In this document: positions 1 to 64,000 of the stretch, piece by piece
How the letters are laid out: each line of letters opens with the position of its first letter
How positions within the stretch are numbered: the first letter of the stretch is position 1
IMG/VR virus record: IMGVR_UViG_2855110455_000001
Span: 3,344 to 67,343 of that record
DNA from: a virus
Taxonomy: Duplodnaviria; Caudoviricetes
DNA: 64,000 nt
Strand: one strand, 5' to 3'
The notes under the pieces: model-generated
The model's database searches: none
The model's input: only the letters and a program-made list of their open reading frames with translations
Told to the model about the DNA's origin: nothing
Program-made: the position numbers and the translations under genes

Positions 1-53
1 TTGAGATTGAGTCAGACAGTTTTTATATAAATGCTTACAATAATGTGTGGTAG
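1..53 (+). CDS. 3' end of unknown gene abutting the radical SAM gene (partial)
   Basis: Open frame EIESDSFYINAYNNVW* ends TAG 51-53, directly before ATG 54. Confidence 0.5.
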   Translation, partial: EIESDSFYINAYNNVW

Positions 54-1091
54 ATGATGTTAAAAGCTATCCGATACAATAACTTGGGTTATACATCCTT
101 TTTTAATCCTGATAATGGTTTCTTTGCTCGAGTTCCAGATAAAGGGAAGATGGATCCTTTTTGGTCTCCACATGGCCCTGAGTTAATGGATATTTCAATC
201 ACAAATTGGTGTGATAAAGGTTGCTCTTTTTGTTATAAATCATCAACTAAATTAGGTCAGCACATGGCGCTAGATGATTATAAGAGGGTGATTGATCAAG
301 CTGCTGAAATGCATACATTTCAGGTCGCTTTAGGCGGTGGAAATCCTAATCAGCATCCAGATTTTTTAGAGATTCTATCATATACCGATTCCAAAGGAAT
401 AGTGCCAAACTTTACAACAAATGGTCGTGGATTAAGCGCCGAAATTCTTATTGCAACACAAAAATATTGTGGTGCTGTAGCTGTTTCTGCATATCCACCA
501 TATGATGAGACAGCTGCGACGCTTAAAAAGCTGATTGAAAAGGGAATTAAAACCAATATTCATTTTATTTTGGATGCTAAAAGTGTTGATACTGCCATTA
601 AGTGGCTAAAGTATCCTCCTGAGTTTCTCGCTGGTATAAATGCAATAATATTTTTGAATTATAAACCATCAGGAAGGAAAGTATTTGAAGAAAGGCTCCT
701 ACGCAATAGTCCAAGACTAAATGAGCTTTTTGAATTAGCGACTTCTTCTAAAAGAAAGTTGAAAGTTGGTTTTGATGCATGTTGTGTCAGCGGCGTATTT
801 GCACGAACCAATGCTAATACTACAATGGTAGATGCATGTGATGCAGGTAGGTTTTCATTGTATGTATCTGAAGATTTAAAAGTATATCCTTGCTCTTTTC
901 AAGCTGGGTTAGTGGAAGGAGATATGTTGAGTAATGAGACAACACTTCAAGATATATGGATGAACTCTCAAAACTTCAATTCGTTTCGACGTTATTTCAG
1001 CTCTGAACGTTGTGGTGATTGTAACCATCGTCCTATTTGTATGAATGGCTGCCCTTTATTTGATGAGCTTGTTGTTTGTGGAATTAGGTAA
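54..1091 (+). CDS. Radical SAM/SPASM-domain protein
   Basis: CxxxCxxC (CDKGCSFC), GGNP, TTNG motifs; C-terminal C..G..VYPC and CGDCxxxxxCxxGCP SPASM cysteines. Confidence 0.92.
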   Translation: MMLKAIRYNNLGYTSFFNPDNGFFARVPDKGKMDPFWSPHGPELMDISITNWCDKGCSFCYKSSTKLGQHMALDDYKRVIDQAAEMHTFQVALGGGNPNQHPDFLEILSYTDSKGIVPNFTTNGRGLSAEILIATQKYCGAVAVSAYPPYDETAATLKKLIEKGIKTNIHFILDAKSVDTAIKWLKYPPEFLAGINAIIFLNYKPSGRKVFEERLLRNSPRLNELFELATSSKRKLKVGFDACCVSGVFARTNANTTMVDACDAGRFSLYVSEDLKVYPCSFQAGLVEGDMLSNETTLQDIWMNSQNFNSFRRYFSSERCGDCNHRPICMNGCPLFDELVVCGIR

Positions 1092-1119
1092 GCCTAGTCT
1101 AATTACAAATTAATTAAAC

Positions 1120-1146
1120 AAAGCGATCTCTCACCAAGATCGCTTT
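1120..1146. terminator. Bidirectional hairpin between cargo and alpA; second copy at ~54,670-54,696
   Basis: aaagcgatct-ctcacca-agatcgcttt inverted repeat between convergent genes. Confidence 0.7.
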
Positions 1147-1150
1147 ATCT

Positions 1151-1492
1151 CTAAAACCGTTTTCCAAACCGACTTGTATTATCTTTCCATTCTTCAACAG
1201 CAGAACGTAACCAACGCAAGGGCATGAGTGTAATTGGCTCAGGGAAGCCGCGTGTTTGTCGCCACTTATAAATGGTTGCTCGACTTGTTATTTGAAACAT
1301 CTCTAAAACTTCAACGTGACTAATTAAAAGATGTGTTGATTGCTCATTAAGTTCAGCATAAGTTTTTGCTGGTGGCGGTGAATCAGGTAGTTGCTTTTGT
1401 TGTTTACTTTTATAGTGTGACGGTGTCACGTTTAAGCTGTTTTCTGTGGTATATGAGATGTTTACAGTAGGGTAGCTGTTGTAATCGAACAT
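1151..1492 (-). CDS. AlpA-family HTH regulator / probable excisionase
   Basis: EVLEMFQITSRATIYKW..GFPEPI..RWLRSAVEEW; start moved to ATG 1492 behind AAGGA. Confidence 0.85.
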   Translation of the reverse strand: MFDYNSYPTVNISYTTENSLNVTPSHYKSKQQKQLPDSPPPAKTYAELNEQSTHLLISHVEVLEMFQITSRATIYKWRQTRGFPEPITLMPLRWLRSAVEEWKDNTSRFGKRF

Positions 1493-1649
1493 GTTTGATT
1501 CCTTTTTGGTATGTTTAACTAACAAAATTAGCAAGACGAGCCCGATTCATGGTGCGCAGTAATGGGATATAGATAAAACTACCCCAATAGAGGCTTGGCG
1601 ATTGTGTGTGTTACGGGGGTTAGAAGGGAAAAGCTCTTTAGTAAAGAAT

Positions 1650-3281
1650 TTATAGTTGGGTGTTGGTGCGAGTAATATTGCTGATAGCATTCTCATAACC
1701 AGACCAATTATCAACACCTGCATTTTCTAGCGCTGTCAAAATAGCATCACGTTTACGAAGATAATTCGCTTCTTTAGCCGTCATCTGAACCATAGGTACC
1801 GCTTTGATTTCTGATGTTTCTATTTGATGGGCTAATGTAGTTGGTAAAAGTGCAGCTTTGCCTTTTTCAAGTGCATGGGCAATCACATCGCTTTGCTTAC
1901 TTTCTTCGCTAGCGGGTAGTATTTCCTGTTGAGCCTCAACCTTTGCTTGTGCTTTAGCATCGGCTTTTATCTGCATTTGCTGGCGTTCTTGTTCTAATCG
2001 AATATCTTCTGCAGCTTTGTGGTCAGTAATTCGAGTTTTAACAAGTGCACTAAAGTCGTCGGTATCTTTGAAGCAAATTGCCGCCCAGTCATTAAATAAG
2101 AATTGGTACTCAGCATGTGTCGATAGGGTGGCGTAGTTTTCCTTTGCTTTGTTAGCTAAAAGGTCTGCTTCTACAAGAGATTGTGCTGCAGCAGTATCTG
2201 CAGCTTCCTCCAGTGATTGAACTGTCTTTTTACCTTTCATTGCATTAAGCACTGATACTGTAGGTATTGGCATTGGGGCTTTGATTTCTAATGATAATGC
2301 ATTGAGATGTTGTTGAATTTTATCATTGGCATCGTTAAGAATACCTTTGCGAATTTCATCCTTGCGACTCTTCACTTGTTTATCTGCGGCTAATCGCGCT
2401 TGGCGAATTTGTTCACTAATAAATTTCAATTCCTTAATGAACGCATCAATACTCTGAACTTCACCAAGTACTTGTTCTGATAGTGCTTTTAGTTTGTCCT
2501 CTGCACCTTTGAATACTTTGACAAGCTGCTCTGCATCAGCAAACTCTTGGTCAGTTTCAATGGGGAGTTTTGATTTTTCAATCAGTGCCATGGTAGCTTG
2601 TTTGAAAATATCAAAGTTACTGTTAAGTGTTAGACCATCCATTTTGTAAGTTAAAGCGGGTAGGTCACGGATAGGCTCTGCTTCAAGAATGATGACTTCT
2701 TCTTTGTGTTCATAATTGGCTAAGTCCTTTTGGAACTGTAGCCAACCAGCAATAAGTTGTTCACGGCGCTCTGGCACTGAAACATACTCGCAAGATGCAA
2801 AGTTTTCACTTGTACCATCTGAACAAACAAAGATAGTTTTCTCGGCCCCTGAAACTAAAAGTTGCTGCTCAAGTTGCCAGTAATAATGAGGCTCAAGGTC
2901 GCTGTTTAATACTTGCTCGTAAAGGTTTTGGTTATAAAGTTTGTGTTCAAAGACAATGTCTTCAAGTAGGGTGATACCGTCAAAGCTGGCAAGCATCCAA
3001 TCATATTCATCACTGATTGCTGTTGCTGGAAATAACTCTTCATCAATAATTTTTTCTACGAGTGGACGAGCACTATCTTCTGCGGCATGGCCACGGGCAA
3101 AGATCTTCTCTTGAAAGCTATTCACTTCAGGTTGTTCACCTGTTGCTTTTTGTTTAAGTAGGGCATCACGACTTTGATATTTTGATGCACCCATCATGGC
3201 GCTAGATTCTGAAGCTGTAAATTTAGTGGCTCGTAGCGCGTGCCATTGTTGAGTTCCTTGGGTGACATTGATAATTTTCAT
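1650..3281 (-). CDS. YqaJ/lambda-exonuclease-family recombination nuclease with long coiled-coil C-terminus
   Basis: QGTQQWHALR, TASE, ASFDG, FEHK, YYWQLEQQLLV motifs. Confidence 0.9.
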   Translation of the reverse strand: MKIINVTQGTQQWHALRATKFTASESSAMMGASKYQSRDALLKQKATGEQPEVNSFQEKIFARGHAAEDSARPLVEKIIDEELFPATAISDEYDWMLASFDGITLLEDIVFEHKLYNQNLYEQVLNSDLEPHYYWQLEQQLLVSGAEKTIFVCSDGTSENFASCEYVSVPERREQLIAGWLQFQKDLANYEHKEEVIILEAEPIRDLPALTYKMDGLTLNSNFDIFKQATMALIEKSKLPIETDQEFADAEQLVKVFKGAEDKLKALSEQVLGEVQSIDAFIKELKFISEQIRQARLAADKQVKSRKDEIRKGILNDANDKIQQHLNALSLEIKAPMPIPTVSVLNAMKGKKTVQSLEEAADTAAAQSLVEADLLANKAKENYATLSTHAEYQFLFNDWAAICFKDTDDFSALVKTRITDHKAAEDIRLEQERQQMQIKADAKAQAKVEAQQEILPASEESKQSDVIAHALEKGKAALLPTTLAHQIETSEIKAVPMVQMTAKEANYLRKRDAILTALENAGVDNWSGYENAISNITRTNTQL

Positions 3282-4126
3282 TAGATTTCCTCCGCTTCAC
3301 AATTGATGAGTGCTTGTTTTTGAGGTTCAGTTAATTGGCCTTTACTTTCAATCATGGCGATCAACTGTTCAGCCGTTTTCTTACCGGACTGAATGACGGA
3401 TGACCACTTGGTGTAATTGAGTTCAAACTGATCGACAGGATAGTGTTTTATGGCTGGGCGTTGTGGGGTGATATCTTTTTCTGATGGCACAAACTCTTTG
3501 CCTTCCATTTCTTCTGCGGTAGGAGCTTGCCCTATATCAGGCCATGCTTTACGTAGTGCTTGCGCCTCTGCACATTTGGCTAACTGAGCATAAGGGCGTT
3601 TTTTCCACATTGCATTAGGTGTTGTTGTATAACGACTTGCAGATGCGTAGTTTTCTAGCCAATATTCTTTGGCACTGAATGTCACTAAGCGATCGCCAAC
3701 GAGTTTATAAACCGTATATTTACACCATTCTGGGAATTGGTATTCACTTGTGCTTTTATCATCACCGAGTGTTGTTGTTATTAGTGGCCCAAACTCAGGT
3801 TCATCAGCACCAGCATAGGTTCCACTGCGGTCTGCTTGAATACGGTAAAGACCAATTCCAGGCATGACAACATCTCTAAATTCGTAGATATCTTTGCCAT
3901 TATGGTCTTTTTGGCTAGTTTTAACGCTCATTGGAACAAGATGGACTGGTTTCAGTAAAATATCTAAATGACGTGATAAGCAGTAATCCACTGCCATTAA
4001 TATTGATTCATCACGCGCTCCCGGGAATACGCTATTTTGTAAGGCTCCCCATGTTGATTGATCAATGCCGCGTTGTGCGACTGCGGGATATTGCTGCTCG
4101 AAAGGAACAGTCGATTGAGTGTTCAT
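3281..4126 (-). CDS. bet: Phage recombination protein Bet (RecT/Bet single-strand annealing protein)
   Basis: GIGLYRIQADRSG, MWKKRPYAQLAKCAEAQALRKAWP; coupled to exonuclease; start ATG 4126. Confidence 0.9.
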   Translation of the reverse strand: MNTQSTVPFEQQYPAVAQRGIDQSTWGALQNSVFPGARDESILMAVDYCLSRHLDILLKPVHLVPMSVKTSQKDHNGKDIYEFRDVVMPGIGLYRIQADRSGTYAGADEPEFGPLITTTLGDDKSTSEYQFPEWCKYTVYKLVGDRLVTFSAKEYWLENYASASRYTTTPNAMWKKRPYAQLAKCAEAQALRKAWPDIGQAPTAEEMEGKEFVPSEKDITPQRPAIKHYPVDQFELNYTKWSSVIQSGKKTAEQLIAMIESKGQLTEPQKQALINCEAEEI

Positions 4127-4193
4127 TGTTATTACCTTTAGGTTATACATTTTCAAAGTGCTCTCGAGTAAGTAAGGGCACTTTATGAATGGG

Positions 4194-4553
4194 TTATAAA
4201 CCTGCGAGTACAAGTTGAAGTTCTTTTCTATGCTCCTTATATTCAGCGTGAAAGATTTTTAAAATAGTGACTTCATGTTCATTAAAGAACTCTTCAAAGA
4301 TATCTTTAGCAAACTCTTGAAATCCCATTAAGGTAAGTAGGGTATTGCTTGAACTGCAGTCTGCTGTGATAAGAAACTTAACCATCGCATTGGCTAATTT
4401 TCCATCGTGAGCTTCAAAGTAAAAGGTGGTGAAATCATCGACAGATAGGCCGCAAAACTCGTGGTTATTGAGGATTAGATGTTTACCAGTTGCTAGAAAT
4501 TTCTCTAGTGCATCAGCTTCTTGGGGTGAGACTTGATTAAAAATGTTTTTCAT
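4194..4553 (-). CDS. Phage hypothetical protein
   Basis: 119-aa ORF with AAGGAG RBS in the early-left operon. Confidence 0.7.
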   Translation of the reverse strand: MKNIFNQVSPQEADALEKFLATGKHLILNNHEFCGLSVDDFTTFYFEAHDGKLANAMVKFLITADCSSSNTLLTLMGFQEFAKDIFEEFFNEHEVTILKIFHAEYKEHRKELQLVLAGL

Positions 4554-4721
4554 AAGATACTCTCCTTAGGTGATGGGTTTTCATTAGATGCTATTGATTG
4601 GTTTTCTTATGTTCTTGCTCTGACTGCGATGTTGTAAGATATTCGGTCGTTACCTTTAGGCGGCATTCTTGGTCGTTTGCCGCCACGGCGCTAATTTTCT
4701 TGGTCGTAATTAGTGCCCAAA

Positions 4722-4752
4722 TCAACCCTGTCAGAAATGGCAGGGTTTTTTT
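4722..4752. terminator. Hairpin terminator, duplicated at 5209-5238
   Basis: caaccctgtcagaaatggcagggttttttt vs caaccctgtcaggaatggcagggttttt. Confidence 0.75.
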
Positions 4753-4834
4753 GTATCAAATAAAAATTAACGAAGTTCATATTGATGTGTATAGTTATTG
4801 AGTATTTTATTACCAAGCAATATGAGTATTAGAT

Positions 4835-5176
4835 ATGACGTGGAGCGTTTTAAATATTGATTATATAGATATGCCAAACGAGGCTCTCAATACAGAGATT
4901 CAAATTTCATCGGCTGTAGTCGATTACCTTAATTGCTTTCCATCCGGTGGGATTTTAAAATGTCCTATCTCCGTCATGTATAAAAATAGTCTTCATATTC
5001 AAGTGTTTTTCCCACCTGAACTATCAACAATTGCTCTATTATTCGGGGCGAAACCGATTAAAAAACCTGACTTCGAGACACTGAAAGGGATGAGCAGTAT
5101 AGAAATTAGCCCTATTGGATTAGATGTCAACTCACCTTATTTTCAATCTCTTTTCGTGAAATCTAACCATTCCTGA
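4835..5176 (+). CDS. Hypothetical moron protein
   Basis: 113-aa ORF opposite to the early-left operon, bracketed by the duplicated terminator. Confidence 0.6.
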   Translation: MTWSVLNIDYIDMPNEALNTEIQISSAVVDYLNCFPSGGILKCPISVMYKNSLHIQVFFPPELSTIALLFGAKPIKKPDFETLKGMSSIEISPIGLDVNSPYFQSLFVKSNHS

Positions 5177-5265
5177 TAAGCAGTTACTGTTAATTGTTAT
5201 TGGCTAAGTCAACCCTGTCAGGAATGGCAGGGTTTTTATATTTATAAAAGTGTTACATAGATCGT

Positions 5266-5655
5266 TTGTTATTCCCTTGTGGCATGTTACGCTCAAATTT
5301 TAACCATATGGACGAGGGTGAATATGTGTGGAATTGTTCTAGGATATTTTTTCCAATTAAATTATTTATTGAAGAAAAACTAAATAAATACGTTGCTTTC
5401 TATTGTAAGGAAATAAGTAAAGTCTGTTTTTTTGAGGAACTTCTATGGAGATATTTTAATGTTATGAATTTTATGAGTGAGTCAGTTATTACAAATAAAA
5501 TATTAAAGATTGAAAAATGGAAATCATTTTTATTATCGTGCTTGTTGTTTGGGGTTATTATTTTTTTAATTATCCTTACCATATTTCTTATTTTGATAAA
5601 GATAAAAAAAACAATAATTATGACATTGATTGGTCCATTCTTTACTCGCAATTAG
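5266..5655 (+). CDS. Possible small membrane protein (start uncertain)
   Basis: AT-rich ORF with hydrophobic C-terminal segment. Confidence 0.35.
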   Translation: MLFPCGMLRSNFNHMDEGEYVWNCSRIFFPIKLFIEEKLNKYVAFYCKEISKVCFFEELLWRYFNVMNFMSESVITNKILKIEKWKSFLLSCLLFGVIIFLIILTIFLILIKIKKTIIMTLIGPFFTRN

Positions 5656-5893
5656 CTATTTGTATCTCAAAGAAAACTGAATTCAATTCTCTTTGAGATA
5701 CAGCCTATAAGAGCTGTATCCCGGTCGTTACCTTTGGTCTTCTTGGTCTTTACCTAAATGCGCTCTAATTACTAAAGCACATCAGTAAAAACAGTTCATA
5801 CACCACCTTTCTAGTGCACTAGCCTTGATTATTACCACTCAAAATCTCTTGTGAGAGTGGCTAAGCGCCATCAAGACAAGGCGCAAAACTTAA

Positions 5894-6019
5894 GTAATTA
5901 TTCCTACGATGTTAAAGAACACATCAAGCAACTATCAGTTAGGGATTTTATTTGCTTGATGTAGCCAGTGTAGGTTTTATTACGATTTGGTGTCAAGAAT
6001 ATTTCGTAATTTTTATTAC
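5894..6019 (-). promoter_or_regulatory. PL/OL: leftward promoter with CI operators
   Basis: Minus-strand TTGACA (5996-5991), 18 bp, TACACT; GTAAT-N4-ATTAC-like sites at 5894, 5970, 6006. Confidence 0.7.
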
Positions 6020-6171
6020 AAAAGTTAGCGATGTGATGTTTTTTGTAGGAAATATGATATATAGATGGGGCATATTGAGGTGTGACAGCTCTTATAAAGT
6101 CAATTTTAGCTGTCACTGTATTGAGTCAGGCGAGATATTTCATGTATGGCGGTAAAGTTTGAGTGTTATGT

Positions 6172-6849
6172 CTATATTGGTTTAACGTGAGCAACAACAG
6201 TACCAACCAATCGGCAGCTTCCATTAATTTTTATATATTTCATATCAGGTGGATAATTAGGATTGAGTGCTTTTAGTACTTTTTTATTATCAATTAGTTG
6301 GAGTTGCTTAAATGTTGCCTCTGAAGAGTCCTCCATTTGAGCTATCACGAATTTACCATGAATTGGCTCTACCTGATCAGGGTCAACGTAAATAAGATCT
6401 CCTTCGTGGAAGCGATCCATCATGGAATCACCGTGAACACTTAGAATAAAAGTGCGATCTCCACATTTAACAGGGCAAGGGTAGTATTTATAATCTGATT
6501 CTGGGTACTCACTAATAGTTGTAAATACCCCTGCTTGTCCCCATGAAATTAAAGGACATTGTTTATTTATTATTGGTCCAATACTCTCGTTTGATTTCGC
6601 GGGTTTATCGACATTATAACTAATAGGCCCTAACCCATAGACTAACCATTCGGGCGTGCATTCCAAAAATCTAGATAAGGCAAGTAACACCTTGTCCTTT
6701 ACACTGTTTTGTACGCCAAGTTCTATATTTGAAAGAGATACGCGGCTAAATTTCATGTCAGTAACAACTTTAGCTATTTTTTGCGCTAACTCCTCTTGAG
6801 TCAAATCTAGAGCTGTCCTCCTTTCTTTTATTCTATCGCCTAATGTCAT
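6172..6849 (-). CDS. cI: CI repressor (XRE HTH + S24 peptidase)
   Basis: LGDRIKERR..LTQEELA HTH; VHGDSM and ATFKQL S24 catalytic motifs. Confidence 0.93.
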   Translation of the reverse strand: MTLGDRIKERRTALDLTQEELAQKIAKVVTDMKFSRVSLSNIELGVQNSVKDKVLLALSRFLECTPEWLVYGLGPISYNVDKPAKSNESIGPIINKQCPLISWGQAGVFTTISEYPESDYKYYPCPVKCGDRTFILSVHGDSMMDRFHEGDLIYVDPDQVEPIHGKFVIAQMEDSSEATFKQLQLIDNKKVLKALNPNYPPDMKYIKINGSCRLVGTVVAHVKPI

Positions 6850-6863
6850 GATATCTCTTCTGT

Positions 6864-6947
6864 GCAATGTTTATTACTTATAATGCCACAATTTTTATTG
6901 TTTTTTATTTCGTCATCTACTTTACTATTGGGGGTAATTAATATTAC
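6864..6947. promoter_or_regulatory. OR operator region between cI and cro
   Basis: 14-bp sites gcaatgtttattac (6864), acaatttttattgt (6888), gtcatctactttac (6912), gtaattaatattac (6934), matching OL sites. Confidence 0.7.
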
Positions 6948-6965
6948 ATTAAGTCAGAGGTATCT

Positions 6966-7181
6966 ATGAATTGTAATCTTTATAACATTTTATTGCGTGT
7001 ATACGGTTCTGAAGCGGTAATAGCAAAAGCGTTTCATGTTGAAAGAGCTGCTCATTGGAGACAGAACGTCCCTGAGCGAATTGCATTATTGTGCCATTTG
7101 TCACCATTAATTCCCTATACATACAATCCTAGTGACTTTAATCGTGATGTGACGGCTCTAGGATTAAAGATTAAAAAATAA
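6966..7181 (+). CDS. Cro-like protein
   Basis: 71 aa, divergent from cI, YGSEAVIAKAF..HWR..VPE Cro-type pattern, GAGG RBS. Confidence 0.7.
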   Translation: MNCNLYNILLRVYGSEAVIAKAFHVERAAHWRQNVPERIALLCHLSPLIPYTYNPSDFNRDVTALGLKIKK

Positions 7182-7222
7182 GATAACAACCAACGACTCA
7201 ACTAAATGAGTTCGAAACACAG

Positions 7223-7503
7223 ATGCTAACCACGATAGCTGCGCGCCGTAAGATCGGCAAAGTAGGGTTTCCACAAGCCTTAATTTGTGACGAACAAGTG
7301 AAGGCACGATTCACTGAATCTGACCGAGCAGTGATTGCTTCTTTTTAAAATCTGCTGATATCAATGAAGTTCAATTTTTATATACGTTAGTGATCTCAAG
7401 TATTCGCGACATGTTGCTCAACGATCAATATTTGGCACGCGCGATAAGAAATGAATTAACGAATGCCGACATTTTTATTCCTGAATGGATGACTGAGTTA
7501 TGA
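7223..7503 (+). pseudogene. Frameshifted gene in the CII position
   Basis: MLTTIAARRK..VIASF* continues in another frame KSADINEV..WMTEL* across the ttttt-aaaa run at ~7342-7350; stop overlaps next ATG. Confidence 0.5.
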
Positions 7504-7652
7504 AGAATGTAAATGACCTCGACAAAATTATCACTATATCGTCTCGTGTTGCGGCTAAACGCTGTGGTATGAGTGTATCAGTAACTAAGAATTTATTGCA
7601 GCTAGGAACCGATCCAACACGAGTTAACGCCACTTTATTTCATCGTCAGTAG
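7500..7652 (+). CDS. Small phage hypothetical protein (50 aa)
   Basis: MKNVNDLDKII..HRQ*, ATGA overlap with preceding frame. Confidence 0.5.
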   Translation: MKNVNDLDKIITISSRVAAKRCGMSVSVTKNLLQLGTDPTRVNATLFHRQ

Positions 7653-7677
7653 TTACCGCAAAAATTGGAGAATATGT

Positions 7678-8532
7678 ATGACTATCATCCGTTCAGAGCG
7701 CCGTAATCGATTCACGACAATTAGCAATTCGGTGTTTGCTAATAATCAATTGTCATTTCAAGCCATGGGTATGTTGTCTTACATATTATCTAAACCTGAT
7801 AACTGGAGAGTGTCGCCTGCACAGTTAATTACTGTTACTAAAAACACCGCTAAAAAGACGGCTAGAGATGGTGTTTATGCCATTTTAAAAGAGCTTCGCG
7901 AAGTCGGTTTTATTGTCCGTAAAAAGCTATCTACAGGTGAAACAAATTATATTGTTTATGATGTGCCAGTAGGGAGTAAGTCATTTAAAAATAAAGAAAA
8001 TAATAATTCTAAGTCCAATGATTTTGAATCCGATATACCAAAGAAAGAACAGTATGAACCTGATACGGTCAGACCTGATGCGGATGAACCTAATCTTTCT
8101 AAACCGACACTAATAAAGACTGATATTAAACAAGAACTGAATAATAACAAAGTAGATCTATTGTCGAGCAAGCACGACGATACCAAACCCATCGATAAAT
8201 ATTCTGATTCTGCAAAGCAAGTCATCCAACATTTGAATGCAGTCACAGGAAGCAAGTTCCAATGCTGTAAATCCAATATCACTCATATCAACGGTCGCTT
8301 AAACGACGGATATACCATTGAAGAGCTGTGCCTAGTCATCTCCCAAAAGCAAATCGAATGGGGCAGTGATGGAAAAATGGCTCAGTACATACGACCAAGC
8401 ACGCTGTTCAAGCCAAGTAAGTTTTCGGGGTACTTGCAAGTAGCCAAGCTCTTAGAACGGAATCCTGGTAGCAGACCTGTCATGCCAGCTGATTTTGATG
8501 ATATCTCTTGGGCTAAAAACCTCGGAATATAA
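7678..8532 (+). CDS. Replication initiator (O-like; N-terminal HTH + conserved phage C-terminal domain)
   Basis: LSFQAMGMLSYILSKPDNW N-terminus; VIQHLN..G..F and QYIRPSTLF C-terminus; position after cro. Confidence 0.85.
   Translation: MTIIRSERRNRFTTISNSVFANNQLSFQAMGMLSYILSKPDNWRVSPAQLITVTKNTAKKTARDGVYAILKELREVGFIVRKKLSTGETNYIVYDVPVGSKSFKNKENNNSKSNDFESDIPKKEQYEPDTVRPDADEPNLSKPTLIKTDIKQELNNNKVDLLSSKHDDTKPIDKYSDSAKQVIQHLNAVTGSKFQCCKSNITHINGRLNDGYTIEELCLVISQKQIEWGSDGKMAQYIRPSTLFKPSKFSGYLQVAKLLERNPGSRPVMPADFDDISWAKNLGI
8056..8109 (+). repeat. Probable replication-origin iterons inside the O-like gene
   Basis: acctgat/acctaat/accgac units at 15-bp spacing (8056, 8071, 8086, 8101). Confidence 0.5.
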
Positions 8533-8550
8533 CGACTTAGGTATCGACTA

Positions 8551-9189
8551 ATGAATACAATCACAGAAGTAATTTCGCATGCGCAAGGACCAAGACAACC
8601 GGAGGAAGAAACAGACTTAAATGATTTTGCAGCGCGAAGCATTAATCGAATATTCAGAGAGTTATGCAATGTTTATCCTAATTGGAGGCTCTGTTTTCGT
8701 GATAATGACCAGCTCAATTTAGCCAAGGCGAGTTTTGCTAAGGGCATGATAGAAAATGGTGTTGTTAACATTGCGCAAGTACAACGCGGCCTGTCACAAG
8801 CTCGTAGACAAGAATCTGATTTCTTTCCAAGCGTGGGTAAATTTTGTAGTTGGTGCAAAGGGGAGCTTGAGTGGCAGAGTGCCTTTCGCCGCATGTTAAA
8901 TCGTATGCCTGTGCAAAGTTTAGCTGAGAAAAGGGCACGTCAGGCAACATCGTGGGCCATTCGCAACAGTCTATCAGCACCTGAGGCTGAGAATAAATTC
9001 AAGCGGGCTTTTGAGAAATATCAAGGTCTCGAAGAGCAAGGTTTATTAACTGAACTCGTGCAGCTGCCATCACGTAGTTGTGTGACTGAATTTGATAAAC
9101 AACGTAACTCGACAACAGTGCGACCAGAGCACTTTAAAGCTAATTCGGTGTTTGCGCGTATTGCACGAAAAGGAGCAAATTATGAGTAA
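8551..9189 (+). CDS. Replication protein P-like (helicase loader)
   Basis: INRIFREL..YPNWR, ENGV..QVQRGL..AR..SDFFPSVGKFCSWC. Confidence 0.85.
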   Translation: MNTITEVISHAQGPRQPEEETDLNDFAARSINRIFRELCNVYPNWRLCFRDNDQLNLAKASFAKGMIENGVVNIAQVQRGLSQARRQESDFFPSVGKFCSWCKGELEWQSAFRRMLNRMPVQSLAEKRARQATSWAIRNSLSAPEAENKFKRAFEKYQGLEEQGLLTELVQLPSRSCVTEFDKQRNSTTVRPEHFKANSVFARIARKGANYE

Positions 9190-9565
9190 ATTTACTGAGT
9201 CAGAGCATGCAGCAATGGCAGAAGAATTGGCGATTAATGGTTTTAATTCATTGTTACGTTTGATTGTTCTTCACGATAAAAATATCCCTGATGTGACGAG
9301 AGCAAAATACAAAGTAGGAACCTATTGTTGTGCCAGTGGTAGCGCCATTAAATCGTGGTCGAAACATGGTTTACGTGGAGTGTATGTCGAGCGGGCATTA
9401 GAGTTTGCAGCGTGTTATCGCCTCTCAATTAAAGCCCATCAGCTACAGCCAACGAAGGCAATTGTCGAGCAGTGGCTTGAGTATGATTACAACCTAGTTA
9501 AATCTGGTCGAGCAAAGGCCAGCACATTTAATGGATGGGATATTGCGGCTCGTGGGGTGTTATAA
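9182..9565 (+). CDS. Phage hypothetical protein
   Basis: AAGGAG RBS, overlaps P stop. Confidence 0.7.
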   Translation: MSKFTESEHAAMAEELAINGFNSLLRLIVLHDKNIPDVTRAKYKVGTYCCASGSAIKSWSKHGLRGVYVERALEFAACYRLSIKAHQLQPTKAIVEQWLEYDYNLVKSGRAKASTFNGWDIAARGVL

Positions 9566-9681
9566 ACCATCAATACGGGATATTGGTTCCACTAACCGAA
9601 TCACATTTTTGACAATAAATTAAATTCTAACTAGGTATGATTAAGGTTTCATAGGTATTTTTTTAAGTTAAGGAAATTTTC

Positions 9682-10299
9682 ATGAAATATACATTAATCG
9701 CTTTATCATTAGTTGCTGGAAATGCTTACGCGGAAGACTGGGAAATTGAGGGTGTTGTAGATAGTAATGGTGATATGGTATGCATAGACCCACAAGGCGT
9801 AAAAGAAGGAGATCGTGTCTTTTGCGATGGTGAGCTTCTATATATTCAAGGCGTTAAAAGTAGTGAGGTGAAAGGGGGCGGATCTACTACAATATATCTC
9901 AGTGGTGAGGATGTAAGGAGAGGTAACGAGACAAAGGGGGTTATGAATACCACGGCAAAGGCCCCCAGTGGTACTGTCTATGGGGGATCTACAACAAGAT
10001 ATCAGAGTATACATGCCTCTTATATATATAATTATGCTTCGGGCCCTAGAACTTTCACTTATAAAACAAGTCTCAGGATCGGTGCTAGAAGTACCTCAGA
10101 TGTCAAATACTATAGACTGAATAACCATAGTTTGTCCCTTAATAGTTTGCTTCATTTAGCTCCTGATACTTCTGCTACTGCTTATTTAACTACACAGGCT
10201 TCTACACTCGTCGAGGGTGATCAAGAGCAGTATGTAGTAGGTTATGGCTACATTGTAGTTGATGGAAGAGGGAGATCAGCATCCGAAGAATCCCATTAA
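9682..10299 (+). CDS. Secreted hypothetical protein (moron)
   Basis: Signal peptide MKYTLIALSLVAGNAYA-; AAGGA RBS; downstream hairpin 10441-10470. Confidence 0.75.
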   Translation: MKYTLIALSLVAGNAYAEDWEIEGVVDSNGDMVCIDPQGVKEGDRVFCDGELLYIQGVKSSEVKGGGSTTIYLSGEDVRRGNETKGVMNTTAKAPSGTVYGGSTTRYQSIHASYIYNYASGPRTFTYKTSLRIGARSTSDVKYYRLNNHSLSLNSLLHLAPDTSATAYLTTQASTLVEGDQEQYVVGYGYIVVDGRGRSASEESH

Positions 10300-10440
10300 A
10301 ATTGTGTCGTGATTAGAGTTAAGTTGAGGTCAAACAGGAAGGTTCATTTGCTTCTTTGCCAAATGAAGCGCATTACTTAATTATACTGAGCAAAATTTTT
10401 AGTTTTATACACTTTTAGTTCGTATAAATAGAATTATTGT

Positions 10441-10470
10441 TAAATGACCGTCCATAGTGGCGGTCATTTA
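10441..10470. terminator. Hairpin terminator
   Basis: taaatgaccgtc-catagt-ggcggtcattta. Confidence 0.65.
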
Positions 10471-10924
10471 GTATCTTACAAGGTACTTCATTTAGGAGCT
10501 ATTCATACTTTTTCTAATATTTACCCGTTTTGATAGAGCAAACCACCTAACAAACTTTTGTCCAACATCGAGCTAGTTTTCATGGCTAGCTCAAATTTGC
10601 TCCATATGGATTAGATTAAATACATTTCTTACTTTCTCGGCTTTTAAAAAAGTATTTGAAACAAAATAATGCAATCAAGCTCATTATACTTATGAATTAA
10701 ATTGATTATGATTGCTAGATTTTAGAAGTGTGCTTTTACGTGAGAGCAAGAATGCATATTAATACACTGTTAGGTTTTATTGAGCTTCATCTCGATCAAT
10801 ACATAAAATTTAATGAGCAAATCTGGTCTGGTTTTTAAGTTTGCTGTTCTAATAAATTGTGTGCACAAAAGATGTGCCTTTGCTGAAAGGTATCTTTCTT
10901 TAACGTCATTTTAATGGTGAGAAA

Positions 10925-12259
10925 ATGAGAACAAAATTTGAACTTTTAGTTTATAAGTCTAATGCTCAGGCATATGAAGATTTATTCGTGAACATCATGA
11001 AGCAAGCTGATTTAAACTTTAAACCCGTGAAACCTTATGGGAACATAGGTGATAGAGGAAATGATGGTTGGTGTTCTGAACGAGGTGTATATTATCAAGT
11101 ATATGCACCTGAAAGTCTTCCTTCAAATAGTAGTCAATCATTGAAAAAACTCCATGATGACTTTCAAAAATTGAAAAACTACTGGGATAGTATTTCGCCT
11201 CTCAAGGAATTCTATTTTGTTGTTAACGACAAATTTAATGGTGCACCTCCACATTTATATAATGCGGTAGCTCAGATAAAAAAAGACTATAACCTTTCAA
11301 AAGCGGAGGTCTTTCTTTCCCATCAACTAGAAAATAAGTTGTTTGATTTAAGTGATGATATTGTAGCTAGTATTGTGGGTGGTGCTTCGGTTGATAGTAA
11401 TATGAAATTTTATCAACATGTGGTGGATTCAATTACTAATAATATGTACTTAAGGTATTGGATAACTATCAGTGATAATTTATTTGCCAATTCAATTGAA
11501 AGTACAGTGATAGACGGTTTTAATCGCATAACTATGAATATGTTCAAGACGGTTATGCCTAATGTGAATCAAGAGTTAGAGTCTTCTATTACTGAACTCA
11601 TGAATAGAGCCCAACATTTAGTTGACCATTTTACTCAGTCACAGTATGCCAGTAATTTTGGTGAGTTTTGGAAAAGGGATATGAGTTGGAAAAAAACATG
11701 GATAGAAGACCAAGATGAATACCTTCGTGTATATGAACAATATGAGGATTGGCGTCGAGAGCTATTTGTTATACATCATAATTTAGTGCACGCTCTGAAC
11801 TTGTTCTCGGTTCAAGTTAGATCTTATGTTTACCCTAACTATTTTATGGGCCAGCAGTTTACAATTGTCGACTCAATGGGAACCTTAAACAACTTGCAAG
11901 GTTATGAAGCTATCCCAACTACATTTGATACTAATTTTGGACATATAGACAAATCCCGAGTTGATAGCATTTATGTTAGTGTTATTAACCTGATTAACTA
12001 TATCGAGTATCAAAAGAAAAACGCACCTAATCAGTTTATTTCAGCTACTAAGGTTAGTCTTCGGATACAAGATTGTGATTCCCAATTAGTGGCGGCTCTG
12101 AACGAAAAGGGTAGAGTTAATTTTATGGGGGGGGCGGCTTTTATCGATCTCGACGAGCTTTCACATTTGAGAATGACTGAGAAATCCTATTTGGCAGAGC
12201 GAATTTCGACAATACTATCAAAAACCTTCAAAGTATCATGCTCAGCATATTACGAATAA
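10925..12259 (+). CDS. Restriction-endonuclease-like (PD-(D/E)xK) protein resembling ABC-three-component/Lamassu LmuA N-terminal effector
   Basis: YEDLF..F.PVKPYG..GDRGNDG..YYQVYAP..KLHDDF..FYFVVNDK. Confidence 0.65.
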   Translation: MRTKFELLVYKSNAQAYEDLFVNIMKQADLNFKPVKPYGNIGDRGNDGWCSERGVYYQVYAPESLPSNSSQSLKKLHDDFQKLKNYWDSISPLKEFYFVVNDKFNGAPPHLYNAVAQIKKDYNLSKAEVFLSHQLENKLFDLSDDIVASIVGGASVDSNMKFYQHVVDSITNNMYLRYWITISDNLFANSIESTVIDGFNRITMNMFKTVMPNVNQELESSITELMNRAQHLVDHFTQSQYASNFGEFWKRDMSWKKTWIEDQDEYLRVYEQYEDWRRELFVIHHNLVHALNLFSVQVRSYVYPNYFMGQQFTIVDSMGTLNNLQGYEAIPTTFDTNFGHIDKSRVDSIYVSVINLINYIEYQKKNAPNQFISATKVSLRIQDCDSQLVAALNEKGRVNFMGGAAFIDLDELSHLRMTEKSYLAERISTILSKTFKVSCSAYYE

Positions 12260-12321
12260 GCGAAAGTCGTAGGAGAAAAGATATCAATTATTTGTCTTTT
12301 AAATCATGCGATTGTAGTAAA

Positions 12322-12397
12322 ATCTAACAATTTGTTTAAGAGTGATTCGCAACGCTTGGCATTTTTACTATGCGTTGCATTTTGTGATTTAGGTTAG
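12322..12397 (+). repeat. Truncated Vibrio superintegron-type attC (VXR) left half
   Basis: RYYYAAC (ATCTAAC) then aatttgtttaagagtgattcgcaacgcttggcatttttactatgcgttg; right arm missing. Confidence 0.65.
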
Positions 12398-12422
12398 TTC
12401 TTGGTCTGTTTCCTTTCTTCTT

Positions 12423-12614
12423 GGGTGTGTATAACTTCAATTCTAAAATTGTCGTTTTAGCGCATCTTTCTGGTATAGCTCGAGTTGTTATGACGTTCTT
12501 GATGGATGAGTGTCATTTGAGTGGTTAGCAGGGGAGAAAGAGCAATATATTTTTGCGATATTGTACGCAATATTAATGCGAAGGATTAGAGATAACATTC
12601 TAATTATCCAATAG
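12423..12614 (+). pseudogene. Decayed DUF1364/YbcO-family nuclease remnant
   Basis: Aligns piecewise to 62,657-62,896 with deletions and stops. Confidence 0.7.
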
Positions 12615-12698
12615 TTATCACAAAACATGATAGTTAAGATGTCACCTATGTTAATGATTGTTTAAATGTAACTGTTATTTAACAGTGTTGGTGGGTTT

Positions 12699-12812
12699 AT
12701 GTGGTGGCTATTTTTAATAAAGTTTAAAGATTGTTGTGGTGATGAGTATATAGAAAATGAAGCTGGTGATATCCAAATTTATAGTTGCGGTTTTTGTGTG
12801 CTTTTTGCATAA
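12699..12812 (+). CDS. 37-aa Cys-rich small protein
   Basis: MWWLFLIKFKDCCGDEYIENEAGDIQIYSCGFCVLFA*; GGTGGG RBS; homolog at 62,980-63,093. Confidence 0.6.
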   Translation: MWWLFLIKFKDCCGDEYIENEAGDIQIYSCGFCVLFA

Positions 12813-13351
12813 GGTAATGTTTCTTTAAATAACAAAACTCCTATTACTCTATAAGTAAATAAGGAGATATTGGTTCATCGTTATGTGTAATTTTATGTTT
12901 GTTATTGATTCTCATTTTGATTTCCGTTCCATATCGATATATATCCCACTACATATCGATGCTTGGTATGTTTAAATATAATCTTCCTTTGTTGGAATCC
13001 TATTTAGCTTATTTAAGCAACCACTCTATATTTTTAGCAACTCCCCCATATTGAGTGGTTTTTTTTTGTCTTTTGGTAAGCATACAGACTAATATTTTAA
13101 TGTTCTGTAGGTAAAGATGAGAGGGGGTAGCAGACGTTAAATAATAACTTTAAGGATTTAATAACTAGATTGCGTGGTTATCAGTGTTGATTGTCTTGTG
13201 AGGAGATAGCTGATTATTATAGTTAAGTAGCTGTTATTGAATCATAAGGATTATCAAGCTATATATATTTAACTTAATAATACTAAAAATCACTTCAATA
13301 ACAGCTGTCGTATTTTCCTGATTATATAAATACTAACGAGTAGTTACCTAT

Positions 13352-15130
13352 TTAAATGAGAGCACTTAAACTTCCGGCTACTGTACTAAAAGCCATATCT
13401 GGTGAAAGTTCTTTTAATGATTTAATAGAAATGACTTTAATATGGCTATTATCATCCGATGGACTGAGTACTTTAAATCCATTTTTATTATGAGTATAGA
13501 GGTAAAGTCGACCTGACTTTTCTTTCCATTTCCACACCACGTTGTTGTTATTTGATGACTCTGAGCACTCGGATACTAATAATTTATCTCCTTGTGTTGT
13601 GAGGCATTTATTCTTATTTCTTGCATATATGTATTCATAGTTATCAGGCATATAGAAGAAATATTGATCTTTATTACCATTTTGGCAAACGTTTGGACGC
13701 ACAATATTATTATCTGTAACAGTTAAGCAGTGACCTTTTAGATCAGAGCTCTTCACGGATCTTAACATAACTGGCTGGGTTCCCAAGAATACAGGACTAT
13801 CCCAATTAATCGTTAATGTTGTTTCCATGTTGTATTTATTAAGGTTAAAAGGTTTTTTCCCAGGGTTATAGGCAGGTAGTGAACCATTATGCCATCTTTG
13901 CCCTATGTACCATTTGTAGTATCCGAGGATATTTAATCCTTGAATAGCAGCCTTAATCGATAAATTAGATGTTTTTTCGTTGCTGTAAGGACTTGAATAT
14001 GTAACTGAAAATTTTGGAACAAATTCATTTGAGTATGGGGTTCCTTTAAGTTTTTCAAAGTTGAATGGATTGCTGTCTTTCCTCGAAGCCCAATTCCAAC
14101 AATAGCTATTGGCATAGTTTGTCATTAATCGACAGTAGCCTTCTTCTGCATGAATGTCGGAACCATACCATCTATTCTTGTAGTTGATATTGAATGTATT
14201 CATATTATTATTGACATCAAAATCCATATATTTACCATTGTCATAAGTCATAGTTTGTGTGTTTTTATAACTAATTGACTCAACGGGAAGGTGTGGTATG
14301 TTCAGGCCAACATCTATTTCTACGGTCGATTCTTTTGTGAAGCTTGAATTATCTTTATCTGAATTTGTTGGGATATGATCATAAAGTTCTATCCCATCAC
14401 CATCTAGTTTGGTTGTAATTGATACTTGATCTAAATAATCTGGGTATGAATAATATCGATATTGGTATTCCGCCCAAGTGGGAACAACCCAGTTTTTCTC
14501 CTGACCTTCTATAGAGTTGAACGTGATACCGGGGCTCTTATCAAGACTGACTCGGACAAATTTCTTATTATCTAAGAAGTGCTCTTCATTTTTAAAAAAT
14601 GGATATCTAGAGAAAAACTCTAATTTATACTCAAAGGTGGCTTTTTGTGTGTGATTAAAAGATATCGTTTTATCTAAATAGACCTCTTCTCTGATTATTT
14701 TTGTAGCGATAGCGTTCCGCGGATTTCTCGACTCCCTTTTAGTTAAAGAATAAGGTGTTGGTCGATTAATTTCATCGATAATTGATTTTGATGAGAATTT
14801 ATCATAGGTAGTAATTATACTATTATGATTACTTTGTGGGTTTTTTATTAATACATAGGGCTTATTAAATCCTATCCCAATTAAGTTTGAAGTATAAGTT
14901 TTTCGTTGTGATTCATTTAATTTGCTAAGGTCAATAAAAAAGTAAGTAGTACATTCAGAAGGTATATTGATTAGCTCTTTTTTTTCAAATGAGGTGTAAC
15001 ATTGTTCATTGTAGAAGTTTGTACCAGAAAGTTCTGATTGAATATATTCTGGAGTTATAGTTTCTGCATAGGCACTATTTTGATTATATAAAATAATAAT
15101 TCCAATGCTGACGATGGTTTTTATTTTCAT
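13352..15130 (-). CDS. Beta-pore-forming cytolysin, VCC/HlyA-VvhA-phobalysin family (leukocidin-type core + C-terminal ricin-B lectin)
   Basis: Signal peptide; KKFVRVSLD, NEFVPKFSVTY, TINWDSPVFLGTQPV core motifs; CLT..C..Q and KCL..C beta-trefoil repeats. Confidence 0.85.
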   Translation of the reverse strand: MKIKTIVSIGIIILYNQNSAYAETITPEYIQSELSGTNFYNEQCYTSFEKKELINIPSECTTYFFIDLSKLNESQRKTYTSNLIGIGFNKPYVLIKNPQSNHNSIITTYDKFSSKSIIDEINRPTPYSLTKRESRNPRNAIATKIIREEVYLDKTISFNHTQKATFEYKLEFFSRYPFFKNEEHFLDNKKFVRVSLDKSPGITFNSIEGQEKNWVVPTWAEYQYRYYSYPDYLDQVSITTKLDGDGIELYDHIPTNSDKDNSSFTKESTVEIDVGLNIPHLPVESISYKNTQTMTYDNGKYMDFDVNNNMNTFNINYKNRWYGSDIHAEEGYCRLMTNYANSYCWNWASRKDSNPFNFEKLKGTPYSNEFVPKFSVTYSSPYSNEKTSNLSIKAAIQGLNILGYYKWYIGQRWHNGSLPAYNPGKKPFNLNKYNMETTLTINWDSPVFLGTQPVMLRSVKSSDLKGHCLTVTDNNIVRPNVCQNGNKDQYFFYMPDNYEYIYARNKNKCLTTQGDKLLVSECSESSNNNNVVWKWKEKSGRLYLYTHNKNGFKVLSPSDDNSHIKVISIKSLKELSPDMAFSTVAGSLSALI

Positions 15131-15629
15131 TAATTATTTATCCTTTTTATCTGTTTTTTGTAATGTATTGGTATTAATACATTTGTGGTGTTATAAGTTG
15201 GGGTTTTTATGTGCAACAAAAGGTAGGTTAGTGTTAATTTTAATTAAGTGTTAATTTTTATTTTTGATTAATTGGAGCGTTAATTGAATTTTTAATTGTA
15301 ATTTAATGTTATAACCACTTCTTGAAAATAGAGTAATCCTTCTATATTCAATAGCCTAAATTAAAGTTGTTTTTTAACTAATGCGCATTATTACGATAAA
15401 ATTAAAATGTTATTTTATGTGAGCTGTGACATAAAAATTATGTAACAAATTGGAAGAGAGATTAAGAAAACACAGAGAATACCTAAAAGATATGTATTGG
15501 CGAGCATGTATCGGCTTTGTGTATGGTTTAATGGGTTGGCTTAATTATCTATATCAATTTTATGGGTTATTTAGCTAATTACTTTATGTTTATTATAACT
15601 TTGTAGTTCAACATGAATTAGAGGTTTTT

Positions 15630-16025
15630 GTGTTATTGATGATTGCTTTAATGTATTTGTTTTTTATTGCAGGACTGAGTTTTCTTCTAAGGAAAATACT
15701 TTATGTTATAAGTGTAAAAGGTTCATTTTGGGATACTGTATGGATACTTATTCCATATGGTTTTTTTTTAGCGTGGGTTGGTCATGAACTTCATATGGGA
15801 GAAGTCACTTTTTTGATAATATTTTTATCTTCTTTGATTGTTCTTTATTCTTGGATGAAACAATTTAAGATGGAAAAAAATATGCTAGAAACGATAGGAT
15901 ATAATGCCCATAGAGCTCGATATATAGCGAGGTTCAATTTTAGGTTACTTCGTGTTTATATTTGTGGGTTATTTTTATATATATGTTCATTTGTCGGTGG
16001 GTTTTTATTTATGTCTAGTGCTTAA
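15630..16025 (+). CDS. Small multi-pass membrane protein (moron)
   Basis: About 4 hydrophobic segments, GAGG RBS, GTG start. Confidence 0.7.
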   Translation: MLLMIALMYLFFIAGLSFLLRKILYVISVKGSFWDTVWILIPYGFFLAWVGHELHMGEVTFLIIFLSSLIVLYSWMKQFKMEKNMLETIGYNAHRARYIARFNFRLLRVYICGLFLYICSFVGGFLFMSSA

Positions 16026-16108
16026 TGATGAAAGTGAATCTATCTAATATAACTTTTAATGTTCACTATTGACCTCATGGTTGTCTCGTCTCTCTGAAAT
16101 TGGGTATC

Positions 16109-16192
16109 AGGGGTAATATGTTCTTCAGTAGGGGTAATATGTTCTTCAGTAGGGGTAATATGTTCTTCAGTAGGGGTAATATGTTCTTCAGT
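16109..16192. repeat. Perfect 21-bp tandem repeat x4 upstream of Q
   Basis: aggggtaatatgttcttcagt x4; single copy at 63,648-63,668. Confidence 0.97.
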
Positions 16193-16230
16193 AGAAGCTA
16201 TCGTGATTATTACTGAATACATGAGGCATT

Positions 16231-17028
16231 ATGAGCAGAGCAATTGAGTTATTCGCAAGAATGCATGAAGTACGCAGTGTGACGGCAGACGAACGCGGTC
16301 GCCAAACATTAACTGGCGACGTTATCTTAGCTGTGTTTGGTAAGGTTCAACATAAGATGCCATTGGGAATGGATTTGTTGATGGCCAAGTATGTTCACGA
16401 TGCACCTGCTGCAAATCGTATCATTGATGTTATGGCTACATGGCTGAATGATGAGTCGCTAAAGCGTAAAGACTTAGCGATAGCATTAAGCTGTGTAGCC
16501 TTTGATGTATTTTGCGATAAACCGGTAGCCAGTCAAAAGCGACAACTAGCTGCGTTATGGAGAAAGTATAGTGACCAAGCTAAACGTAGCAATCGGCTCA
16601 TTAAGGGATGGCAGGTAAAGATTAAGCAGTTACAGCCTAATATTGATAGTTGCGAGACTCAAACTGCAGAAGAACGACTATTGTCTGCTATCTATGAGCT
16701 TGAAGCACTAATCATCAAAGAGCGCCGTCGTATTGATGAATACGCACAAAGTCAGTCCCTAAAATCCTCCACCTGTCCTCGATGTAATGGTACCGGTTCA
16801 ATACTAAATACTGGGGAATGTCCTTCATGCAATGGTCGCGGTTTGTTTGTACCCAGCGTTGATAATATTCGCCAACACCTGCGCCATATTGGATTAGGGC
16901 GGGTTAGTGACAAACTGTGGGAGAGAGAGCTGAAGCCATGGTTTGAGAAGTGCTTGGGTAAGTTGTATGTAGAGTCTAGCAGCGTAGTCAGTCTACTCTC
17001 TGATGAGTTACACAAAGAGCAAGCCTAA
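16231..17028 (+). CDS. Q-like late antiterminator with zinc finger
   Basis: CPRCNGTG..CPSCNGRG; lies just upstream of promoter/terminator and lysis genes. Confidence 0.8.
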   Translation: MSRAIELFARMHEVRSVTADERGRQTLTGDVILAVFGKVQHKMPLGMDLLMAKYVHDAPAANRIIDVMATWLNDESLKRKDLAIALSCVAFDVFCDKPVASQKRQLAALWRKYSDQAKRSNRLIKGWQVKIKQLQPNIDSCETQTAEERLLSAIYELEALIIKERRRIDEYAQSQSLKSSTCPRCNGTGSILNTGECPSCNGRGLFVPSVDNIRQHLRHIGLGRVSDKLWERELKPWFEKCLGKLYVESSSVVSLLSDELHKEQA

Positions 17029-17124
17029 AAACCATCTTCGGTTATTTGCAAATACGTCAACTAACTTTGTTCGGTATATTGAAGTTCTGTCAACTAAATC
17101 TAACTAATAATAAACGGAATTTCA

Positions 17125-17201
17125 GTCGTCTTGACCCCGCCATAAACTAAGGTAATCTATACCAATCATGCTAAACCTCGACCTCTCGTCGGGGTTTTTT
17201 T
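17125..17201 (+). promoter_or_regulatory. pR'-like late promoter + tR'-like terminator
   Basis: TTGACC-16-TAATCT, then aaacctcgac-ctctc-gtcggggttttttt. Confidence 0.7.
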
Positions 17202-17219
17202 ATGCCTGGAGAAAATGAC

Positions 17220-17465
17220 ATGCTTGATAGAGCAACACTCGCAATTACTGCTGGAACTGGTGTTGGTGTAGGGATTGGTGCGACTAAATCAGCAGAAAAT
17301 GCGCAGTCGATGTTAAACAGCAGCTTTGAGCAAATTCTTAGTGGTCACTTTACATGGTATGGCAGTGACATAATTACTGTTGTAGGTATTGGATTATCTA
17401 TTGTCGGTATTGCTGTCACTGTCTATCGCATCAAATTAGAGCGGCGGCGTAAATATGCGTTTTAA
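17220..17465 (+). CDS. Holin
   Basis: Small protein with TM segments and basic C-terminus, directly before lysozyme. Confidence 0.7.
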   Translation: MLDRATLAITAGTGVGVGIGATKSAENAQSMLNSSFEQILSGHFTWYGSDIITVVGIGLSIVGIAVTVYRIKLERRRKYAF

Positions 17466-18003
17466 TAAACTCACTGGTGCGCTATTAGCTGGAGCTATAG
17501 CGGTTACGGGAGCGTTTGAAGGATACCGTCAAATATCATATCAAGATGTAGGCGGAGTTTGGACAGCGTGCTATGGAGAAACATTAGGTATTAAACAAGG
17601 AGACAGATTTACTAAAGCGCAATGTGAAGCAATGCTCGCGTCATCGTTGAACAAGCACAACACACCTTTAGAAAATATCCCTCAGCAACTGCCACCTAAT
17701 GTCCACTTAGCTTCTCTCGATTTAGCCTACAACATTGGTACTGGTGCCTTTAAGCGTTCAACAATGTATCGATACCTACTGAATGCAGATTATCCACCGG
17801 CCTGTAATGAAATCACAAAGTGGCGATTTGTAGCAGGTAAGGACTGCGCTATTCGTCGTAATCGCTGCTACGGGATAGTGAAAAGGCGCAATGTGGTTCA
17901 GCAGCTGTGTATGGGAAGTATCAATATCAATGAAGCGTTAGTACAGATAGGTCAAATGCCATTAGATAAGGAAATTGTGGAGGCCATGAATGCTACTCAA
18001 TAG
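17455..18003 (+). CDS. Endolysin, GH24 lysozyme (SAR-type N-terminus)
   Basis: FEG..YQDVGGVWTACYGET (E-x8-D-x5-T triad), YNIG. Confidence 0.93.
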   Translation: MRFNKLTGALLAGAIAVTGAFEGYRQISYQDVGGVWTACYGETLGIKQGDRFTKAQCEAMLASSLNKHNTPLENIPQQLPPNVHLASLDLAYNIGTGAFKRSTMYRYLLNADYPPACNEITKWRFVAGKDCAIRRNRCYGIVKRRNVVQQLCMGSININEALVQIGQMPLDKEIVEAMNATQ

Positions 18004-18355
18004 AGTAAAGACAGCAATGATTGTGGTCCTTATTGCTATTTGTGGCGCCATGGTATTTAAAATCAAACTACTAATCACCTCTGTTGAGGGAGCAAAACAG
18101 GAAGTGGTCACATTATCACTGCAGTTAAGTACTGTTGAATCCATCAAGGATAGCCAATCAAAACAAATTGCGCAGTTAGTCCAAGAGCGCAAAACATTAT
18201 CAGGTCTGTTAAGCGCAAGAACGGAGAGCCTACACCGTGATAAAGCAAAGCTCAGTGCCGATATCCAAACACTTAAGAAAGCACTATCAACCAATACCTG
18301 TTTTGATACTCGCTACCCTAAGTCTGTTATTAAGCGGTTGCACCAGTCCTACTAG
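17990..18355 (+). CDS. i-spanin (Rz-like)
   Basis: N-terminal TM + coiled coil + C-terminal Cys after endolysin. Confidence 0.8.
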   Translation: MLLNRVKTAMIVVLIAICGAMVFKIKLLITSVEGAKQEVVTLSLQLSTVESIKDSQSKQIAQLVQERKTLSGLLSARTESLHRDKAKLSADIQTLKKALSTNTCFDTRYPKSVIKRLHQSY

Positions 18356-18548
18356 AGTCATCACTAAAACCGAAACATTGTATGTCTTACCACCAATAGG
18401 GTTAGTTGTTCCATGCTACAAACCCACACTGACAGCAACAACACCTTCTGAATTACCCATCGATACACTCAAGTTAAAGTCTGCATTGCGAGAGTGTGCG
18501 CAATATGTCGATGACTATCTTAATTGGCGAAAGCTCCAAGACGAATAG
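18237..18548 (+). CDS. o-spanin (Rz1-like lipoprotein; true start probably downstream)
   Basis: Lipobox LLLSGC, Pro-rich, overlaps Rz. Confidence 0.75.
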   Translation: MIKQSSVPISKHLRKHYQPIPVLILATLSLLLSGCTSPTRVITKTETLYVLPPIGLVVPCYKPTLTATTPSELPIDTLKLKSALRECAQYVDDYLNWRKLQDE

Positions 18549-18613
18549 ACATTACAAATGGCCTTTATGAGAGCCATTGATAATGTTCCCTCCAATTATC
18601 TATCGAGTGCCTT

Positions 18614-18787
18614 ATGACAATAGAAAATGAAACCGGACGCATTATTGAGGTCATCGATATATGCGGCAAAGTCGTGTGCGTCATGTTAGCTAATGGCGCT
18701 GAGATAGATATTGCTACAACTCATGAGGTCAAAGTGGGTGATTGGGTAGTGGAGGGAGAGTTAAGCCAAGAGTTAGCAAGCAAGTAG
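18614..18787 (+). CDS. Small hypothetical protein (57 aa)
   Basis: MTIENETGRIIEVIDIC..ELASK*; ends 8 bp before terS. Confidence 0.55.
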   Translation: MTIENETGRIIEVIDICGKVVCVMLANGAEIDIATTHEVKVGDWVVEGELSQELASK

Positions 18788-18795
18788 ATAACTAT

Positions 18796-19626
18796 ATGGC
18801 TAATGATTGGAAACAACTACAACTGCAGTTCTTAGCTGATAACGACAAGACAAGTATTACAGCGAAAGAATGGTGTAATCAACGAGGGCTTAATTATCAA
18901 TCTGCACGTCGCTATATCAAAATGCGCACTGCGCAAAGTAAGACTGCGCAAACTAATAATGTGCGCAATGCGCAATCTGAAACTGCGCAATCAAAGAAAG
19001 TGCGCAAACTTAAAAATATAAAGGGAAAGAATGAATCAGTAGAAAAACGGACTAATTCTAAGCCTGAATCTCCAAATAAAGCGAAACGCAAAAGGAAATC
19101 GAGCCCTTATAAGTTTAAAAATGGTAAGCCTGGTAATCCACATCCTTCTCAAAGTTTTGAAGCGGGCAATCAGCATGCACGTAAACATGGTGGTTATTCA
19201 GCACGTTTTGATGATCAATCGTTATTCGATGAAGCTGCTCAAATGTCCCTCGAGGAAGAGTTAAAACTGTGTCGCGCTCGTGCTTTGAACTGTATTGATA
19301 CGATGAAGAAGATTCGTGCTGATATGGTCAATGCAGATTCAGTTGATCAACGTATTGAGCTTTACAACGTTATTACTTCAACAGAACAAGCACTCGATAG
19401 AAATGTAGTTCGCATTGAATCCATCACAAAAACGCTTTCATCTATTCGTATTGATACCGTTAATGAGCAGAAAATCATGAAAGATACGGATCGAATAGAA
19501 GCGGCAACAACCAAGCTAAAATTGGAAGCTGATAAATTGGCCAAAGAGGGTAAAGGCTCTATAACACCAATATCTGAAATGATTGCTGAACTACAACAAA
19601 CTGGCTCTGATGGCTTGATGTCATGA
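18796..19626 (+). CDS. Terminase small subunit
   Basis: N-terminal HTH (DWKQLQ..AKEWC..GLNYQSARRY), GNQHARKHGGY motif; overlaps terL. Confidence 0.85.
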   Translation: MANDWKQLQLQFLADNDKTSITAKEWCNQRGLNYQSARRYIKMRTAQSKTAQTNNVRNAQSETAQSKKVRKLKNIKGKNESVEKRTNSKPESPNKAKRKRKSSPYKFKNGKPGNPHPSQSFEAGNQHARKHGGYSARFDDQSLFDEAAQMSLEEELKLCRARALNCIDTMKKIRADMVNADSVDQRIELYNVITSTEQALDRNVVRIESITKTLSSIRIDTVNEQKIMKDTDRIEAATTKLKLEADKLAKEGKGSITPISEMIAELQQTGSDGLMS

Positions 19627-21287
19627 CCGAACAAGAGCAAATAGACTACATCCAAGCGCGAGTCGGTAATAAATGGTGGAGACTGAACAACCTTTACAAA
19701 GTTGAAAATGAGGATGGTGACTTAGTCACGTTCAAGTTGCGACCGGCTCAAGCTTTATTGTTTAAGTTAATGGCACACAAGAACATCATTCTTAAAGCGC
19801 GTCAGCTTGGATTCTCTACTGCAATCGATATTTATCTGCTTGATGAGGCGTTATTCAATAAGAACATTAAGTGCGGCATCATTGCTCAAGACCAAGGAGC
19901 TGCAGGTGAGATTTTCCGTACCAAGATAGAAGTGCCATTTGATAATCTTCCTGAATGGCTAAAAGCAGAGTTCCCAATAGAAAGTCGTCGTTCTGGTGCA
20001 AGTGGCGGCTTCATTTTATTTAAAAGTGGTTCAAGTATTCAGTGTGCAACGTCATTCCGTTCAGGAACGGTGCAACGACTTCACATTTCAGAGCATGGAA
20101 AGATTTGTGCTAAGTACCCACAAAAGGCTAAGGAAGTTAAAACGGGTACCTTAAATGCTATTCACCAAAATGCTATCTGTTTCATTGAATCCACAGCTGA
20201 AGGTGTGGGTGGTGATTTTTACTCAATGAGCATGAGAGCATTGGATTTATACAATTCAGGTACTGCTTTAGGGACACAAGATTATAAGTTTCATTTCTTT
20301 GCGTGGTTTCAAGACCCTAAATACTCAGAGCCTCTTCCTCAATCTGGATTACAGCTGAGTAAATATCATCAAGAATACTTTGCAGCTGTTGAGTCAGCTA
20401 TGAAGGTCACGTTAACAGATGAGCAAAAACAATGGTACGTCAACAAAGAACAAGGTCAGGGCGAGGAAATTAAGCAAGAGTTTCCCTCAACGCCACAAGA
20501 AGCTTTTTTAACCTCTGGTCGTCGTGTGTTTGATGCTATTCGCGTGATGAATGCAGAAGCTCATACCACAAAGCCACTTATCATTTACGATATTGAGCCT
20601 GTAAATGGCATCAAGACAAAAGCCCAATCAATGCGTGAAGCTGATAATGAAAAGCTACAGCGTAATTTGCTCAATATGCTGCTTGTGTGGGAGCTTCCTG
20701 ATGCTGATGAAGAGTATGCGATAGGCGTCGATATTGCTGAAGGCCTTGAGCATAACGATAGAAGTTCATTTGATGTGGTTAAGAAAACGACCGGCGAACA
20801 AGTGGCGCATTGGTTTGGTCACTTAGATGTTGAGATGTTCGCGTCACTCGTTCGTCATGTTGGCCATATGTATAACACCGCCTTTGTTGGTCCTGAGCGA
20901 AACAATCATGGCCATGCGTTCTTACAAAAATTCCGCGATATCTATCCTGTTCGTCGTATCTACCAAGAACAGTATATTGACCGTGATAACGATAATGACA
21001 CGCCTAAATTAGGCTGGCTAACAACAAAACAATCTAAGCCCATCATCATTGAAGGTTTAAAAGAACTGTTACGCACTCAAACAAGTGGTATTCGTTGGAT
21101 AGGGACCATCTCTGAGCTCAATGTCTACGTGTACGACAGCAAAGGCGCAATGAATGCTCAAGTCGGTTGTTATGACGATCAACTTATTAGTTACGCCATT
21201 GCCCAAGAAATGCGAGCTCGAATGCCTAAACGTGTTAAATCTGATGATAACCAGCCAGCCAAAGATAAACACTGGATGACCTATTAA
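19623..21287 (+). CDS. Terminase large subunit
   Basis: ILKARQLGFST Walker A, LHISE Walker B, ESTAEG, GVDIAEG nuclease, YDDQL. Confidence 0.95.
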   Translation: MTEQEQIDYIQARVGNKWWRLNNLYKVENEDGDLVTFKLRPAQALLFKLMAHKNIILKARQLGFSTAIDIYLLDEALFNKNIKCGIIAQDQGAAGEIFRTKIEVPFDNLPEWLKAEFPIESRRSGASGGFILFKSGSSIQCATSFRSGTVQRLHISEHGKICAKYPQKAKEVKTGTLNAIHQNAICFIESTAEGVGGDFYSMSMRALDLYNSGTALGTQDYKFHFFAWFQDPKYSEPLPQSGLQLSKYHQEYFAAVESAMKVTLTDEQKQWYVNKEQGQGEEIKQEFPSTPQEAFLTSGRRVFDAIRVMNAEAHTTKPLIIYDIEPVNGIKTKAQSMREADNEKLQRNLLNMLLVWELPDADEEYAIGVDIAEGLEHNDRSSFDVVKKTTGEQVAHWFGHLDVEMFASLVRHVGHMYNTAFVGPERNNHGHAFLQKFRDIYPVRRIYQEQYIDRDNDNDTPKLGWLTTKQSKPIIIEGLKELLRTQTSGIRWIGTISELNVYVYDSKGAMNAQVGCYDDQLISYAIAQEMRARMPKRVKSDDNQPAKDKHWMTY

Positions 21288-23353
21288 TGAAAGTAGACCA
21301 AAGTAAATTGCTCGACATCATGTCTGACATTGATGGCCAACCAGATTGGCGCTCTGCAGCCAATAAAGCGGATGCTTATTACGATGATGATCAACTCGAG
21401 GCTGAAGTATTAAAGATACTGAAAGAACGAGGGCAGCCAATAACAATACAAAACTTAATAAAGCCTGCAGTTAACTCTGTTCTTGGTATGGAAGCTAAGA
21501 CGCGTACTGATTTGTTGGTAATGGCTGATGACCCAGATGATGAAATGGAAGAATTAGCTGAAGCATTGAATGCCGAGTTTTCTGATGCTTGTCGTCTTGG
21601 TCGATTAGATAAAGCCCGTTCGGATGCTTATGCTTCACAGCTCAAGTCTGGCCTTGGTTGGGTTGAGTGCTTCCGTAATCCGGACCCTTTTGGCGCGAAG
21701 TATAAAATACAAAATGTGCCACGTGATGAGGTCTATTGGGATTGGTTAGCAAAGCAGCATGACTTATCTGATGCTCGATGGTTAATGCGCTATCGTTGGA
21801 TTGATATGGATGAACTGATAACCATGGTGCCTAATAAGCGTGCCATTATTGAGCAAGCCGTGAACTCATGGAATAACTTTGTCGATGTCGATCATATTGC
21901 AGGTTTAGACCCTCAGCTGCAGAGTGGTTACAAAGAACACAGTACTTGGACTCGCAGTGAATCAGAGTGGTTAAGTCAAAATCGCAAACGCATTCGGTTA
22001 CAGGTGATTTATTACCGTAATTTTGAGCGTAAACCCGTGATTGAGCTCTCTGATGGCCGCGTTATTGAATACCAATCTAGTAATATTGCTCATACAACAG
22101 CAGTTGGAATGGGTAAAGTTCAGCTTCGTATGGCGCAGATTAATCGTATCAGTGAAAGTTGGTACGCAGGACCACATCATTTAGGGGATAAAGAGTGCTC
22201 AGCACCTCAAGGAATGTGGCCACTTATTCCTTTCTTTGGATACCGAAAAGCATCATCCGGTGAGCCTTATGGCATTGTTGCTTCATCAATCAGTGCGCAA
22301 GATGAAGTGAATTTTCGTCGTAGCAAACTCACGCAGTTATTACAGTCGCCATTGATTATTATGGATGAAGATGCAACTAACATGAGCACTCAGAAAGTCA
22401 TTGAAGAGATTGATAAGCGTGGTGTGGTAAAGCTTAATCCAAATAGACGTAATCAAAAGACAATGGCTGAAGTATTTCAAATCAATCGAGATACGGAGGT
22501 TTCAAACCAACAGTTCTCAGTGATGCAAGATTCTATGCGTCATATACAAGATGTAATGGGCGTTTCACCGTCTTTTCTTGGTCAAGATGATGGTGCTAAA
22601 AGCGGTATTGCCATCGCTAATATCGTTGAACAAGGCGCAACAACGCTTGCTGAAATCAATGATAACTATCGATTTGCATGTCAGTTAGTTGGTGAACTTA
22701 TTCTTGGCTATGTGATTGAAGATTTAAAGAGCAAGCGTAATAAGACTGTAGTTGTTAACCGTGATGACAAGATGAAACGTAAGACCGTTGTTATCAATGA
22801 AGAAACAAATGATGGCATGAACAATGATATTTCTCGTTTACGCTCTCACATTGCCTTAGCGCCAGTTCAACAAACATCAGCTTATAAGTCTCAACTTGCT
22901 GAACGTATGATGCAAATGACCTCACAATTACCACCTGAAGTACAAAGTGCAGTGATTGATTTGGTACTTGAATTGAGCGATGTACCAAATAAAGCTGAGT
23001 TTATGGATCGCGTTCGTGATGCATTAGGGGTCGGTAAAGATGTAGAGGACATGACACCAGAAGAACAACAAGCAGCAGAGGCACAAGCTCAGCAAGAACA
23101 GGAGCAGCAAGCGTTAATGATGCGAGAGCTAGCCGCGAAAGTAGATAAGCTTGAGGCAGAAGCCCAACGAACTGCAGCACTTGCTAACAAAGAAAGTGTA
23201 GTTGCAGATAGCCAGCGTTATGCCAATGCTAAGACGCAAGCAGAAACAGGTAAGATTTTGACTGAAATGGAAAAAGCTAGTAGTGAAGTTGGGCAGGTTA
23301 AGCAAAATATGCTAGTAAATCTTCAGCAACAAATTGATTCTATGGAAGTTTAA
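21287..23353 (+). CDS. Portal protein (P22/933W-like)
   Basis: 688 aa after terL; YYDDDQL, NLIKP.VN.VLG, AQDEVN.RRS, C-terminal helical barrel. Confidence 0.9.
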   Translation: MKVDQSKLLDIMSDIDGQPDWRSAANKADAYYDDDQLEAEVLKILKERGQPITIQNLIKPAVNSVLGMEAKTRTDLLVMADDPDDEMEELAEALNAEFSDACRLGRLDKARSDAYASQLKSGLGWVECFRNPDPFGAKYKIQNVPRDEVYWDWLAKQHDLSDARWLMRYRWIDMDELITMVPNKRAIIEQAVNSWNNFVDVDHIAGLDPQLQSGYKEHSTWTRSESEWLSQNRKRIRLQVIYYRNFERKPVIELSDGRVIEYQSSNIAHTTAVGMGKVQLRMAQINRISESWYAGPHHLGDKECSAPQGMWPLIPFFGYRKASSGEPYGIVASSISAQDEVNFRRSKLTQLLQSPLIIMDEDATNMSTQKVIEEIDKRGVVKLNPNRRNQKTMAEVFQINRDTEVSNQQFSVMQDSMRHIQDVMGVSPSFLGQDDGAKSGIAIANIVEQGATTLAEINDNYRFACQLVGELILGYVIEDLKSKRNKTVVVNRDDKMKRKTVVINEETNDGMNNDISRLRSHIALAPVQQTSAYKSQLAERMMQMTSQLPPEVQSAVIDLVLELSDVPNKAEFMDRVRDALGVGKDVEDMTPEEQQAAEAQAQQEQEQQALMMRELAAKVDKLEAEAQRTAALANKESVVADSQRYANAKTQAETGKILTEMEKASSEVGQVKQNMLVNLQQQIDSMEV

Positions 23354-23505
23354 TTTGGCTTTTATATTTAAAATAAGAATATTTACTCTAATAAATATAG
23401 TGTATAAACATACTTGTGATATGAAACATGACGTGTAGATAAGGACTAATAACCACATGGAAGTGGGTATAACTAGTAGAATTTCCCCTATTTTATAGTG
23501 TAGTT

Positions 23506-23585
23506 GTCGTCTTGACTCTACCTAAATCTAATATACTCTGATTCCATCATCTAAAGCCGCACCCGAAAGGGATGTGGCTTTTTTT
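23506..23585 (+). promoter_or_regulatory. Second late promoter + terminator unit before scaffold
   Basis: gtcgtcTTGACT-16-TACTCT then aaagccgcaccc-gaaa-gggatgtggcttttttt. Confidence 0.6.
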
Positions 23586-23669
23586 ATGCCTGTCTTTAGG
23601 GATAAGGGTTTTGTTTAAAGTCTTTATCCGCACAGACAGCGATACGTCTACAACTGGAGAAGTTAACCT

Positions 23670-24695
23670 ATGACGATTGAAATTACAGGTAATGAAACAC
23701 TCGATGAACTAGAGGCAATATTGGATAGTCTTGATGATGCTGAAGTGGTTGACGAACCATTATCAGTAGCATCTGAGCCAGTTATTACTGAAGTGGCATC
23801 AACTGAACCAGCAGTACTACCATTAGAAGGCGATACGAACGTAGCCCCGCCAACTACGGATGATGTGATTGTTGAGCAGAGTGAAGAACAGCCAGAGAAG
23901 AAAGTAATTGTCGCTAAAGACGGTGAACACATTATTCCATACGATGTGCTGGAAGCTGAACGTCGAGAGTCTGAACGTTTACGTCAACAGATTGCCGACA
24001 TGAAGCAGAAGCAGCCAGAGTATGACCAACAAAGTCGTTTACTTGAATTACGCGATAAGCAATTACAGAAACTAGGTGTTGATCTTGATGACTTACCTGA
24101 AAATTTAACCGTCAACGATAAGCAAATTGATGATTTACGCGAGAACTATCCTGAGTTAGCCCCATTCATTACAAGTCTGATGGCAAAGATTGATGCGGTC
24201 ACTGCTAATACAGCACCTGTTACTGAAGTATCAACCAACAATCCTGTATTAGATGATATTAAATCAAATACTGATTTGAATGGTTGGATGGATGAAAAAG
24301 GCGATAAATGGGCTCTCGCGCTCGATATTGATGATCGTTTGTTAGTCGATCCAACGTGGTCAGAAAAGCCACAGCGTGAACGTTTTGAAGAGGTAGTTCG
24401 TCGAACGAAAGCTGCCTTTGGAGAAACACTGTCTACTCCTGAACCCGAGCCTGAAGTTGAACCGGTACTTGAGCCAGTAGTAAATGACATTAAAGTTCGT
24501 GAGGTGGCAGAACAAAAAGAGAAAGCCGCAGCGGAATCTTTACCAGAGAGTCCGTCACTTGTAGGCGCATCCAATCAACATCAGGGAACGGTGTTGCAAC
24601 AGGCAATCAATATGAACAATGCTGATTTGCAAAACCTGATGTCAACAATGACGCCTGATCAAATTGATGCGCTCTTAGAACAAGCTGATTTTTAA
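23670..24695 (+). CDS. Capsid scaffolding protein
   Basis: Acidic, coiled coil, KDGEHIIPYDVL; between portal and capsid. Confidence 0.75.
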   Translation: MTIEITGNETLDELEAILDSLDDAEVVDEPLSVASEPVITEVASTEPAVLPLEGDTNVAPPTTDDVIVEQSEEQPEKKVIVAKDGEHIIPYDVLEAERRESERLRQQIADMKQKQPEYDQQSRLLELRDKQLQKLGVDLDDLPENLTVNDKQIDDLRENYPELAPFITSLMAKIDAVTANTAPVTEVSTNNPVLDDIKSNTDLNGWMDEKGDKWALALDIDDRLLVDPTWSEKPQRERFEEVVRRTKAAFGETLSTPEPEPEVEPVLEPVVNDIKVREVAEQKEKAAAESLPESPSLVGASNQHQGTVLQQAINMNNADLQNLMSTMTPDQIDALLEQADF

Positions 24696-24760
24696 CCATC
24701 AGTTCATTACATACCTAAAAACCCGCCATAGTGCGGGTTTTTCTGTTTCTAGGAGTTGCT

Positions 24761-25972
24761 ATGACAACTATTACGCCAGCGCAGGCGAAACATTTACAAG
24801 AAGTTGCGCTGTTTACTGCTGCCAACCGAAATCGTAGTTTTGTGAATATGCTGACGGAAGAAGCACCAAAGCAAGCCATGGGCGATAAGAAAGGTAATAC
24901 CCAAACGTCAGCACATGCCCCAATTGTACGTATTTCAGATTTAACTAAGCAAGCGGGTGAATCTGTTGATATGCAGATCATCCATAAACTCTCTAAGCGT
25001 CCAACTATGGGAGATAAGAAGCTAGAAGGACGTGGTGAGAACCTTGAGTTCTCAAGCTTTGAACTGAAAATCAATCAAGGTCGTCATATGGTTGATGCTG
25101 GTGGCAAGATGAGCCAGCAACGAACAACGCATCAGATTCGTAAAGCTGGACGTACTTTGCTCGGTCCTTATTTTAATGACCTACAAGATCAAGCGGCTAC
25201 CATTCATTTAGCCGGTGCGCGTGGTGATTATTTTGATGATGACATTATTGTGCCGTTGGAAGGTCATGCTGAGTATAGCGATATTCTAGTGAATAGCATT
25301 CTACCACCAACTTATGATCGTCATTTCTTTGGAGGTGATGCGACATCATTTGAAAGTCTCGATTCTGCTGATATTTTCAATATGGATGCAGTGGATAATC
25401 TCAGCCTTTATCTAGAAGAAATGGCACATCCTTTACAGCCGATTCGTTTTGGTGCGGATGAATTAGCCGGCGATGAGCCTTTCTACTTACTCGAAGTAAC
25501 ACCTCGTCAATGGGCAACATGGCAGAAAACATCGAGCTATAAAGATTGGCAGCAGCTAACTGCAGCAGCGCTTAACCGTAGTCGTAATTTCCGTCATCCG
25601 GTTTTTGCAGGTGAATGTGCAATGCGCAGCAATATCTTAGTGCGCAAGTATAAAGGGATGCCAATTCGTTTTAATCAAGGCTCAGCAGTAAAAGTATCAA
25701 ATAATGATAATGCAGCAACGGTTAAACAAGTTGAAGCAAAGACCACTATTGATCGTGCCATTCTTTTAGGAGGTCAGGCACTAGCGAATGCATGGGGCTC
25801 AACCTCAAGCGGTAATCAATTCAAATACACAGAGAAAAAGGTGGACCATGATAACGGTACTGAGATTTCTATCGCATGGATGAATGGTCTTAAAAAGATC
25901 CGCTTTGCTGATAAAAATGGGCGTATCAATGACCATGGTGTGATTGCACTCGATACAGCTGTCACGCTGTAA
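24761..25972 (+). CDS. Major capsid protein (N4-gp56/DUF4043 family)
   Basis: DLTKQAGESV, LEGRGENL, RAILLGGQAL, DHGVIALDTA; AGGAG RBS. Confidence 0.88.
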   Translation: MTTITPAQAKHLQEVALFTAANRNRSFVNMLTEEAPKQAMGDKKGNTQTSAHAPIVRISDLTKQAGESVDMQIIHKLSKRPTMGDKKLEGRGENLEFSSFELKINQGRHMVDAGGKMSQQRTTHQIRKAGRTLLGPYFNDLQDQAATIHLAGARGDYFDDDIIVPLEGHAEYSDILVNSILPPTYDRHFFGGDATSFESLDSADIFNMDAVDNLSLYLEEMAHPLQPIRFGADELAGDEPFYLLEVTPRQWATWQKTSSYKDWQQLTAAALNRSRNFRHPVFAGECAMRSNILVRKYKGMPIRFNQGSAVKVSNNDNAATVKQVEAKTTIDRAILLGGQALANAWGSTSSGNQFKYTEKKVDHDNGTEISIAWMNGLKKIRFADKNGRINDHGVIALDTAVTL

Positions 25973-26026
25973 TTCATTCACAAAATATGCGTGATGATAT
26001 CTCGCATTTATACAGAGAGATTTGTT

Positions 26027-26410
26027 ATGGCTAAAGTCATCGCACAAACCATGCGAGATACTGTGTATGCAGGTGCGGCAGGTAATTTAAGTATTGCCTT
26101 TGGTAAAGTGGATGTAAAAGCAGCAGTCATTGGCACTGAAATTGATACGCTTGAATTACCGATTGGCTTAGAGGTTGTAGGTGTTCGAGTCGCAACAGAA
26201 TCAGGTTTAGGTGCTGGTGTGAAACTGGATATTAAATTAAACAACAACGTTATTGTATCTGCAGTAAATGTTGCCGCTAAAGGGTCGGTTGTTATCCCAA
26301 TTCAACCACTTTATCTATTCGAGAAAACAGTGCTTACGGCTGTGGTTAAAGGAACGATAGCAACGGGATCCGTGTCGATTATGCCTGAGTATGTGTCTGT
26401 TGGTTTTTAA
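26027..26410 (+). CDS. Virion structural protein (putative capsid decoration)
   Basis: Small beta-rich protein right after capsid. Confidence 0.6.
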   Translation: MAKVIAQTMRDTVYAGAAGNLSIAFGKVDVKAAVIGTEIDTLELPIGLEVVGVRVATESGLGAGVKLDIKLNNNVIVSAVNVAAKGSVVIPIQPLYLFEKTVLTAVVKGTIATGSVSIMPEYVSVGF

Positions 26411-26466
26411 CTATCAAGTAAACAATGATAAGCGCTCTTTATGGGCGCTTTTTTATGGGGATAACC

Positions 26467-26892
26467 ATGTCAAAGATTACCATTGCCTATATTGGTGATA
26501 AGCCATTTAAGAAAGACACAATCACCGGTTCCTTATTGATATTTCCGCAAAATAAGCCAGTAGATGTAGAAGCTGATGTTGCTTACATGCTGCTGCAATA
26601 TCCAAAAGTATGGGTACGAGAAGAGCAGGTTGAACTGATTCAATCTGAGTTAAAGATAGAAGCTGATGATAAAGAACAACAAGAACTTGAACGACAAGCG
26701 CAGTTCGCGGCAGAGGTTTACGCTAATAGCATGGAGGTTGAACTGACAGGCCAGTCTATTGATTTATCAAAGATGACGTCAGCAAAATTAGCCGCATTGA
26801 TTGAAGCCAATGACCTTGATATTGAGGCTAAAGGATCTCAGGAGTCTGTTGACGATTTCCGATTACGCGTCCGAAATACTATTCGAGGGTAG
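26467..26892 (+). CDS. Phage hypothetical protein
   Basis: ORF in structural operon. Confidence 0.7.
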   Translation: MSKITIAYIGDKPFKKDTITGSLLIFPQNKPVDVEADVAYMLLQYPKVWVREEQVELIQSELKIEADDKEQQELERQAQFAAEVYANSMEVELTGQSIDLSKMTSAKLAALIEANDLDIEAKGSQESVDDFRLRVRNTIRG

Positions 26893-26896
26893 ATAA

Positions 26897-27469
26897 ATGG
26901 TACCAGTATCTGATTTTCTACCCACATTACGTATGTTAGTTGATGTGCCTGTTCCTGGCCTGATGGAGATGGCCATTGTTAAAGCGGCACAACGGTTTTG
27001 TCGTGAAAGCAAAGTGATAGTTAAAACGCGTCAGTTTGATGAAGTGTTTGATTGTCAGTCTGTATCAGTGATTGGTATTGGAACACCACAATTAAAAGGC
27101 GCTGGTATCGTTAGTGTCGCAAGCAAAGACCACCTTTTATTAGCGGGATATGATTATACGGTTGTGGATCGAGGAGAGATTAAATTTACGGGAAACTTTA
27201 GTGATGTCGCCATTATTGGAGTCGTAGAGCCGACAATTAATGCAGATCAACTTCCTAAAGTATTATTACATGACTATGTTGATGGTATCTGTGCTGGCGC
27301 AGCGAATCTATTGCAATTGCAGCCAACAACAGCGTGGTTCAATCCAGACCTTGCACAATACAATCATCGCGAGTTCGTACAAGCAATTCGTGATGCCTCT
27401 CGGTACGCCTTAGAAAACACCCCAGCACTTGAAGTCAATAATCAAACTCGTAAGCGAGAATATATTTAA
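26897..27469 (+). CDS. Putative head-tail adaptor
   Basis: AIVKAAQRFCRES and W.NPDLA motifs; synteny. Confidence 0.6.
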   Translation: MVPVSDFLPTLRMLVDVPVPGLMEMAIVKAAQRFCRESKVIVKTRQFDEVFDCQSVSVIGIGTPQLKGAGIVSVASKDHLLLAGYDYTVVDRGEIKFTGNFSDVAIIGVVEPTINADQLPKVLLHDYVDGICAGAANLLQLQPTTAWFNPDLAQYNHREFVQAIRDASRYALENTPALEVNNQTRKREYI

Positions 27470-28095
27470 TGTCTATTAAAGTGAGTGACTTAATTGAGCA
27501 GGTTGCTGAGTTACTTGTTGATAAAGGTAATGTGCGTTGGTCTCAGTCTGAGTTGATTAATTATATCAATGATGCTTTAGCCGCAATCATTATGAGGCGG
27601 CCAAGTATTACTGCAGCAGATAGCGTCATTAGTGTAACCAATAACCCTGTAGTTTTACCAAATGATGCTTATTCCTTACTGACAGTAGAAAAAATTGGTG
27701 ATTATCGAGGCCAATACACGCCAATTGAAACACTTGATCGATTTTATCCAATGTGGCGAACCCAAATTGGAATAGCACAATGCTGGACAAAACATAACGA
27801 TGAACTGTTACGTTTTTGGATATTTCCTGCACCACAAGAGCCGATTAATGTTGAGGTTATATATAGCAAGGTTATTACTGTTAAGGCACAAACAGACGTT
27901 ATCCCTCTAACATCTGTTTACGTTGGTATCTTGATTGATTTTGTTCTTTTTCGTGCTTTTGGGAAAGATGCTGAGAATGCCAGCGAAGAGAGTAAGTCAT
28001 TAATGCATTTTCAATTATTTGCTGTCGCTATGGGGGATAAAAGCGCTACGGATAAAGCTAAATATACAGCTCGTAAACAATCAAGTTTGGAGTAA
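27469..28095 (+). CDS. Putative head-tail connector (DUF6682-like)
   Basis: RWSQSELINYINDAL, FWIFPAP, FRAFGKDAE. Confidence 0.65.
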   Translation: MSIKVSDLIEQVAELLVDKGNVRWSQSELINYINDALAAIIMRRPSITAADSVISVTNNPVVLPNDAYSLLTVEKIGDYRGQYTPIETLDRFYPMWRTQIGIAQCWTKHNDELLRFWIFPAPQEPINVEVIYSKVITVKAQTDVIPLTSVYVGILIDFVLFRAFGKDAENASEESKSLMHFQLFAVAMGDKSATDKAKYTARKQSSLE

Positions 28096-28099
28096 GTGA

Positions 28100-29515
28100 A
28101 TGATTGTCGAAGGTGTTTTACGTGATTTGACTGGGCAAATAATCTCGCAAGGGCTTATCCAAATCATAGCTACAGCAACAAGTAACCATGTACTAAAAGG
28201 CTCCAATGTTCATATTAAATGCGATAGCAATGGTGCCTATTCGTTTGAGTTATTAAATGGCAGTTACAAGTTATATGCTCAGCCTAGCCGATGTAGTGAC
28301 CTTGAATACTTAGGCGAAACGGTTATTACGACTGACGCCGTTAATGGTGATCTAAATAGCATTGCAGGTATAACAAGACCTGTTTTACCACCACAAGTAC
28401 AGAGAGCAGTAGATGCTGCAACTCAATCGGCTTTATCTGCAATACAAGCAAAAGCAGAGAAGGAGAAACTCCTTGCTGTTGCTGCAATAGTTAAGGCACA
28501 AGTAAGTCAAGTTACAGATAAAGCCCTTCAAGCAAGCAATTTCTCTCAACACGCTAGTGATAACGCAAATGACGCTAACGTTGCAAAGCTTGCAGCAGTG
28601 GCGGCAAAAGATGAATCACAGAAGTACGCCATTCAGTCAGCTAATCATAAAACAATAATAGAAAGTATAAAAAACGATATTGTCGAAATTAATCTAAAAA
28701 CTGAATCACATGCAAATAGAGCACATTTAAGTGGAAAACTTGCTGTTTCAGCACAAAAGGAAGCCTTTACTAGCGCTAAAAATGCTGCCTCTCAATCTCA
28801 GCAATCGTTTAAAGCTGCAATTGAAGCACAAGATTATAAAAAAGCAGCGAGTGGATATGCAGATAAAGCAGAACAATCGTTTGCTTCAACGGCTGGTGTT
28901 CTTGACAGCATTAACGTAGAAGTCGCAAAAGCGCAAAGGCATAGTCAAAACGCACGAGTTCAAGCCGTTATTTCAAGTAAAGCTAAAGAGTCCGCTACCA
29001 AAGCTCAGATTAATAGTAATACAGCGGCTGCAGAGTTAATGCGCTTGGAAGTCCTAGTTGATCAAGCTCTCGATAATATTATTGCTACTGGTAAGTTAGC
29101 GACTGAAAGCATTGAGAAGACCAAGAATAATAGACATGGCGCAGATTTGGCCGCGAAAGAAGCGGCTAAATCAAGTCAGCAAGCATATGAGACGCGAAAA
29201 TATGTGACACAAAAAGTACAGGTAGCTGAGCAGTACAAAGAATTGGCAAAGGATTCCAGTATTAATGCGGCGAATGCTCAAAAAGGTTCTCAACAATTTA
29301 AACAAGAATCACAGCATTATAGTGAAAAGTCCATTATTGCCAGCCAACAAGCTGAATATAACGCTATTCGTGCAGAAAAAGCACAAGACTTATCTTTGGA
29401 GTCTGTAAGTCTTGCTTCCAAGGTTGTTGATGCGACTAGATTAACTGTTGTTGGTGTTGCAAAAGATTTAATTACGACACAGAAGATTGTTATTTCATTT
29501 CACCCAATTAACTGA
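28100..29515 (+). CDS. Tail fibre, N-terminal attachment domain + Ala-rich coiled coil
   Basis: MIVEGVLRD..G..DSNGAYSFEL..G.Y prophage tail-fibre N-terminus. Confidence 0.8.
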   Translation: MIVEGVLRDLTGQIISQGLIQIIATATSNHVLKGSNVHIKCDSNGAYSFELLNGSYKLYAQPSRCSDLEYLGETVITTDAVNGDLNSIAGITRPVLPPQVQRAVDAATQSALSAIQAKAEKEKLLAVAAIVKAQVSQVTDKALQASNFSQHASDNANDANVAKLAAVAAKDESQKYAIQSANHKTIIESIKNDIVEINLKTESHANRAHLSGKLAVSAQKEAFTSAKNAASQSQQSFKAAIEAQDYKKAASGYADKAEQSFASTAGVLDSINVEVAKAQRHSQNARVQAVISSKAKESATKAQINSNTAAAELMRLEVLVDQALDNIIATGKLATESIEKTKNNRHGADLAAKEAAKSSQQAYETRKYVTQKVQVAEQYKELAKDSSINAANAQKGSQQFKQESQHYSEKSIIASQQAEYNAIRAEKAQDLSLESVSLASKVVDATRLTVVGVAKDLITTQKIVISFHPIN

Positions 29516-29524
29516 GGTATTGCT

Positions 29525-30682
29525 GTGATGGATAAACCTGGAGATCTGCTTGTTTTTGCTGTTGGTGAATTAACACAAGAAACAACCAAATTGTTGCAAG
29601 AGTATCGTAATGCAAAGGTCAGTATTGATGGCAAAGTCCAGTTAGTTCTGGCAACAGCCGTTGATGTGGGACTAAGTGAAGATAATTCAAAAGAGAGTCA
29701 ATTAGCTGCAGCTAATAGTGCTAATGAAGCGAAGATTCAAGCAGATAAGGCGCTTACTGTTGTAGGTGGTGCTATTAGTCATACGCCGAACTCACGTATG
29801 AAACAGCTCATGGATGCTAATGGTAATTTTAACACGATGGTTTCTATTCCTTGCTTTACTTTTGACGAGGTAAATATGTCAGGTCAAATAGGTACTGGTG
29901 TTCATCCTGCTTTTTTACGACAAGATGGATCTATTATCCCTGAAATTTGGGTTGGGGCTTTTACTGCTTCGAATAAATCAAACAATGTGATTGTGCAAAG
30001 TGATGTTGAGCCATGGCATACCATTAACTACGATGATGCGAAAGCCAAGTGTGTAGCTATGGGTAATGGCTGGCACATGATGACAGCTATGGAATGGTCA
30101 GCGATCGCGCTTTGGTGTTTAGCGAATGATTTTCAGCCTAATGGCAATACACAATATGGTCGATCTCATGCAAAAAGAATTGAGTTTTGTAAGAGAGTTG
30201 ATGGAGATATACCTAATACGCGTAATAAAGCTGCACTTGGATCTTGCGGTTCAGGGCCTAATTCATGGCGGCATGATAACACGCCATTTGGGATCAGTGA
30301 TTTGAACGGTAATCTATGGGAATGGATTGACGGATTTAAGCTTGTGAATAATAAATTTCATATTTCAAGTTACTCTGGTCAACCCGAGTCTGAATGGGAA
30401 GTCACCGATATTGGCCTTTTAGGACCAAGTGGTAATAAATGGGGAAATTATAAATTCACAGGTACAAGTGAAATACTTAAGCAGATGTTGATTGAAAGTA
30501 CGGAAGCGACAAAAAAACTTAAAGGTGGACTTTTTTATAACATAACTGGAGAACGAATTCCTTTCAAAGGTGGCACTTGGCAAAGTGGTTCTCGCGGTGG
30601 CTTGGCTGCACTTAATCTCCAATACCATCGTACATCTAAGTATGGCAATGTTGGTTTTCGGCCTGTTTTTATCGCGGATTAA
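29525..30682 (+). CDS. Receptor-binding protein with FGE-sulfatase/C-type-lectin (Mtd-like) domain
   Basis: HPAF, GWHMMT..EW, GISDLNGNLWEW, KGGTW..G..AL.L..R....NVGFRP. Confidence 0.8.
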   Translation: MMDKPGDLLVFAVGELTQETTKLLQEYRNAKVSIDGKVQLVLATAVDVGLSEDNSKESQLAAANSANEAKIQADKALTVVGGAISHTPNSRMKQLMDANGNFNTMVSIPCFTFDEVNMSGQIGTGVHPAFLRQDGSIIPEIWVGAFTASNKSNNVIVQSDVEPWHTINYDDAKAKCVAMGNGWHMMTAMEWSAIALWCLANDFQPNGNTQYGRSHAKRIEFCKRVDGDIPNTRNKAALGSCGSGPNSWRHDNTPFGISDLNGNLWEWIDGFKLVNNKFHISSYSGQPESEWEVTDIGLLGPSGNKWGNYKFTGTSEILKQMLIESTEATKKLKGGLFYNITGERIPFKGGTWQSGSRGGLAALNLQYHRTSKYGNVGFRPVFIAD

Positions 30683-30691
30683 TGGATTTTC

Positions 30692-32293
30692 ATGCTAATA
30701 GATATCCCTCTTATGCGTGGAGAAGTGCCACGATTGAAACCGCATTTACTACCGAATGAAGCCGCTGTGATTGCTAAAGACTGTTGTTTTGAAAATGGCA
30801 TTATTCGTCCGCTATTTAATGATTTGGCGATAGCGACATTGCCTATTGAGGCAAAAACATTATTTAAATATACCGATGACCATTGGTTTGTATGGAATAA
30901 ACGAATAGAAGCTATTCATAATCCAATGGCTCAAGATAAATGGCAACGTGTGTATTTCTCGGGAGAAAACAAACCAAAGGTAACAGCTCAAGATATTGCG
31001 ATTGGTGTTGTAAGTCCAGCTGCTAGCTATGATTTAGGCGTGCCTGCACCAAGTTCTGCACCTGTAATCAACCGGATAGATAGTTCAACGGGCAGTGAGC
31101 CTGAAGAAGGACAGCCTGACATCTTTGATGATGAAACGCGATTCTATATTCAAACGTTTGTGACACGTTTTGGGGAGGAAGGTGCACCATCAAAACCGAG
31201 TACGGAGTTATTAGTAGAAAAGCCAGGTTCTACTGTTTATGTCGGTCTATCTCGCTTGAACACTAATACAAATAACATCACACATACTCGTTTATATAGG
31301 ACGGTTACAAGTAGTGTGGGGGCTGAGTATATGCTTGTGGCTGAACTTCCAATTGCACAGGTAGAATATGCTGATAGCGCTAAAACACTGAATGCTCCGA
31401 TTGTTGAAACGTGGGATTACGATGTTCCGGATGAAAAAATGCGTGGGCTTTGCGTGATGGCCAACGGAATTTGTGCGGGCTTTGCAGGTAATGAAATTAT
31501 GTTCTCAGAAGCCTTTTTACCTTACGTATGGCCTAAACAATATCGAGGAACAACAGAGCATCAGATAGTGGGTATTGCAGCTATTGGTACGAGCTTAGTG
31601 GTTGTTACTAAAGGATATCCGTATATATTTGGTGGCGTGACACCCAGTGCGATTAATGGAACCAAAATAGGCAGTGAACAGGCTTGTGTGAGTAAAGAGT
31701 CAATAGTTGTCGTTAATGGCACGGTAATTTATGCATCTCCTGATGGGCTTATTGCCATTGGTTCTGATGGCGCAATAACGATTACAGATCAGCTAATGAC
31801 GCGAAGACAATGGCAAACCAAGATACCTCATACGATAAAAGCATGGGCTTCTGAAGGGATGTATATTGCTTTGTATGAGGGTGGTGGCTTTATCTTCGAT
31901 CCTGTATCTCAAGACTTTCGTGAACTATCAAATCGTTGGGATTGTGCTTATGAAGATTTAGAACGAGATCAATTGGTGATAGTTCAAGGTAATGAAATGT
32001 GCTTTTGGCAAGGAGGCGACAGCTACTTATCAGGACTGTGGCGTAGTAAAGTTTTCCAATTACCCGTAGATTCATTAATGTCCTGCGCTCGTGTGGTATC
32101 AACTGAAATTAACCAGCTGTCCTTGAAGATTTTTGGTGATGGTCAGTTGGTATACTCTTTAAACAAAGGTGAGGTTCCTCATAACGGTTTTCGGTTACCG
32201 GCTATTCGCGCAACAAATTGGCAAATTGAAGTCAGTGGTCGTGCTGAAGTTGAACGCTTGATGGTGGCCAGTTCTATGCAGGAGCTAATGTAA
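30692..32293 (+). CDS. Tail tubular/nozzle protein
   Basis: GEVPRL.PHLLP, FSE.FLPY.WP; podovirus tail synteny. Confidence 0.65.
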   Translation: MLIDIPLMRGEVPRLKPHLLPNEAAVIAKDCCFENGIIRPLFNDLAIATLPIEAKTLFKYTDDHWFVWNKRIEAIHNPMAQDKWQRVYFSGENKPKVTAQDIAIGVVSPAASYDLGVPAPSSAPVINRIDSSTGSEPEEGQPDIFDDETRFYIQTFVTRFGEEGAPSKPSTELLVEKPGSTVYVGLSRLNTNTNNITHTRLYRTVTSSVGAEYMLVAELPIAQVEYADSAKTLNAPIVETWDYDVPDEKMRGLCVMANGICAGFAGNEIMFSEAFLPYVWPKQYRGTTEHQIVGIAAIGTSLVVVTKGYPYIFGGVTPSAINGTKIGSEQACVSKESIVVVNGTVIYASPDGLIAIGSDGAITITDQLMTRRQWQTKIPHTIKAWASEGMYIALYEGGGFIFDPVSQDFRELSNRWDCAYEDLERDQLVIVQGNEMCFWQGGDSYLSGLWRSKVFQLPVDSLMSCARVVSTEINQLSLKIFGDGQLVYSLNKGEVPHNGFRLPAIRATNWQIEVSGRAEVERLMVASSMQELM

Positions 32294-34251
32294 TGGTTTC
32301 CCCAAAGAATAATATAAAGTCAGGTTTTCGTGGTGGGCGTGATAGCGCGGCAATACAAGAAAACATTGAGTTATTAACTGGGCAACGAGGTAATGGATTA
32401 GATCGCGCAATCACGATGCGTGAACTTGCTAGTTTGGGCTTAATTAATGTTACTAGGAATAGTAACGGAGCTGTAATCCCTAGGCCGAAACCACCCGTAA
32501 TTCCTGATGGTAAGCCAATACAACGGCCTCATTCTCCTGTCGGTTTTGCTGCTTTGGGTGGGTTTGGTGCCATTATGTTGGAATGGGAAAATCCAACCTT
32601 TTATGGTTTTGCTTTTGCTGAGCTGTGGCGAGCAGCACCTAATGCCGATGGCTCAGCTCCGTATTTAGAACAAGCAGTACTTATTGCGACAACGCCAGCG
32701 ACGGTGTTTGGTGATATTGTCAATCCTGGCTCTACATACTATTACTGGTGTCGGTTCGTGAATATTAATAATATTGCAGGGCCATATAATAATGTTGATG
32801 GGGTAAAGGTTTCTACCAGTCCTAATATTAGTGACATTATTGATGATATTGGCGAACAGATGAAAAAATCTGATCTAATTCAAGAATTGGAAAAGGATAT
32901 ATCTGAAGGAGATAAAGCGGCTAATACTGCGATTGAATTAGCAAAGAAAGAATTAGTTGATGCAGATAATTTAATAAATGCAAGCATAGGTCGTTTAAAA
33001 ACAATTGTTTCAAATTCGGATCGTGCATTGGCAAAACGTATTGATGGTTTAGCGGCACAATGGAAATCTGATGATAAAAAAGTCCTAACTGTGGCTAAAG
33101 GCGATATTACTCGCGTTCAAAAGATTTTAACAAATAAAGATAATGCATTAGCTAGTGATATCTTGAAAATTGCAGTGGCTTATAAAAAAGGAGATAACGC
33201 ATTAGCTGGTGCAATTACTGCGCTCAATAATGTAACGGCTGAACGTGACAGAGTGGTCTCTAAAAAGGTTGATACGGTTCGATCGAGTCTTAATAATGTT
33301 GCTGCGACTGTTCAGCAAAATAGCCAATCTATCAGTTCTCTTAATCAGAATGGCTCGATTGCACATAAAGCAATGTGGAATACCAAGGCGAAAGCCGGCG
33401 ATATTAAAGCGGGAATTGGTCTTTTAGCTAAATCTGATGGTACGAGCCAAGTTGCTATTTCTGCCTCTCAATTTTTTGTCTTTGACCCTAATATTTCCAA
33501 TAAAAAAATTCAGCCTCTTTTTGCTATCGATAAAGGTAAGGTAATAATACCTAAGGCCTTTATTGAAAAGGCAACTATTCAAATATTAAATGCACAGACT
33601 ATTGTTGCAGATAGGGTTAAAGCTGGCATTAGCATTAACTCTCCAGTTATTAACGGTGGGCAGGTGACTGGTGGGTGGGCAGGGTTTGGTTCAGGTGGCC
33701 CATATTCTGGTTATCATACAAAAATTGGTATTGGTGGTGAAATTTGGACGGATAGGCTACACGCTCGTGGTGCAAACATTAGCGGGAATATTACGGCTAC
33801 AAAAGGTAGGTTCAGTAACGTAACTATTGATGGTACATGTAAAGTTAAGCGCATAGAGGCCAACGCTATCATAGGAGATATAACGAAGATATTAACCCCA
33901 AGCTATCCCAATAAGTATATTGATAGGCAGGGAGATATTGAGGTTTTTAGGCTTAATGTTGGAAGAATGCCATTCAAGAGATCAGCATTAATTAGCGGCA
34001 ACAGATTTAGGACTTCCGGATCATCTTTTACATATGAGTGCCTTGTTGACATTAATGGTTCGGGACCAAGGAAAATATTACCGTCATTTAGCGGGTTATC
34101 TGGTGCAGCCTTGCAGGGTATGAGTACTATTATAGATATTCAACCAAATATAAATGCAAATATTATTATTTATGTGCGTAAGACTGGGGCGTTTAGGAAG
34201 GTTTTCTTCCCAATATCTCCAGTAAATATATGGATGATATTTAAAAACTAA
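32293..34251 (+). CDS. Tail tip/host-specificity fibre (DUF1983-like)
   Basis: FN3-like YYYWCRFVN..GP; AGIGL..SQVAISASQFFV..AFIEKATI. Confidence 0.75.
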   Translation: MVSPKNNIKSGFRGGRDSAAIQENIELLTGQRGNGLDRAITMRELASLGLINVTRNSNGAVIPRPKPPVIPDGKPIQRPHSPVGFAALGGFGAIMLEWENPTFYGFAFAELWRAAPNADGSAPYLEQAVLIATTPATVFGDIVNPGSTYYYWCRFVNINNIAGPYNNVDGVKVSTSPNISDIIDDIGEQMKKSDLIQELEKDISEGDKAANTAIELAKKELVDADNLINASIGRLKTIVSNSDRALAKRIDGLAAQWKSDDKKVLTVAKGDITRVQKILTNKDNALASDILKIAVAYKKGDNALAGAITALNNVTAERDRVVSKKVDTVRSSLNNVAATVQQNSQSISSLNQNGSIAHKAMWNTKAKAGDIKAGIGLLAKSDGTSQVAISASQFFVFDPNISNKKIQPLFAIDKGKVIIPKAFIEKATIQILNAQTIVADRVKAGISINSPVINGGQVTGGWAGFGSGGPYSGYHTKIGIGGEIWTDRLHARGANISGNITATKGRFSNVTIDGTCKVKRIEANAIIGDITKILTPSYPNKYIDRQGDIEVFRLNVGRMPFKRSALISGNRFRTSGSSFTYECLVDINGSGPRKILPSFSGLSGAALQGMSTIIDIQPNINANIIIYVRKTGAFRKVFFPISPVNIWMIFKN

Positions 34252-34358
34252 ATTAAAAATCATTACGGGAGTTATGTTTATGACTTATCCACTACTCGTT
34301 TAATAGTGCTTAATCTTCTTTCTTGATCATATTTATTATGTTGTTTGTGGCGGGTTTT

Positions 34359-34754
34359 ATGGATGTACTAAGGCAAAATTGGCATAAGTATCGCGATAGG
34401 CTACTTCCTGTAATACAAGCTACTGAAAGGCGCAATTCACATTTATTTAGTGACGAAATCGATAAGGCTCTATCTTCTGATAGGGCCTTTTTATTTATTG
34501 GCGAAGATGGTTTTTTTGTACTGCAGCCGTTGTCTGAAAATGGCGTAGTGACAGTGAATGTGATGTTTGCCTTTGACTGGGGTGGTAATGCGATTGAACG
34601 TTATCAGGCATCTATTGAGCGGTTGTCTCGTGAAATTGGTGCAACAGGATTAAAGTTATATACCGTTGTTAAAGGTTTGGTCCCTTTGCTTAAACAACAA
34701 CACTGGCAATTAACCAATGACGATAGAATTATGCGTTTTATCAAACCATTATAG
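34359..34754 (+). CDS. Phage protein, possibly acetyltransferase-like
   Basis: Between tail and ejection genes; GFFVL..VMFAF pattern. Confidence 0.5.
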   Translation: MDVLRQNWHKYRDRLLPVIQATERRNSHLFSDEIDKALSSDRAFLFIGEDGFFVLQPLSENGVVTVNVMFAFDWGGNAIERYQASIERLSREIGATGLKLYTVVKGLVPLLKQQHWQLTNDDRIMRFIKPL

Positions 34755-34762
34755 GAGTTGAT

Positions 34763-35425
34763 ATGGGTGGTGGAGGCAAAAATAAAGCACAAGAGACAAC
34801 AGCGCAAAAATCAGCAGCAGAGGTCGCTAATCGTCAATGGAGTGTTTATCAAAACGATTTAAAAGGTTTTGAAGACAACTTTATTCAACGTGTTGATAAT
34901 TATAACTCATCACAAAATATGGCTAAAACTAAACAAGATACTGACTTAGCCTATGCCAAGAGTTTTAGTGATTCTCGCAGTGCAGCAGATAAACAATTAA
35001 CTGCTTCTGGTATTGATCCAAGTAGTAGTAAATATCAGCAAACGATGGCTGACATATCGACCGAGCAAGCAATAGAACAAGCCGATACGGTTAATCGTGC
35101 TCAAACAGCAGAGCAAGATAAGCATATGGCAGGTCTACAGGATGTTACTGCTATTGGTATGGGGCAAAAATCAGAGTCATTAGCCAGCATGGGCAATATT
35201 GCTACCTCAAGTATGCGTAAAGCAGCGTTTGATGCTCAAAACGCATTCAATAGACGATCTGCAAATAATCAATTAATCGGTACAGTTGCTGGTGCTGGAG
35301 TCTCTGCTGGTTTGCGGGGGGTCGGTTCTATGTCATCAGGCTCCAGTATGGATGGTATATCAACGATGAAATCACGGCCTACCTATGATCATGAAACTAA
35401 CTCATTTGGCACCATGCTTTCTTAA
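34763..35425 (+). CDS. Internal virion/ejection protein
   Basis: MGGGG start, Ala/Gln-rich, Gly-rich C-terminus. Confidence 0.65.
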   Translation: MGGGGKNKAQETTAQKSAAEVANRQWSVYQNDLKGFEDNFIQRVDNYNSSQNMAKTKQDTDLAYAKSFSDSRSAADKQLTASGIDPSSSKYQQTMADISTEQAIEQADTVNRAQTAEQDKHMAGLQDVTAIGMGQKSESLASMGNIATSSMRKAAFDAQNAFNRRSANNQLIGTVAGAGVSAGLRGVGSMSSGSSMDGISTMKSRPTYDHETNSFGTMLS

Positions 35426-35432
35426 GGAGTAA

Positions 35433-35807
35433 ATGATGGGGATAGCAGCAGATACCTATGCAGATTTAACTCGAAAGATGTATGAAGATTGGGAGCAGCG
35501 ATTTTATCCGAAGCAAAAAGAGCTATTGGAAAAGGCATCAACAGGCCAACTTGCATCAGAGCAGCTTTCTCGTGTTGATGAGAATTTACGAGGCTCATTA
35601 CGAGCGTCTACTCAGTCAAACGCTAATAGGATGGCAAGGTTTGGTGTCACAGCGGAACAAAATACGAGTGGTGATGCTCGGCAGGCTCTTGGGATAGCAG
35701 GAACAAAGAATGCTGTGCGTAAACATGCAGAAGAAAGGTCAATGTCGATTCTGTCTGGTGCAAATATGGGATTGCGTCAAAAAATGAATGTAGGCGGAGG
35801 GATGTAA
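35433..35807 (+). CDS. Internal virion protein
   Basis: AAGGAG RBS, synteny. Confidence 0.6.
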   Translation: MMGIAADTYADLTRKMYEDWEQRFYPKQKELLEKASTGQLASEQLSRVDENLRGSLRASTQSNANRMARFGVTAEQNTSGDARQALGIAGTKNAVRKHAEERSMSILSGANMGLRQKMNVGGGM

Positions 35808-36046
35808 TGTCATACAGTATTTTATCTTTAGGTAATGATACGCGTAAGCAAGCAATGTCAGGTTTGCGTAGTGCAGCCGATCGCGAAGAACATCTGGAAA
35901 GTACAAATAAACAACTCAAAACAGCTAAACGAACACAAACGATGGGAGCTATTGGAACAGGTGCTGCAATAGGTACTTCTATTATGCCTGGTATTGGTAC
36001 GGCCATCGGTGCTGTGGGTGGTTTGATTATTGGTGAATTATTTTAA
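35807..36046 (+). CDS. Small glycine-zipper virion protein
   Basis: GAIGTGAAIGT..GIGTAIGAVGG. Confidence 0.65.
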   Translation: MSYSILSLGNDTRKQAMSGLRSAADREEHLESTNKQLKTAKRTQTMGAIGTGAAIGTSIMPGIGTAIGAVGGLIIGELF

Positions 36047-36055
36047 GGTGTGCCT

Positions 36056-37399
36056 ATGAGTTTAGATACACGTGGGTTTATGGATGGGGCATTACGTGGT
36101 TTTGATTTAATGGAACGACGTTATGATCGCCAAGATAGAAAAGAAGATAGACAACGTAGTTTACGTCAAGCTGATGAAGATAGAGCTGAAAATAAACGCC
36201 GATATACAGATAGTGTGGAACGACAGAGTCGACTTGATTCAACAAATGAAGAACGCTATCAGGCGGCACAAGTAAAAGATGAACACCGTTACAAAGATCA
36301 ATTGGCACGACAACAGCGAATAGAAAACCGTAGCGATGCTGTAGATCAATCTCGTCTTGAATATAACAATACTCGTACTTCACAGCTGAAGCGTCAGCAA
36401 TTTCTTAGTGATAACTCGGTGCTATTGGATGCCGGTTGGCAGAAGTTTCAGAAGACGGGTGAACTTGATGAAATTTTTGATGATCCCAATGTAAAAGGTG
36501 GAGCATACGATATTCGTCGTTATACACCCCAATTATTAACATCATTTAAAAATATCGAAACTAATATGCCCAAAGTACTCTCTGGTGAGCTGAGTGCTGA
36601 TAATTTGGTGGATGATTTAGATGTTATCTATCGACCGAATTTGAATGCCGCTGTAGGTACTAAAGATGCGTCAGGGAAAATTATTGCTTCAACTAAACTT
36701 GCTCGAGTTACTCAACAAGCTGATATTGATCCAAATCGAGAAGGCGATCAACCGGGTTTGGTACTTGGCATGGAAGTATTCTATGAGGATGGGAGTTCTG
36801 GAGGGATTCGACCTGTTACTCAAAATCGTTCTACTGATAAAAAAGATGCTGTAATGGTGATCCCACTTGAATCTGCAATGAAGGATTTAACGGGGCAGAT
36901 GAATATGGCACGTAAAGTATCATCCTCTCAGTATTATAATAAGTTGTTTAAGCCTCAGGACAGTAAAGCATCAATTGAATTTCAAAAAGAATACCGTAAG
37001 GCTGTGAATGATGTTTATAGCAATAGTGAAAATGCTAAAGCTAAGTTAATAGAGAGTGCTGGTGGCATGATGACACCTGAACTTCAGCAGCAAATGGATA
37101 GTCTTGATGAACAAGTAAAAACACGATTAGAGCAGGTTGATGCGCTTTATTATAAGCAGGGGAATGATGGTCAAAACACTCAAATTTCTGCTTCTCAGCC
37201 TGCTTATAAAACATGGGCAACAGATAGTCAAAAATTAGCATTTATTGATGCGTTAGCTAAACGTGGCGAAGATCTATCAAAGGCAACACCAGAAGTGCTT
37301 GATGCAGCGTATACCTCGTTAATGAATAATAAAAAACAAGAACAGTTTGCCACTGATGCAGAATCATTGCGGATGCGGTATTACCAATCGGTGCAATAA
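36056..37399 (+). CDS. DNA ejection/transfer protein
   Basis: GFMDGALRGF N-terminus, charged coiled coil. Confidence 0.6.
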   Translation: MSLDTRGFMDGALRGFDLMERRYDRQDRKEDRQRSLRQADEDRAENKRRYTDSVERQSRLDSTNEERYQAAQVKDEHRYKDQLARQQRIENRSDAVDQSRLEYNNTRTSQLKRQQFLSDNSVLLDAGWQKFQKTGELDEIFDDPNVKGGAYDIRRYTPQLLTSFKNIETNMPKVLSGELSADNLVDDLDVIYRPNLNAAVGTKDASGKIIASTKLARVTQQADIDPNREGDQPGLVLGMEVFYEDGSSGGIRPVTQNRSTDKKDAVMVIPLESAMKDLTGQMNMARKVSSSQYYNKLFKPQDSKASIEFQKEYRKAVNDVYSNSENAKAKLIESAGGMMTPELQQQMDSLDEQVKTRLEQVDALYYKQGNDGQNTQISASQPAYKTWATDSQKLAFIDALAKRGEDLSKATPEVLDAAYTSLMNNKKQEQFATDAESLRMRYYQSVQ

Positions 37400-37502
37400 T
37401 ATTGTCTTGGGTTTGCTCGATGTCAAAATTAGTGATTGGAGCTATCCAACTTAAGGATTACAGAAAGCGGTAACAACCTAATTCATCATTGATGGCAGTA
37501 TC

Positions 37503-37590
37503 TCGTTGCTGGCCAAAACTTAGCGCATACTGACTACATTATGGAAAACTACACCTGAACCACTGCACCGAAAGGCGCGGTGGTTTTTTT
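37503..37590 (+). promoter_or_regulatory. Third promoter + terminator unit before the giant gene
   Basis: TTGCTG..gccaaaacttag..CATACT then aaccactgcacc-gaaa-ggcgcggtggttttttt. Confidence 0.5.
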
Positions 37591-37612
37591 ATGCCATTTT
37601 TATGAGGTTTAC

Positions 37613-40600
37613 ATGAGCGAAAGATTATTAGGCAACGATATTGATCCTAAAGCGACTGTTCAAGCGCAAACGGATATGACAAATACTGGTGGAGACTATG
37701 AGTTACCTGAGGGTTTTTCGTTAGCTAATTTTCAGCCTCGTGATGTGAAAAATCATGAAGTAAGTTTATTCGATGGCGCAAAATCTTTTGTGAGTGGAGG
37801 CTTGCGCTCTTTAGAGGGGGCATCTGAAGCACAAGGGCAGGTGTTGAATGTGTTAAATGACAAGGTAAACGCTAATGATGGATGGATATCTAGCGTTGCC
37901 TCTGCTGCACAAGACATACCTGTAGTTAGAGCCGCAATGGCAACTACACCTTATATAAAAAACGTATTAGATTCAGCTGCAAATACTGTAGAAGACAGCT
38001 TAAGCGATGATGCAAAAGCTGCTGCGAGTGAGCCACTTGCATGGCGAGAAGGAGATAACTGGAGAGTATCAACTGATCCTGCTGTGTGGGGGATCCAATT
38101 TAGTAAATCGATGGGTTATATGTTGCCAACTATTGCAACTGCATTTTCGACAGGAGGTGTATCAGCGAGTGCATTATTGCCTAATATCACTAATGCAATG
38201 ATTCGCTCTGGGGCAAGTGCAACGTTAGCGTCTAAAGCTGCACCTATTGCACTTAATATGCTAATGAAAGCACCAGCGGTTGGAGTTGGGATGAGTACTG
38301 ATTTAGGTACTCAAGGCGTAGAGTCTAGTAATGGTGTGATAGATGCAGAGCATCGTCAATTGATGGAATCACAACATTACCAAGATGCATTTATAGACAT
38401 TGATAGTGATCCTAAGTACGTACATTTATCTGACGGTGAGAAGTTTGGTCTTGCTAAAGAATTTGTGAGTAATCAGGCATCTCGCGCTGCAATGACCGAT
38501 GTTCGTAATGTTGCAGCAAGTGCTGCTGCGACAATGGTAGGTGATATACCATTAGCTAATGCGATGCTTAAAGGATTTAAACATGGTGGTGGTGTTCGTG
38601 GAACTGCAGCGGGTATAGCAAAAGGTATTGCACGTGAAGCTCCAATGGAAGCTATCCAAGAAGGAACGCAGCAGCGTGTAAGTAACGAAGTATCCAACGA
38701 GTACCAAGGCTCGAACATTGATCCTAACCAAGGTGTTGCAGAAGCAGCGGTAAGTGGTGGCTTAATGGGAACTGCCATGGGGGGAAGTATGGGGTCTATT
38801 GGTGGTTTTCGAAGTAAGTCGCAGGTAGATCCGATAACAGAAATATCTGTTGATGATAGCCCTGTCTCTGAAGCGCCGATTGATTCAAATGCAGTTGATG
38901 CCTCTATTAGTGAGGATTCAGTACCAGAACAACATAACAAAATTTATCCTAATGACTTTGAAAATACATCGTCTCAAATTCGGCAACAAGAAGCAGACAC
39001 CAATGAAACGGCATCAGAATTAGAAACTGAGAATGTAGTGGAATCTACGCCAGACAGTGATGTGAATCCTGATATAAATCCGGAGCTGGCCACAAGTATC
39101 TTCAATGAAGTCGATACACAAAATGATTTAGATATCCCTGCATATTTACGCCAACCAGTAAAATTGAGTGAAAAGGCTGCCAGTATTGATGAGTCTTTGC
39201 CTGCAGCTACCAATACTGATTTAGTTGTTTCTGACTCTCGGCCTGATGTTATTTATGGTCATGATAAGCGGACAACACAGGATCCAACTATTTATGATAA
39301 ACCAGTTGGTGAGCCTCAATTTGAAGGAGGAATCCCTAAGAATAAATTACGTCAATTAAAGTATTTGGCCAATCGGCGTAATGCAAAAATCCCATTAGCC
39401 TTACAGCCACTGAAAGGTTCTGGTCGTTTCACTCGTCCTGAATATCGCAGTCGCTTAGTCTCTATTGCTGATGAAGCAATCTCATTAGGTAATAGTAAAA
39501 GTGTCAATGTACAGGTTGATTCAATATCAGACGCAATCACCAAACTAGGAGGTGTAAGTCGTACATCGGCACAAGCTGATGGTATTGATTCTGCAGCTTT
39601 CAAACGTAATAAGCTGTTTTCTGCCACAAAGGGACGTACTTTTGATGAGTTAGCTGAAGTGCTGAATGAACATGGATATAGATCGCGTGATGGCGGTAAG
39701 TTAGACGCTAATGCAGTGCTTGATCTTGTCGACAGTGAAGTTAATAACAATGAGCGTCACTTTAGCAGTCAATCAGATATGTTAACGGAAACCGATCACG
39801 GTTCGGCTTTTAATGAATTGGTCCGTGAGTATGGTGCTGAACGTGTTAAAACGGCAATAAGTAAGGCCTTGCAAGGTAACCGCTTAGGGGATCGACAGGC
39901 TGAAATTGTTAATGAGGCAATGGATGTTATTGAAACAGGGCGTATTGAACAAGCTGGTGGAATTGAAGCTCGTCATGGCGAGCGAGATAGTCGCCGTGAA
40001 GCTCGAGCTTTGAGGCAAAAGAAACAGTTAGAGAAAACTCATAATGAGTTGGGGCTACCTAAAAAGGTGGAACCTGACAATTCTGTCAATATTGAGAGAG
40101 AATATAATGAGACGGTTGAAGCTGTACTAGATAATTCGATTAAACAAGCAACGATAGCTAATCCCATAGAAACAGAGTCATTAATATATCGTTATGAGAC
40201 CGGCCAAATTACGACTGCAGACTTAATATCACGTTTAGGAGAGCTTGATTATGCCGATAAACAAAAACTCAACAGCATGGAAGACACTCAATCAACTTCC
40301 AAAAGAAAGGATCCTACAAGCGTTGAAGAACGGGCTAGAGAAAGGGAAACACCTTCGTCAAAAGAATCAGAATCAACAAGAATTAATAGCGACAGAGTCG
40401 GAACCGATGATGTTAAAAAACCAAAGCATGAGCAAAGAAGAGAACCTAAATCAAAAATAACATCTACTGATGACCATCGTTCGATGCTGTATTCACAGCA
40501 GGCGTTAAGCAGTTCAAATACTACAACGAAGGGAATACCCTTAAAGCAAGCAGAGTTGGCCGTTAAATCATGGTTACGCCAGTACAATGGCGGTGCTGGT

Positions 40601-43600
40601 GTTTCAGTAAATGTAGTCAAAACTCAAGCAGAGGCTGAGCAGATATTAGGTACATCATTTAACGATTATAAGGTGAATGCATTTTATGATGAAGTTACTG
40701 CATCAGTTGTTGTAGTGGCAGATAACATTGCAAATACCAAAGATCTCCGTCAAAAGTTGCGCCACGAAATTTTAGTTCATCACGGCTTACGTGCTGTTGT
40801 TGGTGACACGGAGTATGGACGTATCCTGAAAACAGTATATTCAGGTCTCGGCTCTAAGCATTTAAAATCAATGGTTGCAGAACTAGAGCAAAGCTATAGC
40901 AGAGAAAACTTAAATAATTTTGTCGAAGAAGTGTTGGCGCATGTAGCGGAGAATGAACGTAATAAGTCCCAACAGTGGTATGACAGAGTCATGGCGGTGA
41001 TTGCTACCGCATTACGTAAAGTCGGTCTAATGTCAGCGTCTGATATAACTAAAGCTGAATTGCATAATATTGTACAAACATTAACAGACCGAATTAAGTC
41101 GGTAAATGAATGGGGACCAGATAGTTCACCACCAGGTAATGATAGTAATGGGCACATATCACGCACGAAGTTCAGCCGCACGGTTTTCACAAATAATCAA
41201 TCATCATCAGCATTTCTTGATGCTGTAGAAAAAGCACGATCGCATATAAAAGGACCAGCTTCTGATGTTGCTGCTGGTGGCTTTGATATCCCCACTGAAA
41301 ACATCAAATCAACTATCGTCCGTAATTTAGCGGATAAGTTTCAAGTCCTCAAAGAGTTACAACGCAATATTGTAAAAGCTGACGGTAAAATTACAGAGGA
41401 TAGTGATACTTACCTTGCAGAAGAACTCTTTCACGGGAAGGCTGAAAATGATTTGCGGATCATGAAAGATGCTTTTGTGAAGCCATTAGCCAATAAAATG
41501 GCTCAATATGATATAAGCCAGACAAAGCTTGATGAATACCTGATAGCTCGTCATGCCCAAGAGCGTAATGCTTATATTGCATCAATTAATGCTAAGTTTC
41601 CTGACGGTGGCTCGGGTATGAGCAATGCAGATGCCCAAAGTAAACTTGATGAAATTAGAAATAGCGGTAAGCAAAAACACTATGATGAGTTAGCACATAT
41701 TGTGGATGCGATGATAGCACGTCAGCGTGATGTGTTACGTGATAGTGGTTTGGAATCAGATGCGGTGATTGATAGTTGGCAATCTCACTACAAACACTAT
41801 GTGCCCTTAAAGGGGATAGCAAAAGATGAGTCATCATTACCACGCACAGGTAAAGGTTTTAGTATTGGTGGTAAAGAAGCTAAAAATGCCATGGGGCGAA
41901 AATCCATAGCTGAATCACCAAGCAGCCATGCTATCTCTGATTTAACAGAAAAACTTATCCGAGCCCGTAAAAACGAAGTGGGAAATGCACTGCTTAAGTT
42001 AGTGAAAGATAATCCTTCTGATGATTACTGGCAGGTTTTTAGCAGTGATAAACCAGACACATCGCCACAAATTATTGAGCGTAAGAACTCAAAAACAGGT
42101 CAAAAGGAAAAGGTTGTTGAGGATCGTCCTGTACCTATGTCCATGATGCCTGATTACTACTTTCCAACAAAGAAAGATGGCAAGGTCTATTACATAAAAT
42201 TGCATGATAAACGATTGATGAAAGCAATGAAGAATATCGGGCCAGACAATAGTAATGGCATTATTCGAGCTATGGCTACGTTTAATCGATTTCTTGCTTC
42301 AGTAAATACCAGCTACAACCCTGAATTTGTTGTAGGGAACTTTGCACGTGATATTCAAACTGCGTTCTTAAATCTATCTGCAGAGCAAACACGCGATGAC
42401 GGTAAGATCAAAGGTAAGAATATTGCTAAGCAGGTGATAGTTGATATTAAGCATGCAATGCCTGCGGTATATGCTTCATTGAATGATAAGTCCTCTAAAA
42501 CGCCTAGTGGGCGTGAATGGCAGAATTATTTTAATGAATTTATGGAAGATGGAGGTAAAACCGGTTGGTTTGATATGAAGGATGTCGACGGCCAAGCTAA
42601 AGATATTGAACGCATGGTTGCTGTGGCCAGTGGTTCAACAAAAGGTAAGGCATATAAAGCGTTTGATGCTGTTGCTGGTTTCGTTGAAAACGTTAATAGC
42701 GCTGTTGAAAATGCTGTGCGGTTATCTGCTTATGTGAACGCCCGTAAAGCAGGGATTAGTCGTAAGAAGTCAGCATCATTAGCAAAGAACATGACCGTTA
42801 ATTTTAATCGTCGAGGTGAAGTAGGTACTACCTTAAATGCAATGTATATGTTTGCGAATGCTTCTATTCAAGGCACTGTAAATTTTGTGCGTACTATGGC
42901 TGATTTGAATGGCGATGGTAAGTTGAAATGGAAAAATATGAACAAGGCGCAAAAGTTGGCTACTGGTATTGTGGCTGGTTCGTTTGTCTTGGCGTTTGCC
43001 AATAGAAATGCGGCTGGTGACGATGATGATGGCGAGAATTGGTATGACAAAGTACCTGATTACGTTAAAGAACGTAATTTTGTGATCATGAAATCATTAG
43101 TTGGGGGAAAGCAAGATGGTTCTTACTGGTCAATTCCAATGCCTTATGGATACAACGTATTTTCAGTCTTGGGTTCAAGCGTTGAATCTGTCATGAATAG
43201 TGACAGTGTCACTCCTGTGAAAGCAGCAGGAGACTTAGTCATGGCTGCACTTGGCGCTTTTTCACCTATAGGTATGAGTGAATCTCATACTATAACGGGA
43301 GCTGTTCTTAAAAATGCTTTACCAACTATAGGTAAGCCTTTTGCTGAGCTTGGATTAAATGAAAACTTCTTTGGTGGTCAGATTTATAAAGAGAACATGC
43401 CATTTGGTACACCTCAGCCTAATAGTTCTATAAGTAAACGGGGTACATCCGATCACTATAAAGACTTCGCAAAATGGCTGAATCAAGTCTCAGGCGGTAG
43501 TAAATATCGATCTGGGGGATTAGATTTTAGCCCAGATGCAATGCAGTATATTGTTGGTTATATGGGCGGTGCTGCATTTCGGTTTACAAGTGTAAAGGTT

Positions 43601-43981
43601 CCTGGATTAGTTGATAAAGTGACGAACGATAACGTTGAAGATAGTCAGGTCGCTTTTTTAAGTCGTATATCCGGTCGAGTAATGCCATATGCAGATCAAA
43701 GTAAGTTTTATGAGCGCCGTGATGAATTACTGCAGATAAGAGATGAATCTAAGGTAACGTTTGGCACTAAGCGTAAGAACTTTTTAGGCACTTACGGTAA
43801 AAAACTGCGATTACTTCCTATGCTGAAGGTAACTGAAAATCAGCTTAAAGCGTTACGTAAACGTCGTAATGCTATTTATGCCCTCAACATCCCATCTAAA
43901 GATAAAGATTTACGTTTGAAGAACATTGAACGTCAGATGAAAACAGTAATAGATAGGTTTAATCGTCAATATAATGCTTAG
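37613..43981 (+). CDS. Giant ejection / large polyvalent protein (metallopeptidase-like motif, C-terminal LPD38-like domain)
   Basis: 2,122 aa; LRHEILVHHGL..EE zincin-like motif; TVNFNRRG, IPMPYGY, NENFFGGQIY C-terminal motifs. Confidence 0.75.
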   Translation: MSERLLGNDIDPKATVQAQTDMTNTGGDYELPEGFSLANFQPRDVKNHEVSLFDGAKSFVSGGLRSLEGASEAQGQVLNVLNDKVNANDGWISSVASAAQDIPVVRAAMATTPYIKNVLDSAANTVEDSLSDDAKAAASEPLAWREGDNWRVSTDPAVWGIQFSKSMGYMLPTIATAFSTGGVSASALLPNITNAMIRSGASATLASKAAPIALNMLMKAPAVGVGMSTDLGTQGVESSNGVIDAEHRQLMESQHYQDAFIDIDSDPKYVHLSDGEKFGLAKEFVSNQASRAAMTDVRNVAASAAATMVGDIPLANAMLKGFKHGGGVRGTAAGIAKGIAREAPMEAIQEGTQQRVSNEVSNEYQGSNIDPNQGVAEAAVSGGLMGTAMGGSMGSIGGFRSKSQVDPITEISVDDSPVSEAPIDSNAVDASISEDSVPEQHNKIYPNDFENTSSQIRQQEADTNETASELETENVVESTPDSDVNPDINPELATSIFNEVDTQNDLDIPAYLRQPVKLSEKAASIDESLPAATNTDLVVSDSRPDVIYGHDKRTTQDPTIYDKPVGEPQFEGGIPKNKLRQLKYLANRRNAKIPLALQPLKGSGRFTRPEYRSRLVSIADEAISLGNSKSVNVQVDSISDAITKLGGVSRTSAQADGIDSAAFKRNKLFSATKGRTFDELAEVLNEHGYRSRDGGKLDANAVLDLVDSEVNNNERHFSSQSDMLTETDHGSAFNELVREYGAERVKTAISKALQGNRLGDRQAEIVNEAMDVIETGRIEQAGGIEARHGERDSRREARALRQKKQLEKTHNELGLPKKVEPDNSVNIEREYNETVEAVLDNSIKQATIANPIETESLIYRYETGQITTADLISRLGELDYADKQKLNSMEDTQSTSKRKDPTSVEERARERETPSSKESESTRINSDRVGTDDVKKPKHEQRREPKSKITSTDDHRSMLYSQQALSSSNTTTKGIPLKQAELAVKSWLRQYNGGAGVSVNVVKTQAEAEQILGTSFNDYKVNAFYDEVTASVVVVADNIANTKDLRQKLRHEILVHHGLRAVVGDTEYGRILKTVYSGLGSKHLKSMVAELEQSYSRENLNNFVEEVLAHVAENERNKSQQWYDRVMAVIATALRKVGLMSASDITKAELHNIVQTLTDRIKSVNEWGPDSSPPGNDSNGHISRTKFSRTVFTNNQSSSAFLDAVEKARSHIKGPASDVAAGGFDIPTENIKSTIVRNLADKFQVLKELQRNIVKADGKITEDSDTYLAEELFHGKAENDLRIMKDAFVKPLANKMAQYDISQTKLDEYLIARHAQERNAYIASINAKFPDGGSGMSNADAQSKLDEIRNSGKQKHYDELAHIVDAMIARQRDVLRDSGLESDAVIDSWQSHYKHYVPLKGIAKDESSLPRTGKGFSIGGKEAKNAMGRKSIAESPSSHAISDLTEKLIRARKNEVGNALLKLVKDNPSDDYWQVFSSDKPDTSPQIIERKNSKTGQKEKVVEDRPVPMSMMPDYYFPTKKDGKVYYIKLHDKRLMKAMKNIGPDNSNGIIRAMATFNRFLASVNTSYNPEFVVGNFARDIQTAFLNLSAEQTRDDGKIKGKNIAKQVIVDIKHAMPAVYASLNDKSSKTPSGREWQNYFNEFMEDGGKTGWFDMKDVDGQAKDIERMVAVASGSTKGKAYKAFDAVAGFVENVNSAVENAVRLSAYVNARKAGISRKKSASLAKNMTVNFNRRGEVGTTLNAMYMFANASIQGTVNFVRTMADLNGDGKLKWKNMNKAQKLATGIVAGSFVLAFANRNAAGDDDDGENWYDKVPDYVKERNFVIMKSLVGGKQDGSYWSIPMPYGYNVFSVLGSSVESVMNSDSVTPVKAAGDLVMAALGAFSPIGMSESHTITGAVLKNALPTIGKPFAELGLNENFFGGQIYKENMPFGTPQPNSSISKRGTSDHYKDFAKWLNQVSGGSKYRSGGLDFSPDAMQYIVGYMGGAAFRFTSVKVPGLVDKVTNDNVEDSQVAFLSRISGRVMPYADQSKFYERRDELLQIRDESKVTFGTKRKNFLGTYGKKLRLLPMLKVTENQLKALRKRRNAIYALNIPSKDKDLRLKNIERQMKTVIDRFNRQYNA

Positions 43982-44155
43982 AAAGTTGGCCTAATTAAAT
44001 TGAGTAAAATAATTATTTCAAATAGTCGCTCATTAAGACTTTTATTTAGTTTGGGAAGTGGATTAAAAGAGGAGGTTAAATAATTTTATATGGATATCGA
44101 TAAAGCAAAAAACCGCCAAAAATGGCGGTTAGTAAGGAATGATATCAGCTCAGGA

Positions 44156-44854
44156 TTAATTCCGTTGTGACATCAAAAAATTAACATTTTCTGTCAATTC
44201 TACGATTAACTGATCTTGTTCTGCGATTTTTTGCTGTAAATCATCAATACATACAGCATTTTCGTCACAGATTTTAACTGTTCCACCCATTACTGCGAAA
44301 GTGTTGCTCTCGTGAAGGATTGGAGCTTCTGGGCGAAGTTGGCCGTTTGCAAACATATAATCACGTAAACCGATACCAACAGAGTTGTACCCATTTACAG
44401 TAATGCTTGAGCCAATAGCTGTTGATGAATGCCCATTTGCTGTTGCTTTAAAGCCGAATGCAGTAGATCCTGCGCCATTAGCCTCAGTGCCACTACCAAA
44501 CGCAGTAGACCAATCACCATTAGCATCGGTTCCATCACCCCATGCTGTCGAAGCTTTACCTACAGCACGAGTCATTTGACCAAAAGCTGTTGAAGCCCAA
44601 CCTCCAGCATATGTTTCTAAACCGAATGCTGTGGCTTCAGAGCCAGAGCGTGGAATAACGGTGTTCCAGCCCCAAGCAGTACTATTGAAGCCCTTTATTT
44701 CTTTTGCCATGCCCCAGTGCTTAGCATTCACACCAATATTAGTTTTTTCGTGTGTTGCGATCTGGCTATTTTGATTAATATGTTGTTCTAGATCGCTAGC
44801 ATAAGCAGTGCTTGTAATTGCAAGCATACAAAGACATAAGAAACGCTTTTTCAT
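44156..44854 (-). CDS. Secreted YadA-head-repeat protein without membrane anchor (moron)
   Basis: Signal peptide; ~14-aa STAFG..T.A.G repeats; C-terminal coiled coil; hairpin at 44,107-44,130. Confidence 0.75.
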   Translation of the reverse strand: MKKRFLCLCMLAITSTAYASDLEQHINQNSQIATHEKTNIGVNAKHWGMAKEIKGFNSTAWGWNTVIPRSGSEATAFGLETYAGGWASTAFGQMTRAVGKASTAWGDGTDANGDWSTAFGSGTEANGAGSTAFGFKATANGHSSTAIGSSITVNGYNSVGIGLRDYMFANGQLRPEAPILHESNTFAVMGGTVKICDENAVCIDDLQQKIAEQDQLIVELTENVNFLMSQRN

Positions 44855-44968
44855 GATTATTTTCCAGTTTAATTTATGTGAAACTTGATGCGCATGGTAG
44901 AGGGGAGTAGAAGATATTAGAAGTAAAATAATGTAACTAAGTGTGTATGAAACTCTTAGATTCAGAGA

Positions 44969-45151
44969 TTGTTGCAGTCGATTATGCCTGGTGAAAAGGT
45001 AACAGCAGAACAGATTGCTGAGCGTTGTGAATTGTCCTGTTCGTGGGCGAGTACGTTGTTGAAGACGGTTTGGGAGAGGGGATATTTAAGAAGAACTTCC
45101 TTCATGAGAGAAGGTGGTGGAGTGTTTTTCTTATATAAGTGTCAAAAATAA
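44969..45151 (+). pseudogene. Winged-HTH fragment
   Basis: VTAEQIAERCELSCSWASTLLKTVWERGYLRR; TTG start, no clear RBS. Confidence 0.5.
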
Positions 45152-45210
45152 ATGAATCAACAATATAAATATAGTAGCATATTGGTGGTTACTATTAATA
45201 AGAAGATTAC

Positions 45211-46083
45211 ATGAAAAAGGTTTTATTATTTTTACTTGTTCTTTTAGGCATTTTTGCTCCACTTCTATCTTATTTATATTTATTTGAACCATTTAACTTT
45301 TTATCCTCACATATTGAAACTATAAATAAGGTTACACGTTATCAGGCTGGAGCCTTGTTTGTTTTTATTATGTTAGTGTGGGTATATGTTTTTGTTCATT
45401 GTAAAATACTTAAATATGGATTTCATGTAATCGCAGGTGCTATATCTATTATTTTTGCATTACTTGCTATTGCAGGGGTTTGTTTTGAAATTTACTCATT
45501 ATTGTGCTTGATTTTATTATCTTTGGCTGGATTGCTGAGTATATATTGTGTAAGTGTTCCTCTAGTAGTATTTTTTCAAAATAAAATAAGAGGATCGTGG
45601 GAATATATTATAATAACTATTATTTTTGGTAGTAGTTTAACTTTTATTATTAGCGGATATGCATCTGTAATTGTTAATGAGATCTTTGGTATCAATGCTA
45701 AATATCTTCCATATTCAACAGTATTGTCAATGTTCATTGTATTATCGCCATTTCTAGCAATTATTTCTTTTATCTTGCTCTTGGTTATAATTTTTTTAAA
45801 AATAGATCTATTTAAAAATGAATATGGTCATAATAAATTTTATTTAATAAACGCTTTTGTTGGATGTTATATTTTATTTATTATGAGTATAGGGGTAGGG
45901 TCTCATAGTTCTAAAAGCTTAGAGAGAGTTGCAAGTATATTTGATTTTGATTCTTATCATTATTGTGTATTTTCTGAAAAAGTAGATGGTGTGATTTTTT
46001 TAGACTCACAGTATTCTAAGGTTTTAACATATAAAAAAGGCAGGAAGCCTCTTTATACGGTGATGGTTTGTAATATTAAATAA
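45211..46083 (+). CDS. Multi-pass membrane protein (moron; possible superinfection exclusion)
   Basis: About 7 TM segments, very AT-rich. Confidence 0.7.
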   Translation: MKKVLLFLLVLLGIFAPLLSYLYLFEPFNFLSSHIETINKVTRYQAGALFVFIMLVWVYVFVHCKILKYGFHVIAGAISIIFALLAIAGVCFEIYSLLCLILLSLAGLLSIYCVSVPLVVFFQNKIRGSWEYIIITIIFGSSLTFIISGYASVIVNEIFGINAKYLPYSTVLSMFIVLSPFLAIISFILLLVIIFLKIDLFKNEYGHNKFYLINAFVGCYILFIMSIGVGSHSSKSLERVASIFDFDSYHYCVFSEKVDGVIFLDSQYSKVLTYKKGRKPLYTVMVCNIK

Positions 46084-46358
46084 GCTAAGTTCTTCTGGGT
46101 CCGCAGAAACATCAAACGAGTGCGACTCTCGGGAAATAAAAATTTTTTGGCTCTCTTAGCCACCACCGAGGTTGGCGATTTAGACCATTTTCGGTGGTGA
46201 AGGGTAGAGCGTGATGCGTAACGCTGTTTAGTTTTTGTGTTTAATTTATAACGTTGGTTTTTTAGTCGTGATTATTAACAATTATAATAAATCTTTTAAT
46301 GAGTAAATATATACACGCTAAAATGTTTAATCCTGATTAATGTGTATTAAATTACACA

Positions 46359-46817
46359 TTAATCAAAAAGAGCCTTTAGAGCTGCAGGTGAAGAAGGAAT
46401 TAGCCCAATTTTTAGACCAAAAGGTTTAAATACTTTACCTAAAATGTCAGCATTAAAATGGCCGCGATCGTTCTCTATATCTGAAATTGTTTTACGCGAA
46501 ACACCGACCATTTTGGCAAAGACATCTTGTTTTATACCTAAAACTCCAATCCGAAGATTTTTTAAGGCTTTTCCTTGAGATAGTTGACCAAATATTAATT
46601 GTTTGACTATCGCATTGATTTTCTTTTTTCGTTCTGATGGACTGGTAGTCGTAATATTTTTTGATACTCTTCCTGGAGATGACGATTCCTGCATCAAAGT
46701 TGGCTCTGTACCGTGAGATGGACGGTGATCTTCAGAAACACTTTGAATATTTCCTTTTTTCATTCGAGCGATAACATCTTCTACGCTTTCAGCTTGAATA
46801 TGATCAGTATTACTCAT
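46359..46817 (-). CDS. XRE-HTH antitoxin (HipB-like)
   Basis: LKNLR..LGIKQDVFAKMVGVSRKTISDIEND; ATGA overlap with hipA. Confidence 0.85.
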   Translation of the reverse strand: MSNTDHIQAESVEDVIARMKKGNIQSVSEDHRPSHGTEPTLMQESSSPGRVSKNITTTSPSERKKKINAIVKQLIFGQLSQGKALKNLRIGVLGIKQDVFAKMVGVSRKTISDIENDRGHFNADILGKVFKPFGLKIGLIPSSPAALKALFD

Positions 46818-48190
46818 AAAAGTCCCCATTTTTTTATCTTTTCAGGTATAAACTTCAAACCAATAGCTGGCATATTTGTTATTTGCTCTGGCGCACCTCT
46901 GCTCTCCAACCGCTCTTGAAGACCTAGACATTTTTTAGCCGTATTTCGAAGTTCCATAAGCAAAACGTCGCTCGGCACAAGATCTGATAGAGATTCTGCA
47001 ATACCAAAGAAGTCATACTCACCACCTACTTCTAATGGTGATTTCCATTTTGTAGATCGAGGAATACCTTCGGGATCTGCTTTCATAGGTGCGAAATCAT
47101 AAATAGGAGAGAGTTTAATAAAACCGTCACCTTTCAGAAAACATGTATTTCGGCCATGATTATCACTATTACCGAATAATATGTTCAGCAAATCTCTTTT
47201 TACCCATTCAATAACGAAAGCCTGAATATCAAAAATATAACCATGTGTTTTTACAGTATGACTTTGCGTTATTTTTTTAATCAAATCTCTAATTGTTGTT
47301 TCATGATCGAGAGTAACGCCAGGGCCTATACCTAAGATGGAATACACTGATTCCATGCCAAATCTTGATATAGAAGGAGCAGGGCTCTCACCATATATCA
47401 CATCAAATCTTGGTAACCATAAAGATGGATATGTTAAGCCTTCTTCAAGTCGCATATTTTCTACGGGAATAGTATCGAATCCCATAGCTGCTAGTTCATG
47501 GTAGTAATGATATTCAGCTCTAAGGATATTACAATCAACAAGGCTTCGAGTGCCGCGAGGGTACTTAACAAGATAGTGTAAATCTTGATTAGTGTTATCG
47601 TTCTGGTACGAGTCAATCCAGATATTTTTGGAATCAACAGATTTAGCCCGTTCCACAGAGTAACGAAGTAAAAGTTTAGGAGCTTCACCACCGGCACCTG
47701 TAGCACCACCTGCTGCTGCGCCTCTATGCTGAGCGTAATCGAGGAAGTCACCCGCTCTATTCTTTACATCATCGATAGTAAAGAAAAGTGTACCAGATAT
47801 ATGATCAGGCTTAGGTAATGAATCTTTAACTCTTAGGTTACCGACTGGAGCCATTGTTCCAAATTTGAGTAATATGAAATTTTGTTGCCCAGAACTCAAT
47901 TCACCTATATTGAGGCGATTAACCCAGTATCGTCTACTCGCGCCACTAGGCATGATATCGTCTAAAAACTTCAACCAGCCGGGTCTACCGTCATCATCAA
48001 AGAAGAAAGATACCGGATAATTTATAGAAACGGCATGAATATCATCTTTATCAAAATGCTCTAATGCGTATTCGCTAATATAATTTAATTCAGTTATTCG
48101 ATAGTTTTTCGAATCACTTTCTGGAAATGAAATGATTGCAATATCGAGCCACTTTTCGTTTAGAAAAGCTTGTATAGTCAGTTCTTCCAC
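46814..48190 (-). CDS. hipA: HipA-family kinase toxin
   Basis: GATGAGGEAPK, RFD, GNSDNHGRN, LSPIYDF. Confidence 0.9.
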   Translation of the reverse strand: MEELTIQAFLNEKWLDIAIISFPESDSKNYRITELNYISEYALEHFDKDDIHAVSINYPVSFFFDDDGRPGWLKFLDDIMPSGASRRYWVNRLNIGELSSGQQNFILLKFGTMAPVGNLRVKDSLPKPDHISGTLFFTIDDVKNRAGDFLDYAQHRGAAAGGATGAGGEAPKLLLRYSVERAKSVDSKNIWIDSYQNDNTNQDLHYLVKYPRGTRSLVDCNILRAEYHYYHELAAMGFDTIPVENMRLEEGLTYPSLWLPRFDVIYGESPAPSISRFGMESVYSILGIGPGVTLDHETTIRDLIKKITQSHTVKTHGYIFDIQAFVIEWVKRDLLNILFGNSDNHGRNTCFLKGDGFIKLSPIYDFAPMKADPEGIPRSTKWKSPLEVGGEYDFFGIAESLSDLVPSDVLLMELRNTAKKCLGLQERLESRGAPEQITNMPAIGLKFIPEKIKKWGLL

Positions 48191-48210
48191 AGCAGACCCC
48201 TAATTTACCT

Positions 48211-48314
48211 AATGTGTAAAATGATACTCATAAAATGGTTTTTTTTCAATTAATGAGTATTTTAATACGCGTAAATATCTTTATTTTGATTTAATGAGTG
48301 TTTTTTTACTCATT
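48211..48314. promoter_or_regulatory. Three palindromic operators upstream of hipA (41-bp spacing)
   Basis: AATGwGT-N8-AC..: 48211, 48252, 48293. Confidence 0.7.
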
Positions 48315-48419
48315 AGATTTTGTTGGATATTTAGATGAAATAGAAAGGAGTCAATATGCGGAATAGTGGCATTCAGTCATTAGAGAACGATTTAGGCTAA
48401 TTTAATGGAATTAATACGT

Positions 48420-48710
48420 GGCTTTGTCCCTGAAGTGTCATAAGTAACAAATAAAGTCATTTAGTTGTTTTATATCAAATGGTTACAAGTGGCGTGTTAG
48501 AGTCAATCCAATACAGTGTTGGCTCGTTTTTCTTGTTCATAGTATTTTCCAGAAGCCATGAGTGCGATATTAAGTGTCTGCTATAACAATGGCTTTTTGT
48601 TATATGCTGTTCGCATACACAGTAGTTAATTCTAAGTGAATTCAGCTTGGGATTTGCATTAATGTCCGAATGCGTGTCCCAAAATCCGAGCCTGTGTCCT
48701 AATTTAAAGG
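48420..48710. other. attP-like junction between the two prophages, with sbcB-like 5' stub
   Basis: IHF consensus TATCAAATGGTTA 48473-48485; TGTCC arm-type repeats on both sides; minus-strand MNKKNEPTLYWID from 48540. Confidence 0.6.
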
Positions 48711-48719
48711 GATAGCGTA

Positions 48720-49883
48720 ATGAGCCTGACAGACCGACAACTTAATCTTATATCAAAGCAAGACACTTATGACGGTAAAGCTGAAATTAGTGATGGTGAA
48801 GGGCTCGTTGTCCGCATAACACCTCAAGCTAAAATCTATTTTCATTACCGTTGCCGCTTTAATAAAAAAAGCCTAAGAATTCGTATAGGTAAGTATCCCG
48901 TAACTAGCCTTAAAGAGGCAAGGCGAAAGCATAAATTAATGATGGAATTAAGAGAATCTGGTCGAAATCCCAACATTGCTATAACGGGTGAGCTTGAATT
49001 TATCACTTTAGATGATTGTGTTGCGTACTGGCTTAAACATTATGTCCCTCAATTAAAAGTGGGTACTCAGGCACTTTATCGCTCGTTTGCCAAAAATTAC
49101 CTTATTGGTGCGTTCCCTGAACGTAATGTTGAAACGATACCAGCCAGAGAATGGATGCAGTGGTTAGATACCATTAGCCTTGATAAACCCAAAACCGCTA
49201 ATTCACTCTTCACCAAGCTAAGAGCCTGTTTAAACTTCTGTAAGAGTAAGTTCATTATTGAAAAAACAGACTTAGACCGAATTAAAAGACAGCATGTAGG
49301 TAGAGCACCAGAAGTCGGTACCCGAGTGCCAACGTTTTCAGAACTTAGCATGATTTGGTTGGCCATCGAACGCAGCCGCGCCAGCTCATCTAATAAGGCG
49401 CTGCATCAATTAACTATGTTGTGGGGCAGCCGTCTTTCAGAGTTGCGCCTAGCTCGTCGCAGTCACTTTGATATGGAAGCGGGTATATGGACGGTACCGA
49501 AAGAACTCAGTAAAACCAATACGCCAATAAGACGCCCAATTCCAACTAAAGCGCGGGTGATATTAGAGCGAGTAATGGCAACTTACGATGATGTGCTTTT
49601 TCCAGGTAGTGATCTTGATAAGCCGATAACTATTTCAGCGGCTAACCGTTATATCCGCCGTATAAGAGATGGTTTACCGATTGAAGATTGGCGTACCCAT
49701 GATTTTAGACGCTCATTATCCACCGGTGCATCAGAGCTTGGTGTAATGCCACATGTAGTTGAAAAGATGCTTGGCCATGAGCTGGGTGGCGTATTAGCGG
49801 TTTATAACAAACATGATTGGCTGAAAGACCAGTTAGAAGGGTATGAGCTATATGCTGAGAAGCTGGATAGTTATTTGAAGTAG
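48720..49883 (+). CDS. int: Tyrosine integrase with N-terminal arm-binding domain
   Basis: DGEGL.VR..GKYP..SL.EAR; R (SRLSE), K, HDFRR, LGH, Y (VYN). Confidence 0.95.
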   Translation: MSLTDRQLNLISKQDTYDGKAEISDGEGLVVRITPQAKIYFHYRCRFNKKSLRIRIGKYPVTSLKEARRKHKLMMELRESGRNPNIAITGELEFITLDDCVAYWLKHYVPQLKVGTQALYRSFAKNYLIGAFPERNVETIPAREWMQWLDTISLDKPKTANSLFTKLRACLNFCKSKFIIEKTDLDRIKRQHVGRAPEVGTRVPTFSELSMIWLAIERSRASSSNKALHQLTMLWGSRLSELRLARRSHFDMEAGIWTVPKELSKTNTPIRRPIPTKARVILERVMATYDDVLFPGSDLDKPITISAANRYIRRIRDGLPIEDWRTHDFRRSLSTGASELGVMPHVVEKMLGHELGGVLAVYNKHDWLKDQLEGYELYAEKLDSYLK

Positions 49884-49974
49884 GGTTTGTTGATGATTCA
49901 TTTTATTTAAGCCGTATTGGATGTTGGATATAGTATCTAACACGGAAATGCCCCGTTATCATTCAGAGTAAAAG

Positions 49975-50250
49975 TTCATACATATCGTGTTAACGGGATT
50001 TTTGATTAGTTTTTAATACTGCTTATTAATCTAGGCATAACTAAATATAATGATTTTTGCTGTTTGATTTTCAATTTTATATTGATTGTTATTAAGGCTG
50101 AATAACGAAATTTCTTATTTTCCACATTCCCCAAATTGCCACGCAAGAAAAAGAAAATTGTTAACGTGTTGATATTTATGTATTAAATGGGTTATAGTAT
50201 TCTTATTAATAAGTGTATTTTTGCATATAAAGTAAGAATACTTATTAATC
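49975..50250 (+). promoter_or_regulatory. Cargo leader copy A (promoter + hairpin); homologous to 52,500-52,780
   Basis: Shared blocks tttccacat, tgttaac..gatatttat, aagtaagaat.cttattaatc. Confidence 0.7.
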
Positions 50251-50311
50251 ACAAAGTACTACATCATTTATTTATAACTCAATTTTCATCATTATCAACT
50301 TTCGGTGGTTT

Positions 50312-52387
50312 ATGGAAACAACTAGCTTTATTTCAACAAAAGTAGCTACAAAACTCTTAAAAGTTTTGATTAAAGTGTTAAAAAACAGTGTTGACAAGCG
50401 TAATAATGAGTTGGTTAGGATTAATGATATATTTGGTAATTGTGAGGAACTTGCTAAGTTTTACATACAACCTGATTGCCAGCAGGTAAATCCTGCTGAT
50501 GAGCTTGAAGATGAAACAATATCATCAATAAGAGCTGGAGTTTTTGAGACTATAAACAAATTTCTTAATCGAGATATTGTGACTAGAGATGGAGCAAGTC
50601 AGATGTTTATTCTTGCTGATGCAGGAATGGGAAAAACATCTTTGTTGATGATGGTTAAGCTAAGTCATTTGATGGCTTTCTGGCCGAAAAATTATCAATG
50701 CAAATTACTTAAATTAGGTGCTACCACCTTAAGTGATATCAATGATATAGAAAACAAAAGTCAAACTGTCTTATTGCTAGACTCATTGGATGAAGATACT
50801 CAGTGTAAGCAAGGTGGCACAATTAATCGATTAACTAAGATACTTGAAGCTACTAGCTGTTTTTACCGAGTTGTAATAACTTGTCGTACTCAATTCTTCC
50901 CTGAAACAGCAGGATCTGCTTTTAATACTATGGGTAAAATATCATTTAATAATTATGATTGCCCGTTAGTTTATCTTTCTTTGTTTACTGATGAGCAGGT
51001 GGATGAATATTTAGAAAAGCGTTACCCAAGAAGCTTAAAGTTCCTATTTAACCAATTTTATAACCCCAAATTGTATGATGCTAAACAATCTATAAGAAGC
51101 ATAGGCTCACTTCAGTTTCGACCGTTTTTGTTATCACACGTAGAGACTTTATTGGAAAGTCACCGACAGGGGGCTACTGAGTATGAATTATATAAAGGTT
51201 TAGTAGATACATGGTTAAATCGAGAGGTTATTAAGTTAAGGCAGCATCATGACAAAAATATTAATAAAGATGATTTGCTTAAAGCTTGTATTTGGCTAGC
51301 AGAAACGATGCAGCGACAAGGTAGACATACAGTAGCTTTGAAGCATATTCAGCAGTTATGTCACTGTGATTCTCATATTATTCTATTAGAAGATTCTGCT
51401 GATAGGGTTATTGAAGGAATAGATCATATTGATATTGGAACTAATTCATTACTAAATCGTAATTCATATGGTGAGTTTAGATTTTCTCATTTAAGTATTA
51501 GAGAGTTTCTAATTGTGTATGGAGTTGAGCTTGGTATTCTTGTGGATAAAGGAGACCCATTCCATAAAACTGACAATATGATTAAATTTATTAAAACAGT
51601 AAATAAAAATAAAGTTGGAATGTTTTCTAACGAAAAAAATGGGCTCTTGTTAACTGGGTTTAAGCTCTTGGATAGTCGTCAATTATCTAACTTTGATTTG
51701 AAGTATGCATCTTTGGAGGAAAGTGATTTAAGGAATGCATCACTTAGTTTCATAAATTTGGAAGGGGCAAATCTTCAAGGGGCAAATTTGGACAAAGCGA
51801 ATTTGGAAGAAACCAACTTGAAAGGAGCCAATTTACAGGGGGTAAGTTTACAGGGAGCAAACTTACAAGGAGCAAACTTACAAGGAGCAAATTTACAAGA
51901 TGCCTGTCTAAATGGTGCAATTCTTGACAACGCAAATTTGAATAGCGCCATGTTAACTGGAGCGCAATTAACCATTCTAAATCTACTCCAACAAAAGATG
52001 AGCGGTGCTAGTTTGAGGAATGCAAACCTCAGAATGGCGGACTTAAGTAAAGCAAACTTGGAAGATGCCAATTTAACAGAGGCGTGTTTAACAAGCGCTA
52101 AACTTCAAGCCTCATTATTTTCACGAGCAAACTTTAGTAATGCTCATCTTGATAGTGCTGACTTTAAAAGTTCAATTTTTATAGAAGCTAATTTTGAGAA
52201 TGCTGACCTTACTCAAGCTGACTTTGGCGGTTGTGATTTTACGAATGCAAATTTACAGGGAGCTGATTTGACTGGTAGTGATTTAACTCAAGCTCGTTTA
52301 ACTGGCTCCAATATAACTGACAGTCAACGAGGTGTGGCAATTTTTAGAAAGTATAAAAATGAAAAGCTAAATGAAATAGTATCATAA
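50312..52387 (+). CDS. NACHT/STAND-type NTPase with C-terminal pentapeptide repeats
   Basis: ADAGMGKT Walker A, LLLDSLDE Walker B, ITCR, RPFLL, FSHLSIREF; A(N/D)LxG repeats. Confidence 0.85.
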   Translation: METTSFISTKVATKLLKVLIKVLKNSVDKRNNELVRINDIFGNCEELAKFYIQPDCQQVNPADELEDETISSIRAGVFETINKFLNRDIVTRDGASQMFILADAGMGKTSLLMMVKLSHLMAFWPKNYQCKLLKLGATTLSDINDIENKSQTVLLLDSLDEDTQCKQGGTINRLTKILEATSCFYRVVITCRTQFFPETAGSAFNTMGKISFNNYDCPLVYLSLFTDEQVDEYLEKRYPRSLKFLFNQFYNPKLYDAKQSIRSIGSLQFRPFLLSHVETLLESHRQGATEYELYKGLVDTWLNREVIKLRQHHDKNINKDDLLKACIWLAETMQRQGRHTVALKHIQQLCHCDSHIILLEDSADRVIEGIDHIDIGTNSLLNRNSYGEFRFSHLSIREFLIVYGVELGILVDKGDPFHKTDNMIKFIKTVNKNKVGMFSNEKNGLLLTGFKLLDSRQLSNFDLKYASLEESDLRNASLSFINLEGANLQGANLDKANLEETNLKGANLQGVSLQGANLQGANLQGANLQDACLNGAILDNANLNSAMLTGAQLTILNLLQQKMSGASLRNANLRMADLSKANLEDANLTEACLTSAKLQASLFSRANFSNAHLDSADFKSSIFIEANFENADLTQADFGGCDFTNANLQGADLTGSDLTQARLTGSNITDSQRGVAIFRKYKNEKLNEIVS

Positions 52388-52409
52388 TTAAAAGTACTTA
52401 TTTGATTAT

Positions 52410-52448
52410 AACTTGTAGTGGCTGAGTTAATTTGGCCACTACAAGTTA
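52410..52448. terminator. Hairpin after NACHT gene
   Basis: aacttgtagtggc..gccactacaagtt inverted repeat. Confidence 0.7.
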
Positions 52449-52499
52449 GAGTCGAACTCTAACTTATTTATGTCCCAAAACTAGTTAGATCAAATAGTC

Positions 52500-52780
52500 A
52501 TTCATATTGTATTAACGTGATTTTATCGCTTGAATTTCGTTTTAATAAGAAATTTTTGTTTAATGACAATAAAAGATGTTTCATAAATTATGAAAATAAA
52601 TATTTCACCATTTTATGTTTGTTGTAATTAAGATTAAATAACAATATTCCTTACTTTCCACATACCAAAAAATCACTTTGAAGGATGATGAGCATGTTAA
52701 CTTATGGATATTTATATGTTAAGTAGAATATAATTAATTATAAGCATCTTTTTGCGTAAAAGTAAGAATGCTTATTAATC
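52500..52780 (+). promoter_or_regulatory. Cargo leader copy B
   Basis: TGGATA-18-TATAAT + hairpin 52733-52779; homologous to copy A. Confidence 0.7.
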
Positions 52781-52835
52781 TACGGTTATATGTGCCAGCT
52801 GAAGTTGATAATAATTAAGATTAATGAGGAATTAG

Positions 52836-54497
52836 ATGTTCGAGCCTATGTTTGATACGCAAAATAAGTTGTTGGCTACTGTAATTGGGGTAGGCAGTGT
52901 TGGCTGTAAGATCGTACACGATATGCAATTCAACAATGATTCAGTGGCAAACGATTTGGTAAATAAACTATACGTACACACGACTGAAGAATTGCTTGTT
53001 AAATACACGAGTGAACCTTCTGAATCTTTATTGATCAGTGAGCACATACATTTTTTTGAGAAAGACATTAAAGATAGGGTCTCTGGTAGAGATATTGTTT
53101 TTCTTGTTGCTGGTCTTGGAGGTGAAACTGGTAGTCTAGTCCCTCAACATATAGCACGGATTTCAAAAAAATTAGGTATTTTATGTATAGGGTTATTTTC
53201 GTTTCCATTTGAATTTGAAGGAAGAAGTAAAAAGTTAAAGTCGCAGCAAGCATATTTAACTCTGAGCCAATACACGGATGCTTTGTTGTGTATAGAGAAT
53301 GATCGTTTTTTAGATTCTAATTTAAAAAACAAATCATTATATGGAATAAAAGATTTATTCCATGACTCAAACAGTCATTTTGATGCAGTGATTAAAGGTC
53401 TAGTTGATCTAATAACACGCCCAGGAATGATTAATGTGGATTTTTCTGATGTTAGGCAAATATTAACAAATATGGGTTTAAGTACAGTAGGTTTTTCTCG
53501 TCAACTTGGTGAAGAAAGAGCAGAAAATGCGGTGACTAAATTACTTCAGTCACCAGCATTACAACATTATGAATTGTCAAAAGCTAAAGGTTGTTTAATC
53601 AATATAACAGCAGGTTTAGACATGCGATTAGATGAGTTTGAAGTAATCGGTAATGTTGTAAAGGATTTTGTTGGAAATGACGTAACTGTTGTAATTGGAA
53701 CTTCTTTAGATCCTGAAATGATTAGTGCCATGGAAGTAACAGCAATAATAACTGGTTTACCTGAGTTACCAATAGATAAAAACATAAAAAGCAATGATTT
53801 TGACATTGTTAAATTGTCAAAATCAATTACGTTTGAATCTCATCAAGTAAGTGCAGGACTGTCAATATTATCGTATTTTAACGAGTTCCTTCATCAAAAG
53901 TACTCAGGAACAGAAGCAAAAGTTAGTATTGAACAAAATAGAAATATGGTGCGTCTGATAGTTGAAACACCATCTGGTGAAGTGGAAAAAATAGAAAAAT
54001 CATTACATGAATTTGGTCAAGTTATTGTTGGTAATAAACAGGCAAATGAAATTCTTGAATCAAAATTCGATGTAGAGCGCTTGCAGATGAAGTTAGAAAT
54101 GGCTGCAATGGAGTTAAAGCAAAATGAAAGAATGATGCTTTTGTATCAGGATGAAAACCAGTCTTATAAATCTAGGATTACTTCATTAGAAAATCAAATG
54201 ATTGAACTACAGCGAACAATCTGTAATGGCTTGACGTATTCGCAAAAACAATTGTCATTACAATTTTCTGCGTACAAAAATCTACCAACAAGCTTACTCT
54301 ACTTATTGGAAAATAATGCAGAGAAAGAACTCTCTGAACTAGCAAAAAAACAAATAGGAGAAGAAATTAGCAAGCACATTACAGATAATCACAAGGCTCT
54401 AACTTTAAAAGAGCTAGCTGATAATGCACTTTATGGGGTTGCTGGAAATTCCTTATATTCGCTCATTGTATCGTTGTTAGCCACGTTACCGAAGTGA
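52836..54497 (+). CDS. Divergent FtsZ-like GTPase domain fused to a ~230-aa unknown/coiled-coil domain
   Basis: VIGVG, AGLGGETGS, PFEFEG, IEND, PGMINVDFSDV, AKGCLINITAG, VVIGTSLDPEM..VTAIITGL; no FtsZ C-terminal peptide. Confidence 0.9.
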   Translation: MFEPMFDTQNKLLATVIGVGSVGCKIVHDMQFNNDSVANDLVNKLYVHTTEELLVKYTSEPSESLLISEHIHFFEKDIKDRVSGRDIVFLVAGLGGETGSLVPQHIARISKKLGILCIGLFSFPFEFEGRSKKLKSQQAYLTLSQYTDALLCIENDRFLDSNLKNKSLYGIKDLFHDSNSHFDAVIKGLVDLITRPGMINVDFSDVRQILTNMGLSTVGFSRQLGEERAENAVTKLLQSPALQHYELSKAKGCLINITAGLDMRLDEFEVIGNVVKDFVGNDVTVVIGTSLDPEMISAMEVTAIITGLPELPIDKNIKSNDFDIVKLSKSITFESHQVSAGLSILSYFNEFLHQKYSGTEAKVSIEQNRNMVRLIVETPSGEVEKIEKSLHEFGQVIVGNKQANEILESKFDVERLQMKLEMAAMELKQNERMMLLYQDENQSYKSRITSLENQMIELQRTICNGLTYSQKQLSLQFSAYKNLPTSLLYLLENNAEKELSELAKKQIGEEISKHITDNHKALTLKELADNALYGVAGNSLYSLIVSLLATLPK

Positions 54498-54701
54498 CTC
54501 CTAGGCTCATTAACAATGTATCGGCGGTTTTGGCTTGGGGTTTAGGACGTTTGGATAATTCAGCATTGGCATATCTTATGTCAGCGTTATTCATACTTCC
54601 TTAATACTTACCAGCTCAAATAGAGCAAATAGCCTAACTTATTTCAGTCCAATTTCTGGCTATAATAACAAAGCGATCTATCACCAAGATCGCTTTGCTA
54701 T

Positions 54702-55043
54702 CTAAAAACGCTTTCCAAACCTGCTGGTATTATCTTTCCATTCTTCAACGGCAGAACGTAACCAACGTAAGGGCATCAGTGTAATTGGTTCAGGGAAGCC
54801 GCGTGTTTGTCGCCACTTATAAATTGTTGCTCGACTTGTGATTTGAAACATCTCTAAAACTTCAACGTGACTAATTAAAAGATGTGTTGATTGCTCATTA
54901 ATTTCAGCATAAGTTTTTGCTGGTGGCGGTGAATCAGGTAGTTGCTTTTGTTGTTTACTTTTATAGTGTGACGGTGTCACGTTTAAGCTATTTTCTGTGG
55001 TATATGAGATTTTTACAGTAGGGTAGCTGTTGTAATCGAACAT
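54702..55043 (-). CDS. AlpA-family regulator/excisionase (copy 2)
   Basis: Near-identical to 1151-1492. Confidence 0.85.
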   Translation of the reverse strand: MFDYNSYPTVKISYTTENSLNVTPSHYKSKQQKQLPDSPPPAKTYAEINEQSTHLLISHVEVLEMFQITSRATIYKWRQTRGFPEPITLMPLRWLRSAVEEWKDNTSRFGKRF

Positions 55044-55278
55044 GTTTGATTCCTTATTGGCGTGTTGTGCTAACAAACTTAGAAAGACGAACCCGATTTA
55101 TGGTGTGCAGTGATGGGGATATGGATAGAACTACCCCCAAAAAGCCTAGTAGTAATGTATGTTACGGATATGAGGAGGGAAGGGACTGTGTTAGTAATAT
55201 GCTATTTTGGGTATTATACCTAAAAAGCAAAGAGCCTTGTGTGTGATGAGCTCTTTACTTTTTTAATATATTCTTTTG

Positions 55279-55956
55279 TTACTTTAGAGAGCTAATGAAT
55301 GTCATTAGTTCATGCATTTTTGTTGCTGGCGATTCTGAATTATTTTTTTCACAATAGGTACATAGCCGCTGTGCATTAGTTATAGCGGAAGGAAGTAGTT
55401 GTATTGTATCTTTCAAGGCTGTTTTATTGCTCTTATCATAATTCTTAATAAAACCAGTTAGATCTTTTACCACTTGATTTGAGGCGGTTTTACGTTCCTG
55501 ATCTGTATACAATTTTGTTGTATATTCAAAATGTAGTATTAACCATATTTCAAAACAAGGAATACTTGTAATTGCTGTAAAAATAGGTGCATCATAACCT
55601 ATTGATTTGTTTATGCTATCAACCTTAGATATTGCATTGTAATACCGTGCATGATTATCTTTATCAAAAACACAAAAGACGCGTTCAAAGTCTGGTTTGT
55701 GAGATTTTTTTTCTTCGTTGAAACGACGCTCTGCATCTCTAACTATATCAAGTGGATCTTGCCCTAAGCCAACGATTGAAAAATTTGCTGTTGATAACCT
55801 AAAATGCCTGACAGCCTCAATAAGATAATGATAGCCTGAAACCGTATCCTCACAGACGATTAGAAATTTTGGATATGGTTCTTTTTTTTCATGTGCTCTT
55901 TTTTTTGAACGATTAGCTTTAGCCTTCAATTTATGAAAGATATTATCTTTACCCAT
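55279..55956 (-). CDS. RloB-family protein
   Basis: FLIVCED, FCVFDKD, SIPCFEIWLILHFE, AITNA..P.T motifs. Confidence 0.85.
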   Translation of the reverse strand: MGKDNIFHKLKAKANRSKKRAHEKKEPYPKFLIVCEDTVSGYHYLIEAVRHFRLSTANFSIVGLGQDPLDIVRDAERRFNEEKKSHKPDFERVFCVFDKDNHARYYNAISKVDSINKSIGYDAPIFTAITSIPCFEIWLILHFEYTTKLYTDQERKTASNQVVKDLTGFIKNYDKSNKTALKDTIQLLPSAITNAQRLCTYCEKNNSESPATKMHELMTFISSLK

Positions 55957-57222
55957 TTAACACTCTCTTTCAAAAATAAATGGTAAAGCACCATAAGATC
56001 CTGTGAGATATCTTTCTTCTAGATTTTCGAAGTCCTTTCTCACCTTAAATTCACTTAGGGCGTATAATTCACTCATATTATTTGTTTTTTGCATAAACCA
56101 AATTTGATCTCTTCTAAAGACCGATTGGTTTAAAATTGATGTTTCATGTGTAGTAAAAATTAATTGAGCATTATTTGGATTGGATTTTTTGCAATGAAAT
56201 AATTGAACCATGTGCTTCACTAAAAGCGGATGCAAATTTGAATTTAATTCATCGACAAAAAGAGTTCTACCACACTCTAAAGCATCTAGCCATGGGCCAG
56301 CAAAAGAAAAGAATCTATTCGTGCCATCAGATTCTTCTTCCATATCAAAAGGGACAGGCTGGCCATCCTCATCATTACGAATAAATTTTGTATCGTAAAT
56401 AATTTCACCTTCCAGCTTTTCAGCGATTTGTTCCTTTAAGGCTGAAGGCATTTCTTCTGGAAGGTTATTAATATGGAACTCTTCGCTTTCTACCTGAATA
56501 TCATCAACTAAGATATCTACATCTTTAAGTAATTGGATGATTTTTTCTTTGTTATCTGCATTGTTACATTGCTTGGATGTATAGCTTGAGCTCCAGCCGT
56601 CAATTCCAGAAATTGCAACTTGATCTACAAACCAATTAAAAATATCTTTTAGTTGAACACTATTTAGTTGAACTGCTGTTGATAAAAATAAAGAGTTTTC
56701 TTTTGTTAAGTTGGCCCATGTTTGCTTTTCTCCAGCTAAACTACGACCAAATTCCCACTTATATTCATTATCAGTATCGTCCCAGGCACGTAAAAACCAT
56801 TTTTGAGCTTTCTTTTTAGGGTATGCAAATAGGTATTCTGTCAAGATTCGAGATTGATCATAAGAAAATCCATATAAGTACTTAATATCATTTTCAATGA
56901 ATTCTACTTCAAATTCAGTTGGAGCATTTCTAGAGTGCTTAGAAAGCTTATATGGGTGATAAGGTAACTTTTTATCAATTTGCCATTGAGCTGATTTTAC
57001 AATCATGCGGCGCATTAATGAGAATGCTGAAATAAGATTACTTTTTCCACTTGCATTAGCACCATAAATTGCTGATGTTTTAAGCAATTTTTGGCTGTTA
57101 TTTTCACTTGCCCATTCAAAAGTATTAGTATCTGATTTTTCTGTGTAAGAACTTGGCTCCATGTCTAAGACTTGTTTTGAGCAGATAGACATATAGTTCT
57201 CTACTGCTAGCCGAATGATCAT
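55957..57222 (-). CDS. RloA-like AAA_21/ABC ATPase
   Basis: VENYMSI, IYGANASGKSN, ESDGT, VDEL..LHP, QLIFTTH, RRDQIWF, YL.G.YGA.P. Confidence 0.88.
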   Translation of the reverse strand: MIIRLAVENYMSICSKQVLDMEPSSYTEKSDTNTFEWASENNSQKLLKTSAIYGANASGKSNLISAFSLMRRMIVKSAQWQIDKKLPYHPYKLSKHSRNAPTEFEVEFIENDIKYLYGFSYDQSRILTEYLFAYPKKKAQKWFLRAWDDTDNEYKWEFGRSLAGEKQTWANLTKENSLFLSTAVQLNSVQLKDIFNWFVDQVAISGIDGWSSSYTSKQCNNADNKEKIIQLLKDVDILVDDIQVESEEFHINNLPEEMPSALKEQIAEKLEGEIIYDTKFIRNDEDGQPVPFDMEEESDGTNRFFSFAGPWLDALECGRTLFVDELNSNLHPLLVKHMVQLFHCKKSNPNNAQLIFTTHETSILNQSVFRRDQIWFMQKTNNMSELYALSEFKVRKDFENLEERYLTGSYGALPFIFEREC

Positions 57223-57692
57223 TACATTTCTCCCTTATATTATTAGATTTCCTTGTAATCATTACACTAGAGTGCAGTAAAGTCCAAAAAAATGACATTT
57301 TTTGTGAAAAAAAGCACTTTATTTACATTATATTCTTGTTTTATGTGCCAGTTTTAATCGAATATCGAATTCTATTTGATTTTTAGACTAAATCATAATG
57401 TATTAGGGTGTGTATATTCCTCTGTGTTATATCTAATGCTTATATATGCCAATAATCTATTGTTGGTTGTCAATAATTATTTCTAGATAATATGTTAAAA
57501 GGGTATGTTTGATTTTCAAAAGAGAACTGAGATTAATGTTATGTTTTTGATCTGATAAATTGCAAATGTGTATTAAATAATTATGCATTTGAAGTAATGT
57601 AGAATAAGCTTTTCGAACCGTGGGTTTAAGTTTGCCTTCGTAGTACGGTTAAAGGGATTTACAAGGATGTGGAAAGCCACTTAATTAAGGAG

Positions 57693-59315
57693 TTATAGCT
57701 GGATATTGGTATTAATGATGGCATCGTTATAACCAGACCAATTATCAACACCCGCATTTTCGAGTGCTGTTAAAATGGCATCACGTTTTCGAAGATAATT
57801 CGCTTCTTTAGCGGTTATTTGAACCATTGGTACTGCTTTGATTTCTGATGCTTGTATGCGTTGAGCAAGAATTACTGATTCTAGTGCTTCTTTGTCTTTA
57901 TTTAGCGCATTGCTAATAACATCACTTTGCTTACTTTCTTCGCTAGCGGGTAGTATTTCCTGTTGAGCCTCAACCTTTGCTTGTGCTTTAGCATCTGCTT
58001 CTATCTGCACTTGTTGGCGTTCTTGTTCTAATCGAATATCTTCTGCAGCTTTGTGGTCAGTAATTCGAGTTTTAACAAGAGTATTAAAATCATCGGTATC
58101 TTTGAAGCAAATTGCCGCCCAGTCATTAAATAAGAATTGGTACTCAGCATGTGTCGATAGGGTGGCGTAGTTTTCCTTTGCTTTGTTAGCTAAAAGGTCT
58201 GCTTCTACAAGAGATTGTGCTGCAGCAGTATCTGCAGCTTCCTCCAGTGATTGAACTGTCTTTTTACCTTTCATTGCATTAAGCACTGATACTGTAGGTA
58301 TTGGCATTGGGGCTTTGATTTCTAATGATAACGCATTGAGATGTTGTTGAATTTTAACGTTGGCATCGTTAAGAATACTTTTGCGAATTTCATCCTTGCG
58401 ACTCTTCACTTGTTTATCTGCAGCTAATCGCGCTTGGCGAATTTGTTCACTGACAAACTTCAATTCCTTAATGAACGCATCAATACTTTGGACTTCACCA
58501 AGCACTTGCTCTGATAGTGCTTTTAGTTTGTCTTCTGCACCTTTGAATACTTTGACAAGCTGCTCTGCATCAGCAAACTCTTGGTCAGTTTCAATGGGGA
58601 TTTTTGATTTTTCAATCAGTGCCATGGTAGCTTGTTTGAAAATATCAAAGTTGCTGTTAAGTGTTAGACCATCCATTTTGTAAGTTAAAGCGGGTAGGTC
58701 ACGGATAGGCTCTGCTTCAAGAATAATGATTTCTTCTTTTTGCTCATAATTAGCTAAGTCCTTTTGGAATTGCAGCCAACCGGCAATAAGCTGTTCGCGG
58801 CGCTCTGGCACAGAAACATACTCGCAAGACGCAAAGTTTTCACTTGTACCATCTGAACAAACAAAGATAGTTTTCTCGGCACCTGAAACTAAAAGTTGCT
58901 GCTCTAACTGTCAGTAGTAGTGCGGTTCTAAGTCATTAGCCAGCACTCGCTCATACAAATCTTGATTAAACAACTTATGTTCAAACACCACATCTTCCAT
59001 CATGGTAATGCCATCGAATGAAGATAGCATCCAGTCGTATTCATCACTGATTGCTGTTGCTGGGAATAACTCTTCATCAATGATATTTTCTACGAGTGGA
59101 CGAGCACTATCTTCTGCGGCATGGCCACGGGCAAAGATCTTCTCTTGAAAGCTATTCACTTCAGGTTGTTCACCTGTTGCTTTTTGTTTAAGTAGGGCAT
59201 CACGACTTTGATATTTTGATGCACCCATCATGGCGCTAGATTCTGAAGCTGTAAATTTAGTGGCTCGTAGCGCGTGCCATTGCTGAGTTCCTTGGGTGAC
59301 ATTGATAATTTTCAT
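57693..59315 (-). pseudogene. YqaJ exonuclease copy 2 with premature stop
   Basis: HYY-TGA at 58,913-58,911 where copy 1 has TGG (W); frame otherwise intact. Confidence 0.9.
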
Positions 59316-59368
59316 TAGACTTCCTCCGCTTCACAATTGATGAGTGCTTGTTTTTGAGGTTCAGTTAA
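59315..59368 (-). pseudogene. bet: 3' stub of bet
   Basis: Matches 3281-3334 (one mismatch), then abrupt junction. Confidence 0.85.
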
Positions 59369-59864
59369 CACACAAGGTGTTCCCCAAGATGATAAACAAG
59401 CAGTTAAGTGGTATCGAAAAGCCGCTGAGCAAGGGAATGCGTATGCTCAATATAAACTTGGGTCGATATACGACGGGTCCCAAGACGATAAACAAGCAGC
59501 TAAGTGGTATCGAAAAGCCGCGGAGCAGGGATATGCGGATGCTCAATTCAACCTCGGATTGATGTACGAGAAGGGCATAGGGGTGCCCCAAGACGATAAA
59601 CAAGCAGTTAAGTGGTATCGTAAAGCTGCCGAGCAGGGAGATGGTAGCGCTCAATTATATCTTGGGTGGATGTACTACAGGAGCAAAATGTTCCAAGACA
59701 ATAAACAAGCGTATATGTGGTTCGATTTAGCTAAATATAATGGAATGGATGACATGAAATATAACTTTGATATCATTACTAAAAACATGACATCAAGAGA
59801 TATAAGTGAAGCGCAAGAAAAATCCAAAATATGTTTGGAATCTGATTATAAAGATTGTGATTAA
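59369..59864 (+). pseudogene. 5'-truncated Sel1-repeat protein
   Basis: In-frame QDDKQA(V/A)KWYRKAAEQG..AQ..LG repeats x3, beginning at the junction without a start. Confidence 0.85.
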
Positions 59865-60011
59865 ATATAACCCTCGTTATATGAATTTTAGGTCGCCCTT
59901 GGCGGCCTTTTTTGTATCTAATAGTTACTTTCTAATCTAATTAAGAACCTTGACACATATGAATTCTGTAAATGATAATGACAATCCTTATCATGATAAT
60001 GGAATTGCTAC

Positions 60012-60230
60012 GTGCTAATAAATTCCGCATGCAAATTAATAGTTTTAGCTTTATTTGTGTTTACGATGAACTTTCTAACTACATTATTGCTTAAGTACTA
60101 TGATTATTTTGGTTTTACTGAAAATTCATCGGCAATACATGGCAGTATTATTTCGTTTTACGCGATAACTTCATATAAATTTATTGATTATTTAGTTAAG
60201 AAAATTTCGAATTACAGAGACCAGAAATGA
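60012..60230 (+). CDS. Small membrane protein
   Basis: Two hydrophobic segments, GTG start. Confidence 0.45.
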   Translation: MLINSACKLIVLALFVFTMNFLTTLLLKYYDYFGFTENSSAIHGSIISFYAITSYKFIDYLVKKISNYRDQK

Positions 60231-60703
60231 TTGTTTGGGAGTTTTTACGTTGGCAACATTTTGTGTCTACACGAGGTGTTGCAGTACCTATATAGCCTAA
60301 CTTTTGATTATCATCATGTTCTTTCATTCCTGCATATCGTAACTGTACGCAACGTAAAGATTTATCATTAGACGGGTTCATCCATGATAGGGTGGTATAA
60401 GTTTACTCTAAGTGCATACTTGTAAGCTGCAATTAGATAATTTTGGCATGATATACTGTGTTTAGTAAAAACTTGGTGAGAAGCCTAAATTTCTAATTGT
60501 TAACTTAGTTATCGACGCAATATTGAATGATTGTTATTATAAATATTATATGTATACAGTAGAATTGATTCTGAAATGAACCAATATTTAGATCAAGCAA
60601 ATCGTTGCCCACCTTTAAGTTAATTTAGCGTTGTTGATTAACTCTATTTTCTTCGCCTATAAATTGGTGGGGATGGATTCGTTTGATTTTTATTGGAATA
60701 CCT

Positions 60704-61327
60704 ATGTCTATTGAATCGATTTTTGCGTTTATATCTATTGTTTTTGTTATCACAATGATTCCAGGGCCTAATACGCTCTTAATTCTTCATACGTCCTTAT
60801 CAGCTAGAAAACTTAATGCTTTTTTTAATATTATTGGAATATCTTTAGGCTTCATTATATATGCAATGGTTTCAGCTTTAGGGCTAAGCTTGCTTCTTGC
60901 ACAGTCTGCAAGTGCTTTTGCATTACTTAAATGGTTAGGCGTAGGATATTTACTTTGGCTTGGTTATAGTCATATCCGAGATAGCGTTAAAGTTGATAGA
61001 GCGAATGAGATCTCTGAACTTAAAGTTGAGACATTGCGTCAAAGTTTTATTCGAGGTCTTTTTACTAATTTGCTAAATCCGAAAATTGTAATGTTTTATC
61101 TATCTATCTTCCCACAATTTATATCTAAGAACTCGGTAATAACTGACAGTTTAATTTTGGGTATTGTACAAGCACTCATTGTTTCAGCATGGTTTAGCTT
61201 GGTTATTTTACTTGCATCTCGTTTGGCGGGTTGGCTGAGCACTAGCATGAATAAAGCACGTTTAAATAGACTTTCAGGCGTCGTATATATCTTGTTTAGT
61301 GCTAAGCTTGCGATGCTTAAACTATGA
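60704..61327 (+). CDS. LysE/RhtB-family exporter
   Basis: IPGPN, LKWLGVGYLLWLG, GLFTNLLNPK..FYL..FPQF. Confidence 0.92.
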   Translation: MSIESIFAFISIVFVITMIPGPNTLLILHTSLSARKLNAFFNIIGISLGFIIYAMVSALGLSLLLAQSASAFALLKWLGVGYLLWLGYSHIRDSVKVDRANEISELKVETLRQSFIRGLFTNLLNPKIVMFYLSIFPQFISKNSVITDSLILGIVQALIVSAWFSLVILLASRLAGWLSTSMNKARLNRLSGVVYILFSAKLAMLKL

Positions 61328-62136
61328 AATAATTAACAGTTAGTTTCGGGCGGATAGGAGTTTTAATTTCTATTCGTCCGTTTGTTATTTTTGTCGAAAG
61401 ATGAAGTACTGAGTTATGATCTCCTCAATCTTTATTACCTTAGTCTAAGAGCCATACTATGCTCTCCAAAACTCCCGCATTATGCAGTGATAAATTGCGC
61501 AATCTTTTGAATCGCAGAAATAGCAAAGCTGAAAGATACGCGGTTTAGGTAAATGAAAAAGAAGTGATAATAGAAGAGACCCTATATGGGCTTTTTTAAT
61601 GCAACAGAGTTAATATTTGAGTCATATTAGATATGATGAGAAAGTTAGTTTAAGTAAAATATTAAGTATATTCAAAATTTAATATTTATGAAGAGCTGAA
61701 ATGTTTTTATTGCGATTGGTATATTGATATATAAGAAGTTATTTGTAAATTTAGATATCTAGATAATATTTTAATCATTAGTGAATGAGAAAAAACAGTA
61801 GTCATGTTTGTTTTTATATCTAGTCACTGTTTTTGTTTCATGATATAGATATTTGCGAGCGAAATACTGCGCGCCAAAGGTGTTGTAATTTAAATTTCTT
61901 TTAGTGTGAATTTTTCGGTGAATATAGCAGTTTTGATACAGGGAAATGGGTAGGACTGCTTTAGGTTGTACAGTCGGTTGTTATCCTAATCTTCTAGGTG
62001 ATAGTGCTGCTAGTTTGTGATGTTGTTAACTGTTTGATTTGCAAGTTTTTATAAGGAGTATGTCAATTATTAATATAGTAAATTGTATTGATTATGATTT
62101 TTCTACTTGTTGATTGAGGTGGTTAAGAGAGGCTCT

Positions 62137-62478
62137 ATGGAAGCAAATCAAAACAGTACTAGCATGACTCGATATGACAATAAATCATATATGGCACCTA
62201 TGTTATATATGAGTGGTTTTATTGAATATTATCTTTGGGAAGATGTATGTAATGAAAAGTATGCTCAGATAGTTGCGTACAAGGTGGGTCGTAATAATAT
62301 CTCTTTAGTTGGTACTGCTTATTTTTTTTCAATAAAAAAGTATAATCATGGAGGTGTTTTTTTAAATAATGTTTTGGGGTTAGATAGAAGCTTAAATCAG
62401 ATAAAAATAGAAAATATTAAGATTATATTTATGTTGAAAGCCGTGCTTAAACATTATAATCAACTAGCCATTGAATAA
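62137..62478 (+). CDS. Hypothetical protein
   Basis: GAGG RBS, AT-rich ORF. Confidence 0.5.
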   Translation: MEANQNSTSMTRYDNKSYMAPMLYMSGFIEYYLWEDVCNEKYAQIVAYKVGRNNISLVGTAYFFSIKKYNHGGVFLNNVLGLDRSLNQIKIENIKIIFMLKAVLKHYNQLAIE

Positions 62479-62574
62479 TGGTTTTAAACAGTATGTAGCA
62501 GTACAGTAAATGTTGTCTATAAAAAATATAACAAAGCCTTTATATTACTAATTTTATATTCTTATAGTCACATT

Positions 62575-62896
62575 ATGATTATTAAAGGAGTAGCGTTGCG
62601 TAGTAATAAATTGCGCAACGCAGCTAAAAATCAACAATGCGCAGTCCAAATTCTTGGTGTGTGTAACTTTAATCCTGAAACTGTCGTTTTAGCGCATCTA
62701 CCTAGTACTACTCATGGCATAAGCTATAAATCTGATGACATATGGGCAGTTGATTGCTGCTCAAGTTGTCATGACGTTCTTGATGGGCGAGTACCATTTG
62801 AGTGGTTAGCTGGGGGAGAAAGAGCAATATATTCTTGCGGCACTGCACACAACATTAATGCGAAGGATTAGAGATAACATTCTAATTATTCAATAG
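62575..62896 (+). pseudogene. DUF1364/YbcO-family nuclease, +1 frameshift
   Basis: LRNAAK.QQC.VQI.GVC..ETVVLAH..KSDD..CCSSCHD; extra G at ~62,812-62,816 relative to the copy-1 remnant. Confidence 0.8.
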
Positions 62897-62979
62897 TTAT
62901 CACAAAATAAAATAGATAAACGGTATCCACGTTAATAATTGTTTAAAGATAACTTTTATTTAGCAGTGTTGGTGAGTCT

Positions 62980-63093
62980 ATGTGGTGGCTATCTTTAATA
63001 AAGTTTAACGGTTGTTGTGGCGATGAGTATATAGAAAATGAAGCTGGTGATGTCCAAATTTACAGCTGTGGTTGTTGCGTGCTTTTTGCATAA
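62980..63093 (+). CDS. 37-aa Cys-rich small protein (copy 2)
   Basis: MWWLSLIKFNGCCGDEYIENEAGDVQIYSCGCCVLFA*; GGTGAG RBS. Confidence 0.6.
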   Translation: MWWLSLIKFNGCCGDEYIENEAGDVQIYSCGCCVLFA

Positions 63094-63706
63094 GGTAATG
63101 TCTCTTTAAATAACTAAACGCCTCTTATTCTATAAATAAATAACATAGTGATAAAGGTTATTGTGTTTATAAACATAGGCTTGTTACAGTCTCAGTCAAT
63201 ATTTATATGTTAAGTAAAAAAGATAGAAATTTATTTTAAAATTATTAGTGATTTTTATATACTAATAAATCCTTATTAAGGCTGAAATTAAAAATAACTA
63301 AATAAGGAGATATTGGTTCATCGTTATGTGTAATTTTATGTTTGTTATTAGTTATAGTATGAACCTATACCTAATAGTAATAAGTTGTTGCTTATATATT
63401 GGTGTAAGGCATGGTTCAATGCAGGCTCTTCTATGGGATCAGTTTTGCTTATTTAAGCAACCACTCTCTATTTTGAGCAACCACTCTATATTGAGTGGTT
63501 TTTTTTGTTCAATTAAGAAATTAATATGATTTTTTTATTGCAGTTTAAAATTATAGCTACTTCTTTAAAATAGAGCCCCCAATATATTTAATAGCCTATG
63601 TTCACTATTGGCCTCATGGTTATCTCGTCTCTCTGAAATTGGGTATCAGGGGTAATATGTTCTTCAGTAGAAGCTATCGTGATTATTACTGAATACATGA
63701 GGCATT

Positions 63707-63981
63707 ATGAGCAGAGCAATTGAGTTATTCGCAAGAATGCATGAAGTGCGCAGTGTGACGGCAGATGAACGCGGTCGCCAAACATTAACCGGTGACGTTA
63801 TCTTAGCTGTTTTTGGTAAGGTCCAACATAAGATGCCATTAGGGATGGATTTGTTGATGGCCAAGTATGTTCATGATACCCCTGCCGCAAATCGTATCAT
63901 TGATGTTATGGCCACATGGTTGAATGATGAGTCGTTAAAGCGTAAAGACTTAGCGATAGCATTAAGTTGTGTTGCCCTCGA
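63707..63981 (+). pseudogene. Q antiterminator copy 2, interrupted
   Basis: Near-identical to 16,231 onward until ~63,984. Confidence 0.85.
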
Positions 63982-64000
63982 TGTAGTGGCACTCACTTAA
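63982..64000 (+). mobile_element. End of an IS3-family (IS911-like) element
   Basis: TGTAGTGGCACTCACTTAA resembles IS911 terminal TGAAGTGGCACAC; begins where Q homology stops. Confidence 0.55.

Follow-up and report, generated by a model that had tools for sequence, protein, structure and literature searches.

The giant protein gene and its acidic linker

The window, i.e., the whole analysed stretch of 64,000 nucleotides, contains an open reading frame at 37580–43981 (+ strand) which is listed with 2133 amino acids when started at GTG 37580 (P0001). The true start is most likely ATG 37613, as GAGG is found 5 bases upstream of it, a terminator-like hairpin precedes it and homologs begin with MSDKLLG. 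The gene for a giant polyvalent (LPD38) virion or ejection protein thereby spans 37613–43981 (+), the translation comprising 2122 amino acids. Its LPD38 domain is encoded at 43034–43654 (+; P0001 residues 1819–2025) and matches Pfam PF18857 with an E value of 7.3e-42 and 144 bits against a cut-off of 27, which places the protein in the LPD38 family, while two middle parts of P0001 gave no Pfam match above the cut-off. In addition, P0001 matches PHROG 616/14770, and a protein 98% identical to it is named "LPD38 domain-containing protein [Photobacterium kishitanii]". The gene is the last one of a podovirus structural (virion) module, with genes for terminase, portal, major head, tail and internal virion proteins located immediately upstream at 19.6–37.4 kb. 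The C-terminal 893 residues share 56% identity with the giant protein of phage phi24B, which, according to a 2026 preprint on this phage, was detected in virions by proteomics and proposed as an ejection protein. Hence, the label of a giant ejection protein given in the original prediction is supported by homology, i.e., by the LPD38 domain, the position at the end of the structural module and the identity to the phi24B protein. The giant protein of this Photobacterium prophage is most likely packed in the virion and injected together with the DNA. A HEILVHH stretch is also present in the protein.

The N-terminal domain (37613–38806, +; P0001 residues 12–409; alignment A2) is predicted by AF2, at low confidence, to be all-helical and is closed by the glycine-zipper-like stretch GGLMGTAMGGSMGSIGG (38756–38806). 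This domain serves as an anchor, as the motif described below follows it throughout the family. It is succeeded by an acidic linker of 145 residues (38813–39247, +; P0001 residues 412–556) for which both composition and AF2 indicate a lack of structure. Aspartate and glutamate account for 23% of this linker, lysine and arginine for 5%, serine for 14% and proline for 8%, resulting in a net charge of -26. The AF2 model covers the first 800 residues and is poor overall (mean pLDDT 45), and was used for the missing structure of the linker only: residues 392–575 (numbering from M12) are modelled without secondary structure at block pLDDT values of 24–41, the exception being a helical turn of three residues exactly at A-Y-L of the motif. 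A sequence search of the PDB with a 60-residue piece of the linker yielded no match at E ≤10, in a library without tail peptides shorter than 20 residues. The stretch had been described as acidic, Pro/Ser-rich and probably disordered, and this description holds with respect to composition and to the low-pLDDT, structureless appearance in the low-confidence model; presentation on a disordered linker, as known from the C-terminal peptide of FtsZ (CCTP), is likewise indicated by these two sources.

Within the linker, the codons GAT TTA GAT ATC CCT GCA TAT TTA CGC CAA at 39125–39154 (+) encode DLDIPAYLRQ in frame (P0001 residues 516–525; "copy B"), so that the predicted FtsZ-tail-like peptide inside the giant protein is confirmed by bases and reading frame. 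FtsZ of two genomes of the host genus Photobacterium ends with ...HDYLDIPAFLRKQAD. In its tail DYLDIPAFLRKQAD, LDIPA-LR is identical to the phage motif and the exchange of F for Y is the only core difference, N-D-L-D-I-P-A-Y-L-R-Q of the window being aligned with D-Y-L-D-I-P-A-F-L-R-K of FtsZ. The tails of 31 gammaproteobacterial FtsZ genes follow [x]LD[IV]PAFLR[RK], with one of the 31 reading LDIPAYLRKK and thus featuring the tyrosine in a genuine tail. Accordingly, DLDIPAYLRQ agrees with the CCTP consensus D-[IV]-P-A-F-L-R preceded by an acidic or hydrophobic residue. It does not form the extreme C-terminus of an FtsZ/tubulin GTPase but occupies residues 516–525 of 2133, and since it is internal and part of an LPD38 protein without a tubulin domain, it is to be regarded as a look-alike of the FtsZ tail and not as a member of FtsZ. 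Further upstream, DFENTSSQIRQQE (38954–38992, +), placed by its position in a MAFFT alignment only, is a putative remnant of a second motif copy; it is likely a decayed form of this "copy A", which reads DDLNAPAYLREEL in 9 of the 14 Photobacterium homologs.

Two further relations were considered and rejected. The C-terminal tip of SSB is DDDIPF, but the phage family keeps P-A-[YF]-[LM]-R, lies inside the protein and separates proline from the aromatic position by one additional residue. Besides, no link is demonstrable to the FtsZ-like gene at 52836–54497 of the same window, which has lost the FtsZ tail and lies in a separate, integrase-bearing island.

Conservation and distribution of the motif

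The motif is kept in all 14 Photobacterium homologs, in 9 of them as two copies, and forms a conserved island of the variable linker: mean pairwise identity among the 14 reaches 63% for the motif and 57% for the N-terminal domain versus 31% and 40% for the linker upstream and downstream of the motif, respectively. In alignment A1 (nine sequences, R400–S540), P446, D505, P509, A510 and R513 are the only invariant linker columns; a profile scan of genome contigs with this alignment returned only two loci. For a motif-independent test, a profile of the N-terminal domain alone, with the motif excluded, was used, providing 120 distant cluster representatives of which 99 were evaluable, and the pattern [DENSQ]xP[AS][FY][LMIV]R was searched from -20 to +350 residues relative to the end of the domain. 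The motif followed directly after the domain in 24 of the 99 representatives, while 500 shuffles of the linkers gave a mean of 0.048 motif proteins and a maximum of two. As three of the 24 are Photobacterium proteins that had defined the pattern, the independent count is 21/96. In the remaining 219,061 residues the pattern matched only three times, two of these matches being located just after the N-terminal domain of P0125 as placed by remote search. With the looser pattern P-x-[FYW]-[LMIV]-[RK], every match in the linkers still showed alanine (once serine) at +1 and arginine at +4, a combination which is the form found in proteobacterial FtsZ. The original prediction had made itself dependent on the conservation of the motif across homologs, and this conservation was found (14/14 close homologs; 24/99 distant ones versus 0.05 expected).

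Carriers include prophages of Aeromonas, Serratia and Pectobacterium as well as Stx phages of E. coli (phi24B, PA2), and the motif also occurs in the phi24B/933W group. It is absent in the examined relatives from Vibrio, Salinivibrio, Ralstonia, Burkholderia and Bacillus and can therefore be considered an accessory feature. Moreover, it is missing in whole clades which possess the same virion module (Vibrio, Salinivibrio, Enterovibrio, Grimontia), and these clade-wide losses argue for a host-directed accessory role over a role in assembly. In a tree of the N-terminal domain with 104 rows, calculated with FastTree only and accompanied by long-branch warnings, 36 of 38 carriers fall into one clade of 51, and the presence of the motif requires 8 changes compared to 24–31 with shuffled labels. 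Conservation of the motif is thus deep but patchy, and it is under selection.

These observations bear on the caveat attached to the original prediction, according to which a match of ten residues could be chance. Scanning many windows against many known motifs is indeed bound to yield some 8-of-10 matches. Nevertheless, the family pattern matches only once in the 127,996 six-frame codons of the window, and the probability of LDIPA[FY]LR calculated from the composition of the giant protein itself is 1.7e-10 per position. In 10.4 Mb from two Photobacterium genomes, a degenerate DNA pattern for DIPA[FY]LR matched nothing but ftsZ (twice) and another small ORF, whereas the reversed control pattern found no match in the same 10.4 Mb; Pfam gave nothing above the cut-off for the other, DIPAFLR-bearing ORF. 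Together with the frequent duplication of the motif and the clustering of its carriers in the tree, its retention in all Photobacterium homologs and its excess among the distant representatives leave a functionless coincidence scarcely credible; by conservation across homologs, chance is effectively ruled out.

Possible function of the FtsZ-tail-like motif

Among 43 distinct instances of the motif in the family, position -1 is I, V or T in 30 and position +3 is L or M in 36, part of the invariance in this set being imposed by the pattern that gathered the instances. The conserved residues match those which the literature calls critical in the FtsZ tail. The family favours tyrosine (36/43), whereas FtsZ tails have phenylalanine in 30 of 31 cases, and where all 31 tails have I or V at the I374 position, 23 of the 43 instances have T or A. 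In the E. coli Stx phages, which read MEQPAFMRD, this position is occupied by Q. The exchange I374K abolishes binding of the FtsZ tail to SlmA (PMC4117426). As T, A or Q replace I or V at this position, the partner of the phage motif may read the peptide unlike the known receptors do.

This systematic deviation, with tyrosine in 36/43 instances compared to 1/31 tails, fits a conserved linear motif with another partner, e.g., portal, scaffold or a further ejection protein of the phage, or a periplasmic or membrane protein of the host, so that the likeness to FtsZ would be coincidental or due to a shared shape (an acidic run and a Pro-capped amphipathic turn). The internal position would be compatible with such a partner, too, and as the motif comes after a probable membrane-active domain, it might miss the cytoplasm; the linker could stay periplasmic after ejection. 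Binding to an FtsZ receptor, in turn, is suggested by sequence likeness. Still, the host FtsZ tail matches the family consensus at seven consecutive positions (L-D-[ITAV]-P-A-[YF]-[LM]-R), among them alanine at +1 and arginine at +4, neither of which the collecting pattern enforced. Furthermore, DIPA[FY]LR is rare enough to be confined to ftsZ and a single other ORF in the surveyed DNA of the host genus, and the loss of the motif in clades retaining the virion module sits badly with a role in assembly or in a channel. Another partner is consequently a rather unlikely explanation, albeit one of some weight.

Mild preference is given to the reading that the motif mimics the FtsZ tail and engages FtsA, ZipA or another receptor of this tail. 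In the cell, FtsZ tails (CCTP) bind to subdomain 2B of FtsA, the C-domain of ZipA, MinC-C, SlmA, ZapD and ClpX, and a single cell contains tethers in the hundreds to thousands as well as thousands of these tails. According to the proposed mechanism, a short linear motif in a disordered acidic linker, directly following a helical N-terminal domain that ends in a glycine zipper, would mimic the C-terminal peptide of host FtsZ. The giant protein, most likely packaged in the virion like its phi24B homolog, would be ejected into the cell together with the DNA, and the segment with the motif would arrive at the cytoplasmic side of the inner membrane. There, the motif might fill the FtsZ-tail pocket of a host receptor, with FtsA or ZipA as the likeliest ones; genes for both occur in the genus Photobacterium. 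Binding could anchor the injected protein, perhaps along with the genome end that enters, to the membrane tethers of the division ring, while many copies produced late in infection could titrate the tethers off FtsZ and delay division. Docking on divisome tethers or competing for them, as originally proposed, is suggested by the sequence identity with the FtsZ tail. PMC4117426 lists FtsA, ZipA, MinC, ZapD, ClpX and SlmA as binding partners of this tail and reports weak binding of monomeric tail peptides, with Kd values of 20 uM for ZipA, 50 uM for FtsA and 81 uM for SlmA. With such affinities and few virion copies facing abundant tethers and FtsZ tails, competition by the injected protein alone is implausible, and docking or titration late in infection is more plausible. 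Activity of a free tail in cells is documented by FtsZ fragments 354–383, which make up a peak of inhibition in vivo (PMC11831152), and the polyvalent proteins offer a precedent for cytoskeleton-directed modules with CbtA and YodL (PMC5512222).

Alternatively, the motif might be a recognition signal of the FtsZ type for ClpX, with ClpX or ClpXP unfolding, pulling in or processing the giant protein without any effect on division; gripping of the linker would release domains of the injected protein. An unfoldase can readily start on a disordered linker. ClpX is among the tail partners listed in PMC4117426, the tail sequence appears in a review of bacterial degrons, and PMC5512222 proposes that polyvalent proteins must be processed into units once injected. 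However, the present data do not favour ClpX over other receptors, and a metallopeptidase of its own is predicted for the giant-protein family (phi24B 2026 preprint), for which the HEILVHH stretch of the window protein is a candidate. As degradation of an injected weapon would also seem costly to the phage, ClpX recognition is an improbable account of the motif.

Returning to FtsZ-tail mimicry, the most far-reaching form of this reading is possible but tentative: a clade of gammaproteobacterial temperate podoviruses, Stx phages included, would inject a giant protein with a copy of the FtsZ tail as the first segment exposed to the cytoplasm, and FtsA or ZipA would act as its intracellular receptor. 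The ejection complex or the genome would thereby be docked to the tethers of the division ring, or division would be arrested from the onset of infection. The FtsZ tail is the hub by which six or more regulators read the division ring. A viral copy of it, if real, would therefore constitute a new class of effectors of the division machinery and a ready-made probe or competitor for this hub. It would also assign a concrete function to a part of the largely uncharacterised giant ejection and polyvalent proteins, tie genome entry to divisome tethers and show that phages use the short-linear-motif mimicry well known for eukaryotic viruses. Additionally, it would be without precedent among natural proteins as a mimic of the FtsZ tail, and among phage virion proteins as a described case of linear-motif host mimicry. 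As the motif occurs in the phi24B/933W group, where the giant protein is a virion component, the division genetics of E. coli K-12 is applicable.

Comparison with known systems

The FtsZ tail of E. coli and Photobacterium shares with the phage motif the core L-D-I-P-A-[F/Y]-L-R and the preceding disordered linker. Unlike the tail, the phage motif is neither C-terminal nor carried by a tubulin-like GTPase, favours tyrosine, accepts T or A in place of I374 and often occurs as two tandem copies 30 residues apart.

A literature search found no published FtsZ-tail mimic and no bacterial virus copying this tail. The large polyvalent proteins (Iyer et al., 2017, PMC5512222; phi24B gp47 and the P1 DarB type) resemble P0001 in being giant, featuring LPD38 and standing at the end of the virion module. 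Their CbtA and YodL modules, as described in the accessible part of that work, are folded domains reported only in proteins of conjugative elements, whereas the candidate module of the phage is a linear motif of 7–10 residues in a linker; FtsZ is mentioned in this part only for CbtA. Lambda Kil, P1 Icd and T7 gp0.4 are, like the proposed function of the motif, phage products aimed at the FtsZ ring, with Kil being described as acting in a ZipA-dependent manner. Kil and Icd are small, act after infection and target FtsZ itself, while the giant protein of the window has 2122 amino acids, stems from a late structural module and does not correspond to a small early protein that binds FtsZ. None of the three products is described as a copy of the FtsZ tail or is a virion protein; the phage motif copies FtsZ, instead of being a surface that binds it. 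T7 gp0.4 is likewise small, made after infection and directed at FtsZ itself.

The mimicry of short linear motifs is well known from eukaryotic viruses, and the disordered translocation domains of colicins bear receptor-binding epitopes, i.e., the TolB and TonB boxes. In both cases, the invading protein recruits a host protein by means of a short peptide that resembles a host one and sits in a disordered region, as proposed for the phage motif, although hosts and partners differ.

The giant LPD38 protein and its acidic linker

DLDIPAYLRQ is encoded at 39125-39154 (+) and corresponds to residues 516-525 of P0001, the 2133-aa product of ORF 37580-43981 (+). This is the sole long ORF across the site, and its translation confirmed the in-frame motif of the original prediction. 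The ATG at 37613 is most likely the true start of the gene; it is preceded by GAGG at five bases and, after the preceding gene, by a hairpin and T-run, and the homologs begin with MSDKLLG. The motif lies in a linker of 145 residues (P0001 412-556) with 23% D+E, 5% K+R, 14% S, 8% P and a net charge of -26. Residues 1-800 were modelled with AlphaFold2 from a 9-sequence alignment, at low confidence (mean pLDDT only 45). Counted from M12, residues 392-575 of this model feature no secondary structure at block pLDDT values of 24-41, except for a helical turn of three residues that coincides with A-Y-L of the motif. Because of this composition and the unstructured model, the earlier description of an acidic, Pro/Ser-rich and probably disordered stretch was correct.

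Pfam places an LPD38 domain, a mark of the phage 'large polyvalent proteins', at residues 1819-2025 (144 bits, cut-off 27), while PHROGs matches are to giant phage proteins of unknown function (phrog_616 and phrog_14770) and, weakly, to 'DarB-like antirestriction'. The gene is the last of a podovirus-type virion module, which includes terminase, portal, major head, tail fibre and internal virion protein genes at 19.6-37.4 kb. A 98% identical protein is named as P. kishitanii, and the host is Photobacterium. The nearest phage relatives are encoded by short-tailed Stx-converting E. coli phages (45% identity over 67% of the protein), and identity to phage phi24B reaches 56% over the C-terminal 893 residues. 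In the latter, gp47 was detected proteomically in virions, is absent from the reconstruction and was proposed as a capsid-packaged ejection protein (10.64898/2026.04.10.717836); likewise, injection of large polyvalent proteins along with the DNA was predicted by Iyer et al. (2017; PMC5512222). On the strength of this homology, the label 'giant ejection protein' is reasonable, whereas ejection by this prophage itself is extrapolated from its homologs. Within a strongly conserved block of the protein (LRHEILVHHGLRAVVGD in homologs; no Pfam match), HEILVHH at 40763-40783 (+) could represent the metal-binding part of the metallopeptidase domain reported for gp47 (10.64898/2026.04.10.717836).

Further genes of the window were noted as well. 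Overlapping genes for a HipA-like kinase and an HTH protein form a toxin-antitoxin-like pair immediately downstream of the giant gene (46359-48190, -). Two opposite-strand genes within the prophage may be morons, coding for a 592-aa protein with a ricin-B lectin domain (13352-15130, -) and a 232-aa protein with a YadA-head repeat (44156-44854, -). An FtsZ-derived paralog of 553 aa (52836-54497, +) is 44% identical to host FtsZ over 78-308 and starts with MFEPMF as FtsZ does. The GTP-binding signature has degenerated from GGGTGTG to GGETGSL, the score against the ftsZ model is 189 bits (under the cut-off of 295), and in place of linker and tail the paralog has some 240 further C-terminal residues, possibly a coiled-coil. 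It is preceded, at 50312-52387 (+) and 48720-49883 (+), by a weak STAND-like NTPase match with pentapeptide repeats (nSTAND3, 20.6 bits, below the cut-off of 27.2) and a tyrosine integrase. Together these genes look like a separate island with 0 PADLOC matches, and the paralog could be a defence or division-poisoning effector. Adjoining it is an AbiLi/AbiLii-type abortive-infection pair (AAA_21 ATPase and RloB; 55279-57222, -). Two copies of a YqaJ exonuclease with a fused T7 gp5.9-like RecBCD-inhibitor tail are present, the left one intact (1650-3281, -) and the right one split into two ORFs (57693-59315, -). Of these two ORFs, the right-hand one (372 aa) shares 91% identity with the left copy, which points to a prophage past the island, either tandem or remnant.

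Likeness to the host FtsZ tail

For comparison, ftsZ of the host genus was taken from two Photobacterium genomes found via related loci. In both, the gene ends with ...HDYLDIPAFLRKQAD, the same tail as quoted for E. coli (PMC4117426). Compared with it, N-D-L-D-I-P-A-Y-L-R-Q is exact for L-D-I-P-A-x-L-R and differs by Y in place of F and Q in place of K. In a set of 31 ftsZ tails from gammaproteobacteria, PAFLR is found in 30 and LDIPAYLRKK in one, and thus Y does occur in a genuine FtsZ tail, while the residue before the proline is I or V in all 31. A natural tail with Y and a longer extension past the motif, EYLDIPAYLRKKAYEGVKE, is present at locus L048 of a gammaproteobacterial genome (G028). 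Both Photobacterium genomes feature ftsA adjoining ftsZ as well as a gene for the ZipA C-domain (2/2).

The family regex, derived from the Photobacterium instances, matches the window once when all six frames (127,996 codons) are read, and from the composition of the giant protein itself LDIPA[FY]LR is expected at 1.7e-10 per position. In 10.4 Mb of the two Photobacterium genomes, a degenerate DNA pattern for DIPA[FY]LR detected only the two ftsZ genes and one further ORF, and the reversed control pattern gave 0 matches in the same DNA. This ORF of 147 codons (locus L055 3657-4097, +, genome G002 contig C59; WWLDIPAFLRWNG) reads ...EWWLDIPAFLRWNG..., has no Pfam family and lies outside any acidic linker; its DIPAFLR is probably due to chance. 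As very many windows were scanned, a single match such as that in P0001 could be accidental, and therefore conservation is the decisive test.

Conservation and distribution of the motif

A search with residues 1-700 of the giant protein yielded 15 proteins, every named one from Photobacterium. Two partial proteins covering 22% of the query showed no motif; the remaining 13 were aligned with the window protein. All 14 carry the motif, for example as NDLDIPAYLRQ, NDLEIPAYLRQ, NDLDTPAYLRH, NDLETPAFMRQ, DDLSIPAYLRN, SDFDIPAYQRQ or, shifted in position in the homolog P0009, SDLETPAYLRK. In nine of them a second copy occurs about 30 residues upstream (DDLNAPAYLREEL and variants); DFENTSSQIRQQE of the window protein aligns there and, by this alignment, resembles a decayed copy. 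Across nine aligned sequences, the only invariant columns between R400 and S540 are P446, outside the motif, and D505, P509, A510 and R513 inside it. Mean pairwise identity amounts to 63% for the nine motif columns, 31% and 40% for the linker upstream and downstream, and 57% for the N-domain. Related loci were also drawn from genomes and IMG/VR, and 14 of these 19 carry the linker motif; the five without it (L018-L021 and L023) feature N-domain identities of 29-41%.

Distant relatives were collected with a profile of the N-domain alone, in an alignment that stops before the motif, against 1.84 billion cluster representatives. Of 120 matches, 21 were left out as fragments with fewer than 150 residues past the domain. 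[DENSQ]xP[AS][FY][LMIV]R at -20 to +350 residues from the domain end was absent in 75 of the 99 evaluable proteins and present in 24; three of these are the Photobacterium proteins that gave the regex, and the independent count is therefore 21/96. In 500 shuffles of each linker, on average 0.048 proteins had a match (maximum 2). The rest of the same proteins (219,061 residues) contained three matches, two of them in the homolog P0125 directly past the N-domain as placed by the remote search. Typical distant instances are DELRDVPAYLRQ, DEFRDTPAYLRQDPR, DEFADVPAFLRN, NLDVPAFMRDPRFR, PDAPAYLRA and DLNAPAYMRK. With a looser regex (any residue after P, K allowed last), every linker match still ended in R and featured A behind the proline (S in one case), like the proteobacterial FtsZ tail. 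Thus, the conservation inside a variable linker, proposed as a check in the original prediction, holds throughout the 14 aligned close homologs and in part of the distant ones, and a chance match is extremely improbable.

Named carriers are from Aeromonas, Pectobacterium and Serratia, and the motif is also present in Aeromonas phage phiARM81mr (DELRDVPAYLRQ) and in two Stx phages of E. coli, PA2 and phi24B, each with exactly one core match, DPMEQPAFMRDPRFRG, in about 2800 residues. The motif is absent in relatives from Enterovibrio, Salinivibrio, Grimontia, Vibrio and Vibrio phage D184, and in giant proteins sharing the C-terminal part alone (Ralstonia GP4, Burkholderia BcepMigl and Bacillus Dartukuta). 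In a FastTree phylogeny of 104 N-domains, unrooted and with long-branch warnings, 36 of 38 carriers fall within one 51-row clade (support 93). The motif label requires eight changes on this tree, at least five of them forced by well-supported branches, in comparison to at least 24, and 31 on average, for shuffled labels. In the simplest reading, the motif is old, belongs to a single large clade of phages from gammaproteobacteria and was lost several times; selection maintains it where it occurs, and virions can be built and emptied without it.

With +3 widened to Q, 50 instances in 38 proteins gave 43 distinct sequences, whose residue counts are partly fixed by the collecting regex. Relative to P, position -4 is D (21) or F (9), -3 L (23) or R (11), -2 D (27), E (6), N (5) or S (4), -1 T (13), I (12), A (10) or V (5), +2 Y (36) or F (7), and +3 L (27), M (9) or Q (5). 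The preference for Y over F, and the T, A or Q at the position equivalent to I374 in many members including the Stx phages, count against mimicry. A conserved motif serving an unrelated partner is an alternative to be taken seriously, though unlikely given the likeness to the host tail. Sequence identity, context and selection are shown here. In all, a phage protein that is probably injected contains a genuine linear motif, conserved and resembling a host peptide.

Possible action and relation to known systems

Judged by its sequence, FtsZ-tail mimicry is a plausible function. The FtsZ tail is a common handle for FtsA, ZipA, MinC, ZapD, ClpX and SlmA, the monomeric peptide being a weak binder with Kd values of 20 uM for ZipA, 50 uM for FtsA and 81 uM for SlmA (PMC4117426), and free C-terminal FtsZ fragments inhibit growth of E. 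coli (PMC11831152). For the mechanism, we infer the steps of ejection, topology, binding and consequence. A copy of the handle would be presented on a flexible acidic linker directly past a helical domain with a glycine-zipper-like end, and might capture a membrane-proximal tail receptor, FtsA or ZipA, once the injected segment faces the cytoplasm. Docking is favoured because the position of the motif would suit such a capture. Titration of the tethers could be a second effect when the giant protein is made in bulk late in infection, and avidity might be raised by the two tandem copies of many relatives and by several protein copies per virion. As ClpX also binds the tail, the motif might instead serve ClpX as an FtsZ-type handle by which the giant protein is unfolded or processed, which is distinctly improbable. 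Mimicry, the preferred reading, is further countered by the motif being internal, by the weakness with which single tails bind and by the few injected copies, which cellular FtsZ far exceeds in number.

A natural FtsZ-tail mimic is not described in the full-text literature covered, i.e., articles mostly outside subscription journals and without supplements; therein, DIPAYLR has 0 occurrences, and among the peptide matches listed all concern FtsZ. The phage division inhibitors Kil, Icd and gp0.4 are small, made post-infection and act on FtsZ. Among polyvalent proteins, those of conjugative elements alone are reported to carry folded cytoskeleton-directed domains, CbtA and YodL (PMC5512222). In its proposed action, the phage motif resembles an FtsZ tail. 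However, the giant protein has no tubulin domain and carries the motif internally; it therefore falls outside FtsZ and belongs to the LPD38 polyvalent proteins.

What the first reader, a model, noticed from the sequence alone, without database searches (positions are those of the whole stretch)
52836..54497. Prophage FtsZ fusion built like a filament capper: candidate division-arrest defence system
Seen: the GTP-binding face is degenerate. T1 GGGG is GSVG, NTD is HTT, the GLGAGANPEVG T3 loop is absent and GGGTG is GGETG. The opposite face (INVDFSDV T7 loop and C-terminal subdomain) is well conserved. The FtsA/ZipA-binding tail is replaced by a ~230-aa domain (SITF..HQVSAGLSILSYF..KVSIEQ..VETPSG..IEK + coiled coil). 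The gene stays intact in a decaying prophage. Established: T7 inserts into the next subunit's GTP site to trigger hydrolysis. Inference: it binds host FtsZ ends but cannot be extended, poisoning the Z-ring when the C-terminal domain is triggered. It is unlike PhuZ/TubZ.
Basis: partly seen in the sequence, partly recalled or inferred. Interest (0 to 1): 0.85.

Follow-up and report, generated by a model that had tools for sequence, protein, structure and literature searches.

The report
One-faced FtsZ copy on mobile elements
A prophage cargo gene encodes a copy of the cell-division protein FtsZ that keeps only one of its two assembly faces and is fused to a widespread, undescribed tail module, so it probably engages the host's division protein in a bacterial conflict system.

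Summary
ORF 52836-54497 (+) encodes 553 aa with a true FtsZ fold. Its T1 loop, NTD motif, T3 loop and T4 signature are altered. The T7 loop and C-terminal subdomain are kept: 31-33% versus 49-53% identity to true FtsZ, and true FtsZ pairs show no such asymmetry. Three corrections apply.

1. The pocket is remodelled, not decayed. Its new residues are near-invariant across 43 relatives.
2. The ~230-aa tail is a promiscuous module with no Pfam, NCBIfam, PADLOC, PHROGs or PDB match. It ends 894 representative proteins whose N-terminal domains vary (receiver, pentapeptide, BglII-like, ClpX zinc finger, DnaA, TIR, PIN).
3. Published FtsZ polarity places a top-defective, bottom-intact subunit in the non-toxic mutant class. 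Growth-end capping is therefore unlikely.

The gene is autonomous and mobile. It is a single integron cassette in two loci, lies next to a type VI retron in another, and here sits in a variable int-alpA prophage slot near AbiL. The neighbouring STAND gene is not a conserved partner. In three host lineages the kept subdomain carries residues matching the resident FtsZ. This is suggestive only.

Best reading: a stand-alone conflict protein that docks on host FtsZ's nucleotide face. Whether it acts as weapon or sensor is unresolved.

The parts
52836..54497 (+). Whole gene: 553-aa FtsZ-derived head plus C-terminal module (stop codon included)
52836..53765 (+). FtsZ-fold head, residues 1-310 (GTPase-type subdomain 1-196, T7 loop and C-terminal subdomain 197-310)
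   Evidence: AF2 model. Foldseek to E. coli FtsZ: TM 0.87-0.90, 35% identity. Identity split 31-33% versus 49-53%.
52887..52910 (+). Remodelled T1 loop, GVGSVGCK (residues 18-25)
   Evidence: In 43 relatives G20 and G23 are 100% and C24 is 98% conserved.
53112..53135 (+). Altered tubulin signature, GLGGETGS (residues 93-100)
   Evidence: E97 is 81% conserved in 43 relatives.
53421..53456 (+). Retained T7 loop, PGMINVDFSDVR (residues 196-207)
   Evidence: N200 95%, D202 91%, D205 98% conserved in 43 relatives.
53766..53822 (+). Low-confidence linker, residues 311-329
   Evidence: pLDDT below 50 for residues 321-329
53823..54035 (+). Module head: helix plus three-stranded sheet, residues 330-400. 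This is the most conserved part of the protein.
54063..54272 (+). Single 70-residue helix, presumed coiled coil, residues 410-479
54288..54485 (+). Four-helix C-terminal bundle ending in the conserved G-x-S-G-N...LPK tail, residues 485-550. Not a transmembrane segment.
52705..52780 (+). Own promoter-like site (TGGATA-18-TATAAT) followed by an inverted-repeat block. It is paralogous to the leader of the upstream STAND gene (50169-50250).
50312..52387 (+). Neighbouring cargo gene: STAND-type NTPase plus pentapeptide repeats. It is not a conserved partner.
48720..49883 (+). Tyrosine integrase of prophage 2; left border of the cargo slot
54702..55076 (-). AlpA-like HTH gene; right border of the cargo slot. 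90.5% identical to 1117-1630 in prophage 1.
55279..57222 (-). AbiL defence pair (AbiLii, then AbiLi), inserted between alpA and exo relative to prophage 1

Best explanation
This is a stand-alone, horizontally mobile conflict (probably anti-phage) protein.

**Head.** Its N-terminal head derives from gammaproteobacterial FtsZ and has become one-faced.
- The T7 loop and C-terminal subdomain are kept FtsZ-like. This is the face that inserts into the next subunit's nucleotide site.
- The nucleotide face is rebuilt: new T1, no T3 loop, altered signature.
- The head can therefore dock on the GTP-bearing top face of host FtsZ, but no FtsZ can add on top of it.

**Consequence of filament polarity.** FtsZ filaments grow at the T7 end. 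The head should therefore act on free GTP-FtsZ monomers or on the shrinking end. Possible effects are sequestration, GAP-like hydrolysis through its conserved T7 aspartates, or blocked disassembly. It should not cap the growing end.

**Tail.** A flexible linker joins the head to a widely shared module: a small alpha/beta head, a 70-residue coiled coil and a four-helix bundle. The module probably dimerises the protein and supplies the regulatory or output function common to hundreds of unrelated fusions.

**Outcome.** When the protein is active, Z-ring dynamics are disturbed.

**Shown:** fold, motif pattern, asymmetry, module promiscuity, mobility, lack of a conserved partner gene, and co-resident canonical ftsZ.

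**Inferred:** binding to host FtsZ, dimerisation, effect on division, and a defence role.
For: **Fold and one-sided conservation**
- FtsZ fold.
- 31-33% versus 49-53% identity to true FtsZ, with no such asymmetry in three true-FtsZ pairs.
- T7 residues in 43 relatives: N200 95%, D202 91%, D205 98%.
- The top face changed in several ways: T1, T3 deletion, T4, and a 3-residue insertion before helix 7.

**Relation to the resident FtsZ**
- A canonical ftsZ above the family cut-off co-resides in 3 of 3 genomes that carry a fusion.
- At sites where Vibrio and Nitrincola FtsZ differ in residues 197-310, matches to Vibrio:Nitrincola are 15:4 and 17:3 for the two Vibrio fusions, and 4:11 for the Nitrincola fusion. 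Fisher p is 0.005 and 0.001.
- Recent gene conversion does not explain this. Only short 69-85% nucleotide matches were found.
- GC content does not explain it either. The Nitrincola fusion locus is 0.405 GC and its ftsZ loci are 0.52-0.53.
- The fusion heads of the ~550-aa gammaproteobacterial fusions (the clade containing P0001) form their own clade.

**Autonomy and mobility**
- The gene is a single integron cassette in L004 and is preceded by an attC in L006.
- No neighbour gene is conserved across loci.
- It has its own promoter-like site.

**Defence-type context**
- AbiLi (3e-96) and AbiLii (3e-23) lie beside it in the window.
- A complete type VI retron ends 590 bp upstream in L003.
- The int-alpA slot varies between two related prophages.
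- Module relatives occur in a P2-like Vibrio phage and on a mobilisable plasmid.

**Precedent.** Kaur et al. 2020 (PMC7159879; passages read) list inactive cell-division domains, and rarely FtsZ/tubulin, as effectors of conflict systems.
Against: - No direct test of FtsZ binding was possible.
- Top-interface FtsZ mutants are reported as non-toxic (PMC8936486 passages). A protein of this design may therefore be a weak inhibitor.
- The rebuilt pocket is strongly conserved. Simple loss of a face does not explain this, and it hints at a ligand or an intramolecular contact.
- Many module partners are input-type domains: receiver in 14 of 118, plus GAF, CBS, ATP-cone and HisKA. This favours reading N-terminal domains as sensors rather than weapons.
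- Host tracking rests on three host lineages only. It is also seen weakly in the GTPase subdomain (Nitrincola fusion 6:12, V. sinaloensis fusion 14:6). It is therefore not specific to the interface.
- P0127, a distant fusion relative, keeps GGGTGSG but has lost T7 residues. The one-faced design is therefore not universal.
- PADLOC and PHROGs have no model for the protein. The defence role rests on context alone.
Confidence: 0.4

Rival explanations
1. Guard or decoy sensor. The head is a non-polymerising mimic of the host FtsZ bottom face. It serves as bait for phage-encoded FtsZ inhibitors, or it reports the state of the FtsZ pool. Engagement of the head switches on the shared C-terminal module, which is the real output.
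For: - Module partners are largely input or binding domains. Of 118 scanned: receiver 14, pentapeptide 8, ClpX zinc finger 6, and HisKA, GAF, CBS, ATP-cone and HTH.
- Other partners are copies of host proteins: an intact DnaA AAA+ domain lacking domains I/II and IV, and the ClpX zinc finger.
- The largest partner class has a BglII/BamHI-like fold with no invariant acidic residue in 12 aligned members, so it probably binds rather than cuts.
- The module head is the most conserved part of the protein (0.82).
- Mimicry predicts the observed matching to resident FtsZ.
- Loss of canonical GTP motifs would keep a bait out of the Z ring.
Against: - The module has no recognisable killing or enzymatic fold. 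It has no transmembrane segment (median hydropathy 1.06; 3 of 119 at 1.6 or above). It has no structural relative.
- TIR and PIN, which are classical effectors, also occupy the N-terminal position (1 each of 118).
- No phage trigger is known.
Confidence: 0.25
2. Ligand-switch head. The FtsZ fold has been re-used as a small-molecule (nucleotide-type) binding domain, like the GAF, CBS and ATP-cone partners of the same module. It makes no contact with host FtsZ.
For: - The rebuilt pocket is near-invariant in 43 relatives: GxGxxGC, H48, GG.TGS, PFxFEG, N155, D156, F158.
- All fusion subfamilies share the GxGxxGC form of T1.
- Sensor-type partners of the module are common.
Against: - It does not explain why the T7 face stays FtsZ-like. 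That region is 62% identical to Vibrio FtsZ over residues 197-212 and its aspartates are conserved.
- It does not explain why the C-terminal subdomain matches the resident FtsZ.
Confidence: 0.15
3. Self-assembling cytoskeletal element of the mobile element, TubZ/PhuZ-like in role. It would polymerise through a co-evolved pair of faces.
For: - Both halves of the head are under similar constraint within the family: 0.40-0.57 versus 0.39-0.66 identity.
- FtsZl1 proteins combine an FtsZ-like domain with a coiled coil and a helical domain (PMC2875224, section 4).
Against: - Only one face diverged from FtsZ; co-evolution should change both.
- The T3 loop is deleted and the signature altered.
- The gene is a single cassette with no centromere-binding or adaptor partner.
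- The same module is attached to many non-cytoskeletal domains.
Confidence: 0.08
4. Two-gene system. The upstream STAND-pentapeptide NTPase senses phage and activates the FtsZ fusion as its effector.
For: - The two genes are adjacent on the same strand and share paralogous leaders of about 280 nt, including a 22-nt block found only at these two places in the window.
- Pentapeptide repeats are also frequent partners of the module.
Against: - 0 of 4 other fusion loci (L002, L003, L004, L006) have a STAND gene upstream.
- A terminator-like hairpin and a separate promoter-like site lie between the two genes.
- The STAND N-terminus and the fusion share no adaptor domain (best BLASTP E 0.64).
Confidence: 0.07

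Closest known systems
Canonical gammaproteobacterial FtsZ (TIGR00065)
   Same: - Same two-subdomain fold (TM 0.87-0.90 to E. coli FtsZ).
- PFxFEG, the T7 loop and the C-terminal subdomain are retained (49-53% identity).
- Nearest sequence relatives are Vibrio/Photobacterium-type FtsZ.
   Different: - Scores below the family cut-off (195.9 against 295.2 bits).
- T1, NTD and T4 are changed, and T3 is deleted.
- There is no disordered linker and no C-terminal peptide for FtsA/ZipA.
- It carries a 224-aa module instead (residues 330-553).
- It is an accessory, patchy, mobile gene that co-exists with a real ftsZ.
Polymerisation-interface mutants of FtsZ (top-face versus bottom-face), as summarised in PMC8936486
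   Same: It is a natural analogue of a subunit with one working longitudinal face.
   Different: - The toxic, capping class has a defective bottom face.
- This protein has a defective top face and an intact bottom face, which is the class reported as non-toxic (the primary papers Du 2018 and Redick 2005 were not read).
- It also carries a dimerising module.
Protein inhibitors of FtsZ assembly (SulA, MciZ, MipZ)
   Same: The proposed mode of action is monomer sequestration or end binding (passages of PMC8936486 and PMC9897490).
   Different: - Per the passages read, MciZ binds the bottom (C-terminal) interface, and MipZ is said to cap the plus-end (C-terminal polymerisation interface). SulA is named there only as a sequestering protein; that it binds the T7 face is recalled.
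- This protein would occupy the opposite, nucleotide face.
- It is itself an FtsZ homologue.
FtsZl1 family (Makarova and Koonin 2010, PMC2875224)
   Same: The architecture is alike: FtsZ-like domain, then coiled coil, then a helical C-terminal domain.
   Different: - The conservation pattern is the opposite. FtsZl1 keeps the GGGTG(S/T)G signature but lacks recognisable T6-H7 elements and the C-terminal subdomain.
- FtsZl1 proteins are about 1000 aa.
- Per the paper's abstract, one of the two new families is linked to vWA, GTPase and OmpA genes. No such genes were seen here.
Inactive cell-division domains as effectors in NTP-dependent conflict systems (Kaur et al. 2020, PMC7159879)
   Same: The theme is the same: inactivated MinD/ParA, FtsK and, rarely, FtsZ/tubulin domains, pentapeptide repeats, TIR and nucleases in a variable position next to a constant module.
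   Different: - Those are multi-gene systems built on vWA-MoxR, GTPases or STAND proteins with shared adaptor domains.
- Here a single gene carries an undescribed constant module and no shared adaptor.
- The paper's supplementary architectures could not be seen.

Membership tests
Canonical FtsZ (TIGR00065 equivalog) | FtsZ/tubulin two-subdomain fold | tested here: met
   Foldseek E about 1e-31, TM 0.87-0.90 by target, to E. coli FtsZ. Model pLDDT 80.3.
Canonical FtsZ (TIGR00065 equivalog) | Score above the curated family cut-off | tested here: not met
   195.9 bits against a cut-off of 295.2. Only profile positions 91-334 of 353 match.
Canonical FtsZ (TIGR00065 equivalog) | GTP-binding loops: T1 GGGGxN, T3 GAGxNPxxG, T4 GGGTG(S/T)G | tested here: not met
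   T1 is GSVGCK, T3 is deleted, and T4 is GGETGS.
Canonical FtsZ (TIGR00065 equivalog) | T7 loop with N-x-D-x-x-D | tested here: met
   The sequence is INVDFSDV. In 43 relatives N200 is 95%, D202 91% and D205 98% conserved.
Canonical FtsZ (TIGR00065 equivalog) | C-terminal conserved peptide (D-Y-L-D-I-P-x-F-L-R) after a disordered linker | tested here: not met
   Absent. One alignment placed it against Y-K-N-L-P-T-S-L-L, but a second alignment did not.
FtsZl1 (Makarova and Koonin 2010) | Retained GGGTG(S/T)G with loss of T6-H7 and the C-terminal subdomain | tested here: not met
   The pattern here is the opposite. Family features were taken from section 4 of PMC2875224.
TubZ/PhuZ-type element-borne tubulins | Intact GTP-binding signature and self-polymerisation | tested here: not met
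   The signature is altered. All 50 listed structural matches are FtsZ. Polymerisation itself cannot be tested here.
Adaptor-coupled effector of a STAND/NTPase conflict system (Kaur et al. 2020) | Shared adaptor domain with, and conserved adjacency to, the NTPase | tested here: not met
   Best BLASTP E is 0.64 between the STAND N-terminus and the fusion. 0 of 4 other fusion loci have a STAND neighbour.
Integron gene cassette | Single ORF flanked by attC repeats within an array | tested here: met
   - Met for the relatives. In L004 the ORF at 2025-3677 lies between repeats at 1872-1998 and 3670-3791. In L006 an attC at 770-845 lies upstream.
- Not met for the window copy, whose flanks show no attC.
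Known anti-phage defence families (PADLOC-DB 2.0) | Match to a defence-protein model | tested here: not met
   0 families at E up to 0.1. PHROGs also gave 0 families. This shows absence from those libraries, not absence of a defence function.

The most novel reading that the evidence does not exclude
The C-terminal module defines a large, undescribed class of single-gene immune proteins. In a subset of them, the N-terminal position holds look-alikes of host proteins or of DNA: an FtsZ bottom face, a DnaA AAA+ domain, the ClpX zinc finger, DNA-mimicking pentapeptide repeats, and an inactive restriction-enzyme fold.

These copies would act as decoys that catch phage proteins aimed at the real host targets. 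The FtsZ fusion would then be a decoy for phage division inhibitors, kept matched to each host's own FtsZ.
Probability: 0.2. Interest if true: 0.9.

Novelty: new variant of a known kind. Interest (0 to 1): 0.72.

Why it matters
**A natural one-faced subunit.** FtsZ filament polarity and capping have been studied with engineered interface mutants. This family is a natural one-faced FtsZ, selected on mobile elements, and its kept face appears tuned to the resident FtsZ. It would be a ready-made probe of which filament end or pool matters in vivo. It would also be a possible first case of an FtsZ homologue used as a weapon or bait in phage-bacterium conflict.

**A new module.** The tail module is found in 894 representative proteins and has no model in Pfam, NCBIfam, PADLOC, PHROGs or the PDB. 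It sits behind receiver, nuclease-like, TIR, PIN, DnaA and FtsZ domains. It is therefore a sizeable uncharacterised building block of bacterial signalling or immunity. Working out its function would annotate hundreds of protein families at once.

Tried and rejected
1. **Relic FtsZ C-terminal peptide inside the tail.** MAFFT aligned it once but not in a second alignment. Rejected.
2. **C-terminal transmembrane anchor.** Best 19-residue hydropathy is 1.47 in P0001. The median is 1.06 over 119 module proteins, and 3 of 119 reach 1.6. AF2 packs the helix into a bundle. Rejected.
3. **Shared adaptor domain with the STAND gene.** None found.
4. **Conserved neighbour genes of module proteins.** I scanned 80 metagenome loci plus 5 others. 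The largest cross-locus neighbour family spans 5 loci. Near-identical contigs were not removed before this count.
5. **Structural relatives of the module.**
   - Foldseek against the PDB: 0 matches at E 0.001 or below.
   - VIA wide: best Z 7.7 on the helical bundle only, in the range the tool calls common.
   - Profile against PDB sequences: nothing below E 0.1.
   - Pfam weak hits only: BrxL_N at E 0.026.
   - ESM Atlas: only unnamed clusters.
6. **Degenerate nucleotide site in the DnaA fusions as a parallel.** Not found. Walker A/B, sensor motifs and the arginine finger look intact by eye.
7. **Recent gene conversion from host ftsZ.** No long high-identity nucleotide match.
8. **Expression.** No RNA holder was listed.
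9. **Literature.** Full-text searches found no paper describing this fusion or its module. The supplements of PMC7159879 may list related architectures.
10. **More host lineages for the host-matching test.** None were obtainable. The species-representative genomes hold only four loci.
Full report
**What is there.**
The ORF at 52836-54497 (+) encodes 553 aa and is preceded by a GAGG ribosome-binding site.
- Pfam finds a full FtsZ_C domain (residues 214-308, E 1.7e-22). It finds only the distal half of the Tubulin GTPase domain (residues 73-160).
- NCBIfam's ftsZ model scores 195.9 bits, under its 295.2 cut-off, and only from profile position 91 onward.
- PADLOC and PHROGs have no match.
- An AF2 model built on 43 relatives has pLDDT 80.3. 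It gives an FtsZ fold for residues about 14-306, a disordered linker, a helix plus three strands, a 70-residue helix and a helical bundle.
- Foldseek puts E. coli and Klebsiella FtsZ first (E about 1e-31, TM 0.87-0.90 by target, 35% identity). All 50 listed rows are FtsZ.

I aligned 10 family members with 5 true FtsZ.
- T1 is GVG(S/T)VGC(K/R), where FtsZ has GVGGGGGN.
- NTD is H(T/S)(T/S).
- The T3 loop is deleted.
- T4 is GG(E/D/A)TGS.
- There is a 3-residue insertion before helix 7.
- PFxFEG, GMINVDFSDVR (T7) and the C-terminal subdomain are retained.

Identity to five true FtsZ is 31-33% over residues 1-196 and 49-53% over residues 197-310. Three true-FtsZ pairs give equal values for the two halves, 0.68-0.78 and 0.69-0.82.

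Within the family the two halves are equally constrained, and the altered pocket residues are near-invariant in 43 sequences. The pocket was therefore rebuilt and then conserved. It has not decayed.

More distant fusion subfamilies (35-39% identity) all share the GxGxxGC form of T1 but differ elsewhere.
- P0127 keeps GGGTGSG and has lost T7 residues.
- P0125 keeps part of T3.
- The T3 deletion marks the Vibrio/Shewanella/Aeromonas/Nitrincola/Psychrosphaera clade.

**Distribution.**
The first 52 rows of the word-indexed search are fusion relatives. Of these, 46 cover at least 97% of the query at 41-92% identity. Source names are Vibrio, Shewanella, Aeromonas, Photobacterium, Nitrincola and Psychrosphaera. 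After them come ordinary FtsZ proteins, 356-416 aa long, at 39-45% identity over 41-52% of the query.

A scan of 185,579 species genomes with a tail-only profile confirmed only 4 loci out of 174 pattern matches. A scan of IMG/VR confirmed 1 of 243. The gene is rare and patchy.

**Context.**
The window comes from a 67-kb provirus record. The gene lies between a tyrosine integrase (48720-49883) and an AlpA-like gene (54702-55076). A STAND-pentapeptide gene lies upstream and AbiLi/AbiLii lie just beyond alpA.

Comparison with the related prophage at the start of the window shows three things.
- alpA and the exo region are about 90.5-90.8% identical.
- The int-alpA slot carries different cargo.
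- AbiL is an insertion.

Elsewhere:
- **L004 (V. sinaloensis).** The gene is a single cassette between about 127-nt attC repeats in an integron array.
- **L006.** An attC precedes it.
- **L003 (Psychrosphaera).** A complete type VI retron ends 590 bp upstream (RT_VI 1e-75, HTH_VI 4e-30, SP_VI 9e-22).
- **L002 (Nitrincola).** I saw no defence gene among the 5 neighbours scanned.

None of these four loci has a STAND neighbour.

The STAND gene and the fusion have paralogous leaders of about 280 nt. Each has a promoter-like site, and they share a 22-nt block found only at these two places in the window (0 expected). They look like two cassettes under similar control, not an operon.

**The tail is a shared module.**
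A profile of the tail alone, searched against 1.84 billion representatives, gave 894 proteins at E 0.001 or below. Of these, 782 are at 1e-10 or below and 124 at 1e-30 or below. The module sits at or near the C-terminus of nearly all of the 150 listed proteins, which are 141-605 aa long.

Pfam on 118 of the 150 listed proteins gave these N-terminal partners:

| Partner | Proteins of 118 |
|---|---|
| Response_reg | 14 |
| Pentapeptide | 8 |
| ClpX zinc finger | 6 |
| FtsZ_C | 4 |
| HisKA | 3 |
| HTH_26 | 3 |
| ATP-cone | 2 |
| CBS | 2 |
| GAF | 2 |
| DnaA ATPase | 1 |
| Cas_NE0113 | 1 |
| PIN | 1 |
| TIR | 1 |

Most of the remaining proteins carried no Pfam family; in all, 43 families matched at least one protein and the 25 commonest were shown.

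BLAST clustering of 217 N-terminal regions (representatives plus metagenome loci, so biased by how the loci were found) gave 63 clusters. The largest have 43, 33, 23, 16 and 12 members, the last being the FtsZ class.

The 43-member class has a BglII/BamHI-like fold by the ESM Atlas model (TM 0.70, 164 residues aligned). It has no invariant acidic residue in 12 aligned members. The DnaA fusions keep an apparently intact AAA+ domain but lack domains I/II and IV.

Module proteins also occur in a P2-like Vibrio phage and on a mobilisable Polaromonas plasmid. No neighbour gene is conserved across 85 loci.

A separate AF2 model of the module (pLDDT 85) has no convincing solved relative. Its last helix is not a membrane anchor.

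**Relation to the host's own FtsZ.**
Each of three genomes with a fusion also has a canonical ftsZ above the family cut-off.

In residues 197-310 each fusion is most similar to the FtsZ of its own host lineage.
- Vibrio fusions: 0.53 and 0.57 to Vibrio FtsZ, against 0.41-0.48 to the others.
- Nitrincola fusion: 0.50 and 0.47 to its own two FtsZ, against 0.43-0.44.
- Psychrosphaera fusion: 0.41 against 0.38-0.39.

At sites where Vibrio and Nitrincola FtsZ differ, the matches are as follows:

| Fusion | Matches Vibrio : Nitrincola |
|---|---|
| Window (Vibrio) | 15:4 |
| V. sinaloensis | 17:3 |
| Nitrincola | 4:11 |
| Psychrosphaera | 7:6 |

Fisher p is 0.005 (window against Nitrincola) and 0.001 (V. 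sinaloensis against Nitrincola).

Three further checks bear on this.
- Nucleotide comparison shows no recent conversion.
- The Nitrincola fusion locus is AT-rich (0.405) against 0.52-0.53 for its ftsZ loci, so base composition does not explain the matches.
- In FastTree trees the true FtsZ form one clade and the ~550-aa gammaproteobacterial fusions form another; P0125 joins the FtsZ clade and P0124, P0051, P0052 and P0127 branch apart (support values were not examined).

The caveats are that there are only three host lineages, that the two Vibrio fusions are not independent, and that a weaker trend appears in the GTPase subdomain as well.

**Mechanism.**
Passages of PMC8936486 state the following.
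- Incoming monomers add through their GTP-bound top surface.
- Bottom-interface mutants are toxic and top-interface mutants are not. The passage cites Du 2018 and Redick 2005, which I did not read.
- MciZ caps the bottom.

A head with an intact bottom and a rebuilt top would therefore dock on monomers' GTP face or on the shrinking end. This is sequestration, GAP-like hydrolysis or blocked disassembly. It is not growth-end capping.

The one-sided retention of FtsZ-like sequence, the conserved T7 aspartates and the host matching make engagement with host FtsZ the best-supported step.

Whether the head is the weapon or the sensor is open.
- Receiver, GAF, CBS, ATP-cone and HisKA partners, and the conserved module head, favour N-terminal input with a module output.
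- TIR and PIN partners, and the precedent of inactive division domains as effectors (PMC7159879 passages), favour the reverse.

**Verdict.**
This is a real and unusual FtsZ paralogue family. Its mechanism needs a corrected polarity, and its 'trigger domain' is a widespread new module. I found no description of either in four full-text searches. That library is open-access only, and supplements were closed.

Noticed in passing
window 50169-50250 and 52705-52780: The STAND gene and the FtsZ fusion have paralogous leaders of about 280 nt. Each has a promoter-like site followed by inverted repeats built on CTTATTAAT. A 22-nt block occurs only at these two places in the window (0 expected by shuffling).
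   Followed up: partly
window 39128-39151, inside ORF 37580-43981 (+): The 2133-aa protein of the first prophage contains L-D-I-P-A-Y-L-R in frame. This is close to the FtsZ C-terminal peptide consensus D-Y-L-D-I-P-A-F-L-R. There is one match in the window's six frames against one match in 150 shuffled windows (the pattern was chosen after the fact). A possible FtsZ-tail mimic thus lies next to a prophage that carries an FtsZ-head copy.
   Followed up: partly
window 55279-57222 (-): An AbiLi/AbiLii pair (E 3e-96 and 3e-23 in PADLOC) is inserted exactly between alpA and the exo region, relative to the related prophage at window 1117-3334.
   Followed up: yes
window 57693-58811 (-) and 58911-59315 (-): These two ORFs (372 and 134 aa) correspond to one 543-aa ORF (1650-3281) in the first prophage, so the gene is broken here. 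The 372-aa piece ends in a T7 gp5.9-like RecBCD-inhibitor domain, and the 134-aa piece is YqaJ-like.
   Followed up: partly
window 46359-48190 (-): A HipA-like kinase gene is followed by an HTH gene between the two prophages.
   Followed up: no
L003 6806-8412 (-): A complete type VI retron (RT, HTH and small protein) lies directly upstream of the Psychrosphaera FtsZ fusion.
   Followed up: yes
L005 9377-10756 (+), and L004, L006: Integron cassette arrays in Saccharospirillum and Vibrio carry module proteins as single cassettes. The Saccharospirillum protein has a BglII/BamHI-like N-terminal fold. L006 is filed as a provirus in IMG/VR but holds attC repeats at 273, 770, 9522 and 10814.
   Followed up: partly
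proteins P0136 and P0266: A DnaA AAA+ domain with apparently intact ATP motifs is fused to the same module. Domain IV is replaced; in P0266 an XRE-type HTH lies in between.
   Followed up: partly
G001 contigs C15 and C32 (L091, L092): The Nitrincola assembly holds two canonical ftsZ genes above the family cut-off (383 and 403 aa by my first-ATG ORF call; open frames 384 and 410 aa; 75% identical in the C-terminal subdomain). This may be a duplication or a mixed assembly.
   Followed up: no
proteins P0004 and P0040: Vibrio cholerae records hold 459-aa and 322-aa versions, 90% identical to the window's protein. They may be truncated copies.
   Followed up: no
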